From positions 1-52,385 of the IMG/VR virus record IMGVR_UViG_3300044691_000213: a DNA stretch of 52,385 nt; one strand, 5' to 3'. Both the position numbers and the translations under genes were made by a program. Source of the DNA: a virus (lineage: Duplodnaviria; Caudoviricetes). Below are positions 1 through 52,385 of this stretch, in pieces. The notes beneath the pieces were generated by a model, which had not been told where the DNA came from, ran no database searches, and saw nothing but the letters and a program-made list of their open reading frames with translations. Position 1 is the first letter of the stretch. Every line of letters begins with the position of its first letter.

Positions 1-167
1 CTCAGGTTGGTGCCGCTCAGGTTGGTGCCGCGCAGGTCGGTGCCGCGCAGGTTGGCGCCGCTCAGGTCGGCGTCGCGCAGGTCGGTGAAGCTCAGGTTGG
101 TGCCGCGCAGGTCGGTGCCGCTCAGGTTGGTGCCGCGCAGGTCGGTGCCGCTCAGGTCGGTGCCGCT
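1..167. repeat. 15-bp tandem repeat, consensus C(T/G)CAGGT(T/C)GGTGCCG, encoding pentapeptide repeats
   Basis: About 11 contiguous imperfect 15-mers visible at the window start. Confidence 0.95.
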
Positions 168-284
168 CTTCGCCGCGATCTCAACCGCCGCCCGCATCCG
201 ATACTGCGGAAGCGTATCTTCCGGGATTTCGATTTTCAGAGAGGGCCGTGAGACCCAAGGGCGAAATGTTATGAGCTGCTTCAT
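1..284 (-). CDS. Pentapeptide-repeat protein, N-terminal part (runs off left edge)
   Basis: Manual translation from ATG at 284 (GGAG RBS upstream): [40 protein letters not shown] followed by [15 protein letters not shown] repeats; not in the ORF track because it is truncated. Confidence 0.88.
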
Positions 285-353
285 GGTGGGGTCTCCCATC
301 GTCTGCGCCGGATGCGCTGTTGAGTTGATGTCGCGCTATATGGAAGACGATAC

Positions 354-390
354 AGGGCATCGTTGCCCCATGCAAGGGCATAATTGCCCT
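354..390. promoter_or_regulatory. Two operator palindromes AGGGCA-N4-TGCCC(C/T) (OL-like)
   Basis: AGGGCATCGTTGCCCC at 354-369 and AGGGCATAATTGCCCT at 375-390, upstream of the leftward early operon; same motif recurs at 1129-1144. Confidence 0.8.
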
Positions 391-593
391 ATCGCGTGAT
401 TTTCCGCCGTGGTATAAATCTGCGGTGGTGTGATGCTTTTGTTAAGCATGCAAGACGCAACATGGCACCAAGCCGCGCAACGCTAGGCGGCTCGGGCGTA
501 AATATACCAGGGTGGAAAGCTAGCAATGGTTGATGCAAGAACAGCGCGTCGGCTGCTGGAAATCTGTCTTCAGCACCGCTCGCGGCAGAAATC

Positions 594-1097
594 CTATTTG
601 ACCGGCGTAGCCGCTAAGGCCGCCATCACGGCCTCTGCCGTATCTGCGGCGTCGGAGGCCGACTGTTCGTCGGATTTGCCGTCCAGGGAGAACTTTTCCA
701 GCAACCGGTAAACCTGGGCAGCAGCGCTGGATTCGAAGATATCCGCATCATCTGAATTGTCGAAGCCGGTTCGCGCCATGACCGATCGCGTGATCGAGAG
801 GGCTTGGCGCAATCGGTCGGCATTGATCAGCGACGGATATTTGACGCCCGCATTCGAGGCCGGCTCAAGAAGCTCGGCGATAGATATCCCGAGCTTGCTG
901 GCGATGATTGCCAGGTTGCGCAGGGTGGGCCAATGCCCGTCGCGCAGGTTCTTGATCTGATGCGCAGATATGTCCGCACGTGCGCGCGCGGTGCTCTTGC
1001 TCTCGCCGAAGTTGGCTAGGGCAAGTTCGATCCGTTCGGCGATTAGCTGAGGGGTTATGTCAATCATGGGCCGGCAGTTTGCCACGTGCAGGTTCAT
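594..1097 (-). CDS. CI-like XRE-family HTH repressor (no obvious S24 peptidase domain)
   Basis: HTH segment STARARADISAHQIKNLRDGHWPTLRNLAIIASKLGISIAELL; divergent from a Cro-like gene; true start may be the second Met. Confidence 0.75.
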   Translation of the reverse strand: MNLHVANCRPMIDITPQLIAERIELALANFGESKSTARARADISAHQIKNLRDGHWPTLRNLAIIASKLGISIAELLEPASNAGVKYPSLINADRLRQALSITRSVMARTGFDNSDDADIFESSAAAQVYRLLEKFSLDGKSDEQSASDAADTAEAVMAALAATPVK

Positions 1098-1115
1098 TTT
1101 TCGCGCCTCTAAGTT

Positions 1116-1144
1116 TGCCCTTGATTATAGGGCACTTTTGCCCC
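1116..1144. promoter_or_regulatory. OR-like operator: AGGGCACTTTTGCCCC plus adjacent half-site TGCCCT
   Basis: Full site at 1129-1144 and half-site at 1116-1121 in the cI-cro intergenic gap. Confidence 0.78.
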
Positions 1145-1156
1145 ATTATCGGTTTC

Positions 1157-1396
1157 ATGGAAACCAGGGACACAATCGTTGCGCGCTTCGCGGCGACGCT
1201 CGAACAGATCGGATGCTCCGAAAGGTTCTTCGGTGATCGGGCTGTTGGCGATCACAAATTCATGCATCGCCTCCGGCATTCATCCGTGACGCTTTCTCGG
1301 ATCGAGCGCGCCGAGCAATGGCTTTCCGATCGTGTCCGGCTCGGCGATTTCGCTCAAATAAAGCGCGCCGGCAAAATCGCGAGGATTGCGGAATGA
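1157..1396 (+). CDS. Cro-like small HTH protein
   Basis: METRDTIVARF...SERFFGDRAVGDHKFMHRLR...TLSRIERAEQWL resembles alphaproteobacterial small HTH regulators; divergent from the repressor. Confidence 0.7.
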   Translation: METRDTIVARFAATLEQIGCSERFFGDRAVGDHKFMHRLRHSSVTLSRIERAEQWLSDRVRLGDFAQIKRAGKIARIAE

Positions 1397-1491
1397 CCTG
1401 CATTGACCTGTTTCTCGAATTCTGGGCGGCCGCCAATCTCGTCGGTATCGCCCATTTCGGCCTCGTCGTGATGTTCGATCGCGGCTCCTGA
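1393..1491 (+). CDS. Possible 32-aa hydrophobic peptide
   Basis: ATGA overlap with the cro stop; MTCIDLFLEFWAAANLVGIAHFGLVVMFDRGS. Confidence 0.3.
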   Translation: MTCIDLFLEFWAAANLVGIAHFGLVVMFDRGS

Positions 1492-1536
1492 CTTTCTCCC
1501 TGCCCGTGGGTGATTTCCACCCTCCCACGGAACTTG

Positions 1537-1578
1537 CCGGCGGCGCGGCAATGTCGTTGCCGCCGGTCTTTTCTTCTC
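1537..1578 (+). terminator. Putative tR1-like intrinsic terminator
   Basis: CCGGCGGC...GCCGCCGG stem followed by TCTTTTCTT. Confidence 0.45.
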
Positions 1579-1661
1579 TCTCATTTCGCCTCGTTTTACT
1601 ACGCATCACGGAAACCCCAGTTCGTTTCAACCCCTCTAGCATCTGAGAAGGAGCGCGTGAA

Positions 1662-2579
1662 ATGTCGAAAATATCATGCGGAATTCCCTCACGCGCCGCA
1701 GTTGATCTCTCGGATTTCACGCCATCCGGCTTACGTGAATACATGGTTGCAAGTATCGATGCCCTTCTACGGCAGATCCCCGGAAATTCGATCAATGAAA
1801 AAATGCCGACTATCTGCCGAGCCCTTGGTTTTCGAGAGGGTCGCGTCAACGAATATCGTCATCGCAAAATCAATAGGCCCTACGCCGATGAGGTGTGGGC
1901 CGTAATCAATCACGCGGAGCGGGTTGCTGCCGGCAATGTTCGGCGCGCAGAACTGCGTCGCAATAACGAGGATCTCAAAAATGCATTTTCTGGGATGGGT
2001 GATCAGGCTGAATGCCAAGCTGCACTATTACGCATCGCTGGCGATGACGCGATTCAGCGAAATGTCGGCGGCAGTTGCCAAGAGTTGGCAGGAGCGCACG
2101 GCATTCCTCATTCTGCGCTCGGTCGCTTTGCGGGAGGAGTCCTCGATGTCCAAGAAATCGGCATCGACGGCGCAAGACATTCCCATCAGCGCATCATCGA
2201 AGCGATCGGCCAAACGGCGGGCGAGTTCACGCTAGCCGTTTCCGAAGAAATGGAACGGCTCGGCCTCGCCGATCTAACGTGGCTCTACCGCGCAGAAGAG
2301 GCCCTTCCGACGCTCCATGTTGGTAACGGCATCAACATCCTGTCGGCAGAGGACCGCGCTCGGATCGTGGGAAACCCCATTGCCGAACAGCCCTTGCCGC
2401 CCGCACTCCTGTCGCTCGTGTCCGCGCACCTGCACGCATGCATGCACGAGAAGGCGCGGCCCACGGTCCATCGGATCAAGGCGTCCATCGGCGGCCGCAT
2501 CCATGTCTACGATCGTCTCGCCGTGCACTTTCCGAGAAGCCATCTGGTTGCCAGTGCGTGCGCGATGGTGGCGGCATGA
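1662..2579 (+). CDS. Regulator in cII position: N-terminal HTH-like region, coiled linker, C-terminal PAS-like domain
   Basis: AAGGAG RBS; ICRALGFREGRVNEYRHRK is HTH-like; C-terminus HVGNG...VGNPIAEQP...RPTVHRIKASIGGRIHVYDRLAVHF resembles PAS_5-like folds. Confidence 0.5.
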   Translation: MSKISCGIPSRAAVDLSDFTPSGLREYMVASIDALLRQIPGNSINEKMPTICRALGFREGRVNEYRHRKINRPYADEVWAVINHAERVAAGNVRRAELRRNNEDLKNAFSGMGDQAECQAALLRIAGDDAIQRNVGGSCQELAGAHGIPHSALGRFAGGVLDVQEIGIDGARHSHQRIIEAIGQTAGEFTLAVSEEMERLGLADLTWLYRAEEALPTLHVGNGINILSAEDRARIVGNPIAEQPLPPALLSLVSAHLHACMHEKARPTVHRIKASIGGRIHVYDRLAVHFPRSHLVASACAMVAA

Positions 2580-3214
2580 GTGCTCGGGACTGGTTCGCAA
2601 CCCACGGCATCTCGCTCCGACGAACGTCATTCCTCGATCTCGTTCAGGCGCGCAGGGCGGCATCGGAACTCTATGATGCCGCGCCGATCTTCCCGACGTT
2701 CGATCCGACGCGGACGAATATCGAGGGGATTGCGTGGGTCGGAACGCGGGGTGGCGCGCTCATGGCGACCGGCGCCGCAGTCATCCGGGAATGTCCGAAT
2801 GGCCTGAAGCGTGCCGTCGATGATCTGTCGCTGTTCAGTGATCTCGTGACGCCCGGCGAATTCGCCAGCCTGCATGGCGAGACAGCCATGCTCGATCACG
2901 TCACGGACCGCATTGTGGTTGCCGGCGCCGTGTGGCGCGCTCCGGAGGCTGGCGGCGGCTTCCTGGCGGCGTTCTGGCCCATCCTCGTTCGAGCGTCAAT
3001 CGAAGACCTGGGCGCGGACTGGATTGTCGGGATGATCCGCGGCGGCAAGCATGAGGCCATCGGATTTCGAATCGAGGGCTTCCGCCATTTCTGGGAGGGC
3101 GTGAGCTACCGCGATCCGGATTGGGGCGGTGGCTATCAGACCGACGATTTCGTGCTCTGCGCCATGAGCCGCCGGGAGGCACTTGAAAGGGTGCTGGGAC
3201 GCGAGACTGGCTGA
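2576..3214 (+). CDS. Putative GNAT/acyltransferase-fold protein (distantly LuxI/FeeM-like)
   Basis: ATGA-coupled to the upstream gene; FPTFDP...AWVG...ATGAA...GAVWRAPEAGGGFLA (motif-A-like)...ADWIVG...EGF pattern. Confidence 0.45.
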   Translation: MSARDWFATHGISLRRTSFLDLVQARRAASELYDAAPIFPTFDPTRTNIEGIAWVGTRGGALMATGAAVIRECPNGLKRAVDDLSLFSDLVTPGEFASLHGETAMLDHVTDRIVVAGAVWRAPEAGGGFLAAFWPILVRASIEDLGADWIVGMIRGGKHEAIGFRIEGFRHFWEGVSYRDPDWGGGYQTDDFVLCAMSRREALERVLGRETG

Positions 3215-3259
3215 CCGAACCCCAGCGCCGCATGGGTTCTTGCGGCACCCTCCAAACTC

Positions 3260-3307
3260 TCCCCGCGCATGTGTCAGCGCATGCTGCCATGCGCGGGGGC
3301 CTTTTCT
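3260..3307 (+). terminator. Long GC hairpin with T-tail (putative terminator)
   Basis: CCCCGCGCATG...CATGCGCGGGG followed by CTTTTCT. Confidence 0.45.
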
Positions 3308-3322
3308 ACCTCGGAGATTTGC

Positions 3323-3820
3323 GTGATCACCTTCGATCGAGCCCAGGAGATTGTTTCTTACGATCCAAAAACCGGAATTTTCCGGTGGGAGAAGCCTGCG
3401 CATTACTTTGGTTCCAAAGGCGATATCGCCGGATACACGCAAAAGGAGCCAGACAATTATGTAATTCTTGGTTTAGACGGGAGAAACTATAAGGCTCACC
3501 GCGTCGCATGGTTGCTGATGACCGGTACGTGGCCCGATTCATCCTTGGCTGTAGATCACATAGACCGAAATCCTTCGAATAACGCATGGCCCAATCTCCG
3601 ATTAGCGACCCCGAGGCAGAACCGGCTCAATTCGCGGGTGATGTCCAATTCGACCTCTGGGCTGAAGGGTGCCGAAAAGGCGCGCAGAGGAAGATGGGCG
3701 GCGAGGATCACGGTTGATGGCGTCCGGATCAGATTGGGTCAATACGGCACTCCCGAGGAAGCGCACGCGGCCTATCGGGTGGCCGCAGTCAAGTACTTCG
3801 GAGATCGTGCTGGATTCTAG
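3323..3820 (+). CDS. HNH homing endonuclease with C-terminal AP2 domain
   Basis: YKAHRVAW...VDHIDRNPSNNAWPNLRLAT...N; C-terminal RWAARITVDGVRIRLGQYGTPEEAHAAY; GTG start after GGAG. Confidence 0.92.
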   Translation: MITFDRAQEIVSYDPKTGIFRWEKPAHYFGSKGDIAGYTQKEPDNYVILGLDGRNYKAHRVAWLLMTGTWPDSSLAVDHIDRNPSNNAWPNLRLATPRQNRLNSRVMSNSTSGLKGAEKARRGRWAARITVDGVRIRLGQYGTPEEAHAAYRVAAVKYFGDRAGF

Positions 3821-4004
3821 CGCCACCAGCAATATTCGCCCTTCCCAACCTCGCTAGGTGCGCCCTGCGAGGCCGAGGCGTCAGAGAGTGCCGTGTCCTG
3901 GCGCGGGGCCACTGAAGGCTAGTGACTACGCCCCTTCCTGCTCCCGGTTTAAAGGCACCTTCGCATACGGCGCTCTCGCACCATTCGTTCAAGGAGGACA
4001 GACC

Positions 4005-4175
4005 ATGTGTATCGCCGCAACCGCCAGCAGGCGCCGAGCCCAATGCGCGAATGGATATCGCCATATCGATAAGATGAAGCGCCCCCATTACTCCAAGATC
4101 GACAGCGGCATTTCTGCCCAACGCATGGCGCAGCGCATCGCGACCGAGAAGCGCATTCGCCAAGGCAAGAAATAG
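4005..4175 (+). CDS. Small basic hypothetical protein
   Basis: Strong AGGAGG RBS before ATG at 4005. Confidence 0.55.
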   Translation: MCIAATASRRRAQCANGYRHIDKMKRPHYSKIDSGISAQRMAQRIATEKRIRQGKK

Positions 4176-4209
4176 TCGATCGAAGCTTAATTCCCCGGAG
4201 ACAATCACC

Positions 4210-4503
4210 ATGGCAACACCCACATCCGGACAGGTCGGCGGCATCGCGGCGGACCAACTGCGCGCCATCATCGATCGGTTGGAGCGGCTTGAGGCCGAGC
4301 GCAAGGCCCTAGCCGACGATATTTCCGACATTTATTCAGAATCCAAGGGCAACGGGTTCTGCAATAAGACAATCAAAAAGATCATCGCCATGCGTCGCAA
4401 GGACAGCGCCACGCTCGATGAAGAACAGATGATGCTCGATGTTTATTGCAGGGCAATCGGCATGGGCCCGGACTTCGAATCCGACGAGCAAGAGGCTGCC
4501 TGA
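4210..4503 (+). CDS. gapR: GapR-like nucleoid-associated protein (DUF2312/UPF0335)
   Basis: IAADQLRAIIDRLERLEAERKALADDISDIYSESKGNGF...IIAMRRKD...EEQMMLDVYCRAIGM is the characteristic DUF2312 pattern. Confidence 0.9.
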   Translation: MATPTSGQVGGIAADQLRAIIDRLERLEAERKALADDISDIYSESKGNGFCNKTIKKIIAMRRKDSATLDEEQMMLDVYCRAIGMGPDFESDEQEAA

Positions 4504-4505
4504 TC

Positions 4506-4709
4506 ATGGCCGTCATGGACGCCGAGATCCGAGACGCGATCTACACCGCATCATCCGTAGGACTGCGGGGAGATGGCTACATGCGATCCGTATTGCCGAG
4601 CGATGCGCAGATCAATCTCCAGACCGCGCGCCTGGTGCGGTTCCTGTCCGAGCTCGACGGCGACCTGACGGTATCGGACTTGCTCGAACAGATGCGGGGC
4701 GATGAGTGA
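4506..4709 (+). CDS. Hypothetical protein
   Basis: Fills the operon between tightly packed neighbours. Confidence 0.6.
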   Translation: MAVMDAEIRDAIYTASSVGLRGDGYMRSVLPSDAQINLQTARLVRFLSELDGDLTVSDLLEQMRGDE

Positions 4710-5065
4710 TGGCTTGCGAGCGCGAGATCCAAGCGGCCGTGGCGCAGTTCCTAAACTTCGCGCTCCCTGCCGACGCCATGTTTCATCACAGTCCGATGGA
4801 AGGCAAGCGCGGCTGGAAAGCCCAAGCAGACCTGAAGTCGAGCGGTGCCCAGGCCGGGTTCCCTGATATCGTCATTCTGTGGCAGGGCAGGGCCTTCACG
4901 ATCGAGTTGAAGGCGCCGAAGAAATACCTCTCACCAGTTCAGAAGGTTGCCCATCGGCGACTTGAAAAGGCCGGCATCCCTATCCGCGTCTGCCATAGCG
5001 TGACCGAAGTCGCGATGACCCTGGCCGACTGGTCCATCCCGTTGTCCGCGCGTGTCGCAGCGTGA
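4709..5065 (+). CDS. VRR-NUC domain nuclease
   Basis: EREIQ...GAQAGFPDIVIL...IELKAPKKYLSPVQK PD-(D/E)xK motif. Confidence 0.88.
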   Translation: MACEREIQAAVAQFLNFALPADAMFHHSPMEGKRGWKAQADLKSSGAQAGFPDIVILWQGRAFTIELKAPKKYLSPVQKVAHRRLEKAGIPIRVCHSVTEVAMTLADWSIPLSARVAA

Positions 5066-5277
5066 GCAACCGTCCCCACACCCAGATCAAGCCGCCCAAG
5101 CGCTCCGCCCGCGCCGATCGGGAATCCGCGTTCGCCCAAGCCGACAACGATCTCCTGGCCGCTGCCCGATGTGAAGGACAGCGCGCCGCCTATTCACATG
5201 CTCTCGATCTCGCCCGGGAGTATCCATCCTCCTGCGCGGCTGAGATCGAAAGCGTCCTCCATGAACTTCCGAGATGA
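5062..5277 (+). CDS. Hypothetical protein
   Basis: GTGA overlap with the VRR-NUC gene. Confidence 0.55.
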   Translation: MSNRPHTQIKPPKRSARADRESAFAQADNDLLAAARCEGQRAAYSHALDLAREYPSSCAAEIESVLHELPR

Positions 5278-5746
5278 TGGGAGCATTTTGATGAACTTCA
5301 AGGAAGCCAAAGACCTCGGCGCCGTCCATTACGATGGGGCGCCATGCAAGGCCTGTGGCAACACCCTCCGATACACGTCGACCTATGGCTGCGTCATGTG
5401 CAAGCGGACAGGAAAGACGACGCTAACCGCCATATCCGCCGAGAAGCAGCAGGAACAAGCGCTCCGCGATGCCGCCGCCAAACTCGGGCAGCAGCGCTAC
5501 CAGGGGCGTGATTGCCTGCATGCCCATGGCGGCCTGCGCTACTCGACAAACGGCGCCTGTGTGGCATGTCGACGAATGGTCGAGGTCGCGGCCAACGAAC
5601 GAAAGAAGGCCGAGCGCGAGGTGCAGAAGCAGCGTCGCAAAGCCCCCCCCATAGCCCGTCCCAATCCGACCCCGGATATGAATGGTTGGGTCTCCTGCAT
5701 CAAGCCTCCCACCCTCGCAATGCTCATGGGGAGGCGTGCACCATGA
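5261..5746 (+). CDS. Cys/His-rich putative zinc-finger protein (two repeats)
   Basis: YDGAPCKACGNTLRYTSTYGCVMC and YQGRDCLHAHGGLRYSTNGACVAC. Confidence 0.65.
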   Translation: MNFRDDGSILMNFKEAKDLGAVHYDGAPCKACGNTLRYTSTYGCVMCKRTGKTTLTAISAEKQQEQALRDAAAKLGQQRYQGRDCLHAHGGLRYSTNGACVACRRMVEVAANERKKAEREVQKQRRKAPPIARPNPTPDMNGWVSCIKPPTLAMLMGRRAP

Positions 5747-6123
5747 CCAGAGAAGAAGCGCGCCTCGCCGGCCTGACGCGATACAACAGCGGCAAACCAT
5801 GCCGCTACGGGCACGAGCCGATCTACTCGGTCCATAATTATTCATGCTGTGAATGCAAGCGCGTCCGCGAGATCGCCAGATATGCGGAGAAACGCGCCGG
5901 CCAGCAACCGACGCCGCCTCGTGCCAAGACCGCATCACCGAACATGACGCCGTCGCATCTGCGCCAGGCTGCGGCGAAGGGTTCGAAAAAAGCCGCATCA
6001 CACGGCGACGGGCGGCACGAGCATATCGTGGCCGAGGCCAACGCAATTCTAGCGCTCCCTCCGAACCCCGACTTCATCGCTAGGGCTGAGGCTCGCATAC
6101 AGGCCGCGAGGGCCGGATCGTGA
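5743..6123 (+). CDS. Cys/His-rich putative zinc-finger protein (one repeat)
   Basis: MTREEARLAGLTRYNSGKPCRYGHEPIYSVHNYSCCEC; ATGA overlap, GGAGG RBS. Confidence 0.65.
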   Translation: MTREEARLAGLTRYNSGKPCRYGHEPIYSVHNYSCCECKRVREIARYAEKRAGQQPTPPRAKTASPNMTPSHLRQAAAKGSKKAASHGDGRHEHIVAEANAILALPPNPDFIARAEARIQAARAGS

Positions 6124-6371
6124 AAGCCCACACCTTCACCCCAGACGCCGCAGCCCGAGAGGCCGACCTCCTGGCCTGGAATAATCTCGGCAAGGCGTTT
6201 GACGACCGAGCCGCCGCAAAGGCGAAGCGCGCCGCCTCCGTCATCGAATGCCGATGGCTCAAGCATGGCGATTCCGTGCCAGAGGGATGGAGTGTGTCTT
6301 CCAAGGATCCGGCTATTCTGAAGCACCACGGAGCGTATTGCGTGCTGATCGAACGGACGGTGTCGGCATGA
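6120..6371 (+). CDS. Hypothetical protein
   Basis: Overlap-coupled on both sides. Confidence 0.6.
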   Translation: MKAHTFTPDAAAREADLLAWNNLGKAFDDRAAAKAKRAASVIECRWLKHGDSVPEGWSVSSKDPAILKHHGAYCVLIERTVSA

Positions 6372-6967
6372 TCGAGCACGACATCGCTACGGCCATCAGC
6401 GCCGGCCAGAAATGGCAGATCATCCTGGCAGATCCGCCGTGGAGGTTCGCCACCTACTCGACCAAGGGTGAGGGCAAGTCGCCGCAGAAGCACTACGAAT
6501 GCCGGAGCATAGAGGAGATCTGCGCGCTTCAGGTTGCCCAGGTCGCGGACAAGAATTGCGCCATGCTGATCTGGTGCACCTGGCCGACGATCTTCATGGC
6601 CGAGAAGGTCATCAAAGCGTGGGGGTTCAAATATTCCGGCCTAGGATGGGAATGGATAAAGCGCAATCCCAAGACCGGGAAATATTCGTTTGGCGGGGGT
6701 TACGGCACTCGGAAAAACCTGGAGCCGTGCCTGCTTGCCCGACGCGGGTCGCCGAAGCTCTATAGCCGGTCCGAACGAGACTTCATGTTCGCTCCCCGTC
6801 GCGAGCACAGCAGGAAGCCCGACGAGCAATACGCCCGGATCGAACGGATGTACCGCGGCCCGAAGCTGGAGTTGTTCGCGCGTCAGGCCTGGCATGGATG
6901 GGACGCATTTGGTGATCAACTCGGTCTGTTCCAGCCAGAAGCGCGCCTGCCTGGAATTGCAGCATGA
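6368..6967 (+). CDS. MT-A70 family N6-adenine methyltransferase
   Basis: IILADPPW catalytic motif; WGFKY...W.K; EHSRKP...LELFAR...GWDAFG. Confidence 0.92.
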   Translation: MIEHDIATAISAGQKWQIILADPPWRFATYSTKGEGKSPQKHYECRSIEEICALQVAQVADKNCAMLIWCTWPTIFMAEKVIKAWGFKYSGLGWEWIKRNPKTGKYSFGGGYGTRKNLEPCLLARRGSPKLYSRSERDFMFAPRREHSRKPDEQYARIERMYRGPKLELFARQAWHGWDAFGDQLGLFQPEARLPGIAA

Positions 6968-7236
6968 CCACCTTCCCCAAGATCCACGCCGCTGTCGGAG
7001 AAAAGCTCCGCTGCACCAATGGTCATGAGGTGGCCCGTTTCCGCGAGCCCCTGATCGACGGCCAGCCCTTCGACGCCCCGCATCACCTGTCATCCTGGAT
7101 GATCTCCGACACGGACATACTCGTAGGACGATGCTCCTGCGGGTTGCCGTGGAGAGCGGGATATGGGGCATCAACTCAAGTTCGGGTTGGGAGTGAGTGG
7201 GTGCCGGTGGCTGCGGACGAGGGAGCGGGAGAATGA
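6964..7236 (+). CDS. Hypothetical protein (possible zinc ribbon)
   Basis: CTNGH...CSCG; overlap-coupled. Confidence 0.55.
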   Translation: MTTFPKIHAAVGEKLRCTNGHEVARFREPLIDGQPFDAPHHLSSWMISDTDILVGRCSCGLPWRAGYGASTQVRVGSEWVPVAADEGAGE

Positions 7237-8564
7237 GCCCGCTCGTATACGGCAGCGTCTGCAGCGGGATCGAAGCGGCGACCGTTGCATGGCATCCGCT
7301 CGGCTGGCGCCCAGCCTTCTTCAGCGAGATCGAGGCGTTCCCCCGCGCGGTGCTGTCTCACCATTATCCGGCCGTACCGCTTCACGGCGACTTCACCACC
7401 ATTGAGGCGGGCCAGTATGACCCAATTGAGCTTCTTGTCGGCGGAACCCCCTGCCAGAGCTTCAGCATCGCCGGGCTCCGTGGGGGACTGGGAGACGACC
7501 GTGGTAACTTGGCCCTCGAATATCTTCGGCTGGCTGACCGCCTGCGGCCCCAGTGGCTGGTTTGGGAGAACGTGCCCGGCGTCCTGTCATCGAACGGAGG
7601 ACGGGATTTTGGAGCCATTCTCGGGGGCTTGGTCGAACTCGGGTATGGGTTCGCCTACCGAGTGCTTGACGCTCAGCACTTTGGAGTTCCCCAGCGACGG
7701 CGTCGCGTCTTCGTTGTCGGATATCTTGGAGACTGGCGACCTGCCGCAGCGGTACTTTTTGAGCGCCACAGCCTGCAAGGGCATATTGCGCCGCGCCGCC
7801 AAACGCGGGAAAGCGCTACCGAAGGCGCTCAACGATGCTCTTTCGCAATCGGCTCACATGCTGGAGCGGCCGATGGAGATCAAAGCAATAGATCCCATGC
7901 AGCAGGAGGCCCGGTAGGATTAAATATCAGCGATGAACTCGCCTATAGCCTAAGAGCCGGCCGCAATCAATCGGGCGCATTCGGCGGAAATAACACGCGC
8001 GGTCCGATCGATGTGGCATGCGCCTTGAACGCCTCCGGCACCGCCTCCGGCAGAATGGACTTCGAGAGCGAAACCTTCATCGTCGGCACGCTGAATGCCA
8101 ACGGGAAAGCGGCCGGGAGCGCCACACAGCAGGATGCCGAGAGCGGCATGCTCATCACTCACGCGCTGACCGCCAACGGCTTTGACGCTAGCGAGGACGG
8201 GACGGGGCGGGGCACGCCGCTCGTACCGGTCGCGTTCTCCTGCAAGGACCATGGTGCCGACGCGGGCAGCATATCGCCGACCCTACGCTCTATGGGCTTC
8301 TCCGGCAGCCACGCCAATGCTGGTGGACAGGTCGCGGTTCAGAATCACGCTGGCGTCCGCCGCCTGACGCCACGCGAGTGCGAACGGCTCCAGGGCTTCC
8401 CCGACGATTACACAGCCGTCCCGTATCGCGGAAAGATCGCCGCAGACGGACCCCGGTATAAGGCCCTTGGAAATTCCATGGCGGTTCCCTGCATGTCCTG
8501 GATCGGCCAGAGAATTGAACTCGTGCGCGCCATCCTAGCTCAGCATAAGGCGCGAGCAGCATGA
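7233..8564 (+). CDS. C5-cytosine DNA methyltransferase
   Basis: Motifs SVCSGIEA, GGTPCQSFS, WENVPG, PQRRRRVF, RRLTPRECERLQGFP, YKALGNS. Confidence 0.96.
   Translation: MSPLVYGSVCSGIEAATVAWHPLGWRPAFFSEIEAFPRAVLSHHYPAVPLHGDFTTIEAGQYDPIELLVGGTPCQSFSIAGLRGGLGDDRGNLALEYLRLADRLRPQWLVWENVPGVLSSNGGRDFGAILGGLVELGYGFAYRVLDAQHFGVPQRRRRVFVVGYLGDWRPAAAVLFERHSLQGHIAPRRQTRESATEGAQRCSFAIGSHAGAADGDQSNRSHAAGGPVGLNISDELAYSLRAGRNQSGAFGGNNTRGPIDVACALNASGTASGRMDFESETFIVGTLNANGKAAGSATQQDAESGMLITHALTANGFDASEDGTGRGTPLVPVAFSCKDHGADAGSISPTLRSMGFSGSHANAGGQVAVQNHAGVRRLTPRECERLQGFPDDYTAVPYRGKIAADGPRYKALGNSMAVPCMSWIGQRIELVRAILAQHKARAA
7417..7917 (+). CDS. Nested alternative-frame ORF resembling the beta polypeptide of M.EcoHK31I
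   Basis: WSNSGM...ECLTLSTLEFPS...SLSDILETGDLPQRYFLS...ILRRAAKRGKALP; GAGG RBS before ATG 7417; recalled similarity, not searched. Confidence 0.6.
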   Translation: MTQLSFLSAEPPARASASPGSVGDWETTVVTWPSNIFGWLTACGPSGWFGRTCPASCHRTEDGILEPFSGAWSNSGMGSPTECLTLSTLEFPSDGVASSLSDILETGDLPQRYFLSATACKGILRRAAKRGKALPKALNDALSQSAHMLERPMEIKAIDPMQQEAR

Positions 8565-8573
8565 CCGCCGTGA

Positions 8574-8756
8574 TTATTCATCAAGCGGTCCAAACCGCTC
8601 AATATAGCGCGTCAGCGGTTCGGCCATGGGATCAACGCGCCTGCGTTCGTCCTCCCAATTCCGATAGGTCTGGACGGGCTTGTTCATCGCGCGCGCGGCT
8701 TGAACTTCGCTCAACCCAAGCCGTAGCCGCCACGCGCGGAGATCTTCGGCAGTCAT
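8574..8756 (-). CDS. Small XRE-type HTH protein
   Basis: MTAEDLRAWRLRLGLSEVQAARAMNKPVQTYRNWED. Confidence 0.8.
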   Translation of the reverse strand: MTAEDLRAWRLRLGLSEVQAARAMNKPVQTYRNWEDERRRVDPMAEPLTRYIERFGPLDE

Positions 8757-8962
8757 TGCGCGGTAACGACGCGAAGATCACCGAGCATGTGGTTCATGAT
8801 GAACTTCCCGTCCTTCATGCTCACGAGGCGAGCGTACGACCACGGGCTGTTGTCGGTCTGGAAGATGTCCGCAACCCGCAGGGCTTGGCTGCAACCATCA
8901 GCCGTCTTCACGACATCTCCGACCTTCGCGTCTTCAGCTACCAGCGCCATTTCGATCTCCAC
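8753..8962 (-). CDS. Small hypothetical protein coupled to the HTH gene
   Basis: ATGA overlap; own promoter and operators upstream. Confidence 0.55.
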   Translation of the reverse strand: MEIEMALVAEDAKVGDVVKTADGCSQALRVADIFQTDNSPWSYARLVSMKDGKFIMNHMLGDLRVVTAQ

Positions 8963-8993
8963 CGTTGCGCCTCAGCGCGTTGTTCATGGAGAG

Positions 8994-9047
8994 AATATGC
9001 GCCAATGGGACATGTTCGTCAATCGAATAAATGCGCCATTGGGATAT
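8994..9047 (-). promoter_or_regulatory. Sigma70-like promoter overlapped by two 17-bp operator-like repeats
   Basis: Minus-strand TTGACG (9022-9017) N17 CATATT; ATGCGCCAATGGGACAT at 8997-9013 and ATGCGCCATTGGGATAT at 9031-9047. Confidence 0.6.
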
Positions 9048-9103
9048 TTTTTGGGAACGTCTTGTCTCCGTCCTCCCCCTCTGTAGTGGTGGGGGACTGA
9101 CCC

Positions 9104-9331
9104 TTGAACCCCTCCCATATCATCACCCCCTCCCCAGAGCAGGAAGCCGCATCCGTGGCATTCGAGCATGCCGCCTGGTGGCGCCTACGCGGGCTTACGG
9201 CTGCCGAGGCATGCGACGCCCTCGGGATAGCCCACGACTGCCATTGGGACCGCGTTGAGCAAGCCCTGCGCAGGCGGTGGCGTGAGGCGGTCCAGACCAA
9301 GGCGCAGAGCGCACGTAGGAGCGCCGCGTGA
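9104..9331 (+). CDS. Hypothetical protein
   Basis: Coupled by GTGA overlap to the replication gene. Confidence 0.45.
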   Translation: MNPSHIITPSPEQEAASVAFEHAAWWRLRGLTAAEACDALGIAHDCHWDRVEQALRRRWREAVQTKAQSARRSAA

Positions 9332-10215
9332 GCAAGCCAAAGTACATCTCGATTTCGATTGCCGAGTTCCTGGCCGATATCGCAGGCGAAGTCGATCTCG
9401 CCGAGTTGGGCGCCTATTGGCTCGTCTGCCTGCTCATTTACAGCCGCGCGGACGCGATTAAAGACGATCCGGAATGGATCTCTGGGAAGCTCCGGAAGGT
9501 CAATCCGAGGACCGTCCGGGCCGCTATCGACGGCCTGGTTCGCATGGGGAAAGTGACGCGAATTGACGGCGAACTGATGGTGAACCGGTGTCGAACCGAG
9601 ATCGAACGCACCACGAACCGCATTCGAACCGCGTCTGAAAACGGATCTAATGGCGGCAGACCTTCAAAGAAAACAACGACTTCCGAAACCGAAGCCTTAA
9701 TTTACGAAAAAACTATAGTGAAGGTGAATGAAGGTAAGGGTGAAGAAGAAGAACCAGTAGCTAACGCTATTGTTGTGCGATCCGCACCAAAATCTTCCTC
9801 GATAGACGAATCAGAATTCCAGGAATTCTACAACGTGTTTCCGCTCCACAAGGCGAGAGGGGGCGCCCTGAAGGCCTACCTGTCCGCTCGCAAGAAAGGC
9901 GCCAGCCATGAAATCCTTGTCCGAGGCGCTGCCAGCTATGCCGACCATTGCCGACGAACCGGAACCACGAAGCAATTCACCGCGCACCCCGCTACTTGGC
10001 TCAACGAACAGCGCTGGCTTGACGATCTCTCCGACGATCAACCCGCTTGCGCTCGTCCAGGCAGACCGACCGGAGGATACCGACAAGGCGGTCGAAGCGA
10101 TGTTGAAATCATTGCCGACCTTGTCGCTGAGGCCGAGCGGCAGGAGCAAGGTGGGGGATTACGGCTGGGAGACGACGACGACGGGTTTTTCGGTGGGCTC
10201 CGCGTTGTCTCGTGA
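9328..10215 (+). CDS. Phage replication initiation protein (DUF1376/YdaU-like N-terminus)
   Basis: ISIAEFLAD...ELGAYWLVCLLIY; ASENGSNGGRP; C-terminal FQEFYNVFP...HPATWLNEQRWLD. Confidence 0.82.
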   Translation: MSKPKYISISIAEFLADIAGEVDLAELGAYWLVCLLIYSRADAIKDDPEWISGKLRKVNPRTVRAAIDGLVRMGKVTRIDGELMVNRCRTEIERTTNRIRTASENGSNGGRPSKKTTTSETEALIYEKTIVKVNEGKGEEEEPVANAIVVRSAPKSSSIDESEFQEFYNVFPLHKARGGALKAYLSARKKGASHEILVRGAASYADHCRRTGTTKQFTAHPATWLNEQRWLDDLSDDQPACARPGRPTGGYRQGGRSDVEIIADLVAEAERQEQGGGLRLGDDDDGFFGGLRVVS

Positions 10216-10588
10216 CCACGCCGCGATGGCCCTGCGCACCCTGGATGCAGCGTGCCAGCCGCTGGCGAAGTCGGAGGTGCTGAAAGAACTCGGCGCCCTC
10301 CGATCTCTCACCAAAATCAAGGATGCCGGTGAGGGCAGTTCTGAATTCCAGATCCGTGTCTATGCCCGGAAGCTCTCGGTTTACCCGGCCGACGCGGTCA
10401 GGTTCGCGCTGCGCCAATGGGCGGATTATTCGCCTTGGTGGCCGTCCTGGCATGAGTTGAAATCCGGCCTCGATCAACTCTGCGAAACCCGCCTGATGAA
10501 GCGCGACGCCCTGCGCCTGGTCGTGGAGGCACACGAAACGGCTGCCGAGAAGCAGCGCCAGATCGAGATGGAGGCGCCCCGTGGCTAA
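10100..10588 (+). CDS. Replication accessory protein (helicase-loader/P-like position)
   Basis: YARKLSVYPADAVRFALRQW...WWPSWHEL motif; start uncertain (frame open from 9908). Confidence 0.6.
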   Translation: MLKSLPTLSLRPSGRSKVGDYGWETTTTGFSVGSALSRDHAAMALRTLDAACQPLAKSEVLKELGALRSLTKIKDAGEGSSEFQIRVYARKLSVYPADAVRFALRQWADYSPWWPSWHELKSGLDQLCETRLMKRDALRLVVEAHETAAEKQRQIEMEAPRG

Positions 10589-10802
10589 GACCAACCTATT
10601 TGACCACAAGCACCCGGCATCGCCGCTGTTCGAACTCGACGTCGGCGACGAGTGGATCGCCCGCATGGTTGGCTACAACGAAGGCCGCCGCTGGCTGACA
10701 TGGTTATGGGGGCCGGCGCCCGGAGAGCCTGGATGCACCGTGCCCCGTGAACTGTTGGGCGCGATCACATGGCGGGACACCAAGACGGGGAGGGCGGCTT
10801 GA
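10581..10802 (+). CDS. Hypothetical protein
   Basis: GGAGG RBS and GTG start. Confidence 0.55.
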   Translation: MAKTNLFDHKHPASPLFELDVGDEWIARMVGYNEGRRWLTWLWGPAPGEPGCTVPRELLGAITWRDTKTGRAA

Positions 10803-10972
10803 TGCCACTCGCATTCGTCTTAGTCGCCGTTCTCATGAGCGGACCAATGTCCCCGGCCTACTTCGCCACCTCTATCGCATGCGGGGAGGCAAAGGCTTGG
10901 ATCATCCGAAATCATGGGCAAGCCGAATGCTTCCCCACTGGCGCCGCAACAATCTCTCACCTTGAGGAATGA
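10802..10972 (+). CDS. Small protein with hydrophobic N-terminus
   Basis: TGATG coupling; MPLAFVLVAVLMSG...C..C. Confidence 0.5.
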   Translation: MPLAFVLVAVLMSGPMSPAYFATSIACGEAKAWIIRNHGQAECFPTGAATISHLEE

Positions 10973-10975
10973 CCG

Positions 10976-11182
10976 ATGATCCGCACAATTATCAGCCTTG
11001 TTCGACGGTTGCTGCGACTTCGTCCCAGATATCGTTTCGTTGAACGCACGGGAGGGCGCGCATTGGTGACGAGCGATTATATCACCAAGCGCGAGATCGC
11101 CAGACTCAAAGACGATTGGGCTAACAAGCGATATGCCAATTACGGCATCCCGGCCGAAATAATTGCCAAGTTCGAGGAATAG
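10976..11182 (+). CDS. Hypothetical protein
   Basis: GAGG RBS; in operon. Confidence 0.5.
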   Translation: MIRTIISLVRRLLRLRPRYRFVERTGGRALVTSDYITKREIARLKDDWANKRYANYGIPAEIIAKFEE

Positions 11183-11185
11183 CAC

Positions 11186-11746
11186 ATGACCAAGCGCCGC
11201 GGCCGACCAAGAGCCAGCACAGTCAAGCGTGAATCGAACGGGCAGAAGCTCCGATCCGCGCCCGTCAAACCGGAATTCGTCGTCGCGCAGAGGGAATCAC
11301 TCGTGGGGAAAGATCAAGCCACCAATCCGATCGCGGGCCAGCCGATCGGCATCCTGCTACTCAACAAATTCGTGACGCAGGCGCAGTTCCTAGCGGCCGA
11401 TAATTTCGAGCGCGACTGGAAGCGCTGGATCTCACTCACTGGCGCAGGACCGCACCACACGAGGGCAACGGAGCGCGACGGCGGGGGTATGGGGCAAGAT
11501 CCGAGCGATGCATCGTATAGCCGCGCCAGGATCGCTCACGAGGGCGCCTCGGCATGCCTGAACGCCTGTGAGCAATCCAAGCTCATCTGGTCAATTCTCG
11601 ACACGTTGCTGATGGAATGCGTGTTGCCCCATACATGGAAGACCGCATCCGGCCTCGTGCTGCCGGACATCGTCACCGTGGCGCTGCGTCGTGGATTGGA
11701 TGCGCTGTGTCGGCATTATCGGATCAAAGAGGAGCGCGCGGCATGA
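11186..11746 (+). CDS. Putative late-gene regulator (Q/activator position)
   Basis: KRRGRPR N-terminus, TQAQFLAADNF, C-terminal LRRGLDALCRHY; lies just before the late promoter. Confidence 0.55.
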   Translation: MTKRRGRPRASTVKRESNGQKLRSAPVKPEFVVAQRESLVGKDQATNPIAGQPIGILLLNKFVTQAQFLAADNFERDWKRWISLTGAGPHHTRATERDGGGMGQDPSDASYSRARIAHEGASACLNACEQSKLIWSILDTLLMECVLPHTWKTASGLVLPDIVTVALRRGLDALCRHYRIKEERAA

Positions 11747-11997
11747 AAAAATCACCACCCGACGATCAACGGCCCCGCACCATGGAAGACATGGCCGCGC
11801 TTCCGGAAGGCCCGGAGTTTGGCCAGACGGATATCATTGTGAACGGCCTCAAAGTCGTTATTCCGGTCGCCCCTGCGGTTATGACGTTCTGGTCAGAAGA
11901 GGGCGACCCTCTCAGCTATAGAGATGCCGACCATGTCCACTGGAGCCTAGGCCGCTACGCCGATGGGCGCTGGTATCGGCAGAGGCGCGAATCATGA
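11743..11997 (+). CDS. Hypothetical protein
   Basis: GAGGAG RBS, ATGA overlap. Confidence 0.55.
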   Translation: MKKSPPDDQRPRTMEDMAALPEGPEFGQTDIIVNGLKVVIPVAPAVMTFWSEEGDPLSYRDADHVHWSLGRYADGRWYRQRRES

Positions 11998-12037
11998 CGT
12001 TCCATGGCGATTGATACGCCATCCGTTGCGTAAGGGC

Positions 12038-12065
12038 TTGACGCCGCCGCAACATCGTGTATTCT
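12038..12065 (+). promoter_or_regulatory. Putative late promoter (pR'-like)
   Basis: TTGACG-N16-TATTCT in an AT-rich gap upstream of the packaging genes. Confidence 0.5.
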
Positions 12066-12464
12066 GTGATTAATAGATGCTGAGTAATTGCGCCTGATTG
12101 GGAAACTGGTCGGGCGCAATCGCATTTCGGGGCATGTGATGAGCGCACGGATGTACGCATTCGGCCGAAGCCCATCCAAGTCGTTCCGTTCCGGCCGAGC
12201 TGCCAAGCACTACGAGGCAGAGAGCCGCACCGCTGTGCCGCGCGCTGTCATGGGCACCATCCAGGCATGGCGGCACAGCGACGGCTTCGCGGCGATGCCT
12301 AAGCACATGTCGTGGATATGGTTCAGCGCAGCCGCATAGAGATCCGCCCGTCATCGGGCAACGAGTTGAGACGGCCAGCACCGCGCCCCAATGATCCCAC
12401 GGGACAGGGCATGAACGGAATCGTTCGACGGGTCGCACGCCGCCTCATTCAACACGAGGGAAAT

Positions 12465-12788
12465 GTGACCCTCACCAACCTTCTCCCCCGCATAGCCACA
12501 CTGGATGTCAGGACCGCCATCCCGGCAGCCAAGAAGGCCGAGCCGTTCTACCTCACGCCCGCATGGCGCAAGCTGATAGCGGAGATCATCGAGAAGCGCG
12601 GGCGCATCTGTCAGCACTGCGGTAAGAAGGGATGTAGGATCTTCGGCGACCACGTGGAGGAACTGAAGGACGGCGGGGAAGCGCTCGATGAGAGCAACGT
12701 CGAACTGTTGTGCGGTGGCTGCCATACGCGCAAGACCGCGAAGGCCAGGGCAGCACGCATGCAAGCGCCCGCATTGAGCACCACATAG
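12465..12788 (+). CDS. Packaging-associated HNH endonuclease (HK97 gp74-like)
   Basis: FYLTPAWRKL...CQHC...DHVEELKDGG...NVELLCGGCH; directly before terS. Confidence 0.88.
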   Translation: MTLTNLLPRIATLDVRTAIPAAKKAEPFYLTPAWRKLIAEIIEKRGRICQHCGKKGCRIFGDHVEELKDGGEALDESNVELLCGGCHTRKTAKARAARMQAPALSTT

Positions 12789-13032
12789 GGGATGCGAGAC
12801 GCGCCCGGCCCATCAAATAAGGATGGTGACCGCAGCCATGCGCGTGTGACATCCACGTTGCACGACACCATGCGTTTGACGCGGGGCATGGTGGCACAAT
12901 TCTTGCCGACCTTGGGATGAAACAACCGCTCATGGGGCCATTTGGACAAAATCCATGCCGGTCTGATTTTTCCCGGCAGTTTTGCTTGGGTTGCCATCCA
13001 GACCGCCTTTGATTTGACCGGAGTTCTTTGAA
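12789..13032. other. Probable cos/packaging-initiation region
   Basis: Non-coding gap between the HNH and terS genes, the usual cos position in HK97-like phages; exact site not identified. Confidence 0.35.
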
Positions 13033-13395
13033 ATGCCGCGAGGGGGATATCGACCGAATGCCGGGCGGCCGAAGGGCTCGACCAAGGCATCGATCGCGGC
13101 AAAGAAGGCTGCTCCTAAAATCGTCAGGCCAACCCCGTTGAAAGCGGAAGCCACATCCGATCCGGCGACGGACACGAGCCTGGATTATCTCATGCAGGTT
13201 ATCCGCGGCGAGGTTCATGCCACGTCTGAGGAAAGGTTGCGCGCGGCCATCGCGGCGCTCCCCTTCCAGCATCCGAAGTTGGCCGAAGCGCAGGGCGGGA
13301 AAAAGACCGCTGCGGCGGATGCTGCCAAGACGGCTGGTGCCGGAAGGTTCGCTCCACCGTCCGCGCCAAAGCTGGTCGCCGATAACACGAAGTGA
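13033..13395 (+). CDS. terS: Terminase small subunit
   Basis: MPRGGYRPNAGRPKGS; LDYLMQV...RLRAAIAALPFQHPKL; overlaps the terL start. Confidence 0.85.
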   Translation: MPRGGYRPNAGRPKGSTKASIAAKKAAPKIVRPTPLKAEATSDPATDTSLDYLMQVIRGEVHATSEERLRAAIAALPFQHPKLAEAQGGKKTAAADAAKTAGAGRFAPPSAPKLVADNTK

Positions 13396-15143
13396 AGGAT
13401 TGGGATACGGCCTGCCCCGACTGGCAAGAGCGCATAGTCGAGGGGCGGGGGCTGATCCCGTTCAAACCGCTGTTTCCCCAGGAGGCCGCAGCGGCCGGCG
13501 ATGTGTTCCGGCAGTTGCAGATCGTCGACGCGCCCGGAAGCCCGATGATCGGCGACGCCTGCCGGCCATGGGTGTTCGATTTCTGCGATGCCGTCTTCGG
13601 CGCCTACGATGCGGAATCCGGTCGGCGGCTGATCCGAGAATTCTTCCTCCTGGTGAGCAAGAAGAATTCCAAATCGACCATCGCCGCAGCGATCATGTTG
13701 ACGGCCCTGCTGCGGAACTGGCGGATCTCGGGCGAGTTCATCATCCTCGCGCCGACGATCGAGATCGCGGACAATTCGTTCAAGCCGGCCTCGGACATGA
13801 TCCGGGCCAACGAGGAACTGTCGCAACTCCTTCACGTGCAGTCGCACATCCGCACGATCACGCACAAGACCACGGGCGCCACGCTCAAGTCGGTTGCGGC
13901 CGATAATGAGACGGTCGGCGGCAAGAAGGCAATCGGCGTGCTGGTCGACGAGTTATGGTTGTTCGGCAAACGGCCGAATGCGGAGAACATGCTGCGCGAG
14001 GCGTGCGGCGGTCTGGCGTCCAGGCCAGAAGGCTTCGTAATCTACCTGTCGACGCAGTCGGACGATCCTCCGGCCGGCATCTTCCGGCAGAAGTTGAACT
14101 ACTTCAGGGGCGTGCGGGACGGACGGATCAAGGACAAGAAATCGCTCGGCGTGCTCTACGAGTTCCCGGATGCGATGCTGCAGGCCAAAGCCGAACGGTT
14201 GCCGCAAAACTTCCATATCACGAACCCAAACATCGGCGCCTCGGTCGACGAGGAATTCCTCGAAAGCGAATATCTGAAGGCCGAGCAGGGTGGCGAGGAA
14301 TCGCTCCGCGGCTTCCTGGCGAAACATCTGAACGTCGAGATCGGGCTCGCGCTGCGGTCTGATCGTTGGACCGGCGCGGATCTCTGGGAAGCGGCCGGCG
14401 ATAGGGCTCTCACCCTGGAAAGCCTGATCGAGCGCTCGGAAGTTGTGACGGCCGGCATCGACGGCGGCGGCCTTGATGATCTTCTCGGGTTGGCCTTCAT
14501 CGGCCGCGATGCCGAAACGCAGAAGTGGCTGCATTGGTCGCACGCCTGGGCGCACAAGATGGTGTTGAAGCGTCGGCAATCTGAGGCGCCGTTGCTCCGG
14601 GATCTTGAACGGAACGGCGAGTTGACGATCGTCGATGAATTGCCGGACGACGTGACCGAGTTGGTTGAGTTCGTCCAACAGGTCGAGGAATCCGGCAAAC
14701 TCTCCGGCGTCGGCCTCGATCCCATGGGCGTCGGCGCGATCGTTGACGCATTGGAAGCGATCGGGATCAACGGCGAGCGCGTCGTTGGCATTCCGCAGGG
14801 CTGGCAGATGATGGGCGCGATCAAGACGACGGAGCGCAAGCTGTCGGATCGGACGTTCATCCACGGCCTGCAGCAGTTGATGAGTTGGGCGGTCTCGAAT
14901 GCGCGGGTCGAGCCCCGCGGCAACGCGATCACGATCACGAAACAGGCGGCCGGCACGGGCAAGATCGATCCGCTGATGGCGACATTTGACGCGGTCGCGC
15001 TGATGTCGCGCAATCCGGAGGCTCGCAACGGCCGGTCGGTCTACGAAGAGATCGCCGCCTCAAACGCCGCAGCCAGAGAGCAAGCGCCGGCAGCCGCCGT
15101 GCCAGTGAGAAGAAGGGGCGGCTGGGAAGATGAAGATCTCTGA
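13392..15143 (+). CDS. terL: Terminase large subunit (Terminase_1 type)
   Basis: Walker A LVSKKNSKST, Walker B VLVDELW, YLSTQ; nuclease GIDGGGLDD...KIDPLMA. Confidence 0.96.
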   Translation: MKDWDTACPDWQERIVEGRGLIPFKPLFPQEAAAAGDVFRQLQIVDAPGSPMIGDACRPWVFDFCDAVFGAYDAESGRRLIREFFLLVSKKNSKSTIAAAIMLTALLRNWRISGEFIILAPTIEIADNSFKPASDMIRANEELSQLLHVQSHIRTITHKTTGATLKSVAADNETVGGKKAIGVLVDELWLFGKRPNAENMLREACGGLASRPEGFVIYLSTQSDDPPAGIFRQKLNYFRGVRDGRIKDKKSLGVLYEFPDAMLQAKAERLPQNFHITNPNIGASVDEEFLESEYLKAEQGGEESLRGFLAKHLNVEIGLALRSDRWTGADLWEAAGDRALTLESLIERSEVVTAGIDGGGLDDLLGLAFIGRDAETQKWLHWSHAWAHKMVLKRRQSEAPLLRDLERNGELTIVDELPDDVTELVEFVQQVEESGKLSGVGLDPMGVGAIVDALEAIGINGERVVGIPQGWQMMGAIKTTERKLSDRTFIHGLQQLMSWAVSNARVEPRGNAITITKQAAGTGKIDPLMATFDAVALMSRNPEARNGRSVYEEIAASNAAAREQAPAAAVPVRRRGGWEDEDL

Positions 15144-16467
15144 TCGCCTCCGCTCGATCGTCAATCGGGCGACGCAATCCTTCATGCCCAGCCGGGCAAC
15201 GCGGATTGTCTATGTGCAATCGACGATCGCGGGCGTTCGGGTCAGTCCGGACACGGCGCTCCAGCAGGGCGTCGTCTGGGCGTGCACGCAGGTTCTGTCG
15301 AAGTCGGTCGGGCAGTTGCCGTGGCGGGTGATGCAACGGATCGACGCAAAATCGAGCGTGATCGCAGACGGCTACAGCCTAGACTACCTCCTCCACACCC
15401 GGCCGAACCCGGAAATGTCCTCGATGGTCTGGCGTCAGACCATGATGGGCCATGTGCTGCTGTGGGGGAACTGCTACTCCGAGATCGAGCGGGATACCGC
15501 CGGGCGGGTGATCGCGCTCTGGCCGATCGAGCCGGATCGGGTGCAGATCTACCGGCGCCCGGCGACGAACAAGCTTTATTATCAGGTGACGAACCAGACC
15601 AAGGGCATCGCCGAGATCGAGCCCGAGGATATGTTCCATGTCCGCGGGCTGAGCTTCGACGGCATCACCGGCTATCCGGTCGCTGGTTATGCGGCGCAGA
15701 CCATCGGCCTTGCCATGGCGATCGAGCGGTTCGGCGCGGCGTTCTTCGGCAACAACGCGATGCCTGGCGGCTTCATCAAGAACAAGCGGACCAATCTATC
15801 GGCCCCAGCGCGCGAAACGCTGCTGGCGGAAGTGAACGCCAAGCATGGCGGCCCGGATCAGGCATTCAAGGTCCATTATCTCGATGACGATATGGACTTC
15901 CTGCAGAACAAGGTCGAGAACGACAAGGGCCAGTTCATCCAGTCCCGACAGAATCAAGTCGAGGAAATCTGCCGGTGGTTCGGTGTGCCGCCGCACAAGG
16001 TCATGCATCTGCTGCGCTCGACCAACAACAACATCGAGCATCAGGGCATCGAGTTCGTCACAGACGGCATTCTGCCTTGGACCACGCTGTTCGAACAGGA
16101 AGCCGATTTCAAGCTGATCCCGACCAACAGCCGGCGGATCTATACCCGCATGGATGTGCGCGCTCTGCAGCGCGGCGATCTGGCGGCTCGGAGCGCATTC
16201 TATACCGCCATGTTCGACCGCGGCGTGTTTTCGCCGAACGACATCCGCGAGCAAGAGGGCATGAACCCGATCGGCCCGGATGGCGACAAGCGGTTCGTCA
16301 TGTCCACGATGATGACGCTCGACAGTGCCGGCGAGTTGACGGACCCCGAGGGTACGGTCGAGCCGGATCAACCGACGACGGCGGACGACCCGAATGCGGG
16401 TACGACGGATGAGCCAGGCGGCGGCAGCGATGCCGGGTCGGGCGATGGCCCGTCACAGGGAGGGTGA
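15130..16467 (+). CDS. HK97-family portal protein
   Basis: VWAC...VGQLP, PNPEM, WGNCY, FFGNNAMPGG, EICRWFGVPPH, SPNDIREQEG. Confidence 0.95.
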   Translation: MKISDRLRSIVNRATQSFMPSRATRIVYVQSTIAGVRVSPDTALQQGVVWACTQVLSKSVGQLPWRVMQRIDAKSSVIADGYSLDYLLHTRPNPEMSSMVWRQTMMGHVLLWGNCYSEIERDTAGRVIALWPIEPDRVQIYRRPATNKLYYQVTNQTKGIAEIEPEDMFHVRGLSFDGITGYPVAGYAAQTIGLAMAIERFGAAFFGNNAMPGGFIKNKRTNLSAPARETLLAEVNAKHGGPDQAFKVHYLDDDMDFLQNKVENDKGQFIQSRQNQVEEICRWFGVPPHKVMHLLRSTNNNIEHQGIEFVTDGILPWTTLFEQEADFKLIPTNSRRIYTRMDVRALQRGDLAARSAFYTAMFDRGVFSPNDIREQEGMNPIGPDGDKRFVMSTMMTLDSAGELTDPEGTVEPDQPTTADDPNAGTTDEPGGGSDAGSGDGPSQGG

Positions 16468-16468
16468 G

Positions 16469-17233
16469 ATGAACGATCGCCAACTCACCGCCCTGCGCCA
16501 TCTCGATATTCGCAATGAAGCGCCGATCACGGGCGCCCGCGGCTACTCCATGAAGGCGGCCGGTAAGACCGGCGAAATCGTGCTCTATGACAGCATCGGC
16601 GCCGATTGGTTCGGCGGCATCTCGGCCACGCAGTTCAAGGCCGATCTCGACAAGCTCGGCGCGGTGACGCTGATCAACCTGCGGATCAACTCGCCAGGCG
16701 GCCAGGTCTTCGACGGCCTGACCATGCACAACCTCTTGGCCTCGCATAAGGCGCGGGTCGTGACCCACATCGACGGGTTGGCGGCCTCGATCGCCTCGGT
16801 CATCGCCATGGCCGGGGATGAAATCCGCATCGCCGACAATGCCATGATGATGATCCACAACGCGGCCGGCGGCGTGTTCGGCGGCTCCGAAGAGATGCGC
16901 AAGACGGCCGATCTGATGGACACGATTTCGTCGACCATCTGCGGCATCTATTGCAAGCGCAACGGCGAGACCGACGCCACCATGGCGGCGCTGATGGATG
17001 CCGAGACCTGGATGACGGCGGCCGACGCGGTCAAATGCGGCCTGGCCGATAAGGTCGTCGATCCGATGAACGTCGACAATTGCCTCGCGGCCTCGCGCCT
17101 GACCTTCAAGCGCGTCCCTGAGACGCTGAAGACCATCGCGAACACCGCACCCAAGACGAGCCAGAATCGGTTCGCCGCCAAATTCGAAGCGCTGCGCAGC
17201 CGCGCTCTCCGCGAGCAGACGCGCCGCCCCTAG
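16469..17233 (+). CDS. ClpP-like (S14) prohead protease
   Basis: INSPGG, DGLAASIASVIAMAG, MMIHN, ETWMTA. Confidence 0.93.
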   Translation: MNDRQLTALRHLDIRNEAPITGARGYSMKAAGKTGEIVLYDSIGADWFGGISATQFKADLDKLGAVTLINLRINSPGGQVFDGLTMHNLLASHKARVVTHIDGLAASIASVIAMAGDEIRIADNAMMMIHNAAGGVFGGSEEMRKTADLMDTISSTICGIYCKRNGETDATMAALMDAETWMTAADAVKCGLADKVVDPMNVDNCLAASRLTFKRVPETLKTIANTAPKTSQNRFAAKFEALRSRALREQTRRP

Positions 17234-17331
17234 GTTCACCGAGACCGGCCCCGGTTCGGGCCGAGCCCCTATCGCCCTTTGGCAAGGCCGGCCGCCGCGC
17301 CGAACGCGGCACTTCCAAATGGAGACTTCCC

Positions 17332-18786
17332 ATGCTGCACAGCCATTCGCTGTCGGTGCCGGCTGTCCTCGCCCTGCTGGCGGGAAGCCCGAATATTTTC
17401 GTCACCAATGATGCGTCCTCGATCGAGGCCCTGACCGGCCGTCTGATCGAACTGAACGACCGCGCCCAGGAGATCCAGGCCAAGGCGAAGTCCGAGGCCG
17501 ATCGCGATTTCACCGATGACGAATCGAACGAACTCGATGCGATCTTCGCGGGCGTCGAGAAGACCACGGGCGAAATCGCGCGCCGTGAGCGCATCGCCAA
17601 TATCGCGGTCGACCTCGGCACGCCGCGCGGTCGTCAGAGCGAGCCGAACGCCGCCATCCAGGTCGAGGGCGATCACGTTCAGCCTGTCGCTGCGGCCGGC
17701 GCCCCGCGTCGCACCGTTCCAGCAACCGTGATTGTCGATTCTGGCAAGCGCGGCTTCCGCAACATCGGCGACTTCGCCATGTCGGTCGCCCGTGCGGGCA
17801 AGCCGGGCGGTTCGGTCGATCCCCGCCTGATCCAGAACTCGCCCACGACCTGGGGCTCGGAAGGCGTCGGCGCCGATGGCGGCTTCGACGTGCCGCCGGA
17901 TTTCCGCACCAACATCCAGTCGCTGCTGATGGGTGAGGATTCGCTCCTGCCCATGTGCGACCTGATCGAGACGACCTCCAACACCCTGACGATCCCCAAG
18001 GACGAGAACGCCCCGTGGGATACCACGAACGGCATCCAGGCGACGTGGGATGGCGAGGCGACCCAGGCCAATCAGAGCAAGATCCAGCTTGGCGAGAACA
18101 CGATCAAGCTGCACAAGTTGCGGGCGTTGGTGCCGGTCACGTCCGAACTGCTGGACGATGCTGCGGCGCTCGGTTCCTACATCAACAAGAAGGCGCCCGA
18201 GAAGCTGAACTTCAAGGTCAATCTCGCCTTGGTTCAGGGCACGGGCGTCGGCCAGCCCCTGGGCTTCCTGAACGCGCCCGGCACGATCTCGGTCGCCAAG
18301 GAAAGCGGCCAGGCGTCCTCGACCCTGCTGTTCCAGAACATCGTCAAGATGTACGGGCGTTTGTATTCGCCCTACCGCAATGGCGCGGTCTGGCTGGTGA
18401 GCCAGGACATCGAGCAGCAGATCATGCAGATGGCCTTTCCGGTCACGACCTCGGGCGCGCAGATCCCGATGTTCATCCCGGCGGGCGGCATGTCGAACAG
18501 CCCCTATGCGACGCTGATGGGCCGTCCGATGATCTCAACCCAGGCCATGAACGCGCTCGGTTCGCAGGGTGACATCGCGTTCGTCAACATGAAGCAGTAC
18601 ATGGCGGCGCAGAAGGTCGGCGGTATCCGTAGCGACATCTCGATTCATCTGTTCTTCGACTACGACATGACGGCGTTCCGCTTCATCCTGCGCCTCGCCG
18701 GCCAGCCGTGGCGCTCGACCCCGGTCAGCCCGCGCGCTGCCGGCGGGGCGACGCTGTCCGATTTCGTGGTCCTCGACGCCCGCTAA
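17332..18786 (+). CDS. Major capsid protein (HK97 fold with N-terminal delta domain)
   Basis: Coiled N-terminus; DGGFDVP; GTGVGQPLGFL; TLMGRP; FDYDMTAFRF. Confidence 0.95.
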   Translation: MLHSHSLSVPAVLALLAGSPNIFVTNDASSIEALTGRLIELNDRAQEIQAKAKSEADRDFTDDESNELDAIFAGVEKTTGEIARRERIANIAVDLGTPRGRQSEPNAAIQVEGDHVQPVAAAGAPRRTVPATVIVDSGKRGFRNIGDFAMSVARAGKPGGSVDPRLIQNSPTTWGSEGVGADGGFDVPPDFRTNIQSLLMGEDSLLPMCDLIETTSNTLTIPKDENAPWDTTNGIQATWDGEATQANQSKIQLGENTIKLHKLRALVPVTSELLDDAAALGSYINKKAPEKLNFKVNLALVQGTGVGQPLGFLNAPGTISVAKESGQASSTLLFQNIVKMYGRLYSPYRNGAVWLVSQDIEQQIMQMAFPVTTSGAQIPMFIPAGGMSNSPYATLMGRPMISTQAMNALGSQGDIAFVNMKQYMAAQKVGGIRSDISIHLFFDYDMTAFRFILRLAGQPWRSTPVSPRAAGGATLSDFVVLDAR

Positions 18787-18850
18787 TTCCTGAGAGCGGC
18801 GCGGCTCCGGTCGCGCCGGCCTTTCTCGACCCATCACAAGGAATACCGTC

Positions 18851-19348
18851 ATGGCGCTTTCGAACAACCTCTTTGTCGAGGAAAACCATGTCGTGGTTGC
18901 GCTCAGCAACACGACCCCGTCCTCGTCCTCGCCGGCCCGCGTCTCGCTCAAGAATTACGAGCGCTGCGTCATTCTCATTCAGGCGCTGAATGCGACCACC
19001 GTCACCGGCTCGGCCATTACGCTGAAGCAGGCGACCGACATCGCCAATGCGAACACGGATGAGAAGGCCGTCGCCTTCTCGACCGCCTATCGCATCCTCG
19101 ACACCGCTGCCGGCGACACGCTGTCGTCCTTCGCAGTCGCGGCCAGCACCTTCACCACGGACGCGACCAATTCCAAGAGCCTGCTGTACGTGATCGAAGT
19201 CGACCCGACGATGCTCGATGTCAACAACGGCTTCGACTGCCTGCGCGTCGGCACCGGCAACGCCACCGCCTCCACGCTGACGGTGACGATGATCCTGACC
19301 GGGGCCAAGTACGGAAAGTCGTTCCCGGCGACCGCTGTCACGAACTAA
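18851..19348 (+). CDS. Probable capsid decoration/structural protein
   Basis: Beta-rich protein directly after the capsid gene and before a terminator. Confidence 0.6.
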   Translation: MALSNNLFVEENHVVVALSNTTPSSSSPARVSLKNYERCVILIQALNATTVTGSAITLKQATDIANANTDEKAVAFSTAYRILDTAAGDTLSSFAVAASTFTTDATNSKSLLYVIEVDPTMLDVNNGFDCLRVGTGNATASTLTVTMILTGAKYGKSFPATAVTN

Positions 19349-19362
19349 GCCTGATCGTCCAT

Positions 19363-19390
19363 AAGACCGCTCCTTCGGGGGCGGTCTTTT
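19363..19390 (+). terminator. Rho-independent terminator
   Basis: AAGACCGCTCC-TTCG-GGGGCGGTCTTTT. Confidence 0.88.
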
Positions 19391-19406
19391 ACTTGGAGTC
19401 TGCCGC

Positions 19407-19769
19407 ATGTCGGACGCAACGAAGGTCGTTCGCTTCACGCGGACTGAAAAATATAAGTGCGAAGAGACGGTGCATTACTATCGCGAAGGCGATGTGCATC
19501 GCTTCATCGATGATTTCGCCAACAAGTGGCTGCAGTTGCAGGCCGCCGTGCTGGCCGAGGGCGACTTCGCCGATCTGGAATTGACGCCGCGCCCCGAGCC
19601 GCATGTGCCCGGTGTGCCGGTCGCCAGCGCGCCGACCGTGTTCGAGAAGCCGCGCCGCAAGGCCGCGCCTGCACCGGAACCAGTCGTGCCCACTCCCGAG
19701 CCCGCGCCGGCTGTCCCAGTCGTCGAGCTGGCCGCTCCTGTGCCCGTCGCGCCCGCCCCCGCCTCGTAA
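19407..19769 (+). CDS. Hypothetical protein with Pro/Ala/Val-rich tail
   Basis: GGAG RBS; head-tail region. Confidence 0.65.
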   Translation: MSDATKVVRFTRTEKYKCEETVHYYREGDVHRFIDDFANKWLQLQAAVLAEGDFADLELTPRPEPHVPGVPVASAPTVFEKPRRKAAPAPEPVVPTPEPAPAVPVVELAAPVPVAPAPAS

Positions 19770-19795
19770 CCTCCGACTGACGCGGGAGCCGCATC

Positions 19796-20152
19796 ATGCC
19801 CGGCTATATCGATCTTGAAGTCTTCCCGGCCACGATCCTCAGCGGCACAGCCCTGTCGGCCGCCGTCAATATCGGCTCCAAGCAGATCGTCGGCATCGCC
19901 ATGCCGGCCGCCTGGACCGCCGCATCGATCTCGCTGCAAGTCAGCCTGGACGGCGGCACGACCTGGCTGGAACTGATCAACACCGCCGGCGCGGTGTCCT
20001 ATACCGTGGCCGCCAGCCAGTTCCTGGCGCTCGACCCCGCGACCCTTCATGGCGTGAATGCGATCAAGGTCCGGTCGGGCACGTCCGGTTCCGCAGTGAA
20101 CCAAGGCGCGGATCGCATCGTCGGCCTCGCGGTTCGTTCGCTGATCGCCTGA
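19796..20152 (+). CDS. Hypothetical structural protein
   Basis: GGAG RBS; beta-rich; head-tail region. Confidence 0.65.
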   Translation: MPGYIDLEVFPATILSGTALSAAVNIGSKQIVGIAMPAAWTAASISLQVSLDGGTTWLELINTAGAVSYTVAASQFLALDPATLHGVNAIKVRSGTSGSAVNQGADRIVGLAVRSLIA

Positions 20153-20154
20153 TC

Positions 20155-20808
20155 ATGGACCGCATCGTTACCGTTACCGTCCCGGCAACATCGCGCGATC
20201 TGACCACGATCGCCCGCGTCAAGCTCAACCTGGGCATCACGGACACGAACAGCGACACGCTGCTATCGGGACTGGTGACGGGCGCGAGCGGTGCCGCCGC
20301 CAAGTTCTGCAAGCGCGCGCTGATATCGGAGACCGTCTCGGAGCGGTATCGCGCCTATCCGTTCGTTGACAGCGCGTCACTGACCAACCACCCGTCCTAT
20401 CTCTATCTGACCCGTCGCCCGGTCACGGCGATTGCCTCGATCGTCGAGGATGATGTAGCGCTGACGGCGGGAACCGATTTCGAATACGACGGCGAGACCG
20501 GCAAGCTGATCCGGCTGCATTCCGACCTGCCGACGCGTTGGCGCTTCCGCAAGCTGACCGTCGTCTATACCGGCGGCTACACCTATCCGGCCCTGATCCA
20601 GTCCCAGGCGCCCGATATCGAGAATGCGGTCGTCGAACTCGTCAAGGATCTCTGGTTCTCCAAGGGCCGCGACCCGCTGCTGAAAAGCATCGACCAGGCA
20701 TCCGGCATCGGCCGCCAGGAATGGTGGGTCGGCTCGACGGGCCAAGTCGGTGATTGGCCGCAGAAGTTCGTCGATTTCCTTGCTCCCTATGTCGACGGGG
20801 GCTTCTGA
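20155..20808 (+). CDS. Head-tail connector/adaptor (gp6-like)
   Basis: LTTIARVKLNLGI...DTLLSGL; VVYTGGY...PDIENAVVELV. Confidence 0.8.
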   Translation: MDRIVTVTVPATSRDLTTIARVKLNLGITDTNSDTLLSGLVTGASGAAAKFCKRALISETVSERYRAYPFVDSASLTNHPSYLYLTRRPVTAIASIVEDDVALTAGTDFEYDGETGKLIRLHSDLPTRWRFRKLTVVYTGGYTYPALIQSQAPDIENAVVELVKDLWFSKGRDPLLKSIDQASGIGRQEWWVGSTGQVGDWPQKFVDFLAPYVDGGF

Positions 20809-21308
20809 TGTACGAGATGAAGGTCTCGCTCGTCGGCAGCAACAGCGTGCGCCAGCGCTTCGAGCGCATGCCGGTCGAGATCCACGACGCGCTGAAGGAC
20901 AAGCTTGAGACGGTACGCGGTCGGCTTGAAGCCGCTGTGCTGGCGGCGACACCGTACGGGACGGGGCGCGGACCGCTTGGTCATCTTCGTGATCTGATCC
21001 AATCCGGCCTGGAGGATCGCCAAGGCCGCATCCGCGCCTGGGTGTCGTATGCCGGCAACGCGGATTTCAAGAAGATCTCGGCACTCGAATACGGCAACGA
21101 CAAGGTCTTCGACATTAAGGCGGCGACACGCCAGCGCAGCGTCGTCTTTGGCCGAATGGTGACCCCGTTCCAATTGTCCGTCAGCGCCTATAGCCGCCTG
21201 AACAACATCGTCGCAATGCGGTTCCTGCGCGATTCGTTCGATCAGTTCGGAAAGCCCGCGCTGGAAGACATGAAGGCAGCGGCCCAAACGGCGGCAGAAA
21301 AAGCATGA
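20808..21308 (+). CDS. HK97 gp10-like tail completion protein
   Basis: TPYGTG..HLRDLI, LEYG, RFLRDS. Confidence 0.65.
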   Translation: MYEMKVSLVGSNSVRQRFERMPVEIHDALKDKLETVRGRLEAAVLAATPYGTGRGPLGHLRDLIQSGLEDRQGRIRAWVSYAGNADFKKISALEYGNDKVFDIKAATRQRSVVFGRMVTPFQLSVSAYSRLNNIVAMRFLRDSFDQFGKPALEDMKAAAQTAAEKA

Positions 21309-21736
21309 ACGTCTCCCGCGAGACCGTCGAGGCGGCGCTGTTCGCGCTGCTGTCGGCATCCGCCAGTTTCGCCACGACCGGCCGCCGGCTCAAATATTGG
21401 GGCGATGTCGCCGAGCAGCCGGCCCTGTTCCTGCGGTCGACCGGTGAGCATCACGCCGTGCAAGAGGGCTGGGGCCAGCCGCAGAAGGTCATCCTCGAAT
21501 ACGACGTGTTCATCTACGTCAAGACCGGCTCACCCACGGCAATCCCGAGCCAAGCCATCAGCCCATTGCTGGATGCGCTCGACGCGGCCCTGAAACCGTC
21601 ACCCATGACCGGCGTGCAGCAGTTGGGCGTCCCTGCCGTGCAGCATTGCTGGCGCGAAGGCCATACCCCGATCGATACCGGCGACGCGATGGATCAGGCC
21701 GTCGCCGTCGCGTCGATCCGCGTTCTCGTCGTCTAG
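21305..21736 (+). CDS. Tail terminator-like protein
   Basis: RETVEAALFALL...QPALF...LLDALDAAL; position before the tail tube. Confidence 0.7.
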   Translation: MNVSRETVEAALFALLSASASFATTGRRLKYWGDVAEQPALFLRSTGEHHAVQEGWGQPQKVILEYDVFIYVKTGSPTAIPSQAISPLLDALDAALKPSPMTGVQQLGVPAVQHCWREGHTPIDTGDAMDQAVAVASIRVLVV

Positions 21737-21747
21737 GAGATCCCGAT

Positions 21748-21984
21748 ATGTCCGATGAGATCGAACCGGCAGACGCCGGTCCCGAAGTGCTGCCCGAACC
21801 GATCCCGGAACCCGTTGCGGCACCCGTTCCCGCACCCGATCCGGCCGGTGAACTCGTCTCCCGCTGGGTCTTTGACTGTATCCACAACTCGCCGGTCGCC
21901 CAAGCGACCGAGGCCTTCAACCATTTGGTGACGACCGCTCTGCCCGAGCTTCGGCGCCGTCTCGAATCTCTGGGCAAGGAGTAA
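21748..21984 (+). CDS. Hypothetical protein
   Basis: AGGAG RBS. Confidence 0.6.
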   Translation: MSDEIEPADAGPEVLPEPIPEPVAAPVPAPDPAGELVSRWVFDCIHNSPVAQATEAFNHLVTTALPELRRRLESLGKE

Positions 21985-21989
21985 TCACG

Positions 21990-22727
21990 ATGCCTTTCGC
22001 AGTCTTCGGTCCCGGCACGGTCTACGTCCAGCGCACGGACATCGCCAACGCCACCCCGGTCAATGTCGGTTATGCCAACGAGTTCTCGATCGATGAATCG
22101 AGCACGACCAAGTCGCTCTACGGCGAAAACCAGTATCCGCTCGTCACCGCCCGCGGCACGGTCAAGACGACCGGCAAGTTGAAGGCGGCGATGATCTCGG
22201 GCATCGCGCTCGATGTCTACCACGGCCAGGGCCTGACCACCGGCCAGTTGCTCGTCGCCGTGCGCGAGGCCGGCACCGTGCCGGCGTCTACGACCTATAC
22301 CGTCACGGTCGCTAACTCGGCGACCTTCGACACGGATCTTGGCGTGGTCTATGCCTCGAACAATCTGCCCTTCGCCAAGGTCGCATCGGGGCCGACGATC
22401 GGCCAATATTCGGTCGCGGCGGGTGTCTATACCTTCGCCGCTGCGGATGCGAGTGTCGCGGTCGGGATCAGCTACGCATCCACGGCGACGGGCGGCCAGA
22501 AGAAGATCGTCACCAACAAGAAGATCGGCACGACCCCGACATTCCAGTTGGATTATGCCACGTCGCTGAATGGCAACCCGTATGTCGTGCGGCTGTTCCA
22601 GGTCATCGCGTCGAAGCTAACCCAGCAGTTCAAGCTGGAGGACTTCATGATGCCGGAACTTGACTTCGAATATTTCGCCAATGCGGCGGGTCAAGTCTAC
22701 GAGGTCTCATATCCGCAGGTTGGGTGA
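21990..22727 (+). CDS. Major tail tube protein
   Basis: FGPGTVY...KSLYGENQYPL...KLEDFMMPELDF; position before the chaperones. Confidence 0.82.
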   Translation: MPFAVFGPGTVYVQRTDIANATPVNVGYANEFSIDESSTTKSLYGENQYPLVTARGTVKTTGKLKAAMISGIALDVYHGQGLTTGQLLVAVREAGTVPASTTYTVTVANSATFDTDLGVVYASNNLPFAKVASGPTIGQYSVAAGVYTFAAADASVAVGISYASTATGGQKKIVTNKKIGTTPTFQLDYATSLNGNPYVVRLFQVIASKLTQQFKLEDFMMPELDFEYFANAAGQVYEVSYPQVG

Positions 22728-22732
22728 TATAG

Positions 22733-23155
22733 ATGACTGAGCCCAACGCCGCCTTCCTGGATGGTGTGACCCCCACGGTTACGCTGTCCGGCAGGGACTG
22801 GCCGATTCCGACCATGGCGATCAAGCAGAATCGCCGTCTGCATCCGGTCCTCATTCGCTTGGCCGCCCGCATCCTCGGCAAAGAGACGCTCACCTTGGGC
22901 GATCTCTCCGAAGAGGATTTGGACGATCTGGCGGATGCAACCTTCGTCGGCTTGACGAGGGCACATCCAAGCCTGACGCGGGCCGAGTTCGAGGACATGA
23001 CGGCGACGCCGCTCGATCTCGTTGGGGCGGCTGGCGTGATCCTGTTCCAGACCGGCATGTGGGTCCGCAAGGACGCCAAATCGGGGGAAGCCAGGGGGGT
23101 CCCGACGAGCCCCCCGACTTCGACCGAATCGTCGCCCGCGTCTCCCGCCGCCTAA
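22733..23155 (+). CDS. Tail assembly chaperone (G-like)
   Basis: Between tube and tape measure; contains a slippery site. Confidence 0.8.
   Translation: MTEPNAAFLDGVTPTVTLSGRDWPIPTMAIKQNRRLHPVLIRLAARILGKETLTLGDLSEEDLDDLADATFVGLTRAHPSLTRAEFEDMTATPLDLVGAAGVILFQTGMWVRKDAKSGEARGVPTSPPTSTESSPASPAA
23083..23089 (+). other. Programmed -1 frameshift slippery site G GGG GAA
   Basis: In-frame TCG GGG GAA; the -1 frame stays open to 23385. Confidence 0.75.
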
Positions 23156-23385
23156 GCCGGCCCTGGGACGAAATCGAAGACACATTAACGATCGATCGGT
23201 GGCAGGCCTACGAGCGCGAATGGCGCGACTGTCCGCCGGTTGACGAACTCGTCGCCCATTATCTGGGCTACGAGAAACCCATCGATATCAAGCAAGCACA
23301 AGCCAGCGGCCAGAGCATGGACGCCGCCGCCTTTGCCCGTTGGGTCGAGGCGACGGGCGGCAAGAAACTCGGTCCCGGCTCTTGA
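23086..23385 (+). CDS. Tail assembly chaperone frameshift extension (GT-like)
   Basis: -1 frame ORF ...PDFDRIVARV...WRDCPPVDELVAHYLGY with no good independent start. Confidence 0.75.
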   Translation, partial: GSQGGPDEPPDFDRIVARVSRRLSRPWDEIEDTLTIDRWQAYEREWRDCPPVDELVAHYLGYEKPIDIKQAQASGQSMDAAAFARWVEATGGKKLGPGS

Positions 23386-23410
23386 GCGGGATCGGTAAGG
23401 GGAGGGGCTT

Positions 23411-26400
23411 ATGTCGAATCTGACCCTGTCCCTGACCGCCAATATCTCCGACGCCCAGACCAAGCTTGCGGTCCTGCGTTCTGCCTTGACTGATGTCAAC
23501 GCCACGGTTCGCCAACAATCGGCCGCCTATGTCGAGGCCGACAACGCCGCCCGAGCGACGATGCTTCCGGCGTTGCAGGCTGTGACAGCCGAGCAGAAGA
23601 ACCTGCAGGCCGGCGTCAATGCCGCGACGATCGCGGTCAAGGGGCACGGCGAAGCGCACCAGGGCCTATTCGCCAAGCTTCAGCAGAACCGTGCAGCCCT
23701 CCAGGAAGTCGAACACTCCATCCGCGCCAGCATGGATGCGCTCGCGGCCGGCGCCTCGCCGATGAAGGTTGCCAGCCAGGAACTTCCGCGCATCATCCAG
23801 GCCTTCACCGAACTGAATGGCGTTTCGCTCTCGACGGTCCTGGCGATGGCAGGGGTTGCGGCGGGAGTGATCGCGGTCGGCGGCGGTCTGGCGGCCTTGG
23901 TCATCCATGCCGAGAACGTCGATGAGATGTTCGGCAAGATGCAGGCCGCCTTTGAGGCGACGGGCCGGGGCACCGAATTCACGCGCGCCGGGGCGATCGT
24001 ACTTATCGATGCGCTGCGCTCGCTGCATGGCGTCTCGACCCAGAACGCCGAAGACATGGTACAGGGCTTCGCCCGCATCCGCACGATCGGCATCGGCTCG
24101 TTCCTCGATCTCGGGACCGCCGTTGCGGGCTATGCGCGCGTTTCGGGCGGCGATGTCAAATCGGCACAGGAGACGCTGACTCGCGCGCTTGAGGGCGGCT
24201 ATGAGAGCGTCCGTAAGCTCGATGAGCAATGGCAGATCTTCACGCCCGGGCAGGCCGAGATCGCGCGTAAATTCAGCGATACCGGCGACAAGGCCGGGTT
24301 CATGGGCGTGGCGATTTCAGCGCTCAAAGACAAATTCGGCGCGCTGATCGATACCGGCCTGACTCCGACGCAAAAGGCTTCGAATGACCTCGGCGTGGCA
24401 TGGAACAATCTCATGCACACGTTCGGCCAGAACTCAGCCATCAACGGCGCGCGCGATGCGATTGCCCGTCTGCTGGAGACGATGGCCGGCGGGATCAATA
24501 CCGATGCCCTAGAGACCGCCAAGGCGAAACTCACCGAACTGCAGCAGATCAAAACCAATTCCAATCCGAACAATCCGCTCGATGCCGTCTTCTTGCCGGG
24601 CATCGACCGCGATATCGCGAAGCTACAGGATTTTATCGCGCTTCAGGAAAAGGCTAAGGCCGCCGCGATCCCGACCGGTGAGGCAGTCCCAGACGCGCAG
24701 CAGGAACTGACCAAGCAGGCGCTGGACGATTACCACAAGCAGACCGCCGCCAAGGCCGAACAGGAGAAGATCGAGAACAAGATCGCCGAATACCAGAAGG
24801 CGCAGCAGGGCACGACCGGAGAGACCTTCGACGCGCTCCAGCACGGCATCGACGCGTTGCGGGTCAAGATGCAGTCGCTCAAGGATGCCGGCGGCCAGAC
24901 GATCGTCCAACAGCTTCAGGTCGAACTAGATCAGCGCATCGCCAAGGAGCAGGTGTTCGGCGCTCAGGCGAAGGCGCTCGAACTGAAGTTCTGGACCGAT
25001 AAACTCGCGCTCATCAAGACGGCCGCCGATCAGGCCAATGGCGAAATAGAGGCCGGCAGCCGCGCCGCCTACCAGATCCAGCAGAAGGCGTTCACGCTCA
25101 GCCAAGCTGTGCATTCGGAAGAAGTTGCCGCGACCAAGAAGGAAATCGCCGAGAAGAAACAGGCGACCGAGCAATGGTGGCGCGACTACTCGACCGGCAT
25201 GGAACAGGCCATCAAGCAGTCCGCTGGCAACTACGATCAGATGAAGGCGCTCGCCAAGGACTGGGAAGATACCGGAAAGATCCTATTCGGCGATCATATC
25301 GCGCATTTCAAATCCGCCTCCGACGCCATCTTGAAGATCGATGCCGAGGAAAAGGCGCAACTGCGCAAGAATGCCGAGAAGGAAGCGGCATTCGAGGCCG
25401 AGCAGGCGCGCCATGCGCAAGCCATGAGCCAGATCCAGGCCAAGCCGGATGCCGGCGAGTTCAAGGTCAATGCCTTCGATCTGGTGTTCTCCGATGGCGC
25501 GACCAAGCTTCAGGAGCAGATCCAGGCGCAATCCGACGCGCTGACGACCGGGCTTAGGGCGGAACTGGCCGATCTCCAATCCGAGATGGAGGCCGCGACC
25601 ACGGCCGGCGATTCCAATCGATATCAGGCGGCGCTTGACAAGCAGGTTGAGGCGCAGGCACGCACGACCCAGCAGATCACGGCATTGCAGGCTCGGGCCG
25701 CGACGGCCACTGAGGCCGCCTGGGAAAAGGCGCTATCGCCGATCGATCGGGCGTTCAGTTCGTCGGTCCAAGGCATCCTGGAAGGCACGCAGACCACGGC
25801 GCAGGCCATGAACAAGCTGGCCGAATCCATCGTCATGTCGTTCATCAATGCGGCCGAACAGGATCTCGTGCATTGGATTGCCCACGAGCTCGCGAAGACG
25901 ACCGCGACCACGACGGGTACGGCCACACGAAAGGGCGTTGTCGCGGCCGGAGCCACGTCGGAGACGGTTGCGGAGAACGCGAGCGGCGTTGCCTATGCGG
26001 GCGTCGAGACGGCGAAGACCGCCGCAGCGGTCGAGGGATCGACGATACGGTCGACCGCTGCAACGGGAGAGGCCGCCGCGGGCAAGGCCGAATCCGCTGC
26101 GGCAGGCTCAACCTCGATCATGAACGATGCCTATAAGGCCGCCGCCGCGACCTATGCGAACGTCGCAGAGATCCCCTATGTCGGCTGGATCTTGGCGCCA
26201 GTTGCGGCGGCAGGAGCCTTTGCCGCCGTCGCGGCCTACGATGTGCTGTCGGCTGAGGGCGGCGCGTGGGAGATCAACGGCACCACGCCGGCCGTGCTCC
26301 ACCATCAGGAATCGGTGCTCCCCGCCGCCGTTGCGGCACCGATGCGTGATTTCTTCTCGAATGGTGCGGCCGGCGCGCTGCAATTGTCCGTGCCGCAGAT

Positions 26401-26605
26401 CCGTGATGGCATGAACTTCTCGGCGCCCCCTGCCGCAGCGAATGCGGCCACGAGCCAGTCGGCGGGAGGCGACACTTACCACGTCACCGTCCAGGCGATC
26501 GACACTCAGGCCGGCGCGCAATTCATCCAGCAGCACGCCAGGACCATCGTCACGGCGCTGCGCGCCCAGGTTCGCAACGGCACGCCGCTTCCAGGGGTGC
26601 GGTAA
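23411..26605 (+). CDS. Tail tape measure protein
   Basis: 1064 aa, Ala/Gln-rich helical; lambda-like N-terminal region; GGAGG RBS. Confidence 0.93.
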   Translation: MSNLTLSLTANISDAQTKLAVLRSALTDVNATVRQQSAAYVEADNAARATMLPALQAVTAEQKNLQAGVNAATIAVKGHGEAHQGLFAKLQQNRAALQEVEHSIRASMDALAAGASPMKVASQELPRIIQAFTELNGVSLSTVLAMAGVAAGVIAVGGGLAALVIHAENVDEMFGKMQAAFEATGRGTEFTRAGAIVLIDALRSLHGVSTQNAEDMVQGFARIRTIGIGSFLDLGTAVAGYARVSGGDVKSAQETLTRALEGGYESVRKLDEQWQIFTPGQAEIARKFSDTGDKAGFMGVAISALKDKFGALIDTGLTPTQKASNDLGVAWNNLMHTFGQNSAINGARDAIARLLETMAGGINTDALETAKAKLTELQQIKTNSNPNNPLDAVFLPGIDRDIAKLQDFIALQEKAKAAAIPTGEAVPDAQQELTKQALDDYHKQTAAKAEQEKIENKIAEYQKAQQGTTGETFDALQHGIDALRVKMQSLKDAGGQTIVQQLQVELDQRIAKEQVFGAQAKALELKFWTDKLALIKTAADQANGEIEAGSRAAYQIQQKAFTLSQAVHSEEVAATKKEIAEKKQATEQWWRDYSTGMEQAIKQSAGNYDQMKALAKDWEDTGKILFGDHIAHFKSASDAILKIDAEEKAQLRKNAEKEAAFEAEQARHAQAMSQIQAKPDAGEFKVNAFDLVFSDGATKLQEQIQAQSDALTTGLRAELADLQSEMEAATTAGDSNRYQAALDKQVEAQARTTQQITALQARAATATEAAWEKALSPIDRAFSSSVQGILEGTQTTAQAMNKLAESIVMSFINAAEQDLVHWIAHELAKTTATTTGTATRKGVVAAGATSETVAENASGVAYAGVETAKTAAAVEGSTIRSTAATGEAAAGKAESAAAGSTSIMNDAYKAAAATYANVAEIPYVGWILAPVAAAGAFAAVAAYDVLSAEGGAWEINGTTPAVLHHQESVLPAAVAAPMRDFFSNGAAGALQLSVPQIRDGMNFSAPPAAANAATSQSAGGDTYHVTVQAIDTQAGAQFIQQHARTIVTALRAQVRNGTPLPGVR

Positions 26606-27246
26606 TGTCAACCGCCGTCTATCCCACCAACACCCAGTTGCCGGGCGTCACCTATACCGTCAAGCGCACGCCGCAAGTCCAGAGCCGGATTCAGATCTCG
26701 ATCAGCGGCAAGGAAACCCGGATCTCCGACTGGTCGTATCCGCGCTATAATTACGAGCTCCAATACGAGTTCCTGCGCACCGCCGCGGCTTTTCAGGAAT
26801 TGCAGCGCCTCGGGGCGTTCTACGTGGCGCGGCTCGGGCCGTTCGATTCCTTCCTGTTCAATGATGTTGACGACAATGGTGTGACCGGCCAGGTCATCGG
26901 CACGGGCGATGGGGTAGCGACCTCATTTCAACTGGTCCGCACCTATGGCCCCTCCGGCACCGTCGCGGTCGAGCCGATCTTCGCCCCGAATGTCGTCTCG
27001 GCCGTCAAGGTCAACGGCGTGCTGCAGACGGTCGATGTCGATTATGGCGTCGGCAATTGGGAGAACGGCGTCACGCCGAACGGCACGCTCGCCTTTTTCT
27101 CGGGCGCGCCTGCCGATGGCGCCGTCATTACCGCCGATTTCACCTTCTATTGGCCGTGCCGCTTCTCAGACGACACCCTCGATCTTGAGAAGTTCATGAA
27201 CGGGCTTTGGCAGGCAAAATCCGTCAAATTCATGAGTTTGAAGTGA
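26605..27246 (+). CDS. Distal tail protein (DUF2460, GTA-like)
   Basis: SGKETR...WSYPR..Y; F.ARLGPFDSFLF; IGTGDG...FQLVRTYG; TADFTFYWPCRF. Confidence 0.88.
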   Translation: MSTAVYPTNTQLPGVTYTVKRTPQVQSRIQISISGKETRISDWSYPRYNYELQYEFLRTAAAFQELQRLGAFYVARLGPFDSFLFNDVDDNGVTGQVIGTGDGVATSFQLVRTYGPSGTVAVEPIFAPNVVSAVKVNGVLQTVDVDYGVGNWENGVTPNGTLAFFSGAPADGAVITADFTFYWPCRFSDDTLDLEKFMNGLWQAKSVKFMSLK

Positions 27247-28601
27247 AGCCGATCTCAGACGCGCTCAAAGCGCTCCTGGCGACGCGCCAGTTCTATGCCG
27301 CCGACCTCTATACCTTCACGCTGGTCGGTGACGGCCCGGTCGCGCCATCGCCGCCGCCGCCGCCCTCACCACCGCCACCACCGCCGTCTCCTCCACCACC
27401 GCCACCACCGCCGTCTCCTCCACCACCGCCTGCTCCTGGTGGCAGCTATTACACGATCGGCCGCTACTGGTACGTCGCCACGACCGGCAATGATTCGACC
27501 GGCACCGGTACTGTGACCAATCCCTGGCGCACCATGCAGGGCGCGAACGATAGCGGCGTGCTACAGGCGGGCGACGCGGTCAATTATGCCGATGGCACCT
27601 ATACCCTGACCATCCAGACGAATCTCTCGGCCGGCGGCAACACCAACAGCCCGCTAGGCTACGTCGTCCATCGCGCAATCAATTCGCATGGCGCCAAGCT
27701 CGTGGCCGCGGGGTCGTTCTACGACATGATTGTCGCGACCGGAAACTACATTATCGTAGACGGCTTTGAGATCGACGGCAGCAACGAAGGGCTTTCGTCG
27801 AGCCCGGTGACTGCGGGGAGCGGCTTCGTCGGCCAGGGCCATCACATAATCGTCATAAACAACCTGATCCACGACTTTGGCGGGGCTGGAATAAGCTGCC
27901 TATATAAGGACTGGTACACGATCGACGGCAACACGGTACACGATTGCGCGAAGTTCAACGGGTTCCATGACTCTGGAATTGGCATCTACGAGCCGGCAGC
28001 GACGAGCTATACGCCTTCAGCCGCCGATATCGCCGCAGGTAGTCGTCACATCATCATCCAAAATAACACCTGCTATAATAACGCTGAAACCTACGTCCCG
28101 TTTAGCCTCCCGAGCAATCCTCACACGGACGGCAACGGCATTATTCTGGATGACTTCCAAAACACCCAGGGCAACAACCCATACGTATCGGTAAACACCA
28201 ACTATCCGTACAACAGTTATGTTTACAAAAACACCAGCTATAACAACGGCGGTCGGGGAGTTCACCTATTCTTTACTGACAACGTAACCGTCGACAGTAA
28301 CATTTGCTACACTAACAACCTCGACACGATTGTTACCGGCATCTGGCGCGGCGAATTGTCGAACGCCTTTGGCAACAATAACACTTGGACGAACAACAAA
28401 GCCACTTGTACCAGCACCACGAGCGGTGTCACGGCGAACAACACCGCCGTTCTCGACGGCAGTTCGTCGACTGTGAGCGTCACCTGGAACAACAACGCAA
28501 ACTACGATACCAGGACGGGCGCGCGCAGCTACAGCATAGACAACTCGGCGCGGAACGCCGCATTCCCCGGCGCCAACCCCCTAGGCGGACCCCTGCCGTG
28601 A
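27243..28601 (+). CDS. Chimeric protein: hub (DUF2163-like) N-terminal peptide + polyproline linker + right-handed beta-helix (putative depolymerase/adhesin)
   Basis: GTG start overlapping the upstream stop; MKPISDALKALLATRQFYAADLYTFTLVG, then a Pro tract, then WYVATTGND...PWRT...GD.V...GTY (DUF1565-like) and Asn-rich coils. Confidence 0.82.
   Translation: MKPISDALKALLATRQFYAADLYTFTLVGDGPVAPSPPPPPSPPPPPPSPPPPPPPPSPPPPPAPGGSYYTIGRYWYVATTGNDSTGTGTVTNPWRTMQGANDSGVLQAGDAVNYADGTYTLTIQTNLSAGGNTNSPLGYVVHRAINSHGAKLVAAGSFYDMIVATGNYIIVDGFEIDGSNEGLSSSPVTAGSGFVGQGHHIIVINNLIHDFGGAGISCLYKDWYTIDGNTVHDCAKFNGFHDSGIGIYEPAATSYTPSAADIAAGSRHIIIQNNTCYNNAETYVPFSLPSNPHTDGNGIILDDFQNTQGNNPYVSVNTNYPYNSYVYKNTSYNNGGRGVHLFFTDNVTVDSNICYTNNLDTIVTGIWRGELSNAFGNNNTWTNNKATCTSTTSGVTANNTAVLDGSSSTVSVTWNNNANYDTRTGARSYSIDNSARNAAFPGANPLGGPLP
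27345..27437 (+). repeat. CCN triplet tract encoding a (S)PPPPP linker
   Basis: ccgccgccg/ccaccaccg tandem units. Confidence 0.9.
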
Positions 28602-28615
28602 TCCGGAGGCAATAG

Positions 28616-29428
28616 ATGGCGACGCTCTATTATTGCTCCGGCGACCGGGACATCACTGTTGACGGCATTACCTACCTGTGCGGCAAGAGCCTGACGGGTG
28701 GTCAGGGCGGCCCGTTCTTCGGCGTCAATACCAAGTTCGCGCTACATCAGAAAATCGGGCTCGAAACCGACACCATCACGTTCGATGTCATCCCCGGCGA
28801 CGGCCAGGTCTTCGGCGAGCCATTTCTGAGCGCATGCCAGGACGGCACTTTCGACGGCGCCACGGTCCAGATCGATCGGGCCTTCATGCCGACCTATGGC
28901 AATGTCGCGGCCGGGATCGTCAATGTCTTCACCGGGCGGGTGGGTGAAGTGGATGCCGGTCGGTCGGTCGCGACCTTCATGGCGAATTCCTGGATGGAAC
29001 TGCTCAATCAGGTATTGCCGCGCAATGTCTATCAGGCGAGCTGCGTGAACAATCTCGGCGATAATATGTGCGGCGTGCATCTGGAATCCTACGCGCAGAA
29101 CTTCACGATTCTGGCGGGATCGACCAAGGCAGTCCTGTTGATCGGCAGCACGGCGGGCAGCGGAGCGCCATACCAGCTTGGCAAGGTCATTGTGCAGACC
29201 GGCTTGCTCGCTGGCCTCTCGCGCTCGGTTCGGGCCTGTGCGTTTTCCGGAGGTACGGGAACGGTCACCCTGTTGGGACCGCTGCCGTCCGCGCCAGCAG
29301 TGGGCGATTCCGTCCGGCTTTACTACGGCTGCGACAAGAGCCAGGGCGCGCAGGGCTGTCCGAAATTCGCCAATATCGCGAATTTCAGGGGATTTCCGTA
29401 TATTCCTCAGCCCGTTACGGCCGTGTAA
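28616..29428 (+). CDS. Tail hub protein (DUF2163 / BR0599-type C-terminus) lacking its usual N-terminal ~30 aa
   Basis: GGAGG RBS; TLYYCSGDRDI...GTFDGATV...FTGRV...YQASC...LGDNMCGV...GCDKS...C.KFANIANFRGFPYIP. Confidence 0.88.
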   Translation: MATLYYCSGDRDITVDGITYLCGKSLTGGQGGPFFGVNTKFALHQKIGLETDTITFDVIPGDGQVFGEPFLSACQDGTFDGATVQIDRAFMPTYGNVAAGIVNVFTGRVGEVDAGRSVATFMANSWMELLNQVLPRNVYQASCVNNLGDNMCGVHLESYAQNFTILAGSTKAVLLIGSTAGSGAPYQLGKVIVQTGLLAGLSRSVRACAFSGGTGTVTLLGPLPSAPAVGDSVRLYYGCDKSQGAQGCPKFANIANFRGFPYIPQPVTAV

Positions 29429-29429
29429 A

Positions 29430-29927
29430 ATGCCGACCGAAAGCGAAATCGCCATCGAGCGCGCCGCCGTTGTGGCCGAGGCAGAGGCGTGGCTTGGGAC
29501 GCCGTTTCACCATGAGGCCAGAGTCAAGGGGGCCGGAGTTGACTGCGCTCAACTCCTGGCCGGCGTCTACCATAATGCCGGGCTCATCCCGAACCTGAAT
29601 ATCTCGCACTACCCGCACGACTGGCACATGCACCGGGATGCCGAGCGCTATCTGGCGACGGTGTTTCAATATGCCGTCGAAGTGCAGGGCCTTGAAGACC
29701 GAACTCCGTTGCCGGGCGATATCGTCGTCTTCCGCTTCGGCCGCACCTTCTCGCATGGCGCGATCGTCACCGCCTGGCCGATGGTCATCCATGCCTATGT
29801 CGGCAAAGCGGTTTCGGCTGAGGACGTTTCGACCAGCGCCTATTTGCAGACGATCGGCGAGAACACCGCCGACAAGGGCCATCCAAGGCCCATGCGCGTC
29901 TTCATTTTGAAGCGGTGGGCCGAATAA
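29430..29927 (+). CDS. NlpC/P60 tail-associated peptidase
   Basis: WLGTPFHH...GVDCAQL...PGDIVVF...SHGAI...IHA. Confidence 0.92.
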   Translation: MPTESEIAIERAAVVAEAEAWLGTPFHHEARVKGAGVDCAQLLAGVYHNAGLIPNLNISHYPHDWHMHRDAERYLATVFQYAVEVQGLEDRTPLPGDIVVFRFGRTFSHGAIVTAWPMVIHAYVGKAVSAEDVSTSAYLQTIGENTADKGHPRPMRVFILKRWAE

Positions 29928-32785
29928 TGGCAGGCATCTTCGGCTCCTCTTCGCAATCCACCCAAACCCCAGCGGTCAGCGGCTTCAACGTCCAGACCTC
30001 GGCCTATGGCAAGTGCATCCCGATCGTTTTCGGCTTTACGCGCCTCGCGCCAAATCTGCTGTGGTATGCGAATTTCCAGGCCCACGCCCATCAGCAGAAG
30101 GTCGGCAAGGGCGGCGGCGGGTGTTTCCTCGGCCGCGTTACTGTCGCCACCCCGCAAGGCCCGCGCCCGATCGGCGAGATGGCCGAGGGTGACGAGATCT
30201 ATTGCCGCAATCCCCTCACTGGCGAGCGGGAAATCGGCCAGGTCGTCGGCACCTCGATTCATCGGCTCGGCGACACGCCCAATCGGTTGGTCAAGATCTC
30301 ATACGAAGGAGATCGCGTCCTCGACGGCATCACCGACAATCACCATGTCTGGCTCGATCCGCAGAATTACAGCGAGGCCGGCGGTCTGACGGCCGATCAT
30401 CTGTTGGAGATGGTCGACGGTTCCATGGCGCGGGTAAGCGGCATCGAAGATATCGCGTCGGACCCGGATGATCTCGTCCATAATTTGGTTGTGCTGCCCT
30501 GGCACAACTATTTCGCCGATGGCGTGCTGGTGCATAATGGCGGCGGCGGCAAGGGGCCGGTCTCCTATACATATACCGTCGACCTGATCCTCGGAATCTG
30601 CGAAGGCCCGCTTTCCACTGGAGCGGCCGACTCCCCTCTCTGGGTCGGCAAGACGAAGACAACCGCCGCCGCGCAGGGCATGTCGTATATCGACGGCGTC
30701 TGGCCCTATCTCGCCACCAAATATCCGTCGCAGGCACTGGGCTACAACTCCGTTACGCTGCTAGTGGGGGCGAGCTATAATCTCGGAAATAACACGCAGT
30801 TGCCGAACTTCAATGTTGAAGTTGGCTTTACGTCATTGGGCGAGATTGCCAATGGGGACGAATTTCCGCACCTGATAGCACTTGAACTTCTGGGTAACTT
30901 TCAATATGGGCTGGATCTTGGCTATTACGGCGATTCATCTTCCGTGGTTGGAAGCTGGTATTTCTATCGGGATGGGTCCGGCTCATTTGTCTGGGATACA
31001 TATTACAACTATATTGTCGCCTCCGGCCTGTTCATGTCGGTTGCCTATACCAACCAAGTTCCTGCGGCGCAAATGCTGCAGGAGATCGCGACCTTCACCA
31101 ACAGCGAATGGGTCTGGTCGAACGGCAAGTTGTTCCCCGTTCCCCGCGGAACGGTGTCGCTCTCGGCCACATTTCCCGATCCATCGCTCGACGTTACCTA
31201 CACGCCGCCGACGCCCGTATTCGATCTGACCGACGATGATTTCCTGCTGAACGTCTCCGGCAGCACGACATCGACCTCGAATGACCCGATCATCGTCTCG
31301 CGCAAGCGCGTCTCGGATCAGAACAACGTCGTCACGCTGGAATGGCTCGACCGCAGCAATGAATATGCGCCGGCCATCGCGGAAGCCTCCGACCAGGCAC
31401 TGATTGATGTCTACGGACGGCGCACGACCGGCACGCAGCAGGCGCATCTGTTCGCGACCGCTTCTTGCGCGAACAATTCCGTGCAACTCCTTCTCCAAAA
31501 GGAATATGTCAGGAACACCTACAGCTTCACGCTCGATGCCCGCTATGTCGTGCTCGACCCGATGGATATCGTCACGCTGACGGACGCCGCGCTCCGGCTG
31601 GATCACGCCTGGGCGCGCATCACCGAAATGACGGAACAGACGGACGGCACGATCGCGTTTCTCGCCGAGGAAGTTCCCGAGGGCGGCGGCCAGCCGGCGC
31701 TCTATAGCTTCGCGACCGGCCAGGGGTTCAGCCCGAACTATGGCGCCGATCCGGGCATGGTCAACACGCCGATCATCTTCGCCGCCCCGACGCAATTGAC
31801 CGGCGGCGATCTGGAGGTGTGGGGGGCGGTCTCGGGCGCCAGCGCCAATTGGGGCGGCGCCAATATCTGGATCTCGCTTGACGGCGGCTCAAGCTATACC
31901 TTCATCGGCACGCAAACCGGCTCGGCGCGGATGGGCGTGCTCAATACGCTCCTGCCGGTCATGGCTGATCCCGATATCACCGACACACCGACCGTCGATC
32001 TCACGGAATCGTTCGGCGAACTCTTCTCGGTCTCCCAACCCGAAGCCGACCAAGCGCTGACGCTCTCGATCGTTGATGGCGAGTTGTTCGCCTATGAGAC
32101 GGCAACCCTGACGGCACCCTATACCTACCAACTGTCCTATCTGCGTCGCGCGCTCTACGGCACGATCCAGGCGACCCATGTTTCGGCACCGTTCGCGCGG
32201 CTCGACAACCAGATCTTCAAGTACCCCTACAAGTCGAGTCAGATCGGCCAGACCGTCTTCCTTAAATTCACCTCGTTCAACATCTATCAGGAAGCCGAGC
32301 AGAGCTTGGCCGATGTCGTGGCCTATCCTTACGTGATCGGCACGGCGCCGGATTCCAATCGCTTCACCCTGGCACAAGCATCCTCGCCAGATTGGCCCGG
32401 CACGCTCTCCGGGTTCCTCAAGACCTGGGACGGCATCCTGGTGCCCGACAGCACCCTAGGCGCCAACGCCCACACCAACGCGCAATTGTTCACGCAGTTC
32501 GTGCCGTTCCCCGTGTCGAGCCCGACCTATCAGGGGCCGGCGTTCGATATCGGGATTTCGGAGCCGGTCAACGTGACGATCCGGCCGGCGGCGTCTGCGC
32601 CGAATGGCGGCGTCGCGGTCAATGCGACGGCCCTTGATCACTGGTCGACCGGATCTGACCCGAATACCTTCGCCGCGTTCTCGACCGGCAGCATCACGGG
32701 GCGGTATTTCCGCGCCCAGATCACGCAGGACACCTCGGTTGCGCCGTCCTATGTGACCGCGCTCGCCCTCAACATCTTCAATTAG
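29927..32785 (+). CDS. Tail tip/host-specificity protein (Phage-tail_3, GTA g15-like) containing a Hint domain
   Basis: QTSAYGKCIPIVFG; LGICEGP; LPNFNVEV; YVVLDPMDIV; LRRALYGT; LKFTSFN. Confidence 0.9.
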   Translation: MAGIFGSSSQSTQTPAVSGFNVQTSAYGKCIPIVFGFTRLAPNLLWYANFQAHAHQQKVGKGGGGCFLGRVTVATPQGPRPIGEMAEGDEIYCRNPLTGEREIGQVVGTSIHRLGDTPNRLVKISYEGDRVLDGITDNHHVWLDPQNYSEAGGLTADHLLEMVDGSMARVSGIEDIASDPDDLVHNLVVLPWHNYFADGVLVHNGGGGKGPVSYTYTVDLILGICEGPLSTGAADSPLWVGKTKTTAAAQGMSYIDGVWPYLATKYPSQALGYNSVTLLVGASYNLGNNTQLPNFNVEVGFTSLGEIANGDEFPHLIALELLGNFQYGLDLGYYGDSSSVVGSWYFYRDGSGSFVWDTYYNYIVASGLFMSVAYTNQVPAAQMLQEIATFTNSEWVWSNGKLFPVPRGTVSLSATFPDPSLDVTYTPPTPVFDLTDDDFLLNVSGSTTSTSNDPIIVSRKRVSDQNNVVTLEWLDRSNEYAPAIAEASDQALIDVYGRRTTGTQQAHLFATASCANNSVQLLLQKEYVRNTYSFTLDARYVVLDPMDIVTLTDAALRLDHAWARITEMTEQTDGTIAFLAEEVPEGGGQPALYSFATGQGFSPNYGADPGMVNTPIIFAAPTQLTGGDLEVWGAVSGASANWGGANIWISLDGGSSYTFIGTQTGSARMGVLNTLLPVMADPDITDTPTVDLTESFGELFSVSQPEADQALTLSIVDGELFAYETATLTAPYTYQLSYLRRALYGTIQATHVSAPFARLDNQIFKYPYKSSQIGQTVFLKFTSFNIYQEAEQSLADVVAYPYVIGTAPDSNRFTLAQASSPDWPGTLSGFLKTWDGILVPDSTLGANAHTNAQLFTQFVPFPVSSPTYQGPAFDIGISEPVNVTIRPAASAPNGGVAVNATALDHWSTGSDPNTFAAFSTGSITGRYFRAQITQDTSVAPSYVTALALNIFN
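30122..30538 (+). other. Hint domain (mini-intein/BIL-like, 139 aa, no endonuclease)
   Basis: Block A CFLGRVTVATPQGPRPI, block B ITDNHHVW, block F/G VHNLVV..HNYFADGVLVHN; the next residue is Gly. Confidence 0.9.
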
Positions 32786-32793
32786 GTGACAGA

Positions 32794-35700
32794 ATGGCCG
32801 TAGGGACCTTTCTACAGTCGAACTATGCCACCCTCTCGGGTTCGGCCTATCCGCTCGCGATCGATGCGAGTTTCGCCGTCTCGAAACGGTTCATTGACGC
32901 CTTCGCGCCGCACGAGGCCGCATCGCCGAACATGACGGTCCTGCTCGATGCAGGGCACGTCTACAACGTCTCGACAAACGCCCTGACCGAAGTCGCACAG
33001 CAGACGACCTCGACCATTACGGCGCCAGTCACGCATCCGCGGATCGACCGGATCGTGGTCGATGCCGGCACGGGCGTCTATACGCGGGTCGGGGGAACCG
33101 AGGCGACCAGCCCCGTTGCGCCCGCGATCCCGGCCGGCAAGATCCCCGTCTGCCAGATCCTTCTTCAGACGACCTCGACCACCATCACGAATTCGATTCT
33201 GACGGACGAGCGCGCGTTGTGGATGAACGGGTCTCTCGCCAACCCGATGACGACAGCGGCCGATCTCATCGTTGGCGGCAGCGGCGGAGCGCCTGCGCGT
33301 CTCGCCGTTGGATCGAACGGGCAGGCGCTGATCGTCTCCGGCGGCGCAATTGCCTGGGGTATTCCGGCGCTCGCCGCGATTGCTGACGGCGATGTGCTGG
33401 CGAATACGAGCGGCGGCTCGGCCGCTCCGGTCGCCACCACGATCTCCACCGTGATCGATCATGCGCTGGGCAATACTCAGGGCGATGTACTCTACAGGAA
33501 TTCGTCGGGCTGGGTGGTGCTGGCTCCGGGAACCTCGGGCCAAGTCCTGACGACGGGCGGCACTTCCGCCAATCCTTCCTGGACGACCGTATCGGGCGGT
33601 GGTGGCAGCGGCACCGTCACCAGCGTGGGCGTGTCCTCGACCGATCTCAGCGTATCGGGTTCGCCGGTCACCACCTCCGGCTCGATCACGCTCAACGTCA
33701 ACAGCAATGCCATCACGAACGCCAAGCTGGCGCAGATGGCGGCCCACACCTACAAGGGCAACAACACCGGCTCGACCGCGAACGCCATCGACCTGACGGC
33801 AACGCAATTGACGGCCGAACTGAACGCAGTGGTCGGCGATACCGGCTCGGGTGGCACGAAGGGCATGGTTCCGGCACCAGGCTCTGGCGACGCCTCCGCC
33901 GGCAAATTCTTAAAGGCGGATGGCACCTGGGAAATTCCGCCCGGCGGTGGCGGCGGCGGCGGCTCCGTTACGAGCGTGGGCGTGTCCTCAACGGACTTCA
34001 GCGTGTCGGGCTCCCCGATCACCAGTTCTGGCTCGATCACGCTCAACCTGAACACCACGGGCGTTACCGCCAGCACCTATAAGTCCGTGACGGTCAACAC
34101 CAAAGGACAAGTCACCGCCGGTACGAACCCGACGACCTTGTCCGATTACGGGATTACCGACGCCCTGGCTCTGGCGGGCGGCGCGATGTCCGGCGCTATC
34201 GCCATGGGCACTTTTGGGATTACAGGGCTCGCAACGCCTGTCAATCCGGCCGACGCCGCAACCAAAGCCTATGTGGACGGGGTGACTTCTGGGCTTAGCA
34301 TACGCGATAGCTGCGCCGCCGCGACGAATGGCGCGCTTCCGAACACGCCCATCTACAGTAACGGCTCGTCCGGTGTCGGCGCTACGCTAACGGGTGTGGG
34401 TTTTGCGGCGCTTGTCGTCGACGGCTACACAGCGGCGGTGAACGACCGTATCCTGGTCAAGGACCAAGTGACCGCCGCGAACAACGGCATATACACGGTT
34501 ACGGTCGCGGGCAGCGGCGCGGCCGTATACGTGCTGACGCGCGCAACCGACTGCAACTTCGCTAGCAACATATTCTCTGGGATATTCACCTTCATCGAAC
34601 AGGGCACCGCCAATACGGGCGCGGGCTTCACCTTGACCACGGCCGGCGCTATCACGGTCGGTACGACGGGGCTAACCTTTACGCAGTTCAGCGGCGCCGG
34701 AGAGATTACGGCCGGCACGGGGCTTGCCAAGAGCGGCAACACTCTGTCCCTCGCGACGATCGCCAACCATGACGTGCTCGCCAACACGAGCGGCGGCACG
34801 GCGGCGCCCGTCGCTACAACGCTCACCGCACTGATCGACGACGCGATTGGGTCCACGCAGGGGGCTATCCTCTACCGCAACTCGTCGAGTTGGGTCGTTT
34901 TGGCGCCAGGCACAAGCGGCCAGGTTCTCCAGACAGGCGGCGCTTCCGCCAATCCGTCCTGGACGGCGGCCGGAGGCGGTTCGGGCACCGACATCCAGGA
35001 GTTCACCTCCAGCGGCACCTGGACAAAGCCGGCCAGCGCGACATCGACATCCTCTATCGAAGTCATATGCGTCGGCGCGGGCGGCGGCGGCGGGGGCGGA
35101 GCTGGTGGCGCTACGGGCACCTCCCGCATCGGCGGCGGCGCCGGGGGTGGAGGCGTCCGGATAACACGAGTATTCAAGGCGGCCGATCTCGGTTCCACCG
35201 AAACGATAACTGTCGGCGCGGGCGGCACTTCCGGGACGGCCGGCTCTTCCGGGGTTGGCTCCGCGGGCGGCGCGGGCGGCAACAGCAGCGTCGGCTCGAA
35301 GCTGACCGCCTACGGCGGCGGCGGCGGCGGCGGCGGTGCTGCCACCGGCACGTCGGGAAGCGGCGGCGGCGGCGGGGGCACGGGTGGTGCTGGGGGAACA
35401 GGCTCCGCGACAACTACCATCTCCGGCGGCCTCCCGGCGTCTGCGGCGAACGCTGACGGTATAAGCGGGCAGGGTGGTGGTAGCAGTTCCTCGCAGTCGG
35501 CAAAACGAGGGGAGTTCGGCGGCGGCGGAGGAGGCGGCTGCTTGTCGAGCGGTTCACCTCTTGTGGGCGGAGACAGCCTGTACGGCGGCGGCGGCGGCGG
35601 TGGTGGCGGTGGCGTTAGCACAGGCAACGGCGCCTCGACCGGTGCGGCTGGCGGCGGCGTACAGACCTACAGTTCTGGCAACGGCGGGGCCGGCGGCGCC

Positions 35701-35919
35701 CCCACGGGAGCGGTTGGCACTGCGGGAACGTCCGGCAACTCAACGAAGGGCGGCACTGGCGGCGGCGGCGGCGGTAGTAACGGAAGCGGTACTGCCGGCG
35801 CAGGCGGAGCGGGGGGCGCCATTGGCGGCGGTGGCGGTGGCGGCGGCGGCGGCACTACGGCGGGCGGTGCGGGAGGTGCCGGTGGCGCGGGCTACGTCCT
35901 GATCATCACTCATCCGTAG
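32794..35919 (+). CDS. Tail fibre / receptor-binding protein with internal duplications and a glycine-rich C-terminal domain
   Basis: PRIDRIVV N-terminal anchor; DAATKAYVD; DRILVKDQ..AANNGIY; EFTSSGTWTKP followed by GGGGG-rich region. Confidence 0.88.
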   Translation: MAVGTFLQSNYATLSGSAYPLAIDASFAVSKRFIDAFAPHEAASPNMTVLLDAGHVYNVSTNALTEVAQQTTSTITAPVTHPRIDRIVVDAGTGVYTRVGGTEATSPVAPAIPAGKIPVCQILLQTTSTTITNSILTDERALWMNGSLANPMTTAADLIVGGSGGAPARLAVGSNGQALIVSGGAIAWGIPALAAIADGDVLANTSGGSAAPVATTISTVIDHALGNTQGDVLYRNSSGWVVLAPGTSGQVLTTGGTSANPSWTTVSGGGGSGTVTSVGVSSTDLSVSGSPVTTSGSITLNVNSNAITNAKLAQMAAHTYKGNNTGSTANAIDLTATQLTAELNAVVGDTGSGGTKGMVPAPGSGDASAGKFLKADGTWEIPPGGGGGGGSVTSVGVSSTDFSVSGSPITSSGSITLNLNTTGVTASTYKSVTVNTKGQVTAGTNPTTLSDYGITDALALAGGAMSGAIAMGTFGITGLATPVNPADAATKAYVDGVTSGLSIRDSCAAATNGALPNTPIYSNGSSGVGATLTGVGFAALVVDGYTAAVNDRILVKDQVTAANNGIYTVTVAGSGAAVYVLTRATDCNFASNIFSGIFTFIEQGTANTGAGFTLTTAGAITVGTTGLTFTQFSGAGEITAGTGLAKSGNTLSLATIANHDVLANTSGGTAAPVATTLTALIDDAIGSTQGAILYRNSSSWVVLAPGTSGQVLQTGGASANPSWTAAGGGSGTDIQEFTSSGTWTKPASATSTSSIEVICVGAGGGGGGGAGGATGTSRIGGGAGGGGVRITRVFKAADLGSTETITVGAGGTSGTAGSSGVGSAGGAGGNSSVGSKLTAYGGGGGGGGAATGTSGSGGGGGGTGGAGGTGSATTTISGGLPASAANADGISGQGGGSSSSQSAKRGEFGGGGGGGCLSSGSPLVGGDSLYGGGGGGGGGGVSTGNGASTGAAGGGVQTYSSGNGGAGGAPTGAVGTAGTSGNSTKGGTGGGGGGSNGSGTAGAGGAGGAIGGGGGGGGGGTTAGGAGGAGGAGYVLIITHP

Positions 35920-35958
35920 CCAAGGCGGCGCTGGTTACGTTCTCGTTATCACGCACAT

Positions 35959-36150
35959 CTAACGAGCGAGCATGTCGGCAATGGCCTTGCGCTCAATCAA
36001 TAGCGCCACAATCCACGCCGCCCATTTCGGGATCTCATCCTCTCGTATCCACCGATAGACTGTCGATCGGTGGGTGCCAGATCTCTCCGCGAACTGATCC
36101 ACCGATAATCCGATGGATGTGAGCGCGGTGGCGAGTTCGGCGCCGGTCAA
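35959..36150 (-). CDS. Small HTH protein
   Basis: TTG start overlapping the upstream stop; LTSIGLSVDQFAERSGTHRSTVYRW. Confidence 0.7.
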   Translation of the reverse strand: MTGAELATALTSIGLSVDQFAERSGTHRSTVYRWIREDEIPKWAAWIVALLIERKAIADMLAR

Positions 36151-36431
36151 AACGCGTTCAGCACGTTGCTGACCACAACTGCGGCATAAAGCCCAACCAT
36201 GCCGACCGCGATCCACCTGGCCCGCAACCCATCCACGCGCAGCATCGCGAACGCAATGAACGCGATGATTGCGACCTTCGGCAACCACCATTCACTGCCC
36301 AACACACCTTGGCACCACGCCATGACTGGGTTCGCCTCCACGATACCGGAGACGGTGAGGGCGGCGTTCGTGCTCAGCACGTCGGCAACCTGGAGAGCGG
36401 CAAGGGCCGCGATGAGTGCGATTTTGACCAT
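36147..36431 (-). CDS. Small membrane protein (DUF5658-like)
   Basis: LQVADVLST..AL...EANPVM...W.LPK; three hydrophobic segments. Confidence 0.7.
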   Translation of the reverse strand: MVKIALIAALAALQVADVLSTNAALTVSGIVEANPVMAWCQGVLGSEWWLPKVAIIAFIAFAMLRVDGLRARWIAVGMVGLYAAVVVSNVLNAF

Positions 36432-36524
36432 GGTCTATATGTCGCATTCCGCTACGGGCCTTCAAGCAAATCGTTCGTTATTTTCGTCAAAATGTCTCGA
36501 TATGACGCCTCGGGAGTCCGCAGC

Positions 36525-36812
36525 ATGCCAATGGAACGGGTAATCGGGCTCACGGAGGAGCATCTAAAGCTCGTCATAGCCGAAGGCGTGAAGCAGGGCG
36601 TCACGGCCGCGCTCATCACGCTGGGGGTGGATCTTTCGGATGCGGACAGCGTGCAGGACTGGCACGACGAGCGCGCCTATGTGCGGAAAAAATACCGGTC
36701 TGACGAACAGCGCATGATCGCGCTGCGCAATGGTCTGGCTGCGGCAGTCCTGGGAAGTGTGGCGACGTGGTTCGTCACGCACTTCATCGGCACGCCGCCG
36801 ACCGGACATTGA
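36525..36812 (+). CDS. Hypothetical membrane protein (one C-terminal TM; possible lysis accessory)
   Basis: GGAG RBS; GLAAAVLGSVATWFV. Confidence 0.55.
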   Translation: MPMERVIGLTEEHLKLVIAEGVKQGVTAALITLGVDLSDADSVQDWHDERAYVRKKYRSDEQRMIALRNGLAAAVLGSVATWFVTHFIGTPPTGH

Positions 36813-36815
36813 ATC

Positions 36816-38195
36816 ATGCCCCGCTACCAATTCCCCAAAGGCATCACGCCAGTCAACAAAACGAGCGATGCGGATTTGGCTCTCGCATTAGGTGCGTGGC
36901 TAAAGCACGGCAAGTCATTGGCGATGGCGGCTCGCGAACTTGGGCTGACTTACGACGCCTTGCGGATAAGAAAGGAGAAGGCAATCAAGCGCGGCATCAA
37001 GCCTCGGGTCCGGATTTCGACAACGCTGCTCGACGAACCGCCGCCGCTAGTGCGCGCACGGGAGATTCCGCGCAGGCGGACGGAGTTCGAAGTGCCGATG
37101 TCTGAGGATGCGGCCCGCTTCCATGAGGAATGGACTGCAGACCAGTGCGTTGCCGAGCTCCGTAAGTTCGCACTCGCCCAACCCGACAAGGTCATCACGC
37201 GTAACTTCTTCCGCAATGAATCTCGGATCTCCGAGGCGACGTGGAACCGCTATTTCGGCACGTTCGAGGAATTCAAGCGCCAGGCTGGCATCACGCTCAG
37301 TCGCCACGCGCATCGCTTGGAACGGAGCATCGCCAAGCATGCCGCGGCAGATAGCTACCGGGTGATGAATGCCGACAAGGCCGGATGGGAAGGTGCCTTC
37401 CTTCGTCCCGACACCCGGCGCTATCAGACGGTGCTAGTCGGCTCGGATGTGCACGACAAGAACTGCGATCCGTTCTGGCGACATTGCTTCATCGACACCG
37501 CTCGACGGGTCCAGCCGGAAAAGATCGTGATCGATGGCGATCTGTTCGACCTGGCCGAGTTCGGGAAATACACCGTCGATCCGCGGGACTTCGACATCAT
37601 TCCGTCGATCCGATGGGTGCAGGCGTTCCTCCGGGATATTCGGGAAGTGGCGCCGGACGCCGAGATGACGATCATCGAGGGCAATCACGAGTTCCGCCTT
37701 ATCCGGCATCTAGCCGAAGCCACGCCGGCCATGCGCGTCGTGCTGTCGGAGTTGCACGGCTTCACGGTGCCGAAGCTGCTGGGGTTGGAAGAGTTCGAGG
37801 TCAACTACATCGCCCGGATGGATCTGGCGGCTTGGACGGAGCGTGACATCAAGGAAGAACTCAAGAAGAACTACGCCATCCAGTATGACGCGGTTCTCTG
37901 GCACCACTTCCCCGAGGGCCGCTTGATGGGCTTTCCGGGTGCTAACGGCCACCATCATAAGACCAAGAGCGATCCGGCATACAGCCCGACCTTCGGTCCA
38001 TTCAACTGGCACCAACTCGGCTGCGGTCACGCGCGATCGGCGAGCTACACGGCTGGCGAGAAATGGCAGATGGGCTTCATGCTGGCCCACGTCGACACCC
38101 AGACGAAGCACAGCGTCTTGGACAACATCGAGGTCAAGCAGGATTTCTCGATCATCGGTGGCCAATGGTATCGGCGCGAGGATATCGCGGAATGA
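36816..38195 (+). CDS. Calcineurin-like metallophosphoesterase with N-terminal HTH
   Basis: SDVHD, GDLFD, EGNHE, GHHH motifs; SLAMAARELGLTYDALR HTH. Confidence 0.85.
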   Translation: MPRYQFPKGITPVNKTSDADLALALGAWLKHGKSLAMAARELGLTYDALRIRKEKAIKRGIKPRVRISTTLLDEPPPLVRAREIPRRRTEFEVPMSEDAARFHEEWTADQCVAELRKFALAQPDKVITRNFFRNESRISEATWNRYFGTFEEFKRQAGITLSRHAHRLERSIAKHAAADSYRVMNADKAGWEGAFLRPDTRRYQTVLVGSDVHDKNCDPFWRHCFIDTARRVQPEKIVIDGDLFDLAEFGKYTVDPRDFDIIPSIRWVQAFLRDIREVAPDAEMTIIEGNHEFRLIRHLAEATPAMRVVLSELHGFTVPKLLGLEEFEVNYIARMDLAAWTERDIKEELKKNYAIQYDAVLWHHFPEGRLMGFPGANGHHHKTKSDPAYSPTFGPFNWHQLGCGHARSASYTAGEKWQMGFMLAHVDTQTKHSVLDNIEVKQDFSIIGGQWYRREDIAE

Positions 38196-38404
38196 GCCGA
38201 CGTGAGATCGACGTGATTGCGGTGGGCCATGTCACAACCATCGGCGCCCGTTGCGACGGCGAGAAGATCGAACTGACCACGGCTCATGATGGACTGTTCC
38301 TCGTCAAGGAAATAACACCGCTCCGCGCCATCGCCATCGCAGGCGATCTGATCCGCTTTGCCCAGCAGATGCTCGCCAAGGCCAAGCGCGACCACCAAGC
38401 CTGA
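38192..38404 (+). CDS. Hypothetical protein
   Basis: ATGA overlap. Confidence 0.5.
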   Translation: MSRREIDVIAVGHVTTIGARCDGEKIELTTAHDGLFLVKEITPLRAIAIAGDLIRFAQQMLAKAKRDHQA

Positions 38405-38424
38405 ATCCCCACGCCGAGGCCGCC

Positions 38425-39084
38425 ATGACCAACGCATCCCTGCTGCCGGCGGTCAAGGCCGCGCTCCGTGCGAACGAACTCGGGCCGGCCAATCCGTATC
38501 GGCTGAGCTTCGCCGATCTGGGCAAGAGCGGGGCATCGTTCGGCATCTTCCAAGCCGACACGGCGGCGAATATCGGCGCCCGGAGCGCGCTGCGCCTGAT
38601 CTTGACGGCGGCCGGATTTCCCGCGGCCAAAATCAGCACGATCCTGAACACGCTATCGGCGCCCTGCAGCAGCACGAGCCTCGCGCTGTGCGATCTCCTG
38701 GCCGTGAATGCCGCCATCGCCGCGCCGGCCGGTCAACATCTGGTCGACGAGATCGATGAGGTGACGCTCGACACGGTCCTGCGCCATCTCGACCAGGCGG
38801 CCGATGCGGCCGATGCGCAGGGCAAGACGATCGAGCCGCGCGGGCTGTTGATGATCGCGCTCTGGGTCAACATGACCGGTGCCCCGAACACGCTCTGTTC
38901 CTGGATCGAGGGAGCGACTGTCGCGCAAGTCCGACCGCCACCAAATCCCATCGTCTCGGCCGACGAGATCGAATGCTATCTGCGCGCTCAGCAGTATTTC
39001 GTCGCCAATCCACGCACCATTCCCCACTTCCTCGCCTCGGTTTCCGCTGGCGTTGCCCTCCTGCCGGTCGGAGCCGTCTCATGA
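38425..39084 (+). CDS. Putative endolysin (lysozyme-like fold)
   Basis: NELG...PYRLSFA..GKSGASFGIFQAD resembles the E...SFG..Q hairpin of lysozyme-superfamily hydrolases; located next to a holin-like gene. Confidence 0.6.
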   Translation: MTNASLLPAVKAALRANELGPANPYRLSFADLGKSGASFGIFQADTAANIGARSALRLILTAAGFPAAKISTILNTLSAPCSSTSLALCDLLAVNAAIAAPAGQHLVDEIDEVTLDTVLRHLDQAADAADAQGKTIEPRGLLMIALWVNMTGAPNTLCSWIEGATVAQVRPPPNPIVSADEIECYLRAQQYFVANPRTIPHFLASVSAGVALLPVGAVS

Positions 39085-39314
39085 AAGCCGTGAAGCGTTA
39101 TCTCTGGGATGTCGCCGTCATGCTGGACGAGGCGGTCAACGTCATCGTCCTCGCCGGCAACCCGCATGAATCGATTTCTCAGCACGCCGCGTTCTCGCGC
39201 CGCGACGGCCGGCGTTGGGGCTGCTTGCTCTGCAAGGTGCTCGATAGCATCGCCAAGGATCATTGCGCCAATTCGATCGAGGGCGTGAACCGCGCCGCGA
39301 ACAGCGAAGGATAA
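39081..39314 (+). CDS. Conserved small phage protein
   Basis: LDEAVNV...GNPHESIS...GCLLCKVLD...HC pattern. Confidence 0.65.
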   Translation: MKAVKRYLWDVAVMLDEAVNVIVLAGNPHESISQHAAFSRRDGRRWGCLLCKVLDSIAKDHCANSIEGVNRAANSEG

Positions 39315-39318
39315 GACC

Positions 39319-39867
39319 ATGGCTGATTTCCTCGGGCAGCTTGGCGACATCCTCGCCCAAGTGGCGCCCACTGCCGCCTCCATGTTCGGCGGCCCGCTCG
39401 CCGGCACTGCCGTGACCTGGGTCGAGGGTCAATTGGGCATCACGCCCCCGGCCGGCTCCGGTCTCGCCGATCGCCAGCAAACGCTGTTGGGCGCCTTGCA
39501 AGGCCTGACCGGGGATCAGCTTGTCGCGGTGCGAAAGGCCGATTCCGATTGGAAGGTCGCGCTTGTCAATGCCGGCGTGTTGCTGGAGCAGACTGACGAG
39601 AAGGACCGCGAAAGCGCCCGGTCGATGGCCGCGGCGATGAAGGATCGCACGCCGATGATCATCGCGATTCTCGTCATCGCCATGTGGTGCGGCGTCGAGG
39701 CGTTTCTGATGTTCGGCACGCTCACGACAACCATGCAGGCGTCGTTTGAGACCGGCCAGCGCACGCTGCAGGACGTGCTGATGCTTGTCGTTTCTTATTA
39801 CTTTGGAAGCAGTGCCGGCCATCAACGCGCAACGGAATTGCTCGCCCAGAGCAGCCCGGCCTCATGA
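39319..39867 (+). CDS. Holin-like membrane protein
   Basis: VAPTAASMFGGPLAG...DRESAR...two TM segments...VVSYYFGSSAG. Confidence 0.72.
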   Translation: MADFLGQLGDILAQVAPTAASMFGGPLAGTAVTWVEGQLGITPPAGSGLADRQQTLLGALQGLTGDQLVAVRKADSDWKVALVNAGVLLEQTDEKDRESARSMAAAMKDRTPMIIAILVIAMWCGVEAFLMFGTLTTTMQASFETGQRTLQDVLMLVVSYYFGSSAGHQRATELLAQSSPAS

Positions 39868-39977
39868 ACATTTCCGCGCTCGCGGCCATGATCGCGCCCG
39901 CAACCGTCATTCTCCATTCCCTAAATCCATTGCCATGGCTGCTCCGGATCTTCCGGAAGCCTCAGAAGGAGATCCCC

Positions 39978-40226
39978 ATGTCAGACACTTCCATCGATCC
40001 GAATGCCGCCCCCGCCGAAGTCGGTGCGACCATCACGGCGCCTGTCGCATCGCCGCGCGGTCTCGCCGCCGTCATCGCCGATGTCGAGGCTGCCGTGTTG
40101 AAGATCCAGAACATCAGCCTTCAGCGTTCGGTCATCGATGCGGCCGAAGCCGAGGTCCGTGCGCTCATGGTCTCGCTCAAGGCCGAGTACGAAACTGAGA
40201 AGGCCAAGATCGAGGCCTTCTTCTAA
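39978..40226 (+). CDS. Hypothetical coiled-coil protein
   Basis: AAGGAG RBS before ATG 39978. Confidence 0.55.
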   Translation: MSDTSIDPNAAPAEVGATITAPVASPRGLAAVIADVEAAVLKIQNISLQRSVIDAAEAEVRALMVSLKAEYETEKAKIEAFF

Positions 40227-40284
40227 GCCGCATCTTCCCTAAGCGCTCTGCACTCGCTGCGGGGCGCCTTCCTGGAGAAATCAG

Positions 40285-41850
40285 ATGCGCTATTTGACCG
40301 CTCTCATGGTGGGAGCGATGGCCCTTGCATGCCTGAATCCCGCCAGCGCCGCGATTGGCGCCCAACTCACCGCCGCGCCCCAGGCGCCCGCCGTCATGGC
40401 GAACCAATCACTGACGGTCAACCTCACTACTCATGCCATCGTTCCTGCGGGACAGAGCGCGTGGCTCACGTCGCTGGGGACATCGGGGACTCATGGGAAA
40501 GTGGCATGGGCCAGCGTCTACGCAATCACCTACACGCCGGGCAGCTATTACGCCGCCCTCGCGAAGGGGGCCAGCGCCACCGACAAGCTCACCTATTGCC
40601 TGACGGACAATGCCGGCGGCTCGAGCTGCAATACCGTCTCCGTCACGGTCTTCGGTACGGCGACGGCCACGATCCCGCCGGTGACGACCCCGCCCGTGAC
40701 GACCCCGCCGACGACCACGGCCAGCTACACCTGCGTGCGCAACTGGTACGTCGGTCAGAACGGGTCGGACAGTGCCGCCGGCACGGCGGCGACCGTGCCG
40801 TGGAAGACGCTGCAGCACGCGAACGACAGCGGTCTGCTGAAGGCCGGTGATTGCGTCAATGTCGCTCCCGGGACATACCCGATCGTCAACACGACGTACC
40901 TGACGCACGGCGGTAACGCGAATTCCCCGACCGGTTATGTCGTCTATCGCTCGACCACGCCCCAGGGGGCCAAGATCCAGGCGGCGGCCCAGAACATGTA
41001 CAATCTGGTCGAAGCCGATGGCGACTACATGATCTTCGACGGTTTCGAGATCGACGGTAAAAACGAAGGGCTTTCGTCGGCGCCGTTCACCATGGGCCAT
41101 GGCCTGGTCGGTGGCGGGCATCATTTCCAGGCTTTGAACAACGTCGCCCACGACTGCGGCGGCGCGGGGATCTCGACGGTCTACAAGGATTGGTACTGGA
41201 TCGTCGGCAACACGACCTACAACAACGCCCGGTTCAACGGCTACCAGGCGTCGGGCATCTCGATCTACGAGCCGCGCGCGGTCAGCTATACCGCGACCAG
41301 TGCCGACACGAGCGCCACGTATCACATCATCGTGAAGGACAACCTCTCGTACAATAATGACGAACGGTACGTGGCCGGAAACCATACCGACGGCAACGGC
41401 ATCATCATGGATGACTTCCGCAACTCGCAGTCGGGCCTGGCCGCCTATCCCTACAAGTCGCTGGTTCAGGGCAACACGACGTACGGCAACGGCGCTCGGG
41501 GCGTGCACCTGTTCTTCACCGACAACGTGACGGTGGATAGCAACGTCGCCTACAACGACAATCTCGATACGTTGATCATCGGAAGCTGGCGCGGCGAGCT
41601 GTCGAACGCCATCGGCAGCAACAACACCTGGACGAACAACAAGGCCGCCGCGACCAGCGTCCCGACCGACTGGCGCAGCTACAACACCGCCGTCCTCGAT
41701 GGCCATGCGGGTGCCGCCAACGTCAACGTGATCTGGACCGGCAACGCCAACTTCGACACAAGGACCGGCGGCAAGAGCTACCAGATCGACGACGCCACCC
41801 GCGCGGCGGCCTTCCCGGCAGCCAACCCGCTCGGCAAGGCGCTGCCGTAG
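40285..41850 (+). CDS. Secreted right-handed beta-helix protein (signal peptide, Ig/cadherin-like domain, PT linker); paralogue of 27243..28601
   Basis: MRYLTALMVGAMALACLNPASA signal peptide; PPVTTPPVTTPPTTT linker; WYVGQNGSD...PWKTLQHAND. Confidence 0.88.
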   Translation: MRYLTALMVGAMALACLNPASAAIGAQLTAAPQAPAVMANQSLTVNLTTHAIVPAGQSAWLTSLGTSGTHGKVAWASVYAITYTPGSYYAALAKGASATDKLTYCLTDNAGGSSCNTVSVTVFGTATATIPPVTTPPVTTPPTTTASYTCVRNWYVGQNGSDSAAGTAATVPWKTLQHANDSGLLKAGDCVNVAPGTYPIVNTTYLTHGGNANSPTGYVVYRSTTPQGAKIQAAAQNMYNLVEADGDYMIFDGFEIDGKNEGLSSAPFTMGHGLVGGGHHFQALNNVAHDCGGAGISTVYKDWYWIVGNTTYNNARFNGYQASGISIYEPRAVSYTATSADTSATYHIIVKDNLSYNNDERYVAGNHTDGNGIIMDDFRNSQSGLAAYPYKSLVQGNTTYGNGARGVHLFFTDNVTVDSNVAYNDNLDTLIIGSWRGELSNAIGSNNTWTNNKAAATSVPTDWRSYNTAVLDGHAGAANVNVIWTGNANFDTRTGGKSYQIDDATRAAAFPAANPLGKALP

Positions 41851-42234
41851 CACATTCTCGCATCAAGACCGCCCGGACGGGTCCACGGCCCCGAGACACG
41901 GTGGAGCGAGACGGAACGGTTCTCGGGAGCGTTCAGAAGCTGACGACGCATCGCCCGTCCAACCTTGGTGAGTCCGAAACCACGATCGAGATATCCGAGC
42001 ATATGAAGGGCGGTGATGGCCTGCGTCGCGGCCAAGATATCATCGATGGGCCGATCCATCAGCAGCCATCATACCCACCCCATCAGAACAGCCAGAACAT
42101 AGGTCTTCGCGATGAATCCGACGAGGGCTAGCGCGCATTTTGCGGCGGTCATGGTTCAAGTTCCTCGGTGCAGCCAGGCTCCCGGCATCCGGCGCACGCT
42201 GGCGACAACGGCTCGCCGGTCGTTTTCGGGTCAC

Positions 42235-42537
42235 TCATGTCTTTGGTTCCTCTACCAGGGCGGCGAGTGATGCCTCATCGAGCGCACGCATCAAAGGACA
42301 GCGCAATTCCTCGCCAGGATAGCGGCGCCGAACGTCATCGATCAGCGCTCGGGCTGCCGTTTTAACGGCTCGTAGCGCATGCGCCTCAGCCTTGAATGCC
42401 AGCGTATTGCGGAGTTGCCCGGCATGGGAGGCTTCCGCCGCCCGACGCGCCAAATGAGCGGCATCGAGTTCTCGCGCGGCATCCATCAGAAGGCCGCTCA
42501 CCGTTTCGAGCCGATCGCGAACCGTGCTGTCCGTCAT
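42235..42537 (-). CDS. Hypothetical protein
   Basis: GGAG RBS; leftward accessory operon. Confidence 0.55.
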   Translation of the reverse strand: MTDSTVRDRLETVSGLLMDAARELDAAHLARRAAEASHAGQLRNTLAFKAEAHALRAVKTAARALIDDVRRRYPGEELRCPLMRALDEASLAALVEEPKT

Positions 42538-42549
42538 CTCTCCACCCTC

Positions 42550-42810
42550 TCAAACCGCCGCACTGGTTGATATCGAAGCACCGTTGCCATTTTCGCGCGC
42601 GGCAAACACTGGACAGGCGCTCGTCACGCTCGATCGGACCTGCTCTTTGTCGCTGTAGCAGTCAGACCAAACCCAGAAAGGCGCGGTCGCGAACGGGCGC
42701 TTCGGATCTCGGCCTTCTGGCGTCGAGAGATAGCCGCAGTTCCCGTCGCGGATGAAATATTTGCAGTCGCCGCAGCGTACCGGCTCCGTCGTCTTCGATT
42801 CAGGCATCCG
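42550..42810 (-). CDS. Cys-rich hypothetical protein
   Basis: AGGAGG RBS; RCGDCKYF...C...C. Confidence 0.55.
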   Translation of the reverse strand, partial: RMPESKTTEPVRCGDCKYFIRDGNCGYLSTPEGRDPKRPFATAPFWVWSDCYSDKEQVRSSVTSACPVFAARENGNGASISTSAAV

Positions 42811-42954
42811 CATCCTCCTGGGCAAAGCGAGGCCGCAGCCTCGGCCATCTTCGTCTTGCGCTTGGTCTCATCCTCTGGATAGAGCCGGAACAGGATCGGG
42901 CGCGCCGGCCATCGTCGGTCGTCGCCCATCCGCGGAGTTCGGTCGTTTTATCGC

Positions 42955-43146
42955 TCATGGCACCCGATACCCCTTCTCGTGGATCCAAACGCAGAGCTTG
43001 AGATAGGCCGCCAAAAGTGTCGGAGGCTTCCGCTTGCCGGTGCGCCAGCGTGACACCGTCTCCTCGGTTACGTGGATGCGGCGCGCCAATTCGGCGCCCT
43101 TCCAACCAAGGATTTCGAGTTCCGGCAGAGGGATCTTTGATTTCAT
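42955..43146 (-). CDS. Small HTH protein
   Basis: LGWKGAELARRIHVTEETVSRWRTG. Confidence 0.78.
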   Translation of the reverse strand: MKSKIPLPELEILGWKGAELARRIHVTEETVSRWRTGKRKPPTLLAAYLKLCVWIHEKGYRVP

Positions 43147-43265
43147 GAAATGAGAATGCCCGAGAATGAACCGACCGTCAACCGCCGAATGTCGAATGGA
43201 GAATGGAAAGTTGCGCGTTGGTCAATTTGGCGCTTGACCGCAATCCGCATCCGTGAGACATTCTG
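43147..43265. promoter_or_regulatory. Divergent promoter region with GAATG repeats
   Basis: Minus-strand TTGACG at 43171-43166, plus-strand TTGACC near 43234; five GAATG copies. Confidence 0.4.
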
Positions 43266-43310
43266 AGGGTGGACGCGGCGAGGTGCTGCGGACGGGTGGG
43301 AGTTGGGATG

Positions 43311-43475
43311 ATGGTCGGAACATTCGAAGACAAAATTCAGCAGTTGCGCGAGACGATTGCGATTGCCGCCGACGCCGTTAAGACGTTCGGGCCGAATAGC
43401 CCCTATGTGGCTTCGCTCGCCGTCGATATCAGCAAGCTGTTCGATGAGTGCTACGTGAAGATCATCGCGGCCTGA
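43311..43475 (+). CDS. Hypothetical protein
   Basis: GGAG RBS; start uncertain. Confidence 0.45.
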   Translation: MVGTFEDKIQQLRETIAIAADAVKTFGPNSPYVASLAVDISKLFDECYVKIIAA

Positions 43476-43502
43476 CCTGTCCTTTAGTCATAAGGAATTC
43501 CC

Positions 43503-43670
43503 ATGTTCGAGATCGACTACGATGCAGAGATGAAGCTACCGGATCGCAAGACATGCGCCGACTGCGCGTATTCCCGACGATGTGCCGCACTGCTGTCGCG
43601 CGACCTGACTGAGACATCGTGCGACTGGCACCCGAGCCGGTTCCGCGAGCGCAACGCTGCTTCTATCTGA
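43503..43670 (+). CDS. Small Cys-rich protein
   Basis: AAGGA RBS; MFEIDYDAEMKLPDRKTCADCAYSRRC...SCDWHPSRF (manual translation). Confidence 0.55.
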   Translation: MFEIDYDAEMKLPDRKTCADCAYSRRCAALLSRDLTETSCDWHPSRFRERNAASI

Positions 43671-43762
43671 TCAGCCCATTAGCAGAGCGTCGCACCGCGC
43701 GGCGCTCGACTAATGGACTGACAAACACATCCCCCGTTGGAGAGATGAAGAGGGAGATAGAG

Positions 43763-43918
43763 ATGCCCGACGAAATCGAACTCACTGAAGTGCAGAAAGC
43801 CATCGTTCAGCAGTGGGTCGATGGCGAACTCAATTACGACGAGGCTGCGGTCAAGCTCACCATAACCGGGATGAGCGGGGATCGAGCAGATGCCGCCCTT
43901 GACCTGGCATATCCCTGA
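43763..43918 (+). CDS. Small acidic hypothetical protein
   Basis: GGAG RBS; MPDEIELTEVQK. Confidence 0.5.
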   Translation: MPDEIELTEVQKAIVQQWVDGELNYDEAAVKLTITGMSGDRADAALDLAYP

Positions 43919-43978
43919 TTCTCGGTCCTCTCTGGTGATCGACCAAGAGACTGACAACACCTAATCACCGAGGCACCG

Positions 43979-44191
43979 ATGACCGAAGATCAAATCAAAC
44001 ACATGGTTGGCCGCTTCCTTGGCTGGCGGCTGCCGGCGGATTTCCATCCGGACGCGGGCATCAACTTTAAGCCGGAATTCAACGAGCACACGCCGTTTCC
44101 GATGAAACACGAACCGTCCGGCACCAACCTGCTCGATGCGACGCAGGCCGATGCGATGGTCCGCCACATGCTCGACGGGATGCCAGCGTAA
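43979..44191 (+). CDS. Conserved small phage protein
   Basis: MTEDQIKHMVGRFLGWRLPADFHPDAGI...PSGTNLLDATQA. Confidence 0.7.
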   Translation: MTEDQIKHMVGRFLGWRLPADFHPDAGINFKPEFNEHTPFPMKHEPSGTNLLDATQADAMVRHMLDGMPA

Positions 44192-44220
44192 CCTTACCCA
44201 ACCACCCGAGGAACCCGGCG

Positions 44221-44475
44221 ATGAGAGGCCAAACCCATCCAACGATCCCCTCAGTACACGTGCCTCATGGCTTCAAGCCGCATGATGGCAACAGCTTCCG
44301 CCCCGCCGACTGCCAGGGAGACAACCTCGTGCTGTTGCGGAGCGGCCGCGAAAGCCGGGCTGGGCGGGCGTGCATTTTCTGGGTCTGGGATAGCCGATCC
44401 CAGTTTTCCAACGACATCGTCGGATACGTTCCAAATCAACCCGATATTACGAAGCTCACATCTTCAGTCGGATGA
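44221..44475 (+). CDS. Hypothetical protein
   Basis: GAGG RBS; W.W...DIVGY C-terminal motif typical of small phage proteins. Confidence 0.5.
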   Translation: MRGQTHPTIPSVHVPHGFKPHDGNSFRPADCQGDNLVLLRSGRESRAGRACIFWVWDSRSQFSNDIVGYVPNQPDITKLTSSVG

Positions 44476-44679
44476 CGGAATCAACCTCTTTTTACGAATA
44501 CCCTTTTATTCCAGGAGGCCGGGATCTGTTGAGAAGCTGCGACCGAGTCTTGTTTACCGGAGTCGTGGCCGCCTGATGGCGGTAGACGGGGTTGGCCTGC
44601 GAGACATCGATACCCTGGAATGGTTCGGCCGCGTTGCCGAATGCCGCGAGGGCTGATCACCTAGGCGCCGGCCGCGCAA

Positions 44680-44887
44680 AACCGGTTAGACTCCGCCAAT
44701 GTGGCCCAAGGCTTTCTGCGGGGAAAATCACGCAAGGCGACTGGATTTTGTCTAACCGAAATCGGCAAATTATCTAGTCCTGTCAGCCGTTTAAATGGGT
44801 CGTAACCGATAAGGCTCCATTAACTCTGGCGGCAATTTCTACCGCAGAAACGCTCATATTTTCGGAGCGTTTTTGCTAACCGGTTAG
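44680..44887. other. Putative attP region with integrase arm-type repeats (CTAACCG/CGGTTAG)
   Basis: CGGTTAGAC 44683-44691 is inverted relative to GTCTAACCG 44750-44758; TAACCG at 44803; palindrome CTAACCGGTTAG 44876-44887; AT-rich, non-coding, just downstream of int. Confidence 0.6.
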
Positions 44888-44908
44888 TGCCGGGCGTTCC
44901 CGAGACGT

Positions 44909-45970
44909 TCATGACGCCTTACCGCGAGGGGTCTTTTTCGATGTGGACCGTTCCAGTTTCCGTATCGCAAGCTTCGTCATCTCGGGCATCCGCGGCAGGT
45001 ACGTCCGCAAGATCGTCTCGGCATTCTTGAGCGTATGGCCCGTCACGGAGGCGATTTCCGGAACCGTGCAACCGGCTTGGGCGAGCTTGACGACGGCAGT
45101 GCGGCGGAAGTCGCGGATCTGCATATCCTTGATCCCAGCCCTCCCGCAGACCGTATCGTACCAGTCCCGGAATCGCGTGGTTGAGATCGGCTGCCCAATG
45201 CGGTCGGTGACGATGTGCGTGCCCTTGGCAATAGCCTTGGCGGCCCTCAACTGCGCCGCCAGATCGGTATGGCACCAGATCCGCAGGAACGCCCCGGTCT
45301 TCTGCTGCCGAACCTCGATGCCATCGGTGTTCCAGCGCGCCCAGGTCATCGCCAGCACGTCGCCCGGGCGTTGGGCCGTATAGAGCAGCAGGGCAATGCC
45401 CAGGCGCAGCGCAGCGCCTTCCTCGTGGGCATCGGCCGCAGCGAGCAGCGCCGCAATCTGATCATCACCCCAGACCTGTGACCGAACCGGCGATGCCTCA
45501 AGCCGAAGGTCGCGCGTCGGGTTCTCGGTGATCAGGCGCAGATGCCGCGCCAGGTCGAGCAGATTGTTCAGCACGCCAATCGCGAGCTCGCGTGTTGCTG
45601 GCCGGTCGTTCAGGCCCTTGGCGAACTCATGCACCATCGGAAAGTCGATCTCGGCCGCTTGCAGGTCACCCCAATCGGTTTCGTATCGGTTCAGCCAGAT
45701 GCCGTAGGCTTTTTGCGTTGCCGCGGCCTTGGCCTTGAAGCCGTCGCTGTCGCGATACTCGCGCACGAGCCATCCGATCGAGTGGATATCGAAACCCGTC
45801 CCGCCCTTCTTCGCCTGATCCGCGCGCCGGTTCAGCCGCTCTGCCTCGCGGAACCGCGCGACCTCATTGTCTGACAACCGGACGAGCTTATTGCCCGGCC
45901 GCTGCCAGTACCAGATGATGCGGCCCCCGGCCTTAACCCGCTTTGTGACGTACCGCATTCTTACCAGCAT
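44909..45970 (-). CDS. int: Tyrosine recombinase/integrase
   Basis: TAQRPGD (R), QQKTG (K), RDFRRT (HxxR variant), TGHT, ILRTY (Y). Confidence 0.94.
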   Translation of the reverse strand: MLVRMRYVTKRVKAGGRIIWYWQRPGNKLVRLSDNEVARFREAERLNRRADQAKKGGTGFDIHSIGWLVREYRDSDGFKAKAAATQKAYGIWLNRYETDWGDLQAAEIDFPMVHEFAKGLNDRPATRELAIGVLNNLLDLARHLRLITENPTRDLRLEASPVRSQVWGDDQIAALLAAADAHEEGAALRLGIALLLYTAQRPGDVLAMTWARWNTDGIEVRQQKTGAFLRIWCHTDLAAQLRAAKAIAKGTHIVTDRIGQPISTTRFRDWYDTVCGRAGIKDMQIRDFRRTAVVKLAQAGCTVPEIASVTGHTLKNAETILRTYLPRMPEMTKLAIRKLERSTSKKTPRGKAS

Positions 45971-46223
45971 TGGCTACGATCCGCTTCACGGCCTCGCGCT
46001 TGCGTTGCTCGGTCGTCAATTCAGCCGTTATGCCGGACATGGCGTCAAGCGCGCGGTCGAGTTCGACGCGATCCCACACCTTCCTCCGGCCGGCGTATGG
46101 CAGCGCGGCGGGCAGTCGGCGGGTCGAAACTTGCAGGTCGAAGTTGGAGACGGTCATCCCGCAATAGTCGGCCGCCTCGGCATGCGTGAGGCCGCGTTTC
46201 ATCGGAACGGCAGAGGTCGCCAT
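45933..46223 (-). CDS. Excisionase-like HTH protein
   Basis: GLTHAEAADYCGM...RKVWDRVELDRALD directly upstream of and overlapping int. Confidence 0.8.
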   Translation of the reverse strand: MATSAVPMKRGLTHAEAADYCGMTVSNFDLQVSTRRLPAALPYAGRRKVWDRVELDRALDAMSGITAELTTEQRKREAVKRIVANAGKNAVRHKAG

Positions 46224-46224
46224 C

Positions 46225-46518
46225 TCACTCCCCTTTCGTTCGGCTGGAGCGGAGGGCTACCAGTGCAATGCGCTCCATCTGCTCTACGAGCTTGTTTTTG
46301 GTTGGGCCGCACGGGCGCAGGTGGACGATCTGATCCAACGCGTCCATCAGCTCGACCATCTCCTCACTGGCGGAGGATAGATCGGACTCGACCTTTGCCT
46401 CCGCGACGAGCCACGCGGCCCTGGCCTCTTTTTTCCATTCGCGCCAAGATTCCTCGTGACCGGAACAGCCCGAGATTGCGATTGCCATCGCTTTGATATC
46501 GGCAACGGTCGGGCTCAT
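46225..46518 (-). CDS. Hypothetical protein
   Basis: Tightly packed leftward operon. Confidence 0.55.
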   Translation of the reverse strand: MSPTVADIKAMAIAISGCSGHEESWREWKKEARAAWLVAEAKVESDLSSASEEMVELMDALDQIVHLRPCGPTKNKLVEQMERIALVALRSSRTKGE

Positions 46519-47057
46519 GATGCTTCACCAGCAGGAGGGGTGGAGATCCGGATGCGGTCTCCGAGGACGCGGCGAAGGGCTTCGGCCATACGAGTTTGCA
46601 GAGAATCGTGCAGATTTCGGGCGTTCACCAAGGACAGAAATGCGGAGGAGAGATTTATGCAATCCTCCATCGTGACCGTAACCGGCGTGGCGAGGAGGTG
46701 GGCGCGGTCGAGCGCTCCGACCACGGATTCGCTGGATGGAAATCCGAAGGCGTAAGTTCTGGCCTCGTCTATGGCGGCTACAGCACGAGCTCGCACGTCT
46801 TCCGGCACCTGTGGGGTGGCGGGAGGTGACAGGGCGGCGATGGCGGCGACGATGGTCCTGGCAACGTGCGGGGCGCACTCCAGGATATAGCCGTCAAGAC
46901 AGCGAATGACGGCCAGATACGCCGGGTCGTTTTCCGATACTCGGGACGCGCAGTCCGGGCATTTTTCCGAACGATAGGCATTTTCGCCGAAATCGAAGCC
47001 GCCGATCTCGCCCCGCCCGTCGCACGTAGCGCAGGCGGGATTGGTGAGCGTATTCAC
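46515..47057 (-). CDS. Hypothetical protein with DnaJ-like CxxCxGxG zinc finger
   Basis: CATCDGRG...CPDC; GTGA overlap at 47057. Confidence 0.55.
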   Translation of the reverse strand: MNTLTNPACATCDGRGEIGGFDFGENAYRSEKCPDCASRVSENDPAYLAVIRCLDGYILECAPHVARTIVAAIAALSPPATPQVPEDVRARAVAAIDEARTYAFGFPSSESVVGALDRAHLLATPVTVTMEDCINLSSAFLSLVNARNLHDSLQTRMAEALRRVLGDRIRISTPPAGEAS

Positions 47058-47209
47058 GGCTTGATCTCCCCGCACACCGGGCACAAAGGCCAATGCGAGA
47101 ACGAAAGCTTCCCGCAACCACACGCCGTCATGATCGAGGATTCCTTTACGGGTGGCGCAACGGCCGGAAGCGACGGATCTCGGAACGGCTGGCGGGCTGG
47201 TTTCGTCAT
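47054..47209 (-). CDS. Small zinc-ribbon protein
   Basis: CGCG...CPVCG; coupled. Confidence 0.5.
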   Translation of the reverse strand: MTKPARQPFRDPSLPAVAPPVKESSIMTACGCGKLSFSHWPLCPVCGEIKP

Positions 47210-47424
47210 GACTTTCTCCGAAGACACCGGGTTACGATCAGGGCTTTTCCATCCCGCAGATCCCGATAGGCATCCGATGCAAACTGGACCTGGGCATCCG
47301 CGAGGACCGGGCATTGCAGTTCGCTGAATACGACTTTGGAGATCGAATCCTCGGCGTTGTCCGGCGTGCATTGGTCGGGAGGGATCGAAACTGAGCAGAT
47401 CAGGAGAAGGGCGAGGAACGTCAT
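47206..47424 (-). CDS. Small exported/Cys-containing protein
   Basis: MTFLALLLICSVSIPPDQC...C...C. Confidence 0.6.
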   Translation of the reverse strand: MTFLALLLICSVSIPPDQCTPDNAEDSISKVVFSELQCPVLADAQVQFASDAYRDLRDGKALIVTRCLRRKS

Positions 47425-47594
47425 TTCAGCGGACCTTTCTCAACCGGACCGACCTGCACAGACACGCCCCACGCGGCCCACCAGCATTGGGTTGAGAGCG
47501 CGATTAGAGCCACGGCAACGGCCATAGGATCGGGCTGGACCGAGGCGGCACGAATGGCGCGGCGGTCGGCGAGGTTGATGATGGTGGCGGTCAT
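47421..47594 (-). CDS. Small membrane protein
   Basis: Manual translation MTATIINLADRR...AVAVALIALSTQCWWAAWGV; ATGA-coupled on both sides. Confidence 0.5.
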   Translation of the reverse strand: MTATIINLADRRAIRAASVQPDPMAVAVALIALSTQCWWAAWGVSVQVGPVEKGPLK

Positions 47595-48034
47595 GCGGCA
47601 TCCCTCCTGGTATCATCGAGCATCGCGTGAACCTCGGCCGCCAATTCCTCGAAATCCGCGCCCGGCAGGATGTGCTCGCAGATCAGCCGAACCGAATCAT
47701 CGAAGAATCGTCGGAACTGGTCAGACGGCATGCTCCCGAAAGAAATCGACTGCGGCGCCGGGACGACTTTTCCGCCAGGGAGTTTGATTAAATCGTATCG
47801 GCCGAGAGCGAGCTTGAGCGCGACGAGCAGGCGCTCCGGCGTCTCGAATTCGCTGGCCTCCGCGACCTTCGTCAGAAGTGAAAAATAAAGCCGATGTTGG
47901 TCGATACTCCTCGGACGGTGGACCTTGACCAGCACGCGCTCGCCGAGCTTGATCTTTTCCAGCATGTCGGCGCTGTCCGGGTTCGCCGGCTCCAGCCCGG
48001 CTTTCGTCCGCTTCATGACGAGGTTCGCTTCCAT
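47591..48034 (-). CDS. DUF1367/NinB-like recombination-associated protein
   Basis: GLEPA...KIKLGE.V.V...PRSIDQHRLYFSLL...PQSISFGSM..DQF. Confidence 0.78.
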   Translation of the reverse strand: MEANLVMKRTKAGLEPANPDSADMLEKIKLGERVLVKVHRPRSIDQHRLYFSLLTKVAEASEFETPERLLVALKLALGRYDLIKLPGGKVVPAPQSISFGSMPSDQFRRFFDDSVRLICEHILPGADFEELAAEVHAMLDDTRRDAA

Positions 48035-48036
48035 GA

Positions 48037-49590
48037 TCAGCCTCCCGTCAGCAGGCGCGCGGGATCGGCCAGGTCTTCGGCGCCAACGATCTCGGGTTCT
48101 GCCGGCGCGGCGAGGCGTTCCTGGGTCGCCTTGATGGCCTTGCAGATCGATCCATAGACCTTGGGTCCACCCTTCTCGCAGAGGTCCAAGGCCTGCAGGT
48201 TCTCCATCTGCCAGCCGTTGCTTTCCTCGATCGTCCGGGATGCCTTCATGGCCGCAATGAAGGATCGGCCGAACTGGCCCCAATCCCGGGCGCCGGTTTC
48301 CGTCGCGGGTATCGCGATCGGGCGCGGCAGGAATTCATCAACCGCTTCGGCCTGGGGAACGATGACCTTCAATGCCAGCGCCGCGTCGTAGAGATCGACA
48401 ATCTCGCCGATGGCGATGTTTGCCGCCTCCATTTCCGCCAAGGCGTCTTGGTTGTGCTCCACGATCGCGATGACGACATCCGGCTCCGCGTCACGCACCA
48501 GGCCACCCAACATCGCGATTGCGCGCGGCGCCGGCCATTCGCCGACGATCTCGCCGAACTCATCGATGATCGTGATGTCTAGGGATGCGTCGACGGCGGC
48601 CTTAATGGGCTCGCCATCGAAATCGCTGCGGCGGGGGCGAGCCGGCGCGGTCTGTCCCGCGACCTGTTCCGGGTAGAACTCCTCGATCACGTCGCTTTCA
48701 TCGTCGCCCGGCAGCGGGGCATTGACTGGCGCATAGGACAGGAGACGCCGGGCCTCATCCTCGATATGGGCGATGCTCACATGCGTCGTGGCGCGGTCTA
48801 GCGCGATCTGGTGGCCGCGGTTCTGCAGTTCGGCCATATCTCCCGGGAATTCGAGCCCGACGACATAGATGGTCTGCTGCTTGCCTTCCGGGTCGGTCGC
48901 CTGTTTCGGTCGAACCTGAAGCGTGAGCGGCAGATTGGCGAGCGGGCCTCCGGTGATCTGGCGCAGGAACGCCATGGACGACATGATGCCGACGATCGTG
49001 TTGTATGAAGTCGTGCGGAACTTCCACACGCCGCCGATGCCGCCAGCGCCATCGATCAAGGTCGACAGAACTCCGTTCATCTTGCACTTATCGGCGCCCT
49101 TGTATTCCGGATCCTGGCGAAAGCATGTGCATGGGACATTTGACCGGCTTTTGCCGTCATCGCCCAATCGGCTGGCCGTCTCGCCGTCGCCCGAGCAGAA
49201 CAGCGTGCGCCCCTTGTAGGCCGCATACCGGGTCGGGAAATTCAGCGACGGATCGTCATAGAGCAACCGGACCTTGATATCGGTCGGCTTGTCGCCGATC
49301 GTGGCGTGGATGGCTTCATCCCGAGCGAAGTTTCCGTCTTCCTGCCGGTCGAGCGTCGTCACCACGAAATGATCTAGCTTCTGCGGCATCTGGAATTCAT
49401 TGCCGTTGCGGGATTTCGTTTTGGCGCCTTTGATGCCGATCTTTATGCGTCCCCTCTCCGGCAGAGCCGGGACGAGACCCTTGATCGAAGTGACTTGCCG
49501 AGAGCGCCGAGGAACGTATTCCTGGTCATCGGGCATCTTCCTGTGTCCGCCGTTGCCTTTTCCTGGGCGATGGGGAAGTGGCTTGGTCAT
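48037..49590 (-). CDS. Recombination protein (Gp3-like/recombination directionality factor family)
   Basis: GRIKIGIK...PQKLDHF...CSGDG...CTC...CK...GVWKFRTTSYN. Confidence 0.72.
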   Translation of the reverse strand: MTKPLPHRPGKGNGGHRKMPDDQEYVPRRSRQVTSIKGLVPALPERGRIKIGIKGAKTKSRNGNEFQMPQKLDHFVVTTLDRQEDGNFARDEAIHATIGDKPTDIKVRLLYDDPSLNFPTRYAAYKGRTLFCSGDGETASRLGDDGKSRSNVPCTCFRQDPEYKGADKCKMNGVLSTLIDGAGGIGGVWKFRTTSYNTIVGIMSSMAFLRQITGGPLANLPLTLQVRPKQATDPEGKQQTIYVVGLEFPGDMAELQNRGHQIALDRATTHVSIAHIEDEARRLLSYAPVNAPLPGDDESDVIEEFYPEQVAGQTAPARPRRSDFDGEPIKAAVDASLDITIIDEFGEIVGEWPAPRAIAMLGGLVRDAEPDVVIAIVEHNQDALAEMEAANIAIGEIVDLYDAALALKVIVPQAEAVDEFLPRPIAIPATETGARDWGQFGRSFIAAMKASRTIEESNGWQMENLQALDLCEKGGPKVYGSICKAIKATQERLAAPAEPEIVGAEDLADPARLLTGG

Positions 49591-49594
49591 GATG

Positions 49595-50545
49595 TCAGCG
49601 GATTTGCGTGGTGCTGGTTTCGGTGACCGTCGCGCCCGGCAGCGAACGGACATTGGCCCGAACCTGGCGGTCATAGATCTGCTGCACGGTGGCGAGGATC
49701 GCGGCCTCGTCCACCTTGCGGCAATGCTTAAGGGCGGCGGTTAGGTCGGTGATCTCGGCCTTCCAGGACTTCTTGCCGAACGCCTTGGGACCGTAACCGC
49801 TGCTGATTGGGGCTGCGACGCTCTGGGCGGCCTGACGATCCAGGTCGGTCGCCGCGTCCGCCAGCTTCTGCTGGTCGATCTCGGCCTGAAGGTTGCGCTC
49901 GCGAGTGGCCGCCTCCTCCGTGGCCCGGAGAGCATCGGCCGCCTCGCGCTGGCGTCGGGCCTCTGCTGCTGCGGCTGCGTTGCCAGCCCGCTGTGCGGCT
50001 TGCTCGGCCTCGCGAACCTTGCGATCGGCTTCGTCCTGGGCGCGCTTGGCTGCGGCTTCGGCGGCGAGCCGTGCATTCTCGGCCGCGACGGCGAGGGCGC
50101 GTTGCCTGTTGGCCTCTTCCTGAAGGCGCAGGCGCTCGACCTCGGCCTTGCGGTCCTGTTCCTTGCGGTAGGCATCGATCTTGCCCATCAGCACGGCGAG
50201 CGGGCCGCCGATCAGCTTCTTCTTGCTGTCCATCTCGGCCAGCACGAGGGCGATGTTGCCGAAGTGGGCGTCGACGGTGCGGCAGTTGTCCAGGAACGGA
50301 CGCTTGCGCTCCTCGCGAGTATCTTCGACCAGGGTCAAATGCTTCTTGATCAGGCCGGCGAGCAGCGTCGCCTTTCCAGCGGTGTCCTCGTCGGTGACGG
50401 TGGCGCGGCCGACGCCGGCCGCGAGATCCTGAGCCCGCTCAAGTAGCTTCTCGGTCTCATCGATCAGAACTTCGCTCAGCGGCGGGTTGTTGCCGCCAAT
50501 GCCGTGGCGGTCGAGGTCGTCTTTGGCAATAGCAAGTGCGGACAT
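49595..50545 (-). CDS. Coiled-coil phage early protein
   Basis: GIGGNNPP motif; REERKRPFL; Ala/Glu/Arg-rich coil; R.LPG C-terminus. Confidence 0.75.
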   Translation of the reverse strand: MSALAIAKDDLDRHGIGGNNPPLSEVLIDETEKLLERAQDLAAGVGRATVTDEDTAGKATLLAGLIKKHLTLVEDTREERKRPFLDNCRTVDAHFGNIALVLAEMDSKKKLIGGPLAVLMGKIDAYRKEQDRKAEVERLRLQEEANRQRALAVAAENARLAAEAAAKRAQDEADRKVREAEQAAQRAGNAAAAAEARRQREAADALRATEEAATRERNLQAEIDQQKLADAATDLDRQAAQSVAAPISSGYGPKAFGKKSWKAEITDLTAALKHCRKVDEAAILATVQQIYDRQVRANVRSLPGATVTETSTTQIR

Positions 50546-50557
50546 GATTTTCTTTTC

Positions 50558-50725
50558 CTATTCGTCGACGTCATCGAAAATCGAGCGGTTGCCCTTTTCG
50601 TCGAGAAGGGTGCCGTCCTTGGCCCACAGCGGGCTGCCGTTCTGGTGCTTATGGTCGCGCCAACCGGGATGGATTTCGTCCAGCCTCGCCGTTTTCTCGG
50701 CGACCTCTTGTTCGGTGAAAGACAT
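50558..50725 (-). CDS. Small hypothetical protein
   Basis: AGGAGG RBS; manual translation MSFTEQEVAEK...DGTLLDEKGNRSIFDDVDE. Confidence 0.6.
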   Translation of the reverse strand: MSFTEQEVAEKTARLDEIHPGWRDHKHQNGSPLWAKDGTLLDEKGNRSIFDDVDE

Positions 50726-50734
50726 GCGCGCCTC

Positions 50735-51115
50735 CTAGAAAGGGCTTGGGAGCGTCGCGAGATCGACGCGGTGAGTTGGGTTGGCTTCGGGCAAATGCGG
50801 TGCGTTTTCTTTGGCCCATTCACGATCAGCCACGAGAAATTCGTATTCAGCCGCGGTGATCTCCCTGCCGCGACGTAACCAAATGTCATCGAGATGGCAG
50901 ACCGCGCCGTTCTTTCGAGCGGTCAGGATCGGCGACCGATCCATCAGGTTCGCCGGGTTGCCGGGCTCACACTCGGTACGCTCCCACCGGATGCAGCAGC
51001 CGACTTCGACGCCGCCCTTTGTGAAGGTCATCGCCCAATAGCCGGGCTTGTACTGGCCGAGAACGCGAACCTGCAGCAGGTCCCGCGCCGTGGGCTGGTA
51101 AGGGCGGCGGCTCAC
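50735..51115 (-). CDS. Hypothetical protein
   Basis: Coupled leftward operon. Confidence 0.65.
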   Translation of the reverse strand: MSRRPYQPTARDLLQVRVLGQYKPGYWAMTFTKGGVEVGCCIRWERTECEPGNPANLMDRSPILTARKNGAVCHLDDIWLRRGREITAAEYEFLVADREWAKENAPHLPEANPTHRVDLATLPSPF

Positions 51116-51333
51116 GGCACAAATCCCTTAGAAACAGCCACCTCGAAACGGTAGACGCCGGCATCGGCCGATTTCGAGGTGTAGCCGCGGGCGATCGCGC
51201 GCCACCACAGACGATGCTCGCCGGACCAGATGACGACCAATTTGCCGCGCAGCTTGTCGCGCGTTTTGTGACCGCCCTTGCGCTGCATGCATCGGAGTTG
51301 GCGGGTGTATCCGCTTAGAATGGGCGCGGTCAT
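51112..51333 (-). CDS. Hypothetical protein
   Basis: IWSGEH..WWR...GYT....AGVY motif common in phage early genes. Confidence 0.6.
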   Translation of the reverse strand: MTAPILSGYTRQLRCMQRKGGHKTRDKLRGKLVVIWSGEHRLWWRAIARGYTSKSADAGVYRFEVAVSKGFVP

Positions 51334-51644
51334 TCCGCAGCCCTCGAAAAGTAGTCCGCCCGATCCCCCGCCAACTCCCGCAGATGGATCTGACCCTCAA
51401 GCCGGTAGACCGCCTTACCCAGCACCTTCCGGGGCTCGTGGAATGCATCCGTGAGCGCATCCGTGAGGGTGGCGTCGAACACCGCTCGATCGACGGTCAT
51501 GCCCGACATCACCTCGATCTGCTCGGCGTTCCGATCGAACACGACATGAGCGGCAATCCGGATTTGCTTCTCGGCAGCGGCGATGAAGTCGAGGGCGGCC
51601 CGTGCGTCGCGGTATTCACGGTCGAGATTGGCAATGGCGGACAT
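51330..51644 (-). CDS. Hypothetical protein
   Basis: Coupled leftward operon. Confidence 0.6.
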   Translation of the reverse strand: MSAIANLDREYRDARAALDFIAAAEKQIRIAAHVVFDRNAEQIEVMSGMTVDRAVFDATLTDALTDAFHEPRKVLGKAVYRLEGQIHLRELAGDRADYFSRAAE

Positions 51645-51647
51645 GGG

Positions 51648-51914
51648 TCAGGCCCTCTCTTCAAAGGCCGTGCACGTCGGCTGCCCGTCGGCGCCGTACT
51701 GCCATTCGGTCGGGTAGGACTCGTCCTTCACGTCGTAGAAAAAGACCGCGCCTGCAATCATGCAGGGCTCGTCAGGACCGCTGCGCTTGCAGTGAACGCA
51801 ATAGGAGGATGCGAAATAGTCGCCCTCGGTCCCATTGCTCGGGCGGTACTTCTCGCCGGCACGCGCCTTGAAAAGATTCGCCTGCCCGGACGTGTAAATT
51901 CCACGGTCAACCAT
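51648..51914 (-). CDS. Conserved Cys-containing phage protein
   Basis: YRPSNGTEG..F...C..C...C.I...YPTEW...PTCTAF. Confidence 0.68.
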   Translation of the reverse strand: MVDRGIYTSGQANLFKARAGEKYRPSNGTEGDYFASSYCVHCKRSGPDEPCMIAGAVFFYDVKDESYPTEWQYGADGQPTCTAFEERA

Positions 51915-52266
51915 TATGAAATTCCCCCTGATGCGGCGATTGGGAAGGGACATCACCAGCCCATATCCCGGTCGAGTTGCTCATGAGCTTCATCGCGCTC
52001 TTGGGCGAAGGCGTCCCTCGCGGCCCAACGGGCTTGGTCTGAACCGAGGCCACGAGATCGGCAGCGGCGGCGAAGGAATTGCCGAAGCCCTTCTGCATCG
52101 CCCCGGCACTCATCCCGTTCAGATAGACCGAGAAGCCATGATCGCTGCGGTAGACTTCCGCATGCGGGTAGCCCTTGGCCTTCAACTGATCGGTCAGGGA
52201 TTGGGCGGCCCGCGTCACGAGAGCGTGTGCGGCCTGGACGTCATCGGAATTGAGTTCGGTTGCCAT
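51907..52266 (-). CDS. Hypothetical protein
   Basis: AGGAGG RBS before ATG 52266. Confidence 0.55.
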   Translation of the reverse strand: MATELNSDDVQAAHALVTRAAQSLTDQLKAKGYPHAEVYRSDHGFSVYLNGMSAGAMQKGFGNSFAAAADLVASVQTKPVGPRGTPSPKSAMKLMSNSTGIWAGDVPSQSPHQGEFHNG

Positions 52267-52268
52267 GA

Positions 52269-52385
52269 TCAAACCTCCTGCGGCTTGACATCGGCGATGC
52301 CGACGAGACCCATGAATTCCAAAACCCAGCCTTCGGTGATCTTGGATATCCGGCTCGTCTCAGGCGTGTCGCCCTTGCTTATGTT
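52269..52385 (-). CDS. C-terminal fragment of a gene entering from the right edge, probably the pentapeptide-repeat protein
   Basis: Manual translation NISKGDTPETSRISKITEGWVLEFMGLVGIADVKPQEV*. Confidence 0.65.
   Translation of the reverse strand, partial: NISKGDTPETSRISKITEGWVLEFMGLVGIADVKPQEV

Follow-up and report, generated by a model that had tools for sequence, protein, structure and literature searches.

A phage-borne form of an unannotated alphaproteobacterial gene pair encoding a putative PAS_5-like regulator and a GNAT-fold acyltransferase-like protein

Two overlapping genes of a temperate siphovirus-like prophage, here called A and B (proteins P0001 and P0002), are the phage version of an unannotated gene pair found in many genomes of Alphaproteobacteria. 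They follow a cro-like gene and precede the early genes in the window, the 52,385-nucleotide stretch of IMG/VR record IMGVR_UViG_3300044691_000213 analysed here, which also encodes a replication initiator, a terminase, a portal, a major head protein, a tape measure and an integrase. Neither family is named in Pfam, NCBIfam, PHROGs or PADLOC, yet about 70% of the genomes in one order contain the pair. The two genes are read here, tentatively, as a self-contained regulator-enzyme cassette that would combine a ligand-linked regulator with an acyltransferase, a functional assignment that is plausible but falls short of being probable.

The phage copy is a compact, experimentally tractable version of the pair. 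It comprises two genes, has sister proteins with an HTH-type output domain and occupies a clear position in the immunity region, and so offers a good entry point to PAS_5-like sensing and to acylation by this branch of the GNATs. Should the link to a ligand hold, phage early regulation would gain a small-molecule input of a new kind; should it fail, the pair would remain well defined and widespread, and worth defining as a family.

Genomic setting of the two genes

The locus comprises the following features, numbered from the first nucleotide of the window.

594-1097, minus strand: 167-aa candidate for a cI-like repressor, named mainly from its position (PHROG 4583 'transcriptional repressor' at E 0.0033; HTH_26 under its cut-off at E 0.0057)
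1157-1396, plus strand: cro-like small ORF, 79 aa (named from position only; PHROG 7669, unknown function, E 0.0072)
1393-1491, plus strand: hydrophobic ORF of 32 aa with ATGA coupling to the cro-like gene (sequence and ORF list)
1536-1582, plus strand: terminator-like hairpin with a U-rich tail in the interval between the cro-like gene and A (fold and terminator scan)
1662-2579, plus strand: gene A (P0001), 305 aa, with a helical N-terminal part, a variable linker and a putative PAS_5-like C-terminal domain (about 170-305)
2576-3214, plus strand: gene B (P0002), 212 aa, predicted GNAT-fold acyltransferase-like protein of an unannotated family
3260-3307, plus strand: terminator-like hairpin with a CCUUUUCU tail that closes the A-B pair (fold of 3215-3322)
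3269-3820, plus strand: HNH endonuclease with an AP2 domain (HNH_3 E 7.7e-17; PHROG 99 E 4.9e-59)
4210-4503, plus strand: GapR-like DNA-binding protein, the next early gene (GapR_DNA-bd E 1.1e-26)

The cI-like and cro-like ORFs form a divergent pair upstream of A, the latter having no match in Pfam. The preliminary description had placed two ATGA-coupled ORFs after a cro-like gene with a hairpin on either side, and both the coordinates and the folding scores confirm this layout. The TGA of A is overlapped by the ATG of B in the ATGA at 2576-2579. The hairpin ahead of A (1536-1567) folds at -27.2 kcal/mol with a z-score of -3.84, a stability reached by 1 of 200 shuffles, while the one behind B (3260-3299, then CCUUUUCU) has a z-score of -2.76, with 2 of 200 shuffles as stable. 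A simple terminator scan, whose total of 4 was not above shuffles (mean 3.8), found the first of these hairpins and missed the second. As the listed ATG of the HNH endonuclease gene sits inside the second hairpin, an in-frame GTG at 3323, behind a GGAG, appears by eye to be the likelier start.

The neighbourhood is rich in DNA-modifying genes, encoding an MT-A70 protein, a C5 methylase and the HNH endonuclease. The last is not found at the corresponding place in the related prophage L002; the GapR-like gene is common to the related prophage, with 62% identity to L078 (tblastn). Upstream of A, a repeat search gave no convincing operator-like repeat and a promoter scan no sigma-70-like site. The ORFs A and B are both real genes, with homologues in public protein collections (49-90% and 66-71% identity).

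The gene pair beyond this phage

Across 244 genomes of one alphaproteobacterial order, the B family occurs in 175 and a family of PAS_5-like partners in 170. Among the 150 B-family matches listed, 107 have a partner within 1.5 kb and 43 are without a listed partner, adjacency being counted among the matches listed, with 107 and 164 further matches outside the two listings. All 107 adjacent pairs are convergent, and the chromosomal genes overlap at their 3' ends. Beyond the order, a convergent B-family ORF was found at 7 of 11 partner loci. Partner-family members adjoin B-family genes in well over a hundred loci. The partners are proteins of about 300 aa, in which a C-terminal domain homologous to the C-terminal half of A is related to the PAS_5 family. 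They have no recognisable DNA-binding domain, so that 'regulator' is for them a presumptive label.

The arrangement seen in the phage is different and far less common. The 244 genomes contain four strong A-family matches, each lying directly upstream of, and on the same strand as, one of the four best B-family matches, and the HTH-fused, co-directional form amounts to 26 clusters in 5.8 billion proteins. In the B tree a split with support 98/93 places all A-neighboured B genes on one side and 30 chromosomal rows on the other, of which most, not all, have a convergent partner. Two gene arrangements over more than 100 loci, together with trees that split together, indicate that the A and B families are not chance neighbours. 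That the two families would be found together elsewhere, as the preliminary description had implied, is thus strongly supported by the 107 of 150 listed matches, the 7 of 11 loci outside the order and the four co-directional pairs.

The distribution of the pair combines mobility with conservation. It is present in prophages, on plasmids (including rhizobial and Azospirillum plasmids) and beside transposases and integrases, and the members listed or looked up in RefSeq plasmid records are annotated as 'hypothetical protein'. Paralogous copies accumulate within genomes, up to seven pairs in one. Most genomes of the order hold one highly conserved copy (bit scores 300-420), which looks like a vertically inherited cellular function.

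The expected position next to cI and cro was borne out in part. A second prophage has the matching order of cI-like gene, cro-like gene, A, B and GapR gene; of the five loci whose genomic context is available, however, three share no further gene with this phage, which argues for a portable cassette and not a dedicated cII analogue. Searches for related loci yielded one locus in genome contigs and none in viral or metagenome contigs, and none of 50,697 phage records was matched by P0002 in tblastn. A literature search on PAS_5/PF07310, DUF1457/MopJ and GNATs in lysis-lysogeny, at the level of the articles proper, found no description of the pair.

Predicted fold and relatives of protein B

P0002 is predicted, with good support, to adopt the fold of GNAT acyl-CoA N-acyltransferases, as had been proposed by eye for the 212-aa protein. 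Its AF2 model (pLDDT 81.6, pTM 0.82) is mixed alpha/beta and has the GNAT order beta1-alpha1-(alpha2)-beta2-beta3-beta4-alpha3-beta5-alpha4-beta6-beta7 against which it was tested. Foldseek comparison of the model with the PDB gave 220 matches at E <= 0.001, all of them GNATs among the matches listed. In the VIA structural comparison 434 of 999 chains reached Z >= 8, the best match being SpeG (Z 10.9, rmsd 3.4, 148 aligned) with scores of up to this value over residues 5-205, and in a Foldseek-independent search of 48,161 chains the best 50 for B all belong to the GNAT superfamily. The BFVD fold search returned generic viral GNATs only; a Roseobacter-phage protein named AHL synthetase, at rank 29 (E 2.8e-3), was no better than other matches.

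Neither P0002 nor P0001 is matched by a Pfam, NCBIfam, PHROG or PADLOC model. Acetyltransf_1 is sub-threshold in the relatives of B (best E 9.1e-4, 19.9 bits, with a cut-off of 20.7), and no meaningful match to a PDB sequence came from P0001, P0002 or the profiles A2, A3 and A6 (best E 0.16).

The pyrophosphate-binding loop of GNAT motif A, Q/R-x-x-G-x-G/A, is situated between beta4 and alpha3. The wider B family (50 members) retains a glycine-rich beta4-alpha3 loop with the consensus W-V-R-P-D-x-R-G-x-G-L, and G117, W120 and P123 are invariant-like in these members. P0002 itself reads W-R-A-P-E-A-G-G-G-F-L and its closest relatives W-R-A-P-E-A-G-G/K-G-F-L, the glycines being kept and the arginine lost. 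Given this loss, and a loop modelled at pLDDT below 50, cofactor binding by P0002 stays putative.

A resemblance to N-acyl synthases of the LuxI and FeeM types had also been suggested for B. The LuxI part is not supported: P0002 has no match to PF00765 (Autoind_synth), and in hhalign the B family and an alignment of six LuxI sequences reach 0.4-2.1% probability, compared with 0.2% for a control, which gives no support for a specific kinship of B with LuxI. LuxI-type synthases are also absent among the PDB fold-search matches listed for B, and none of the PF00765 matches found in 10 of 81 genomes of the order coincides with a B-family locus. The link to FeeM, which shares a similar length and a GNAT-like fold with B, is weak. 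The FeeM Pfam family (PF21926) has no match in P0002 and is sub-threshold in two distant members of the 20 relatives scanned (E 0.0035 and 0.17). The FeeM structure 2g0b aligns to B with Z 10.1 (rmsd 3.6, 156 aligned, 15% identity) and with 9.7 in a second search, scores tied with those of SpeG, NatA, glyphosate acetyltransferase and other acetyltransferases.

Domain composition of protein A

The C-terminal half of A is probably a divergent PAS_5-like domain, an assignment supported indirectly, through profile-profile comparison by way of an intermediate family. In hhalign, residues 150-305 of A (11 sequences) align to the chromosomal partner family with 96.5% probability (E 8.4e-10, 130 columns), and the partner family to the PAS_5 alignment with 93.2% (E 2.9e-7, positions 3-127 of 136), whereas controls against a GNAT alignment give 0.1-0.3%. 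Compared directly with PAS_5, the C-terminus of A produces a weak match (7.6%, E 0.0046) that is colinear over 109 columns. The Pfam PAS_5 model finds no match at E <= 10 in eight close A-family members, and a six-frame search of three genomes with PF07310 missed the A genes and found 12-19 other copies per genome.

In a PAS fold, helices flank an antiparallel sheet of five strands. The AF2 model of A, which is of poor quality (pLDDT 40.2), contains three C-terminal strands and the preceding helices with the first two strands missing, so that the fold of A is not directly seen. The Atlas model of P0001 (pLDDT 0.58) has structure matches to PAS_5 and PAS_4 clusters at TM 0.68-0.76, which are under the tool's bar and serve as leads only. 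Together, the two profile links and the Atlas leads indirectly support the PAS_5-like C-terminus that the preliminary description had proposed for the 305-aa protein.

The helix-turn-helix proposed for its N-terminus fared differently, being recognised in sister proteins only. By profile match, a bona fide Xre-type HTH precedes the PAS_5-like domain in the proteins most closely related to A: HTH_3 is above cut-off in two sister proteins (E 2.4e-11 and 3e-9), and HTH_26 matches a third (E 2.2e-4). The N-terminus of P0001 has no Pfam HTH match, and its hhalign comparison with the HTH-bearing sisters gives 0.6% probability; an Atlas feature match of P0001 to an HTH cro/C1 cluster (0.86, 172 shared features) is a lead only. 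A role of A as replication initiator was considered and rejected, since a separate initiator is encoded in the window at 9328-10215.

Possible roles of the pair

In the regulator-enzyme cassette favoured here, A would act as a one-component transcription factor, with either a small molecule or B itself as the input to its PAS_5-like domain. B would transfer an acyl group from a donor to a small molecule or protein, and this putative activity would be what A senses or controls. Within this reading, it is more likely that A senses what B consumes or makes than that B acylates A; a complex prediction for residues 150-305 of A with B (score 0.00, mark 0.32) yields no verdict. In the phage, the two genes would be transcribed early, either from their own promoter or by transcripts that continue past the hairpin behind the cro-like gene. 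The cassette might then allow the phage to couple early expression, and possibly the choice between lysis and lysogeny, to acylation chemistry. It is by position alone that the cassette may be linked to this decision.

A protein acylation switch or toxin-antitoxin-like pair, in which B acylates a protein (A, a phage regulator or a host target) or an aminoacyl-tRNA while A binds and restrains B and autoregulates the operon, is unlikely. As in TacT-TacA, a DNA-binding-type gene is upstream of the GNAT gene and overlaps it, here through the ATGA, and the proteins that match B in structure include the tRNA-acetylating TacT toxins (Z 8.6), although TacT is ranked below many ordinary acetyltransferases. 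A, at 305 aa, is far larger than such antitoxins and unrelated to them by Pfam, matching no antitoxin family (RHH/DUF1778), and PADLOC recognises neither protein. Several paralogous copies per genome and an occurrence in prophages, on plasmids and beside transposases or integrases would agree with a toxin-antitoxin-like pair; the high conservation of one copy across the order (bit scores 300-420) would not. Moreover, the common chromosomal form is convergent in all 107 listed pairs and hence not co-transcribed, unlike toxin-antitoxin operons.

It is rather improbable that the two proteins are a signal synthase and its receptor. B would then make a diffusible N-acylated compound, and its binding to the PAS_5-like domain would switch DNA binding by A, creating a quorum-sensing-like channel (for the phage, or for the cell in the chromosomal form) that biases lysis against lysogeny. 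N-acyl synthases do use GNAT-like folds, and FeeM is among the tied top matches of B (Z 10.1 and 9.7), with sub-threshold Pfam matches in 2 of 20 relatives; the FeeM match nevertheless does not surpass the matches to acetyltransferases acting on polyamines or N-termini, and B lacks sequence kinship to LuxI. The fusion of a PAS-type sensor to an HTH in sister proteins would suit a receptor. So would the gene organisation, in which enzyme and sensor genes are strict neighbours, convergent with overlapping 3' ends, and are present as up to seven paralogous pairs per genome. Several luxI/luxR pairs are likewise arranged as convergent neighbours. Against such a channel stand the absence of an export gene and the three of five loci with context that share no further gene with this phage.

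A broader version of this idea, which we regard as speculative and hardly probable, is that the pair constitutes an unrecognised alphaproteobacterial signal synthase/receptor system, chemically distinct from LuxI/LuxR. Temperate phages would have captured its Xre-HTH version to make and read a signal after the cro-like gene, thereby setting lysis versus lysogeny.

The least probable reading, in which A is a cII-type lysogeny activator and B an unrelated passenger (a moron or a DNA- or metabolite-modifying accessory enzyme), appeals to the place of A directly after a cro-like gene and terminator-like hairpin, matching that of lambda cII here and in the second prophage, to the hairpin on each side, as for morons, to the DNA-modifying genes nearby and to phage Mu Mom, a GNAT-fold DNA modifier (PMC7261163), but it is improbable given that A has no Pfam or PHROG cII-family match, that the families occur together in two arrangements at more than 100 loci with trees that split together, and that the pair is found at loci sharing no further gene with this phage.

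Comparison with known systems

The regulator-enzyme cassette resembles several characterised systems in part. With ligand-controlled phage regulators it shares a phage transcription factor, here putative, with a sensor domain near the immunity region. Such regulators include VqmA-phage, which joins a PAS domain to an HTH, and the arbitrium receptor AimR. The comparison is one of description, with no homology claimed; A differs in that it comes with its own enzyme gene, and the A-B pair also exists outside phages. A small-molecule sensor domain tied to a GNAT enzyme is likewise known from sensor-regulated protein acetyltransferases, namely cyclic-nucleotide- or ACT-domain-fused GNATs. In these the sensor is fused to the enzyme, whereas A is a separate protein with a putative output domain of its own.

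For the sensor domain itself, the literature search found one characterised PAS_5 protein, MopJ of Caulobacter, which is described as a single PAS_5 domain (pfam07310) of 165 aa with no other domain and is tied to the kinase DivJ and to CtrA accumulation (PMC4432633). The sensor domain of A and those of the chromosomal partners appear related to the same family. In contrast to MopJ, these proteins have about 300 aa, an additional N-terminal domain and a GNAT neighbour, and are below the Pfam threshold for PAS_5.

The likeness to LuxI/LuxR is one of organisation, as an acyltransferase-fold enzyme gene is found beside a gene for a ligand-binding alpha/beta sensor with an HTH. The domain order is reversed in A, where the HTH-type end comes first and the sensor last. 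Furthermore, the sensor of A is PAS_5-like and not Autoind_bind, and the chromosomal partner carries an unknown N-terminal domain in place of the HTH. Canonical LuxI was present in only 10 of the 81 sampled genomes of the order in which the pair is common.

Genomic setting of the gene pair

The window, a 52,385-bp virus record with an estimated completeness of 69%, is a temperate siphovirus-like prophage, because it carries genes for a replication initiator, the large terminase, portal, major head protein, tape measure and a tyrosine integrase. At its left end, cI-like and cro-like ORFs face each other. Genes A (encoding P0001) and B (encoding P0002) follow, and 3' of the pair lie genes for an HNH/AP2 endonuclease, a GapR-like protein, a VRR-NUC nuclease and two DNA methyltransferases. 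The anatomy of the locus in the preliminary description was correct, as the ORFs, their ATGA coupling and the flanking hairpins were all found again.

Features of the early region, with the integrase
3-299, minus strand: ORF for a pentapeptide-repeat protein fragment; 15-nt periodic DNA at 1-170
594-1097, minus strand: cI-like repressor candidate, 167 aa, with weak HTH_26 and PHROG matches
1157-1396, plus strand: cro-like ORF, 79 aa, named by position alone
1393-1491, plus strand: hydrophobic 32-aa ORF, MTCIDLFLEFWAAANLVGIAHFGLVVMFDRGS, its ATG overlapping the cro-like stop codon (ATGA)
1536-1567: first hairpin with U-rich tail (fold -27.2 kcal/mol, z -3.84)
1662-2579, plus strand: gene A, 305 aa, preceded by GAAGGAG
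2576-3214, plus strand: gene B, 212 aa, its ATG overlapping the TGA of A
3260-3299: second hairpin (z -2.76), then CCUUUUCU
3269-3820: HNH endonuclease with AP2 domain, between B and the GapR-like gene
4210-4503: GapR-like DNA-binding protein
6248-6967: MT-A70-type DNA methyltransferase, in tandem with the next
7197-8564: C5-cytosine DNA methyltransferase, also matched by a PHROG annotated as primase
9328-10215: replication initiator
44909-45970, minus strand: tyrosine integrase

Predicted GNAT fold of protein B

Protein B has no matches among Pfam, PHROG, NCBIfam and PADLOC models or PDB sequences. Its close homologues form seven clusters among 5.8 billion proteins, B itself counted, and 11 representatives were found at E <= 0.001 among 1.84 billion proteins. 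AF2, given a 7-sequence alignment, produced a good model (pLDDT 81.6, pTM 0.82). Foldseek aligned it to 220 PDB chains at E <= 0.001, and a second look with VIA gave Z >= 8 for 434 of 999 chains, including SpeG (Z 10.9, rmsd 3.4, 148 residues) and FeeM (Z 10.1). The top 50 of a Foldseek-independent search of 48,161 chains were exclusively GNAT-superfamily entries, and viral structures returned generic GNATs. All fold searches agree on a predicted GNAT fold, bearing out what had been read from the sequence by eye; the model singles out no GNAT subfamily, since structural rows up to one Z unit apart count as tied.

The best-conserved part of a 50-member family alignment is the beta4-alpha3 segment (G-A-x-W-V-R-P-D-x-R-G-x-G-L), and the Y-G that follows beta5 is conserved as well; we take these to be GNAT motifs A and B. 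In the branch of P0002 the loop reads W-R-A-P-E-A-G-G-G-F-L, glycine-rich and with the arginine gone.

A LuxI- or FeeM-type N-acyl synthase had been suggested. The structural likeness to FeeM is tied with that to other GNATs; FeeM resembles B only as any GNAT does, and the matches of distant B relatives to FeeM and Acetyltransf_1 are all sub-threshold. By sequence, B is not related to LuxI: the Pfam LuxI model matches in 10 of 81 genomes of one alphaproteobacterial order, never at a B locus, and when hhalign compares the B family with the LuxI proteins of those genomes, the probability is 0.4-2.1%, versus 0.2% for the control.

A convergent chromosomal pair

A broader B profile matches 175 of the 244 genomes searched in the same order, with one to seven copies each. 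These chromosomal B genes are adjoined by a convergent ORF of ~290-310 aa, the 3' ends overlapping. The partner combines a conserved N-terminal domain of no named family with a PAS_5-like C-terminal domain closing in R-Y-[DE]-R-L-L-L-P-W; the family has no Pfam or NCBIfam match and occurs in 170 of the 244 genomes. The two families co-occur elsewhere: among the matches listed, 107 of 150 B genes lie no more than 1.5 kb from a partner on their contig, convergent in all 107, and 43 have no listed partner, four of these being A-linked. This tally covers 150 matches of each family, with 107 further B and 164 further partner matches beyond them. It takes in four genomes marked unpublished (G035, G036, G213, G237), of which G035 supplies one of the 107 pairs; the conclusions are independent of them. 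Directly upstream of one chromosomal partner lies an Xre-type HTH gene (L070, G116:C19, 1975-2481, minus strand), perhaps the HTH-fused architecture of A in split form.

Beyond this order, the partner family turns up sporadically: 18 of 401 class-sample genomes have it, and three of the 18 are themselves members of the order. A convergent B-family ORF is present at 7 of 11 partner loci, the starting genome's own excluded and one locus lying in a genome from within the order. Plasmids carry the B family too, in 29 records from Sinorhizobium, Bradyrhizobium, Azospirillum, Rhizobium, Roseibium and Mesorhizobium; the features listed at the match are called 'hypothetical protein', and in four Azospirillum records there is no annotation at that place. 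The RefSeq annotation of an Azospirillum plasmid has the same overlapping convergent pair. On pNGR234a (L073, 227072-229202) IS elements and integrases surround the B-family gene, and an ATP-grasp (biotin-carboxylase-like) gene comes after it in place of the partner. A Roseibium plasmid (L074) has an NTF2-family gene between B and its convergent partner, and an HTH gene divergent upstream.

Domains of protein A

The conserved core of the A family is its C-terminal 155 residues. Compared directly with 27 PAS_5 domains from three genomes, this region aligned colinearly and weakly (7.6%, E 0.0046). Profile-profile comparison joined it to the partner family (96.5%, E 8.4e-10, 130 columns), and the partner family to PAS_5 (93.2%, E 2.9e-7, positions 3-127 of 136), with controls against a GNAT alignment at 0.1-0.3%. 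Through this third family the predicted PAS_5 link is firm at the level of sequence profiles. The by-eye PAS_5 call was therefore right in substance, although these proteins lie beyond the reach of the Pfam PAS_5 model. G001, G087 and G089 show a strong expansion of PAS_5 (PF07310), with 12-19 six-frame matches each; the sub-threshold PAS_5-like proteins that partner the GNAT-like family come on top.

A has eight close homologues (66-71% identity), and a wider profile gathers 26 clusters, one source-named 'transcriptional regulator with XRE-family HTH domain' and two carrying PF13560. The proposed N-terminal HTH holds for sister proteins: three remoter members beside genomic B homologues have clear Xre-type domains (HTH_3, E 2.4e-11 and 3e-9; HTH_26, E 2.2e-4). 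P0001 itself, however, has no Pfam HTH match, its N-terminus aligns non-significantly with theirs (hhalign, 0.6%), and residues 47-73 look helix-turn-helix-like by eye only. The AF2 model of A is poor (pLDDT 40.2). ESM Atlas agrees with the PAS_5 link, as a lead only: by structure A falls near PAS_5/PAS_4 clusters, and by features (0.86) near an HTH cro/C1 cluster.

The phage-type pair in other genomes

One Rhodospirillales MAG locus mirrors the phage layout, with repressor-like and cro-like genes, a 344-aa homologue of A, a B homologue joined to it by ATGA coupling, and GapR; two further early genes are common to it and the window. In the order to which this MAG belongs (244 genomes) the A profile has four strong matches, in three genomes, each directly upstream and on the same strand of one of the four best B-family matches. 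At three of these four loci the pair is all that is shared with the window, and reading of ~12 kb of ORFs, without family search, revealed no obvious phage genes. In the 401-genome class sample an A-type gene was found in the starting genome only.

In a maximum-likelihood tree, 50 B-family proteins separate into two sides (split support 98/93). One holds every B gene with a known A-type neighbour, close relatives and eight metagenomic proteins without known context; the other holds the 30 chromosomal rows. Among 12 rows labelled 'A-linked', the neighbour is verified in five (the window, L002, L006, L007, L072) and the other seven are labelled by close kinship, two of them from contigs equal in size to those of A homologues.

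Proposed working of the pair

The genomic coupling of the two families is long-standing and takes two architectures. Because the partner's N-terminal domain is swapped for an HTH, the PAS_5-like domain is suggested to be the sensing part, which stays constant, and the N-terminal domain to be the output. In chromosomes the layout, convergent and thus not co-transcribed, fits a regulator and an enzyme better than an obligate complex. Given the domain swap and this layout, A is tentatively read, at slightly less than even chances, as a one-component regulator tied to the predicted acyl-transfer chemistry of B. Most probably A would then sense a substrate or product of B; alternatively, it may be acylated or bound by B. 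The phage cassette would lie where early rightward transcription must cross A and B. Its suggested link to lysis-lysogeny is positional only, and a portable, moron-like cassette would also agree with the flanking hairpins and with the presence of the pair outside prophages.

The pair resembles LuxI/LuxR in logic, but B is no LuxI relative, and in A the domain order is reversed and the sensor domain is of another kind. From GNAT toxin-antitoxin pairs it differs by how large A is, by the family to which A belongs and by the convergent chromosomal form. No description of the pair was found in the literature searched, supplements aside, and we rate it as a sensor-regulator plus enzyme module whose folds are known but whose two families are unannotated. 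MopJ, the only characterised PAS_5 protein found, is reported to be a single-domain protein tied to the kinase DivJ and CtrA accumulation (PMC4432633), and it says little about ligands.

Other features of the early region

The 32-aa ORF lies directly 5' of the first hairpin and may encode a small membrane peptide. The pentapeptide-repeat fragment adjoins the cI-like gene and leaves the record at its left end; it may belong to the host or be a phage moron. In L002, a related prophage locus with the same cI-like, cro-like, A, B, GapR order, the HNH/AP2 endonuclease is missing at this place, as a mobile homing-type insertion would be, and the GapR-like protein (4441-5430) has 329 aa with a long C-terminal extension.

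What the first reader, a model, noticed from the sequence alone, without database searches (positions are those of the whole stretch)
27243..29428. Naturally split tail hub: the N-terminal hub peptide carries a beta-helix cargo
Seen: in the DUF2460-DUF2163-NlpC/P60-tip gene order, the hub position holds two ORFs. The first begins MKPISDALKALLATRQFYAADLYTFTLVGDG, switches to a ~34-aa polyproline linker and a ~390-aa beta-helix, and stops at 28601. The second has its own GGAGG RBS and begins MATLYYCSGDRDITVDG. Known (recalled): intact hubs of this family read continuously as roughly ...ADLYTFTLxGGxxLxYxSxDxDI..., so the break falls at the turn of the first beta-hairpin. Inference: this is not gene decay, because both pieces are intact, translationally coupled and have start signals. 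The ~31-aa peptide could re-dock on the hub by beta-strand complementation and hang a depolymerase/adhesin on the tail tip through a rigid linker, a plug-in display mechanism I do not know to be described.
Basis: partly seen in the sequence, partly recalled or inferred. Interest (0 to 1): 0.88.

Follow-up and report, generated by a model that had tools for sequence, protein, structure and literature searches.

The report
Split phage tail hub carrying enzyme
In this uncultured soil phage the tail-tip hub gene is cut in two: its first 31 residues are fused to a long proline spacer and a sugar-cutting-type beta-helix, which probably lets that short piece snap back onto the rest of the hub and hang the enzyme on the tail tip.

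Summary
Against a profile of 99 intact hubs, ORF1 (27243-28601) residues 1-31 match positions 1-31 and ORF2 (28616-29428) residues 3-270 match positions 32-292, with no overlap and no loss. ORF1 continues into a 35-residue polyproline linker and a confidently folded right-handed beta-helix resembling polysaccharide lyases and tailspikes.

This is not decay. Four N-truncated hubs of 62-76% identity form one clade (SH-aLRT 98). A second ORF1-type protein, P0121, has the same peptide-linker-helix layout. The peptide is 24/28 identical between the two, against a mean of 59% in intact hub pairs of similar divergence.

Re-docking by strand complementation is inferred. The complex prediction gave only weak support (0.39 against a best control of 0.03).

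Other members of the hub family carry in-frame inserted domains or a C-terminal beta-helix. The split is therefore a new variant of hub decoration, not a new kind of system.

No cultured phage has an ORF1-like protein. My literature searches found no description of it.

The parts
26605..27246 (+). Distal tail protein gene (DUF2460). Its TGA stop overlaps the GTG start of ORF1.
   Evidence: Pfam PF09343, 7e-44; sequence.
27243..27335 (+). ORF1 residues 1-31: the N-terminal helix and first beta-strand of the hub attachment domain, detached from the rest of the hub.
   Evidence: Aligns to positions 1-31 of the profile of 99 intact hubs, 29.2 bits. It is 68-84% identical to 17 intact hub N-termini. 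It keeps 10 of 10 nearly invariant positions.
27336..27440 (+). ORF1 residues 32-66: polyproline (P/S/A) linker, encoded by a 9/27-nt repetitive stretch.
   Evidence: repeat family D1. pLDDT is low in the model. Of 35 aligned positions, 29 are identical in P0121.
27441..28601 (+). ORF1 residues 67-452 plus the TGA stop: right-handed parallel beta-helix cargo that ends at the native C-terminus of its family.
   Evidence: Pfam Beta_helix, 2.4e-7. AF2 pLDDT is mostly above 95. Foldseek hits to PL9 and PL6 lyases, AlgE4 and tailspikes. Homology to the paralogue runs up to the stop and not beyond it.
28602..28615 (+). 14-nt spacer holding GGAGG (28605-28609) and a TAG (28613-28615) in ORF2's frame directly before its ATG.
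   Evidence: Sequence. No + strand terminator-like site lies between the ORFs.
28616..29428 (+). ORF2: the hub from its second beta-strand to its C-terminus, comprising the rest of the attachment domain and the BR0599 cysteine-containing domain.
   Evidence: PF09931 positions 28-159 of 160 (7.2e-26) and PF09356 (1.9e-18). Custom profile positions 32-292.
29430..29927 (+). NlpC/P60 tail peptidase gene, directly after the hub.
   Evidence: Pfam, 8.2e-6; PHROG 329 minor tail protein.
29915..32785 (+). Tail tip protein of the gpJ / RcGTA g15 type.
   Evidence: Phage-tail_3 2.3e-22 and Rcc01698_C 4.3e-11; PHROG 1101.
40285..41850 (+). Paralogue of the cargo (P0130, 521 aa): a signal-peptide-like N-terminus, a Big_9 Ig domain, a T/P linker and a beta-helix. 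It is 57-58% identical to ORF1 residues 51-452.

Best explanation
What it is. An ancestor of this phage clade took up the 3' part of a gene for a secreted beta-helix carbohydrate-active protein, from its proline/threonine-rich linker through its native stop codon. The piece landed in the loop between the first and second beta-strands of the tail hub gene (DUF2163/BR0599; RcGTA g13-like). The hub has since been made as two polypeptides. ORF1 is hub residues 1-31 (helix plus strand 1), a polyproline spacer of about 35 residues, and the beta-helix. ORF2 is strand 2 to the end of the hub, with a newly evolved ribosome-binding site and ATG.

How it probably works (inferred). During tail-tip assembly the 31-residue piece takes its ancestral place in the attachment domain of ORF2. 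This rebuilds the hub fold by fragment complementation. It would leave three beta-helix enzymes per virion, one for each hub subunit of a trimeric hub, held on stiff proline spacers at the tail tip. There they could bind or cut a host surface polysaccharide.

Why a break rather than an in-frame insert (inferred). The two ends of a beta-helix lie far apart, so it cannot be looped into a tight turn. Compact lectin-like domains are inserted in frame in other hubs of the family.

Shown: the split, its exact complementarity, its conservation, and the fold class of the cargo.

Inferred: docking, presence in the virion, stoichiometry and enzymatic activity.
For: 1. Exact complementarity. ORF1 residues 1-31 match profile positions 1-31 and ORF2 residues 3-270 match positions 32-292 of a profile built from 99 intact hubs. 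Pfam PF09931 starts at position 28 of 160 in ORF2.

2. The break lies in a loop. The AF2 model of intact P0008 has strand 18-26 and strand 32-36, with pLDDT block means of 82-92 over residues 1-40.

3. The split is old and maintained.
- In a quick ML tree of 115 hubs, the four hubs of 270-272 aa (window, P0002, P0003, P0004; 62-76% identical to ORF2) form one clade with SH-aLRT 98.
- P0121 (447 aa, 67% identity, 100% coverage) has the same peptide-polyproline-helix layout. It shares the longest-contig length of 49512 with hub P0003.

4. The peptide is under constraint.
- ORF1 and P0121 are identical at 24 of 28 peptide positions, against 252 of 379 in the cargo. ORF2 and P0003 are identical at 171 of 268.
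- Among 373 pairs of intact hubs with 60-68% body identity, peptide identity averages 0.59 (sd 0.12), and about 1% of pairs reach 24/28.
- Both split peptides keep all 10 nearly invariant N-terminal positions: K2, S5, L8, L11, L12, R15, F17, D21, L22, Y23.

5. The peptide does not pack on its own cargo. In the ORF1 model, residues 1-66 have low pLDDT and residues 70-452 are mostly above 95.

6. Complex prediction gave weak support.
- Score 0.39 (runs 0.39, 0.35, 0.40) against a best control of 0.03 among 3 controls.
- The pass mark was reached by 58 of 80 solved complexes and 2 of 110 mismatched pairs. At a score of 0.60 or under, only 7 of those 80 solved complexes passed, and both passing mismatches fell in that range.
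- The runs agree in at least 71% of contacts, and the partner's pLDDT is at least 52.
- Intact hubs have been solved (6TEH, 8GTC), so this pass may be from memory.

7. The family uses the hub as a display platform.
- Of the 115 hits to the 31-residue N-terminal profile, 64 reach the hub C-terminus. Of those 64, 24 fall into two or more profile segments. That is 23 with internal inserts, plus P0229, which has a C-terminal Beta_helix extension.
- Laminin_G_3 domains are found in P0203 and P0190, and a Beta_helix hit in P0229.

8. The cargo fold matches pectate and rhamnogalacturonan lyases, AlgE4 epimerase, PL6 lyases and phage tailspikes, with Foldseek E-values from 3.8e-8 to 5e-4.

9. No fused chain is possible. 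ORF2 is in another frame and has an in-frame TAG before its ATG. No intron family matched: the only Rfam hit was an sRNA model at 31.4 bits against a gathering score of 60.
Against: - No experiment and no solved structure supports docking. The only direct test is a weak pass, and the model's confidence was low on both chains (partner pLDDT 53-54, the other chain 56-59).
- Only two ORF1-type sequences are known (the window and P0121). The ORF1 partners of P0002 and P0004 could not be fetched.
- That P0121 and P0003 lie on one contig is inferred from equal contig lengths, not seen.
- The first ~200 residues of ORF1 are all more conserved than the rest (cargo residues 67-200: 108/134). High peptide identity could therefore reflect recent recombination of the 5' part of the gene rather than selection on docking.
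- The hub pairs are phylogenetically non-independent.
- None of the 23 in-frame inserts lies at profile positions 27-31. Exposure of that particular turn on the assembled tip is therefore not supported by analogy, and I could not inspect coordinates.
- The word-index search with ORF1 residues 1-40 missed the known positive P0121. Absence of other cargoes at this site is therefore weakly tested.
- The assembly across the proline repeat is not bridged by a long contig in the one run available.
Confidence: 0.58

Rival explanations
1. The peptide is a leftover start signal. The insertion borrowed the hub's start codon and first 31 codons simply to get expressed. ORF2 works as a hub without strand 1. 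ORF1 is then a soluble enzyme released at lysis, or reaches the virion by some other contact.
For: - Homologues of the cargo are free secreted proteins with their own signal peptide and Ig-like domain, including one in this same phage (P0130). The helix therefore does not need a virion.
- The complex score is only weak.
- The whole 5' third of ORF1 is more conserved than the rest, not the peptide alone.
Against: - A leftover of 28-31 codons should drift. Instead it is 24/28 identical between lineages whose hub bodies are 64% identical. That is more conserved than in about 99% of 373 intact hub pairs of similar divergence. It also keeps 10/10 family-invariant positions.
- ORF1 has lost the signal peptide of its relatives, so it cannot be exported as they are.
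- In the intact homologue, strand 18-26 is modelled with block-mean pLDDT of about 91-92. Its loss would remove a confidently modelled strand from the domain.
Confidence: 0.27
2. The peptide docks ORF1 on a partner other than ORF2. For example, it could bind the distal tail protein ring (DUF2460) that the hub attachment domain normally contacts, while ORF2 tolerates the missing strand.
For: In RcGTA the hub attachment domain (residues 1-142) binds the distal tail proteins (passages of PMC7296036). The N-terminal helix could be part of that contact.
Against: - Nothing specific points to it.
- The peptide ends exactly where ORF2 begins, as expected if the two still form one fold.
- The complex run scored the peptide against ORF2 at 0.39 and against an unrelated protein at 0.03 (weak).
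Confidence: 0.08
3. Artefact or decay. The layout is either a chimeric assembly across the proline repeat, or a recently broken hub in a dying prophage.
For: Logan contigs of the only run that holds the stretch break inside the proline repeat (27396/27401), and only 37- and 50-nt pieces bridge it. That run may be the source sample, so it is not independent evidence.
Against: - Each long contig shows its half of the anomaly, at similar depth (64.8 and 59.9).
- P0121, from other assemblies (12 contigs), has the full layout in one ORF.
- Four truncated hubs form a diverged clade.
- Both ORFs are open, with start signals.
- GC3 of the cargo (0.74) is close to that of its neighbours (0.76-0.79), which suggests long residence.
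Confidence: 0.03
4. One chain is made after all, by RNA splicing, protein splicing, ribosomal bypass or frameshifting that removes the cargo.
For: None found. It is considered only because the two hub parts abut exactly.
Against: - No intron family matched in 26500-30000.
- ORF1 has no Hint/intein hit.
- The cargo is a complete domain family with its native C-terminus and stop.
- A TAG blocks ORF2's frame just upstream of its ATG.
- The gap of about 1280 nt is far beyond known bypasses (general knowledge).
Confidence: 0.02

Closest known systems
Hub protein of RcGTA (g13, Rcc01696; PDB 6TEH/6TBA) and of roseophage R4C (8GTC). This is the DUF2163/BR0599 family, called 'TIGR02218 family' by one source.
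   Same: ORF2 carries both family domains (PF09931 and PF09356). It sits in the same DUF2460-hub-NlpC/P60-tip order. The intact relative P0008 matches 6TBA (1.8e-17) and 8GTC (5.8e-16).
   Different: The solved and catalogued hubs are single chains of about 290-300 aa. Here the first 31 residues are on another polypeptide that also carries a 386-residue beta-helix.
'Evolved' distal tail (Dit) and Tal proteins of siphophages of Gram-positive bacteria, which carry inserted carbohydrate-binding modules.
   Same: A core tail-tip protein is decorated with sugar-binding modules (abstracts of PMC7533335 and PMC10688798). The hub family here does the same with in-frame Laminin_G_3 inserts.
   Different: Those inserts are in frame within one chain. 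Here the chain is broken and the cargo hangs on the N-terminal fragment. The decorated protein is the hub, not Dit or Tal.
Conserved N-terminal docking peptide of secondary depolymerase RBPs in Klebsiella podophages (KP32/K11/KP34 branched RBP systems).
   Same: A short N-terminal peptide is what attaches a beta-helix depolymerase to another tail protein (abstract of PMC13352976; listing of PMC6872550).
   Different: There the peptide binds a dedicated branching domain on the first RBP. Here the proposed peptide is a piece of the acceptor's own fold, produced by gene fission, and the acceptor is the hub.
Phage genes split by an inserted gene whose halves reassemble. I recall a split ribonucleotide reductase subunit interrupted by a homing-endonuclease gene in an Aeromonas T4-like phage. 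This example is recalled and comes from no call.
   Same: An inserted gene splits an essential gene, and the two polypeptides are thought to rebuild the protein.
   Different: In that case the inserted gene is a separate selfish ORF. Here the inserted sequence is fused in frame to the upstream half, so reassembly would also tether a cargo.

Membership tests
DUF2163/BR0599 tail hub (PF09931 + PF09356; RcGTA g13-like) | Complete N-terminal attachment domain (PF09931) in the hub polypeptide | tested here: not met
   ORF2 matches PF09931 only from position 28 of 160 and my profile only from position 32 of 292. Positions 1-31 are on ORF1. The feature is met only by the two polypeptides together.
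DUF2163/BR0599 tail hub (PF09931 + PF09356; RcGTA g13-like) | C-terminal BR0599 domain with the conserved cysteines that bind an iron-sulfur cluster in RcGTA (passages of PMC7296036) | tested here: met
   PF09356 at 1.9e-18, ORF2 residues 186-265. C143, C152 and C239 are invariant in 70 sequences. A fourth cysteine in ...GAQGCPKF... is visible in the sequence. Metal binding itself was not tested.
DUF2163/BR0599 tail hub (PF09931 + PF09356; RcGTA g13-like) | Synteny: DUF2460 upstream, NlpC/P60 and the tip protein downstream | tested here: met
   Among the hub-bearing related loci, the same order is seen wherever the locus extends that far.
Right-handed beta-helix polysaccharide lyase/hydrolase (depolymerase-type cargo) | Parallel beta-helix fold | tested here: met
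   Pfam Beta_helix at 2.4e-7. AF2 mean pLDDT 87.8, with the helix region mostly above 95. 77 PDB chains match at E<=0.001; the top hit is 1ru4, pectate lyase Pel9A, at 3.8e-8. TM-scores are modest (0.3-0.46) because the disordered N-terminus is included.
Right-handed beta-helix polysaccharide lyase/hydrolase (depolymerase-type cargo) | Catalytic residues and activity on a defined polysaccharide | not tested
   26 invariant columns (several D, H and N) exist in 49 homologues, but I did not map them to any known active site. No CAZy-type family was assigned.
Classical phage tailspike | Dedicated N-terminal anchor or adapter domain, and a trimeric beta-helix | tested here: not met
   The N-terminus is 31 hub residues plus a linker, with no anchor-domain family hit. 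Nearest sequence relatives are signal-peptide proteins with Ig-like domains, not tailspikes. Oligomeric state was not tested.
Intein or self-splicing intron | Hint domain with splice-junction residues, or an intron RNA fold | tested here: not met
   No Hint family in ORF1. No intron family in 26500-30000 at E<=1. ORF2 is in another frame behind a TAG.

The most novel reading that the evidence does not exclude
A natural split-protein tag. The first 31 residues of the hub (one helix plus one strand) suffice to load a large cargo onto the tail tip by completing the hub's own fold. Gene fission is then the route by which phages mount domains whose ends are far apart, such as beta-helices, at sites where only compact domains can be inserted in frame. 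If so, other cargoes should be found on the same or neighbouring break points. P0284 is a candidate: hub positions 1-53, then DUF2341 and Laminin_G_3, with no hub remainder. The tag could be reused to decorate hubs of this family.
Probability: 0.5. Interest if true: 0.8.

Novelty: new variant of a known kind. Interest (0 to 1): 0.72.

Why it matters
Host recognition modules are the fastest-changing and most engineered part of phages. The known ways to mount an enzyme on a tail are a dedicated anchor domain, an in-frame insert in a baseplate protein, or a docking peptide on another receptor-binding protein. A core structural protein that is split, so that a piece of its own fold becomes the docking tag, would be a further route. 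It would explain how bulky, elongated domains reach a position close to the tail axis. It would be a rare natural example of fragment complementation kept by selection in a virion protein. It would also offer a short, defined handle for loading cargo on tails of the GTA-like siphophage group. Finally, the survey shows that this hub family is a frequent carrier of extra domains, which has a bearing on annotating 'DUF2163' genes of unusual length.

Tried and rejected
Other cargoes on the same peptide:
- The word-index search with ORF1 residues 1-40 gave 7 hits among 37 candidates. All carry both hub domains: six are about intact length (295-325 aa) and one, P0178, is 399 aa. The search missed the known positive P0121, so it is insensitive.
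- The profile search of 1.84 billion representatives gave 115 hits.
  - 5 are not hubs.
  - 46 stop before hub position 200. By eye, most of the 24 of these that I printed look like frameshifted or contig-end fragments.
  - P0284, and perhaps P0286, remain open.
  - ORF1 and P0121 themselves are not represented there, presumably because they are clustered under a cargo homologue.
- A viral-contig scan with P0284 found nothing.

Split relatives with DNA:
- Every hub that the scans brought in reads through the break point as one frame.
  - Genome contigs: 14 loci, of which 12 are complete at 291-296 aa, one stops at 154 aa (L004) and one runs off its contig (L009).
  - Viral contigs: 2 loci.
  - Metagenome contigs: 2 hub loci; the other 5 of its 7 loci hold distant cargo relatives only.
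- The search of 244 genomes of the order of G001 found 27 genomes with a match and none covering ORF1 end to end. The best match, G222 (query 19-448), is a P0130-type secreted protein. One row of that tally, an intact hub N-terminus in G236, comes from an unpublished genome.
- No match for ORF1 in 50,697 GenBank phage records. ORF2's best cultured relatives are under 37% identical.
- Because of this I could not compute dN/dS or check synteny in the other split lineages.

Mobile-element signatures: I found no convincing flanking direct or inverted repeats around 27336-28615. The best direct pair is 30 nt at 70% identity.

Foreign composition: the GC dip to 0.46-0.52 is mostly due to amino-acid composition. 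GC3 of the cargo is 0.74, against 0.76-0.79 next door. I do not use the dip as evidence of recent transfer.

Expression: no RNA holder was listed.

P0005 (269 aa) falls outside the split clade. It starts at an internal Met position of intact hubs, so it may be a miscalled start. This is left open.

P0229's beta-helix is not detectably homologous to the cargo.

Literature: four searches listed no paper describing a split hub. 'Naturally split' and 'gene fission' had 0 occurrences in every listed paper. These searches cover only the held open-access library, and supplements are closed.

Full report
CONTEXT. The window is a 52,385-base IMG/VR virus record, classed as linear, with a CheckV completeness estimate of 69%. 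Its tail module reads:
- tape measure (23411-26605);
- DUF2460 distal tail protein (26605-27246);
- the two ORFs in question;
- NlpC/P60 (29430-29927);
- a gpJ/g15-type tip protein (29915-32785);
- a 1041-aa fibre.
An integrase (44909-45970) and an RDF-like gene lie further on. The closest intact hubs come from prophage-like loci in metagenome-assembled genomes titled mostly Stellaceae or Rhodospirillales. The likely host is therefore a soil alphaproteobacterium of that group. This is inferred.

- ORF1 starts at a GTG that overlaps the DUF2460 stop. It encodes 31 residues, then 35 proline-rich residues, then 386 residues with a Beta_helix hit. It stops at 28601.
- ORF2 starts 14 nt later, behind GGAGG.
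- I built a profile from 99 intact hubs of 285-312 aa taken. ORF1 residues 1-31 align to positions 1-31 (29.2 bits). ORF2 residues 3-270 align to positions 32-292. The two pieces are exactly complementary.
- Pfam independently starts its match to ORF2 at position 28 of 160.
- Against 17 intact hub N-termini taken from fetched loci, the peptide is 68-84% identical.
- An AlphaFold2 model of the intact homologue P0008 (67-row alignment, mean pLDDT 83.4) has helix 6-14, strand 18-26 and strand 32-36. The break sits in the loop between the first two strands.

ONE CHAIN CANNOT BE RESTORED BY RECODING.
- ORF2 is in the -1 frame relative to ORF1, and a TAG stands in that frame directly before the ATG.
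- Rfam at E<=1 gave no intron. The only hit is an sRNA model far below its gathering score.
- ORF1 has no Hint domain.
- No + strand terminator-like site separates the ORFs.

IS IT AN ASSEMBLY ARTEFACT?
- One public run holds the stretch. It may be the source sample, so it is not independent.
- Its Logan contigs break inside the proline-coding repeat. A 9385-nt contig ends at 27396 and an 8453-nt contig begins at 27401. Only 37- and 50-nt pieces bridge the gap.
- The first contig nevertheless shows the hub peptide running into polyproline.
- The second shows polyproline, the helix, the stop, and then a hub lacking its N-terminus. The two depths are similar (64.8 and 59.9).
- More important, P0121 comes from other assemblies (12 contigs). 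It carries the same peptide, a 37-residue proline linker and the same helix in one 447-aa protein.
- I put artefact or decay at about 3%.

THE SPLIT IS CONSERVED.
- The four best hits to ORF2 are 269-272 aa, while the rest are about 285-330 aa.
- In a quick IQ-TREE of 115 hubs, the window's ORF2, P0002, P0003 and P0004 form one clade (SH-aLRT 98). It has two deep sub-branches. The careful search did not finish.
- P0005 (269 aa) falls outside that clade and may be a miscalled start.
- P0121 and P0003 both list a longest contig of 49,512 nt, so they probably come from one phage. This is inferred.

THE PEPTIDE IS UNDER CONSTRAINT.
- ORF1 and P0121 are identical at 24 of 28 peptide positions, 29 of 35 linker positions and 252 of 379 cargo positions. 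ORF2 and P0003 are identical at 171 of 268.
- Among 373 pairs of intact hubs whose bodies are 60-68% identical, the same 28 positions average 59% identity (sd 12%). About 1% of pairs reach 24/28.
- Both split peptides keep all ten positions that are at least 90% conserved across 38 aligned N-termini.
- Caveats: there are only two sequences, the pairs are non-independent, and cargo residues 67-200 are also unusually conserved (108/134). A recent exchange of the 5' part of the gene is therefore an alternative explanation.

THE CARGO.
- The ORF1 model (49-row alignment) has mean pLDDT 87.8. Residues 1-66 are of low confidence and residues 70-452 are mostly above 95. The peptide does not pack on its own cargo.
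- Foldseek against the PDB gives 77 chains at E<=0.001. The list is headed by pectate lyase Pel9A, rhamnogalacturonan lyases, AlgE4 mannuronan epimerase and PL6 lyases. It includes phage tailspikes (Dettilon, CBA120 TSP2).
- Sequence relatives (45-59% identity over about 85% of ORF1) are proteins of 300-770 aa. Where I looked, these begin with a signal-peptide-like stretch and an Ig-like domain followed by a T/P-rich linker.
- One such relative, P0130, is encoded in this same window at 40285-41850.
- DNA alignment shows that homology runs from the start of the helix to the stop codon and ends there. The inserted piece therefore brought the donor's native 3' end.
- In effect the hub peptide replaced the donor's export and Ig module.
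- GC3 of the cargo (0.74) is near that of its neighbours (0.76-0.79). The acquisition looks old, which fits the diverged clade.

DOES THE PEPTIDE BIND ORF2?
- The one complex job used ORF2 with a 70-row alignment and ORF1 residues 1-42 with a 37-row alignment. It returned 'weak support'.
- The score was 0.39 (runs 0.39, 0.35, 0.40), against a best control of 0.03 among 3 controls.
- The runs agree in at least 71% of contacts, and the partner's pLDDT is at least 52.
- The tool's calibration: the pass mark was reached by 58 of 80 solved complexes and 2 of 110 mismatched pairs. At a score of 0.60 or under, only 7 of those 80 solved complexes passed, and so did both passing mismatches.
- Because I supplied my own alignments, those counts hold only roughly.
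- Intact hubs are solved (6TBA/6TEH, 8GTC, 8VJH, 8RK3). The pass may therefore reflect memory of the intact fold. It shows likeness, not binding.

THE WIDER FAMILY CHANGES THE PICTURE. A 31-position profile of the N-terminus, searched against 1.84 billion representatives, gave 115 hits. I mapped them with the hub profile.
- 5 are not hubs.
- 46 end before hub position 200. Most of the 24 I printed look like frameshifted or contig-end fragments.
- 64 reach the C-terminus. Of these, 24 fall into two or more profile segments, as follows.
  - Six have inserts of about 170-450 residues at positions ~43-66 (P0186, P0203, P0228, P0258, P0278, P0290).
  - Others have inserts near position 118, near 182-205, or near 265-270.
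  - P0229 (1145 aa) has a C-terminal extension with a Beta_helix hit.
- Pfam finds Laminin_G_3 in the inserts of P0203 and P0190.
- The hub of this family is therefore a frequent carrier of extra, probably sugar-binding, domains. This resembles the 'evolved Dit/Tal' proteins of Gram-positive siphophages (abstracts).
- None of these in-frame inserts lies at positions 27-31.
- P0284 (408 aa) has hub positions 1-53 followed by DUF2341 and Laminin_G_3, with no hub remainder. It is either a second split with another cargo or a truncated call. I could not tell.

MECHANISM.
- Shown: a hub divided at a loop into two expressed-looking ORFs, kept through substantial divergence, with the small piece unusually conserved and fused through a proline spacer to a lyase-like helix.
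- Inferred: the small piece re-occupies its place in the attachment domain. Each hub subunit then carries one helix on a spacer.
  - In RcGTA the hub is a trimer (passages of PMC7296036).
  - At the textbook polyproline-II rise of about 3.1 Å per residue, the spacer would span roughly 10 nm. That figure is recalled.
- Inferred: the chain is broken, rather than looped, because the two ends of a beta-helix are far apart.
- My confidence in this reading is about 0.58.
- The main rival is that the peptide is a leftover and ORF2 manages without it (0.27). Its weaknesses are the peptide's conservation and the loss of the donor's signal peptide.

NOVELTY.
- No GenBank phage record has an ORF1-like protein.
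- Four literature searches listed nothing on a split hub. These cover the held open-access library only, and supplements were closed.
- Decoration of tail-tip proteins and short docking peptides on depolymerases are both known.
- I therefore file this as a new variant of a known kind, with high interest because a fragment of a structural fold appears to have become the docking tag.

Noticed in passing
window 30095-30559 (tip protein residues ~61-215): The tip protein holds an insert of about 155 residues that begins with Cys after a GKGGGG run and ends ...VLVHN before GGGGKG. In all 13 related loci that reach this far, the tip matches residues ~5-60 and then resumes at ~216 (12 of them) or ~220 (L026), so the insert is absent there. 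Pfam gives only sub-threshold Hint_2 (0.0052), PT-HINT (0.0063) and Intein_splicing (0.036) hits. It looks like a mini-intein or bacterial intein-like domain. The residue after HN is Gly, which is not a usual splice nucleophile (recalled rule).
   Followed up: partly
window 40285-41850: A second beta-helix gene (P0130, 521 aa) is 57-58% identical to the hub cargo. It has a signal-peptide-like N-terminus and a Big_9 domain, and lies between the tail genes and the integrase. The phage may therefore make one tethered and one secreted copy of the same enzyme type.
   Followed up: partly
proteins P0186, P0203, P0228, P0258, P0278, P0290, P0190, P0216, P0206, P0229 and others: Many DUF2163 hubs carry large in-frame inserts at four recurrent sites, or a C-terminal beta-helix. 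Laminin_G_3 domains are found in P0203 and P0190. I found no description of this in my searches.
   Followed up: partly
protein P0284 (408 aa): It has hub positions 1-53, then DUF2341 and Laminin_G_3, and no hub remainder. It may be a second split hub with a different cargo at a neighbouring break point, or a truncated gene call. No related locus was found in viral contigs.
   Followed up: partly
L003, L004, L011, L014, L015, L016, L018, L019: between the hub and NlpC/P60: Intact relatives have 0.8-2.9 kb of extra genes between the hub and the peptidase. In the window and in L026 the two genes abut or nearly abut. The L018 pair at 9047-9686 looks like an AbrB-type antitoxin plus a PIN toxin, judged by eye only (recalled motifs, not run through Pfam). 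This appears to be a hotspot for extra inserted genes in the tail-tip module.
   Followed up: no
window 32794-35919: The 1041-aa fibre protein ends in about 300 residues of almost pure Gly/Ala/Ser/Thr repeats. It has no Pfam family and only PHROG tail-fibre hits in its middle.
   Followed up: no
window 27342-27437: The proline linker is encoded by a 9/27-nt repeat that breaks short-read contigs. Its length could vary between copies: it is 35 residues here and 37 in P0121.
   Followed up: no
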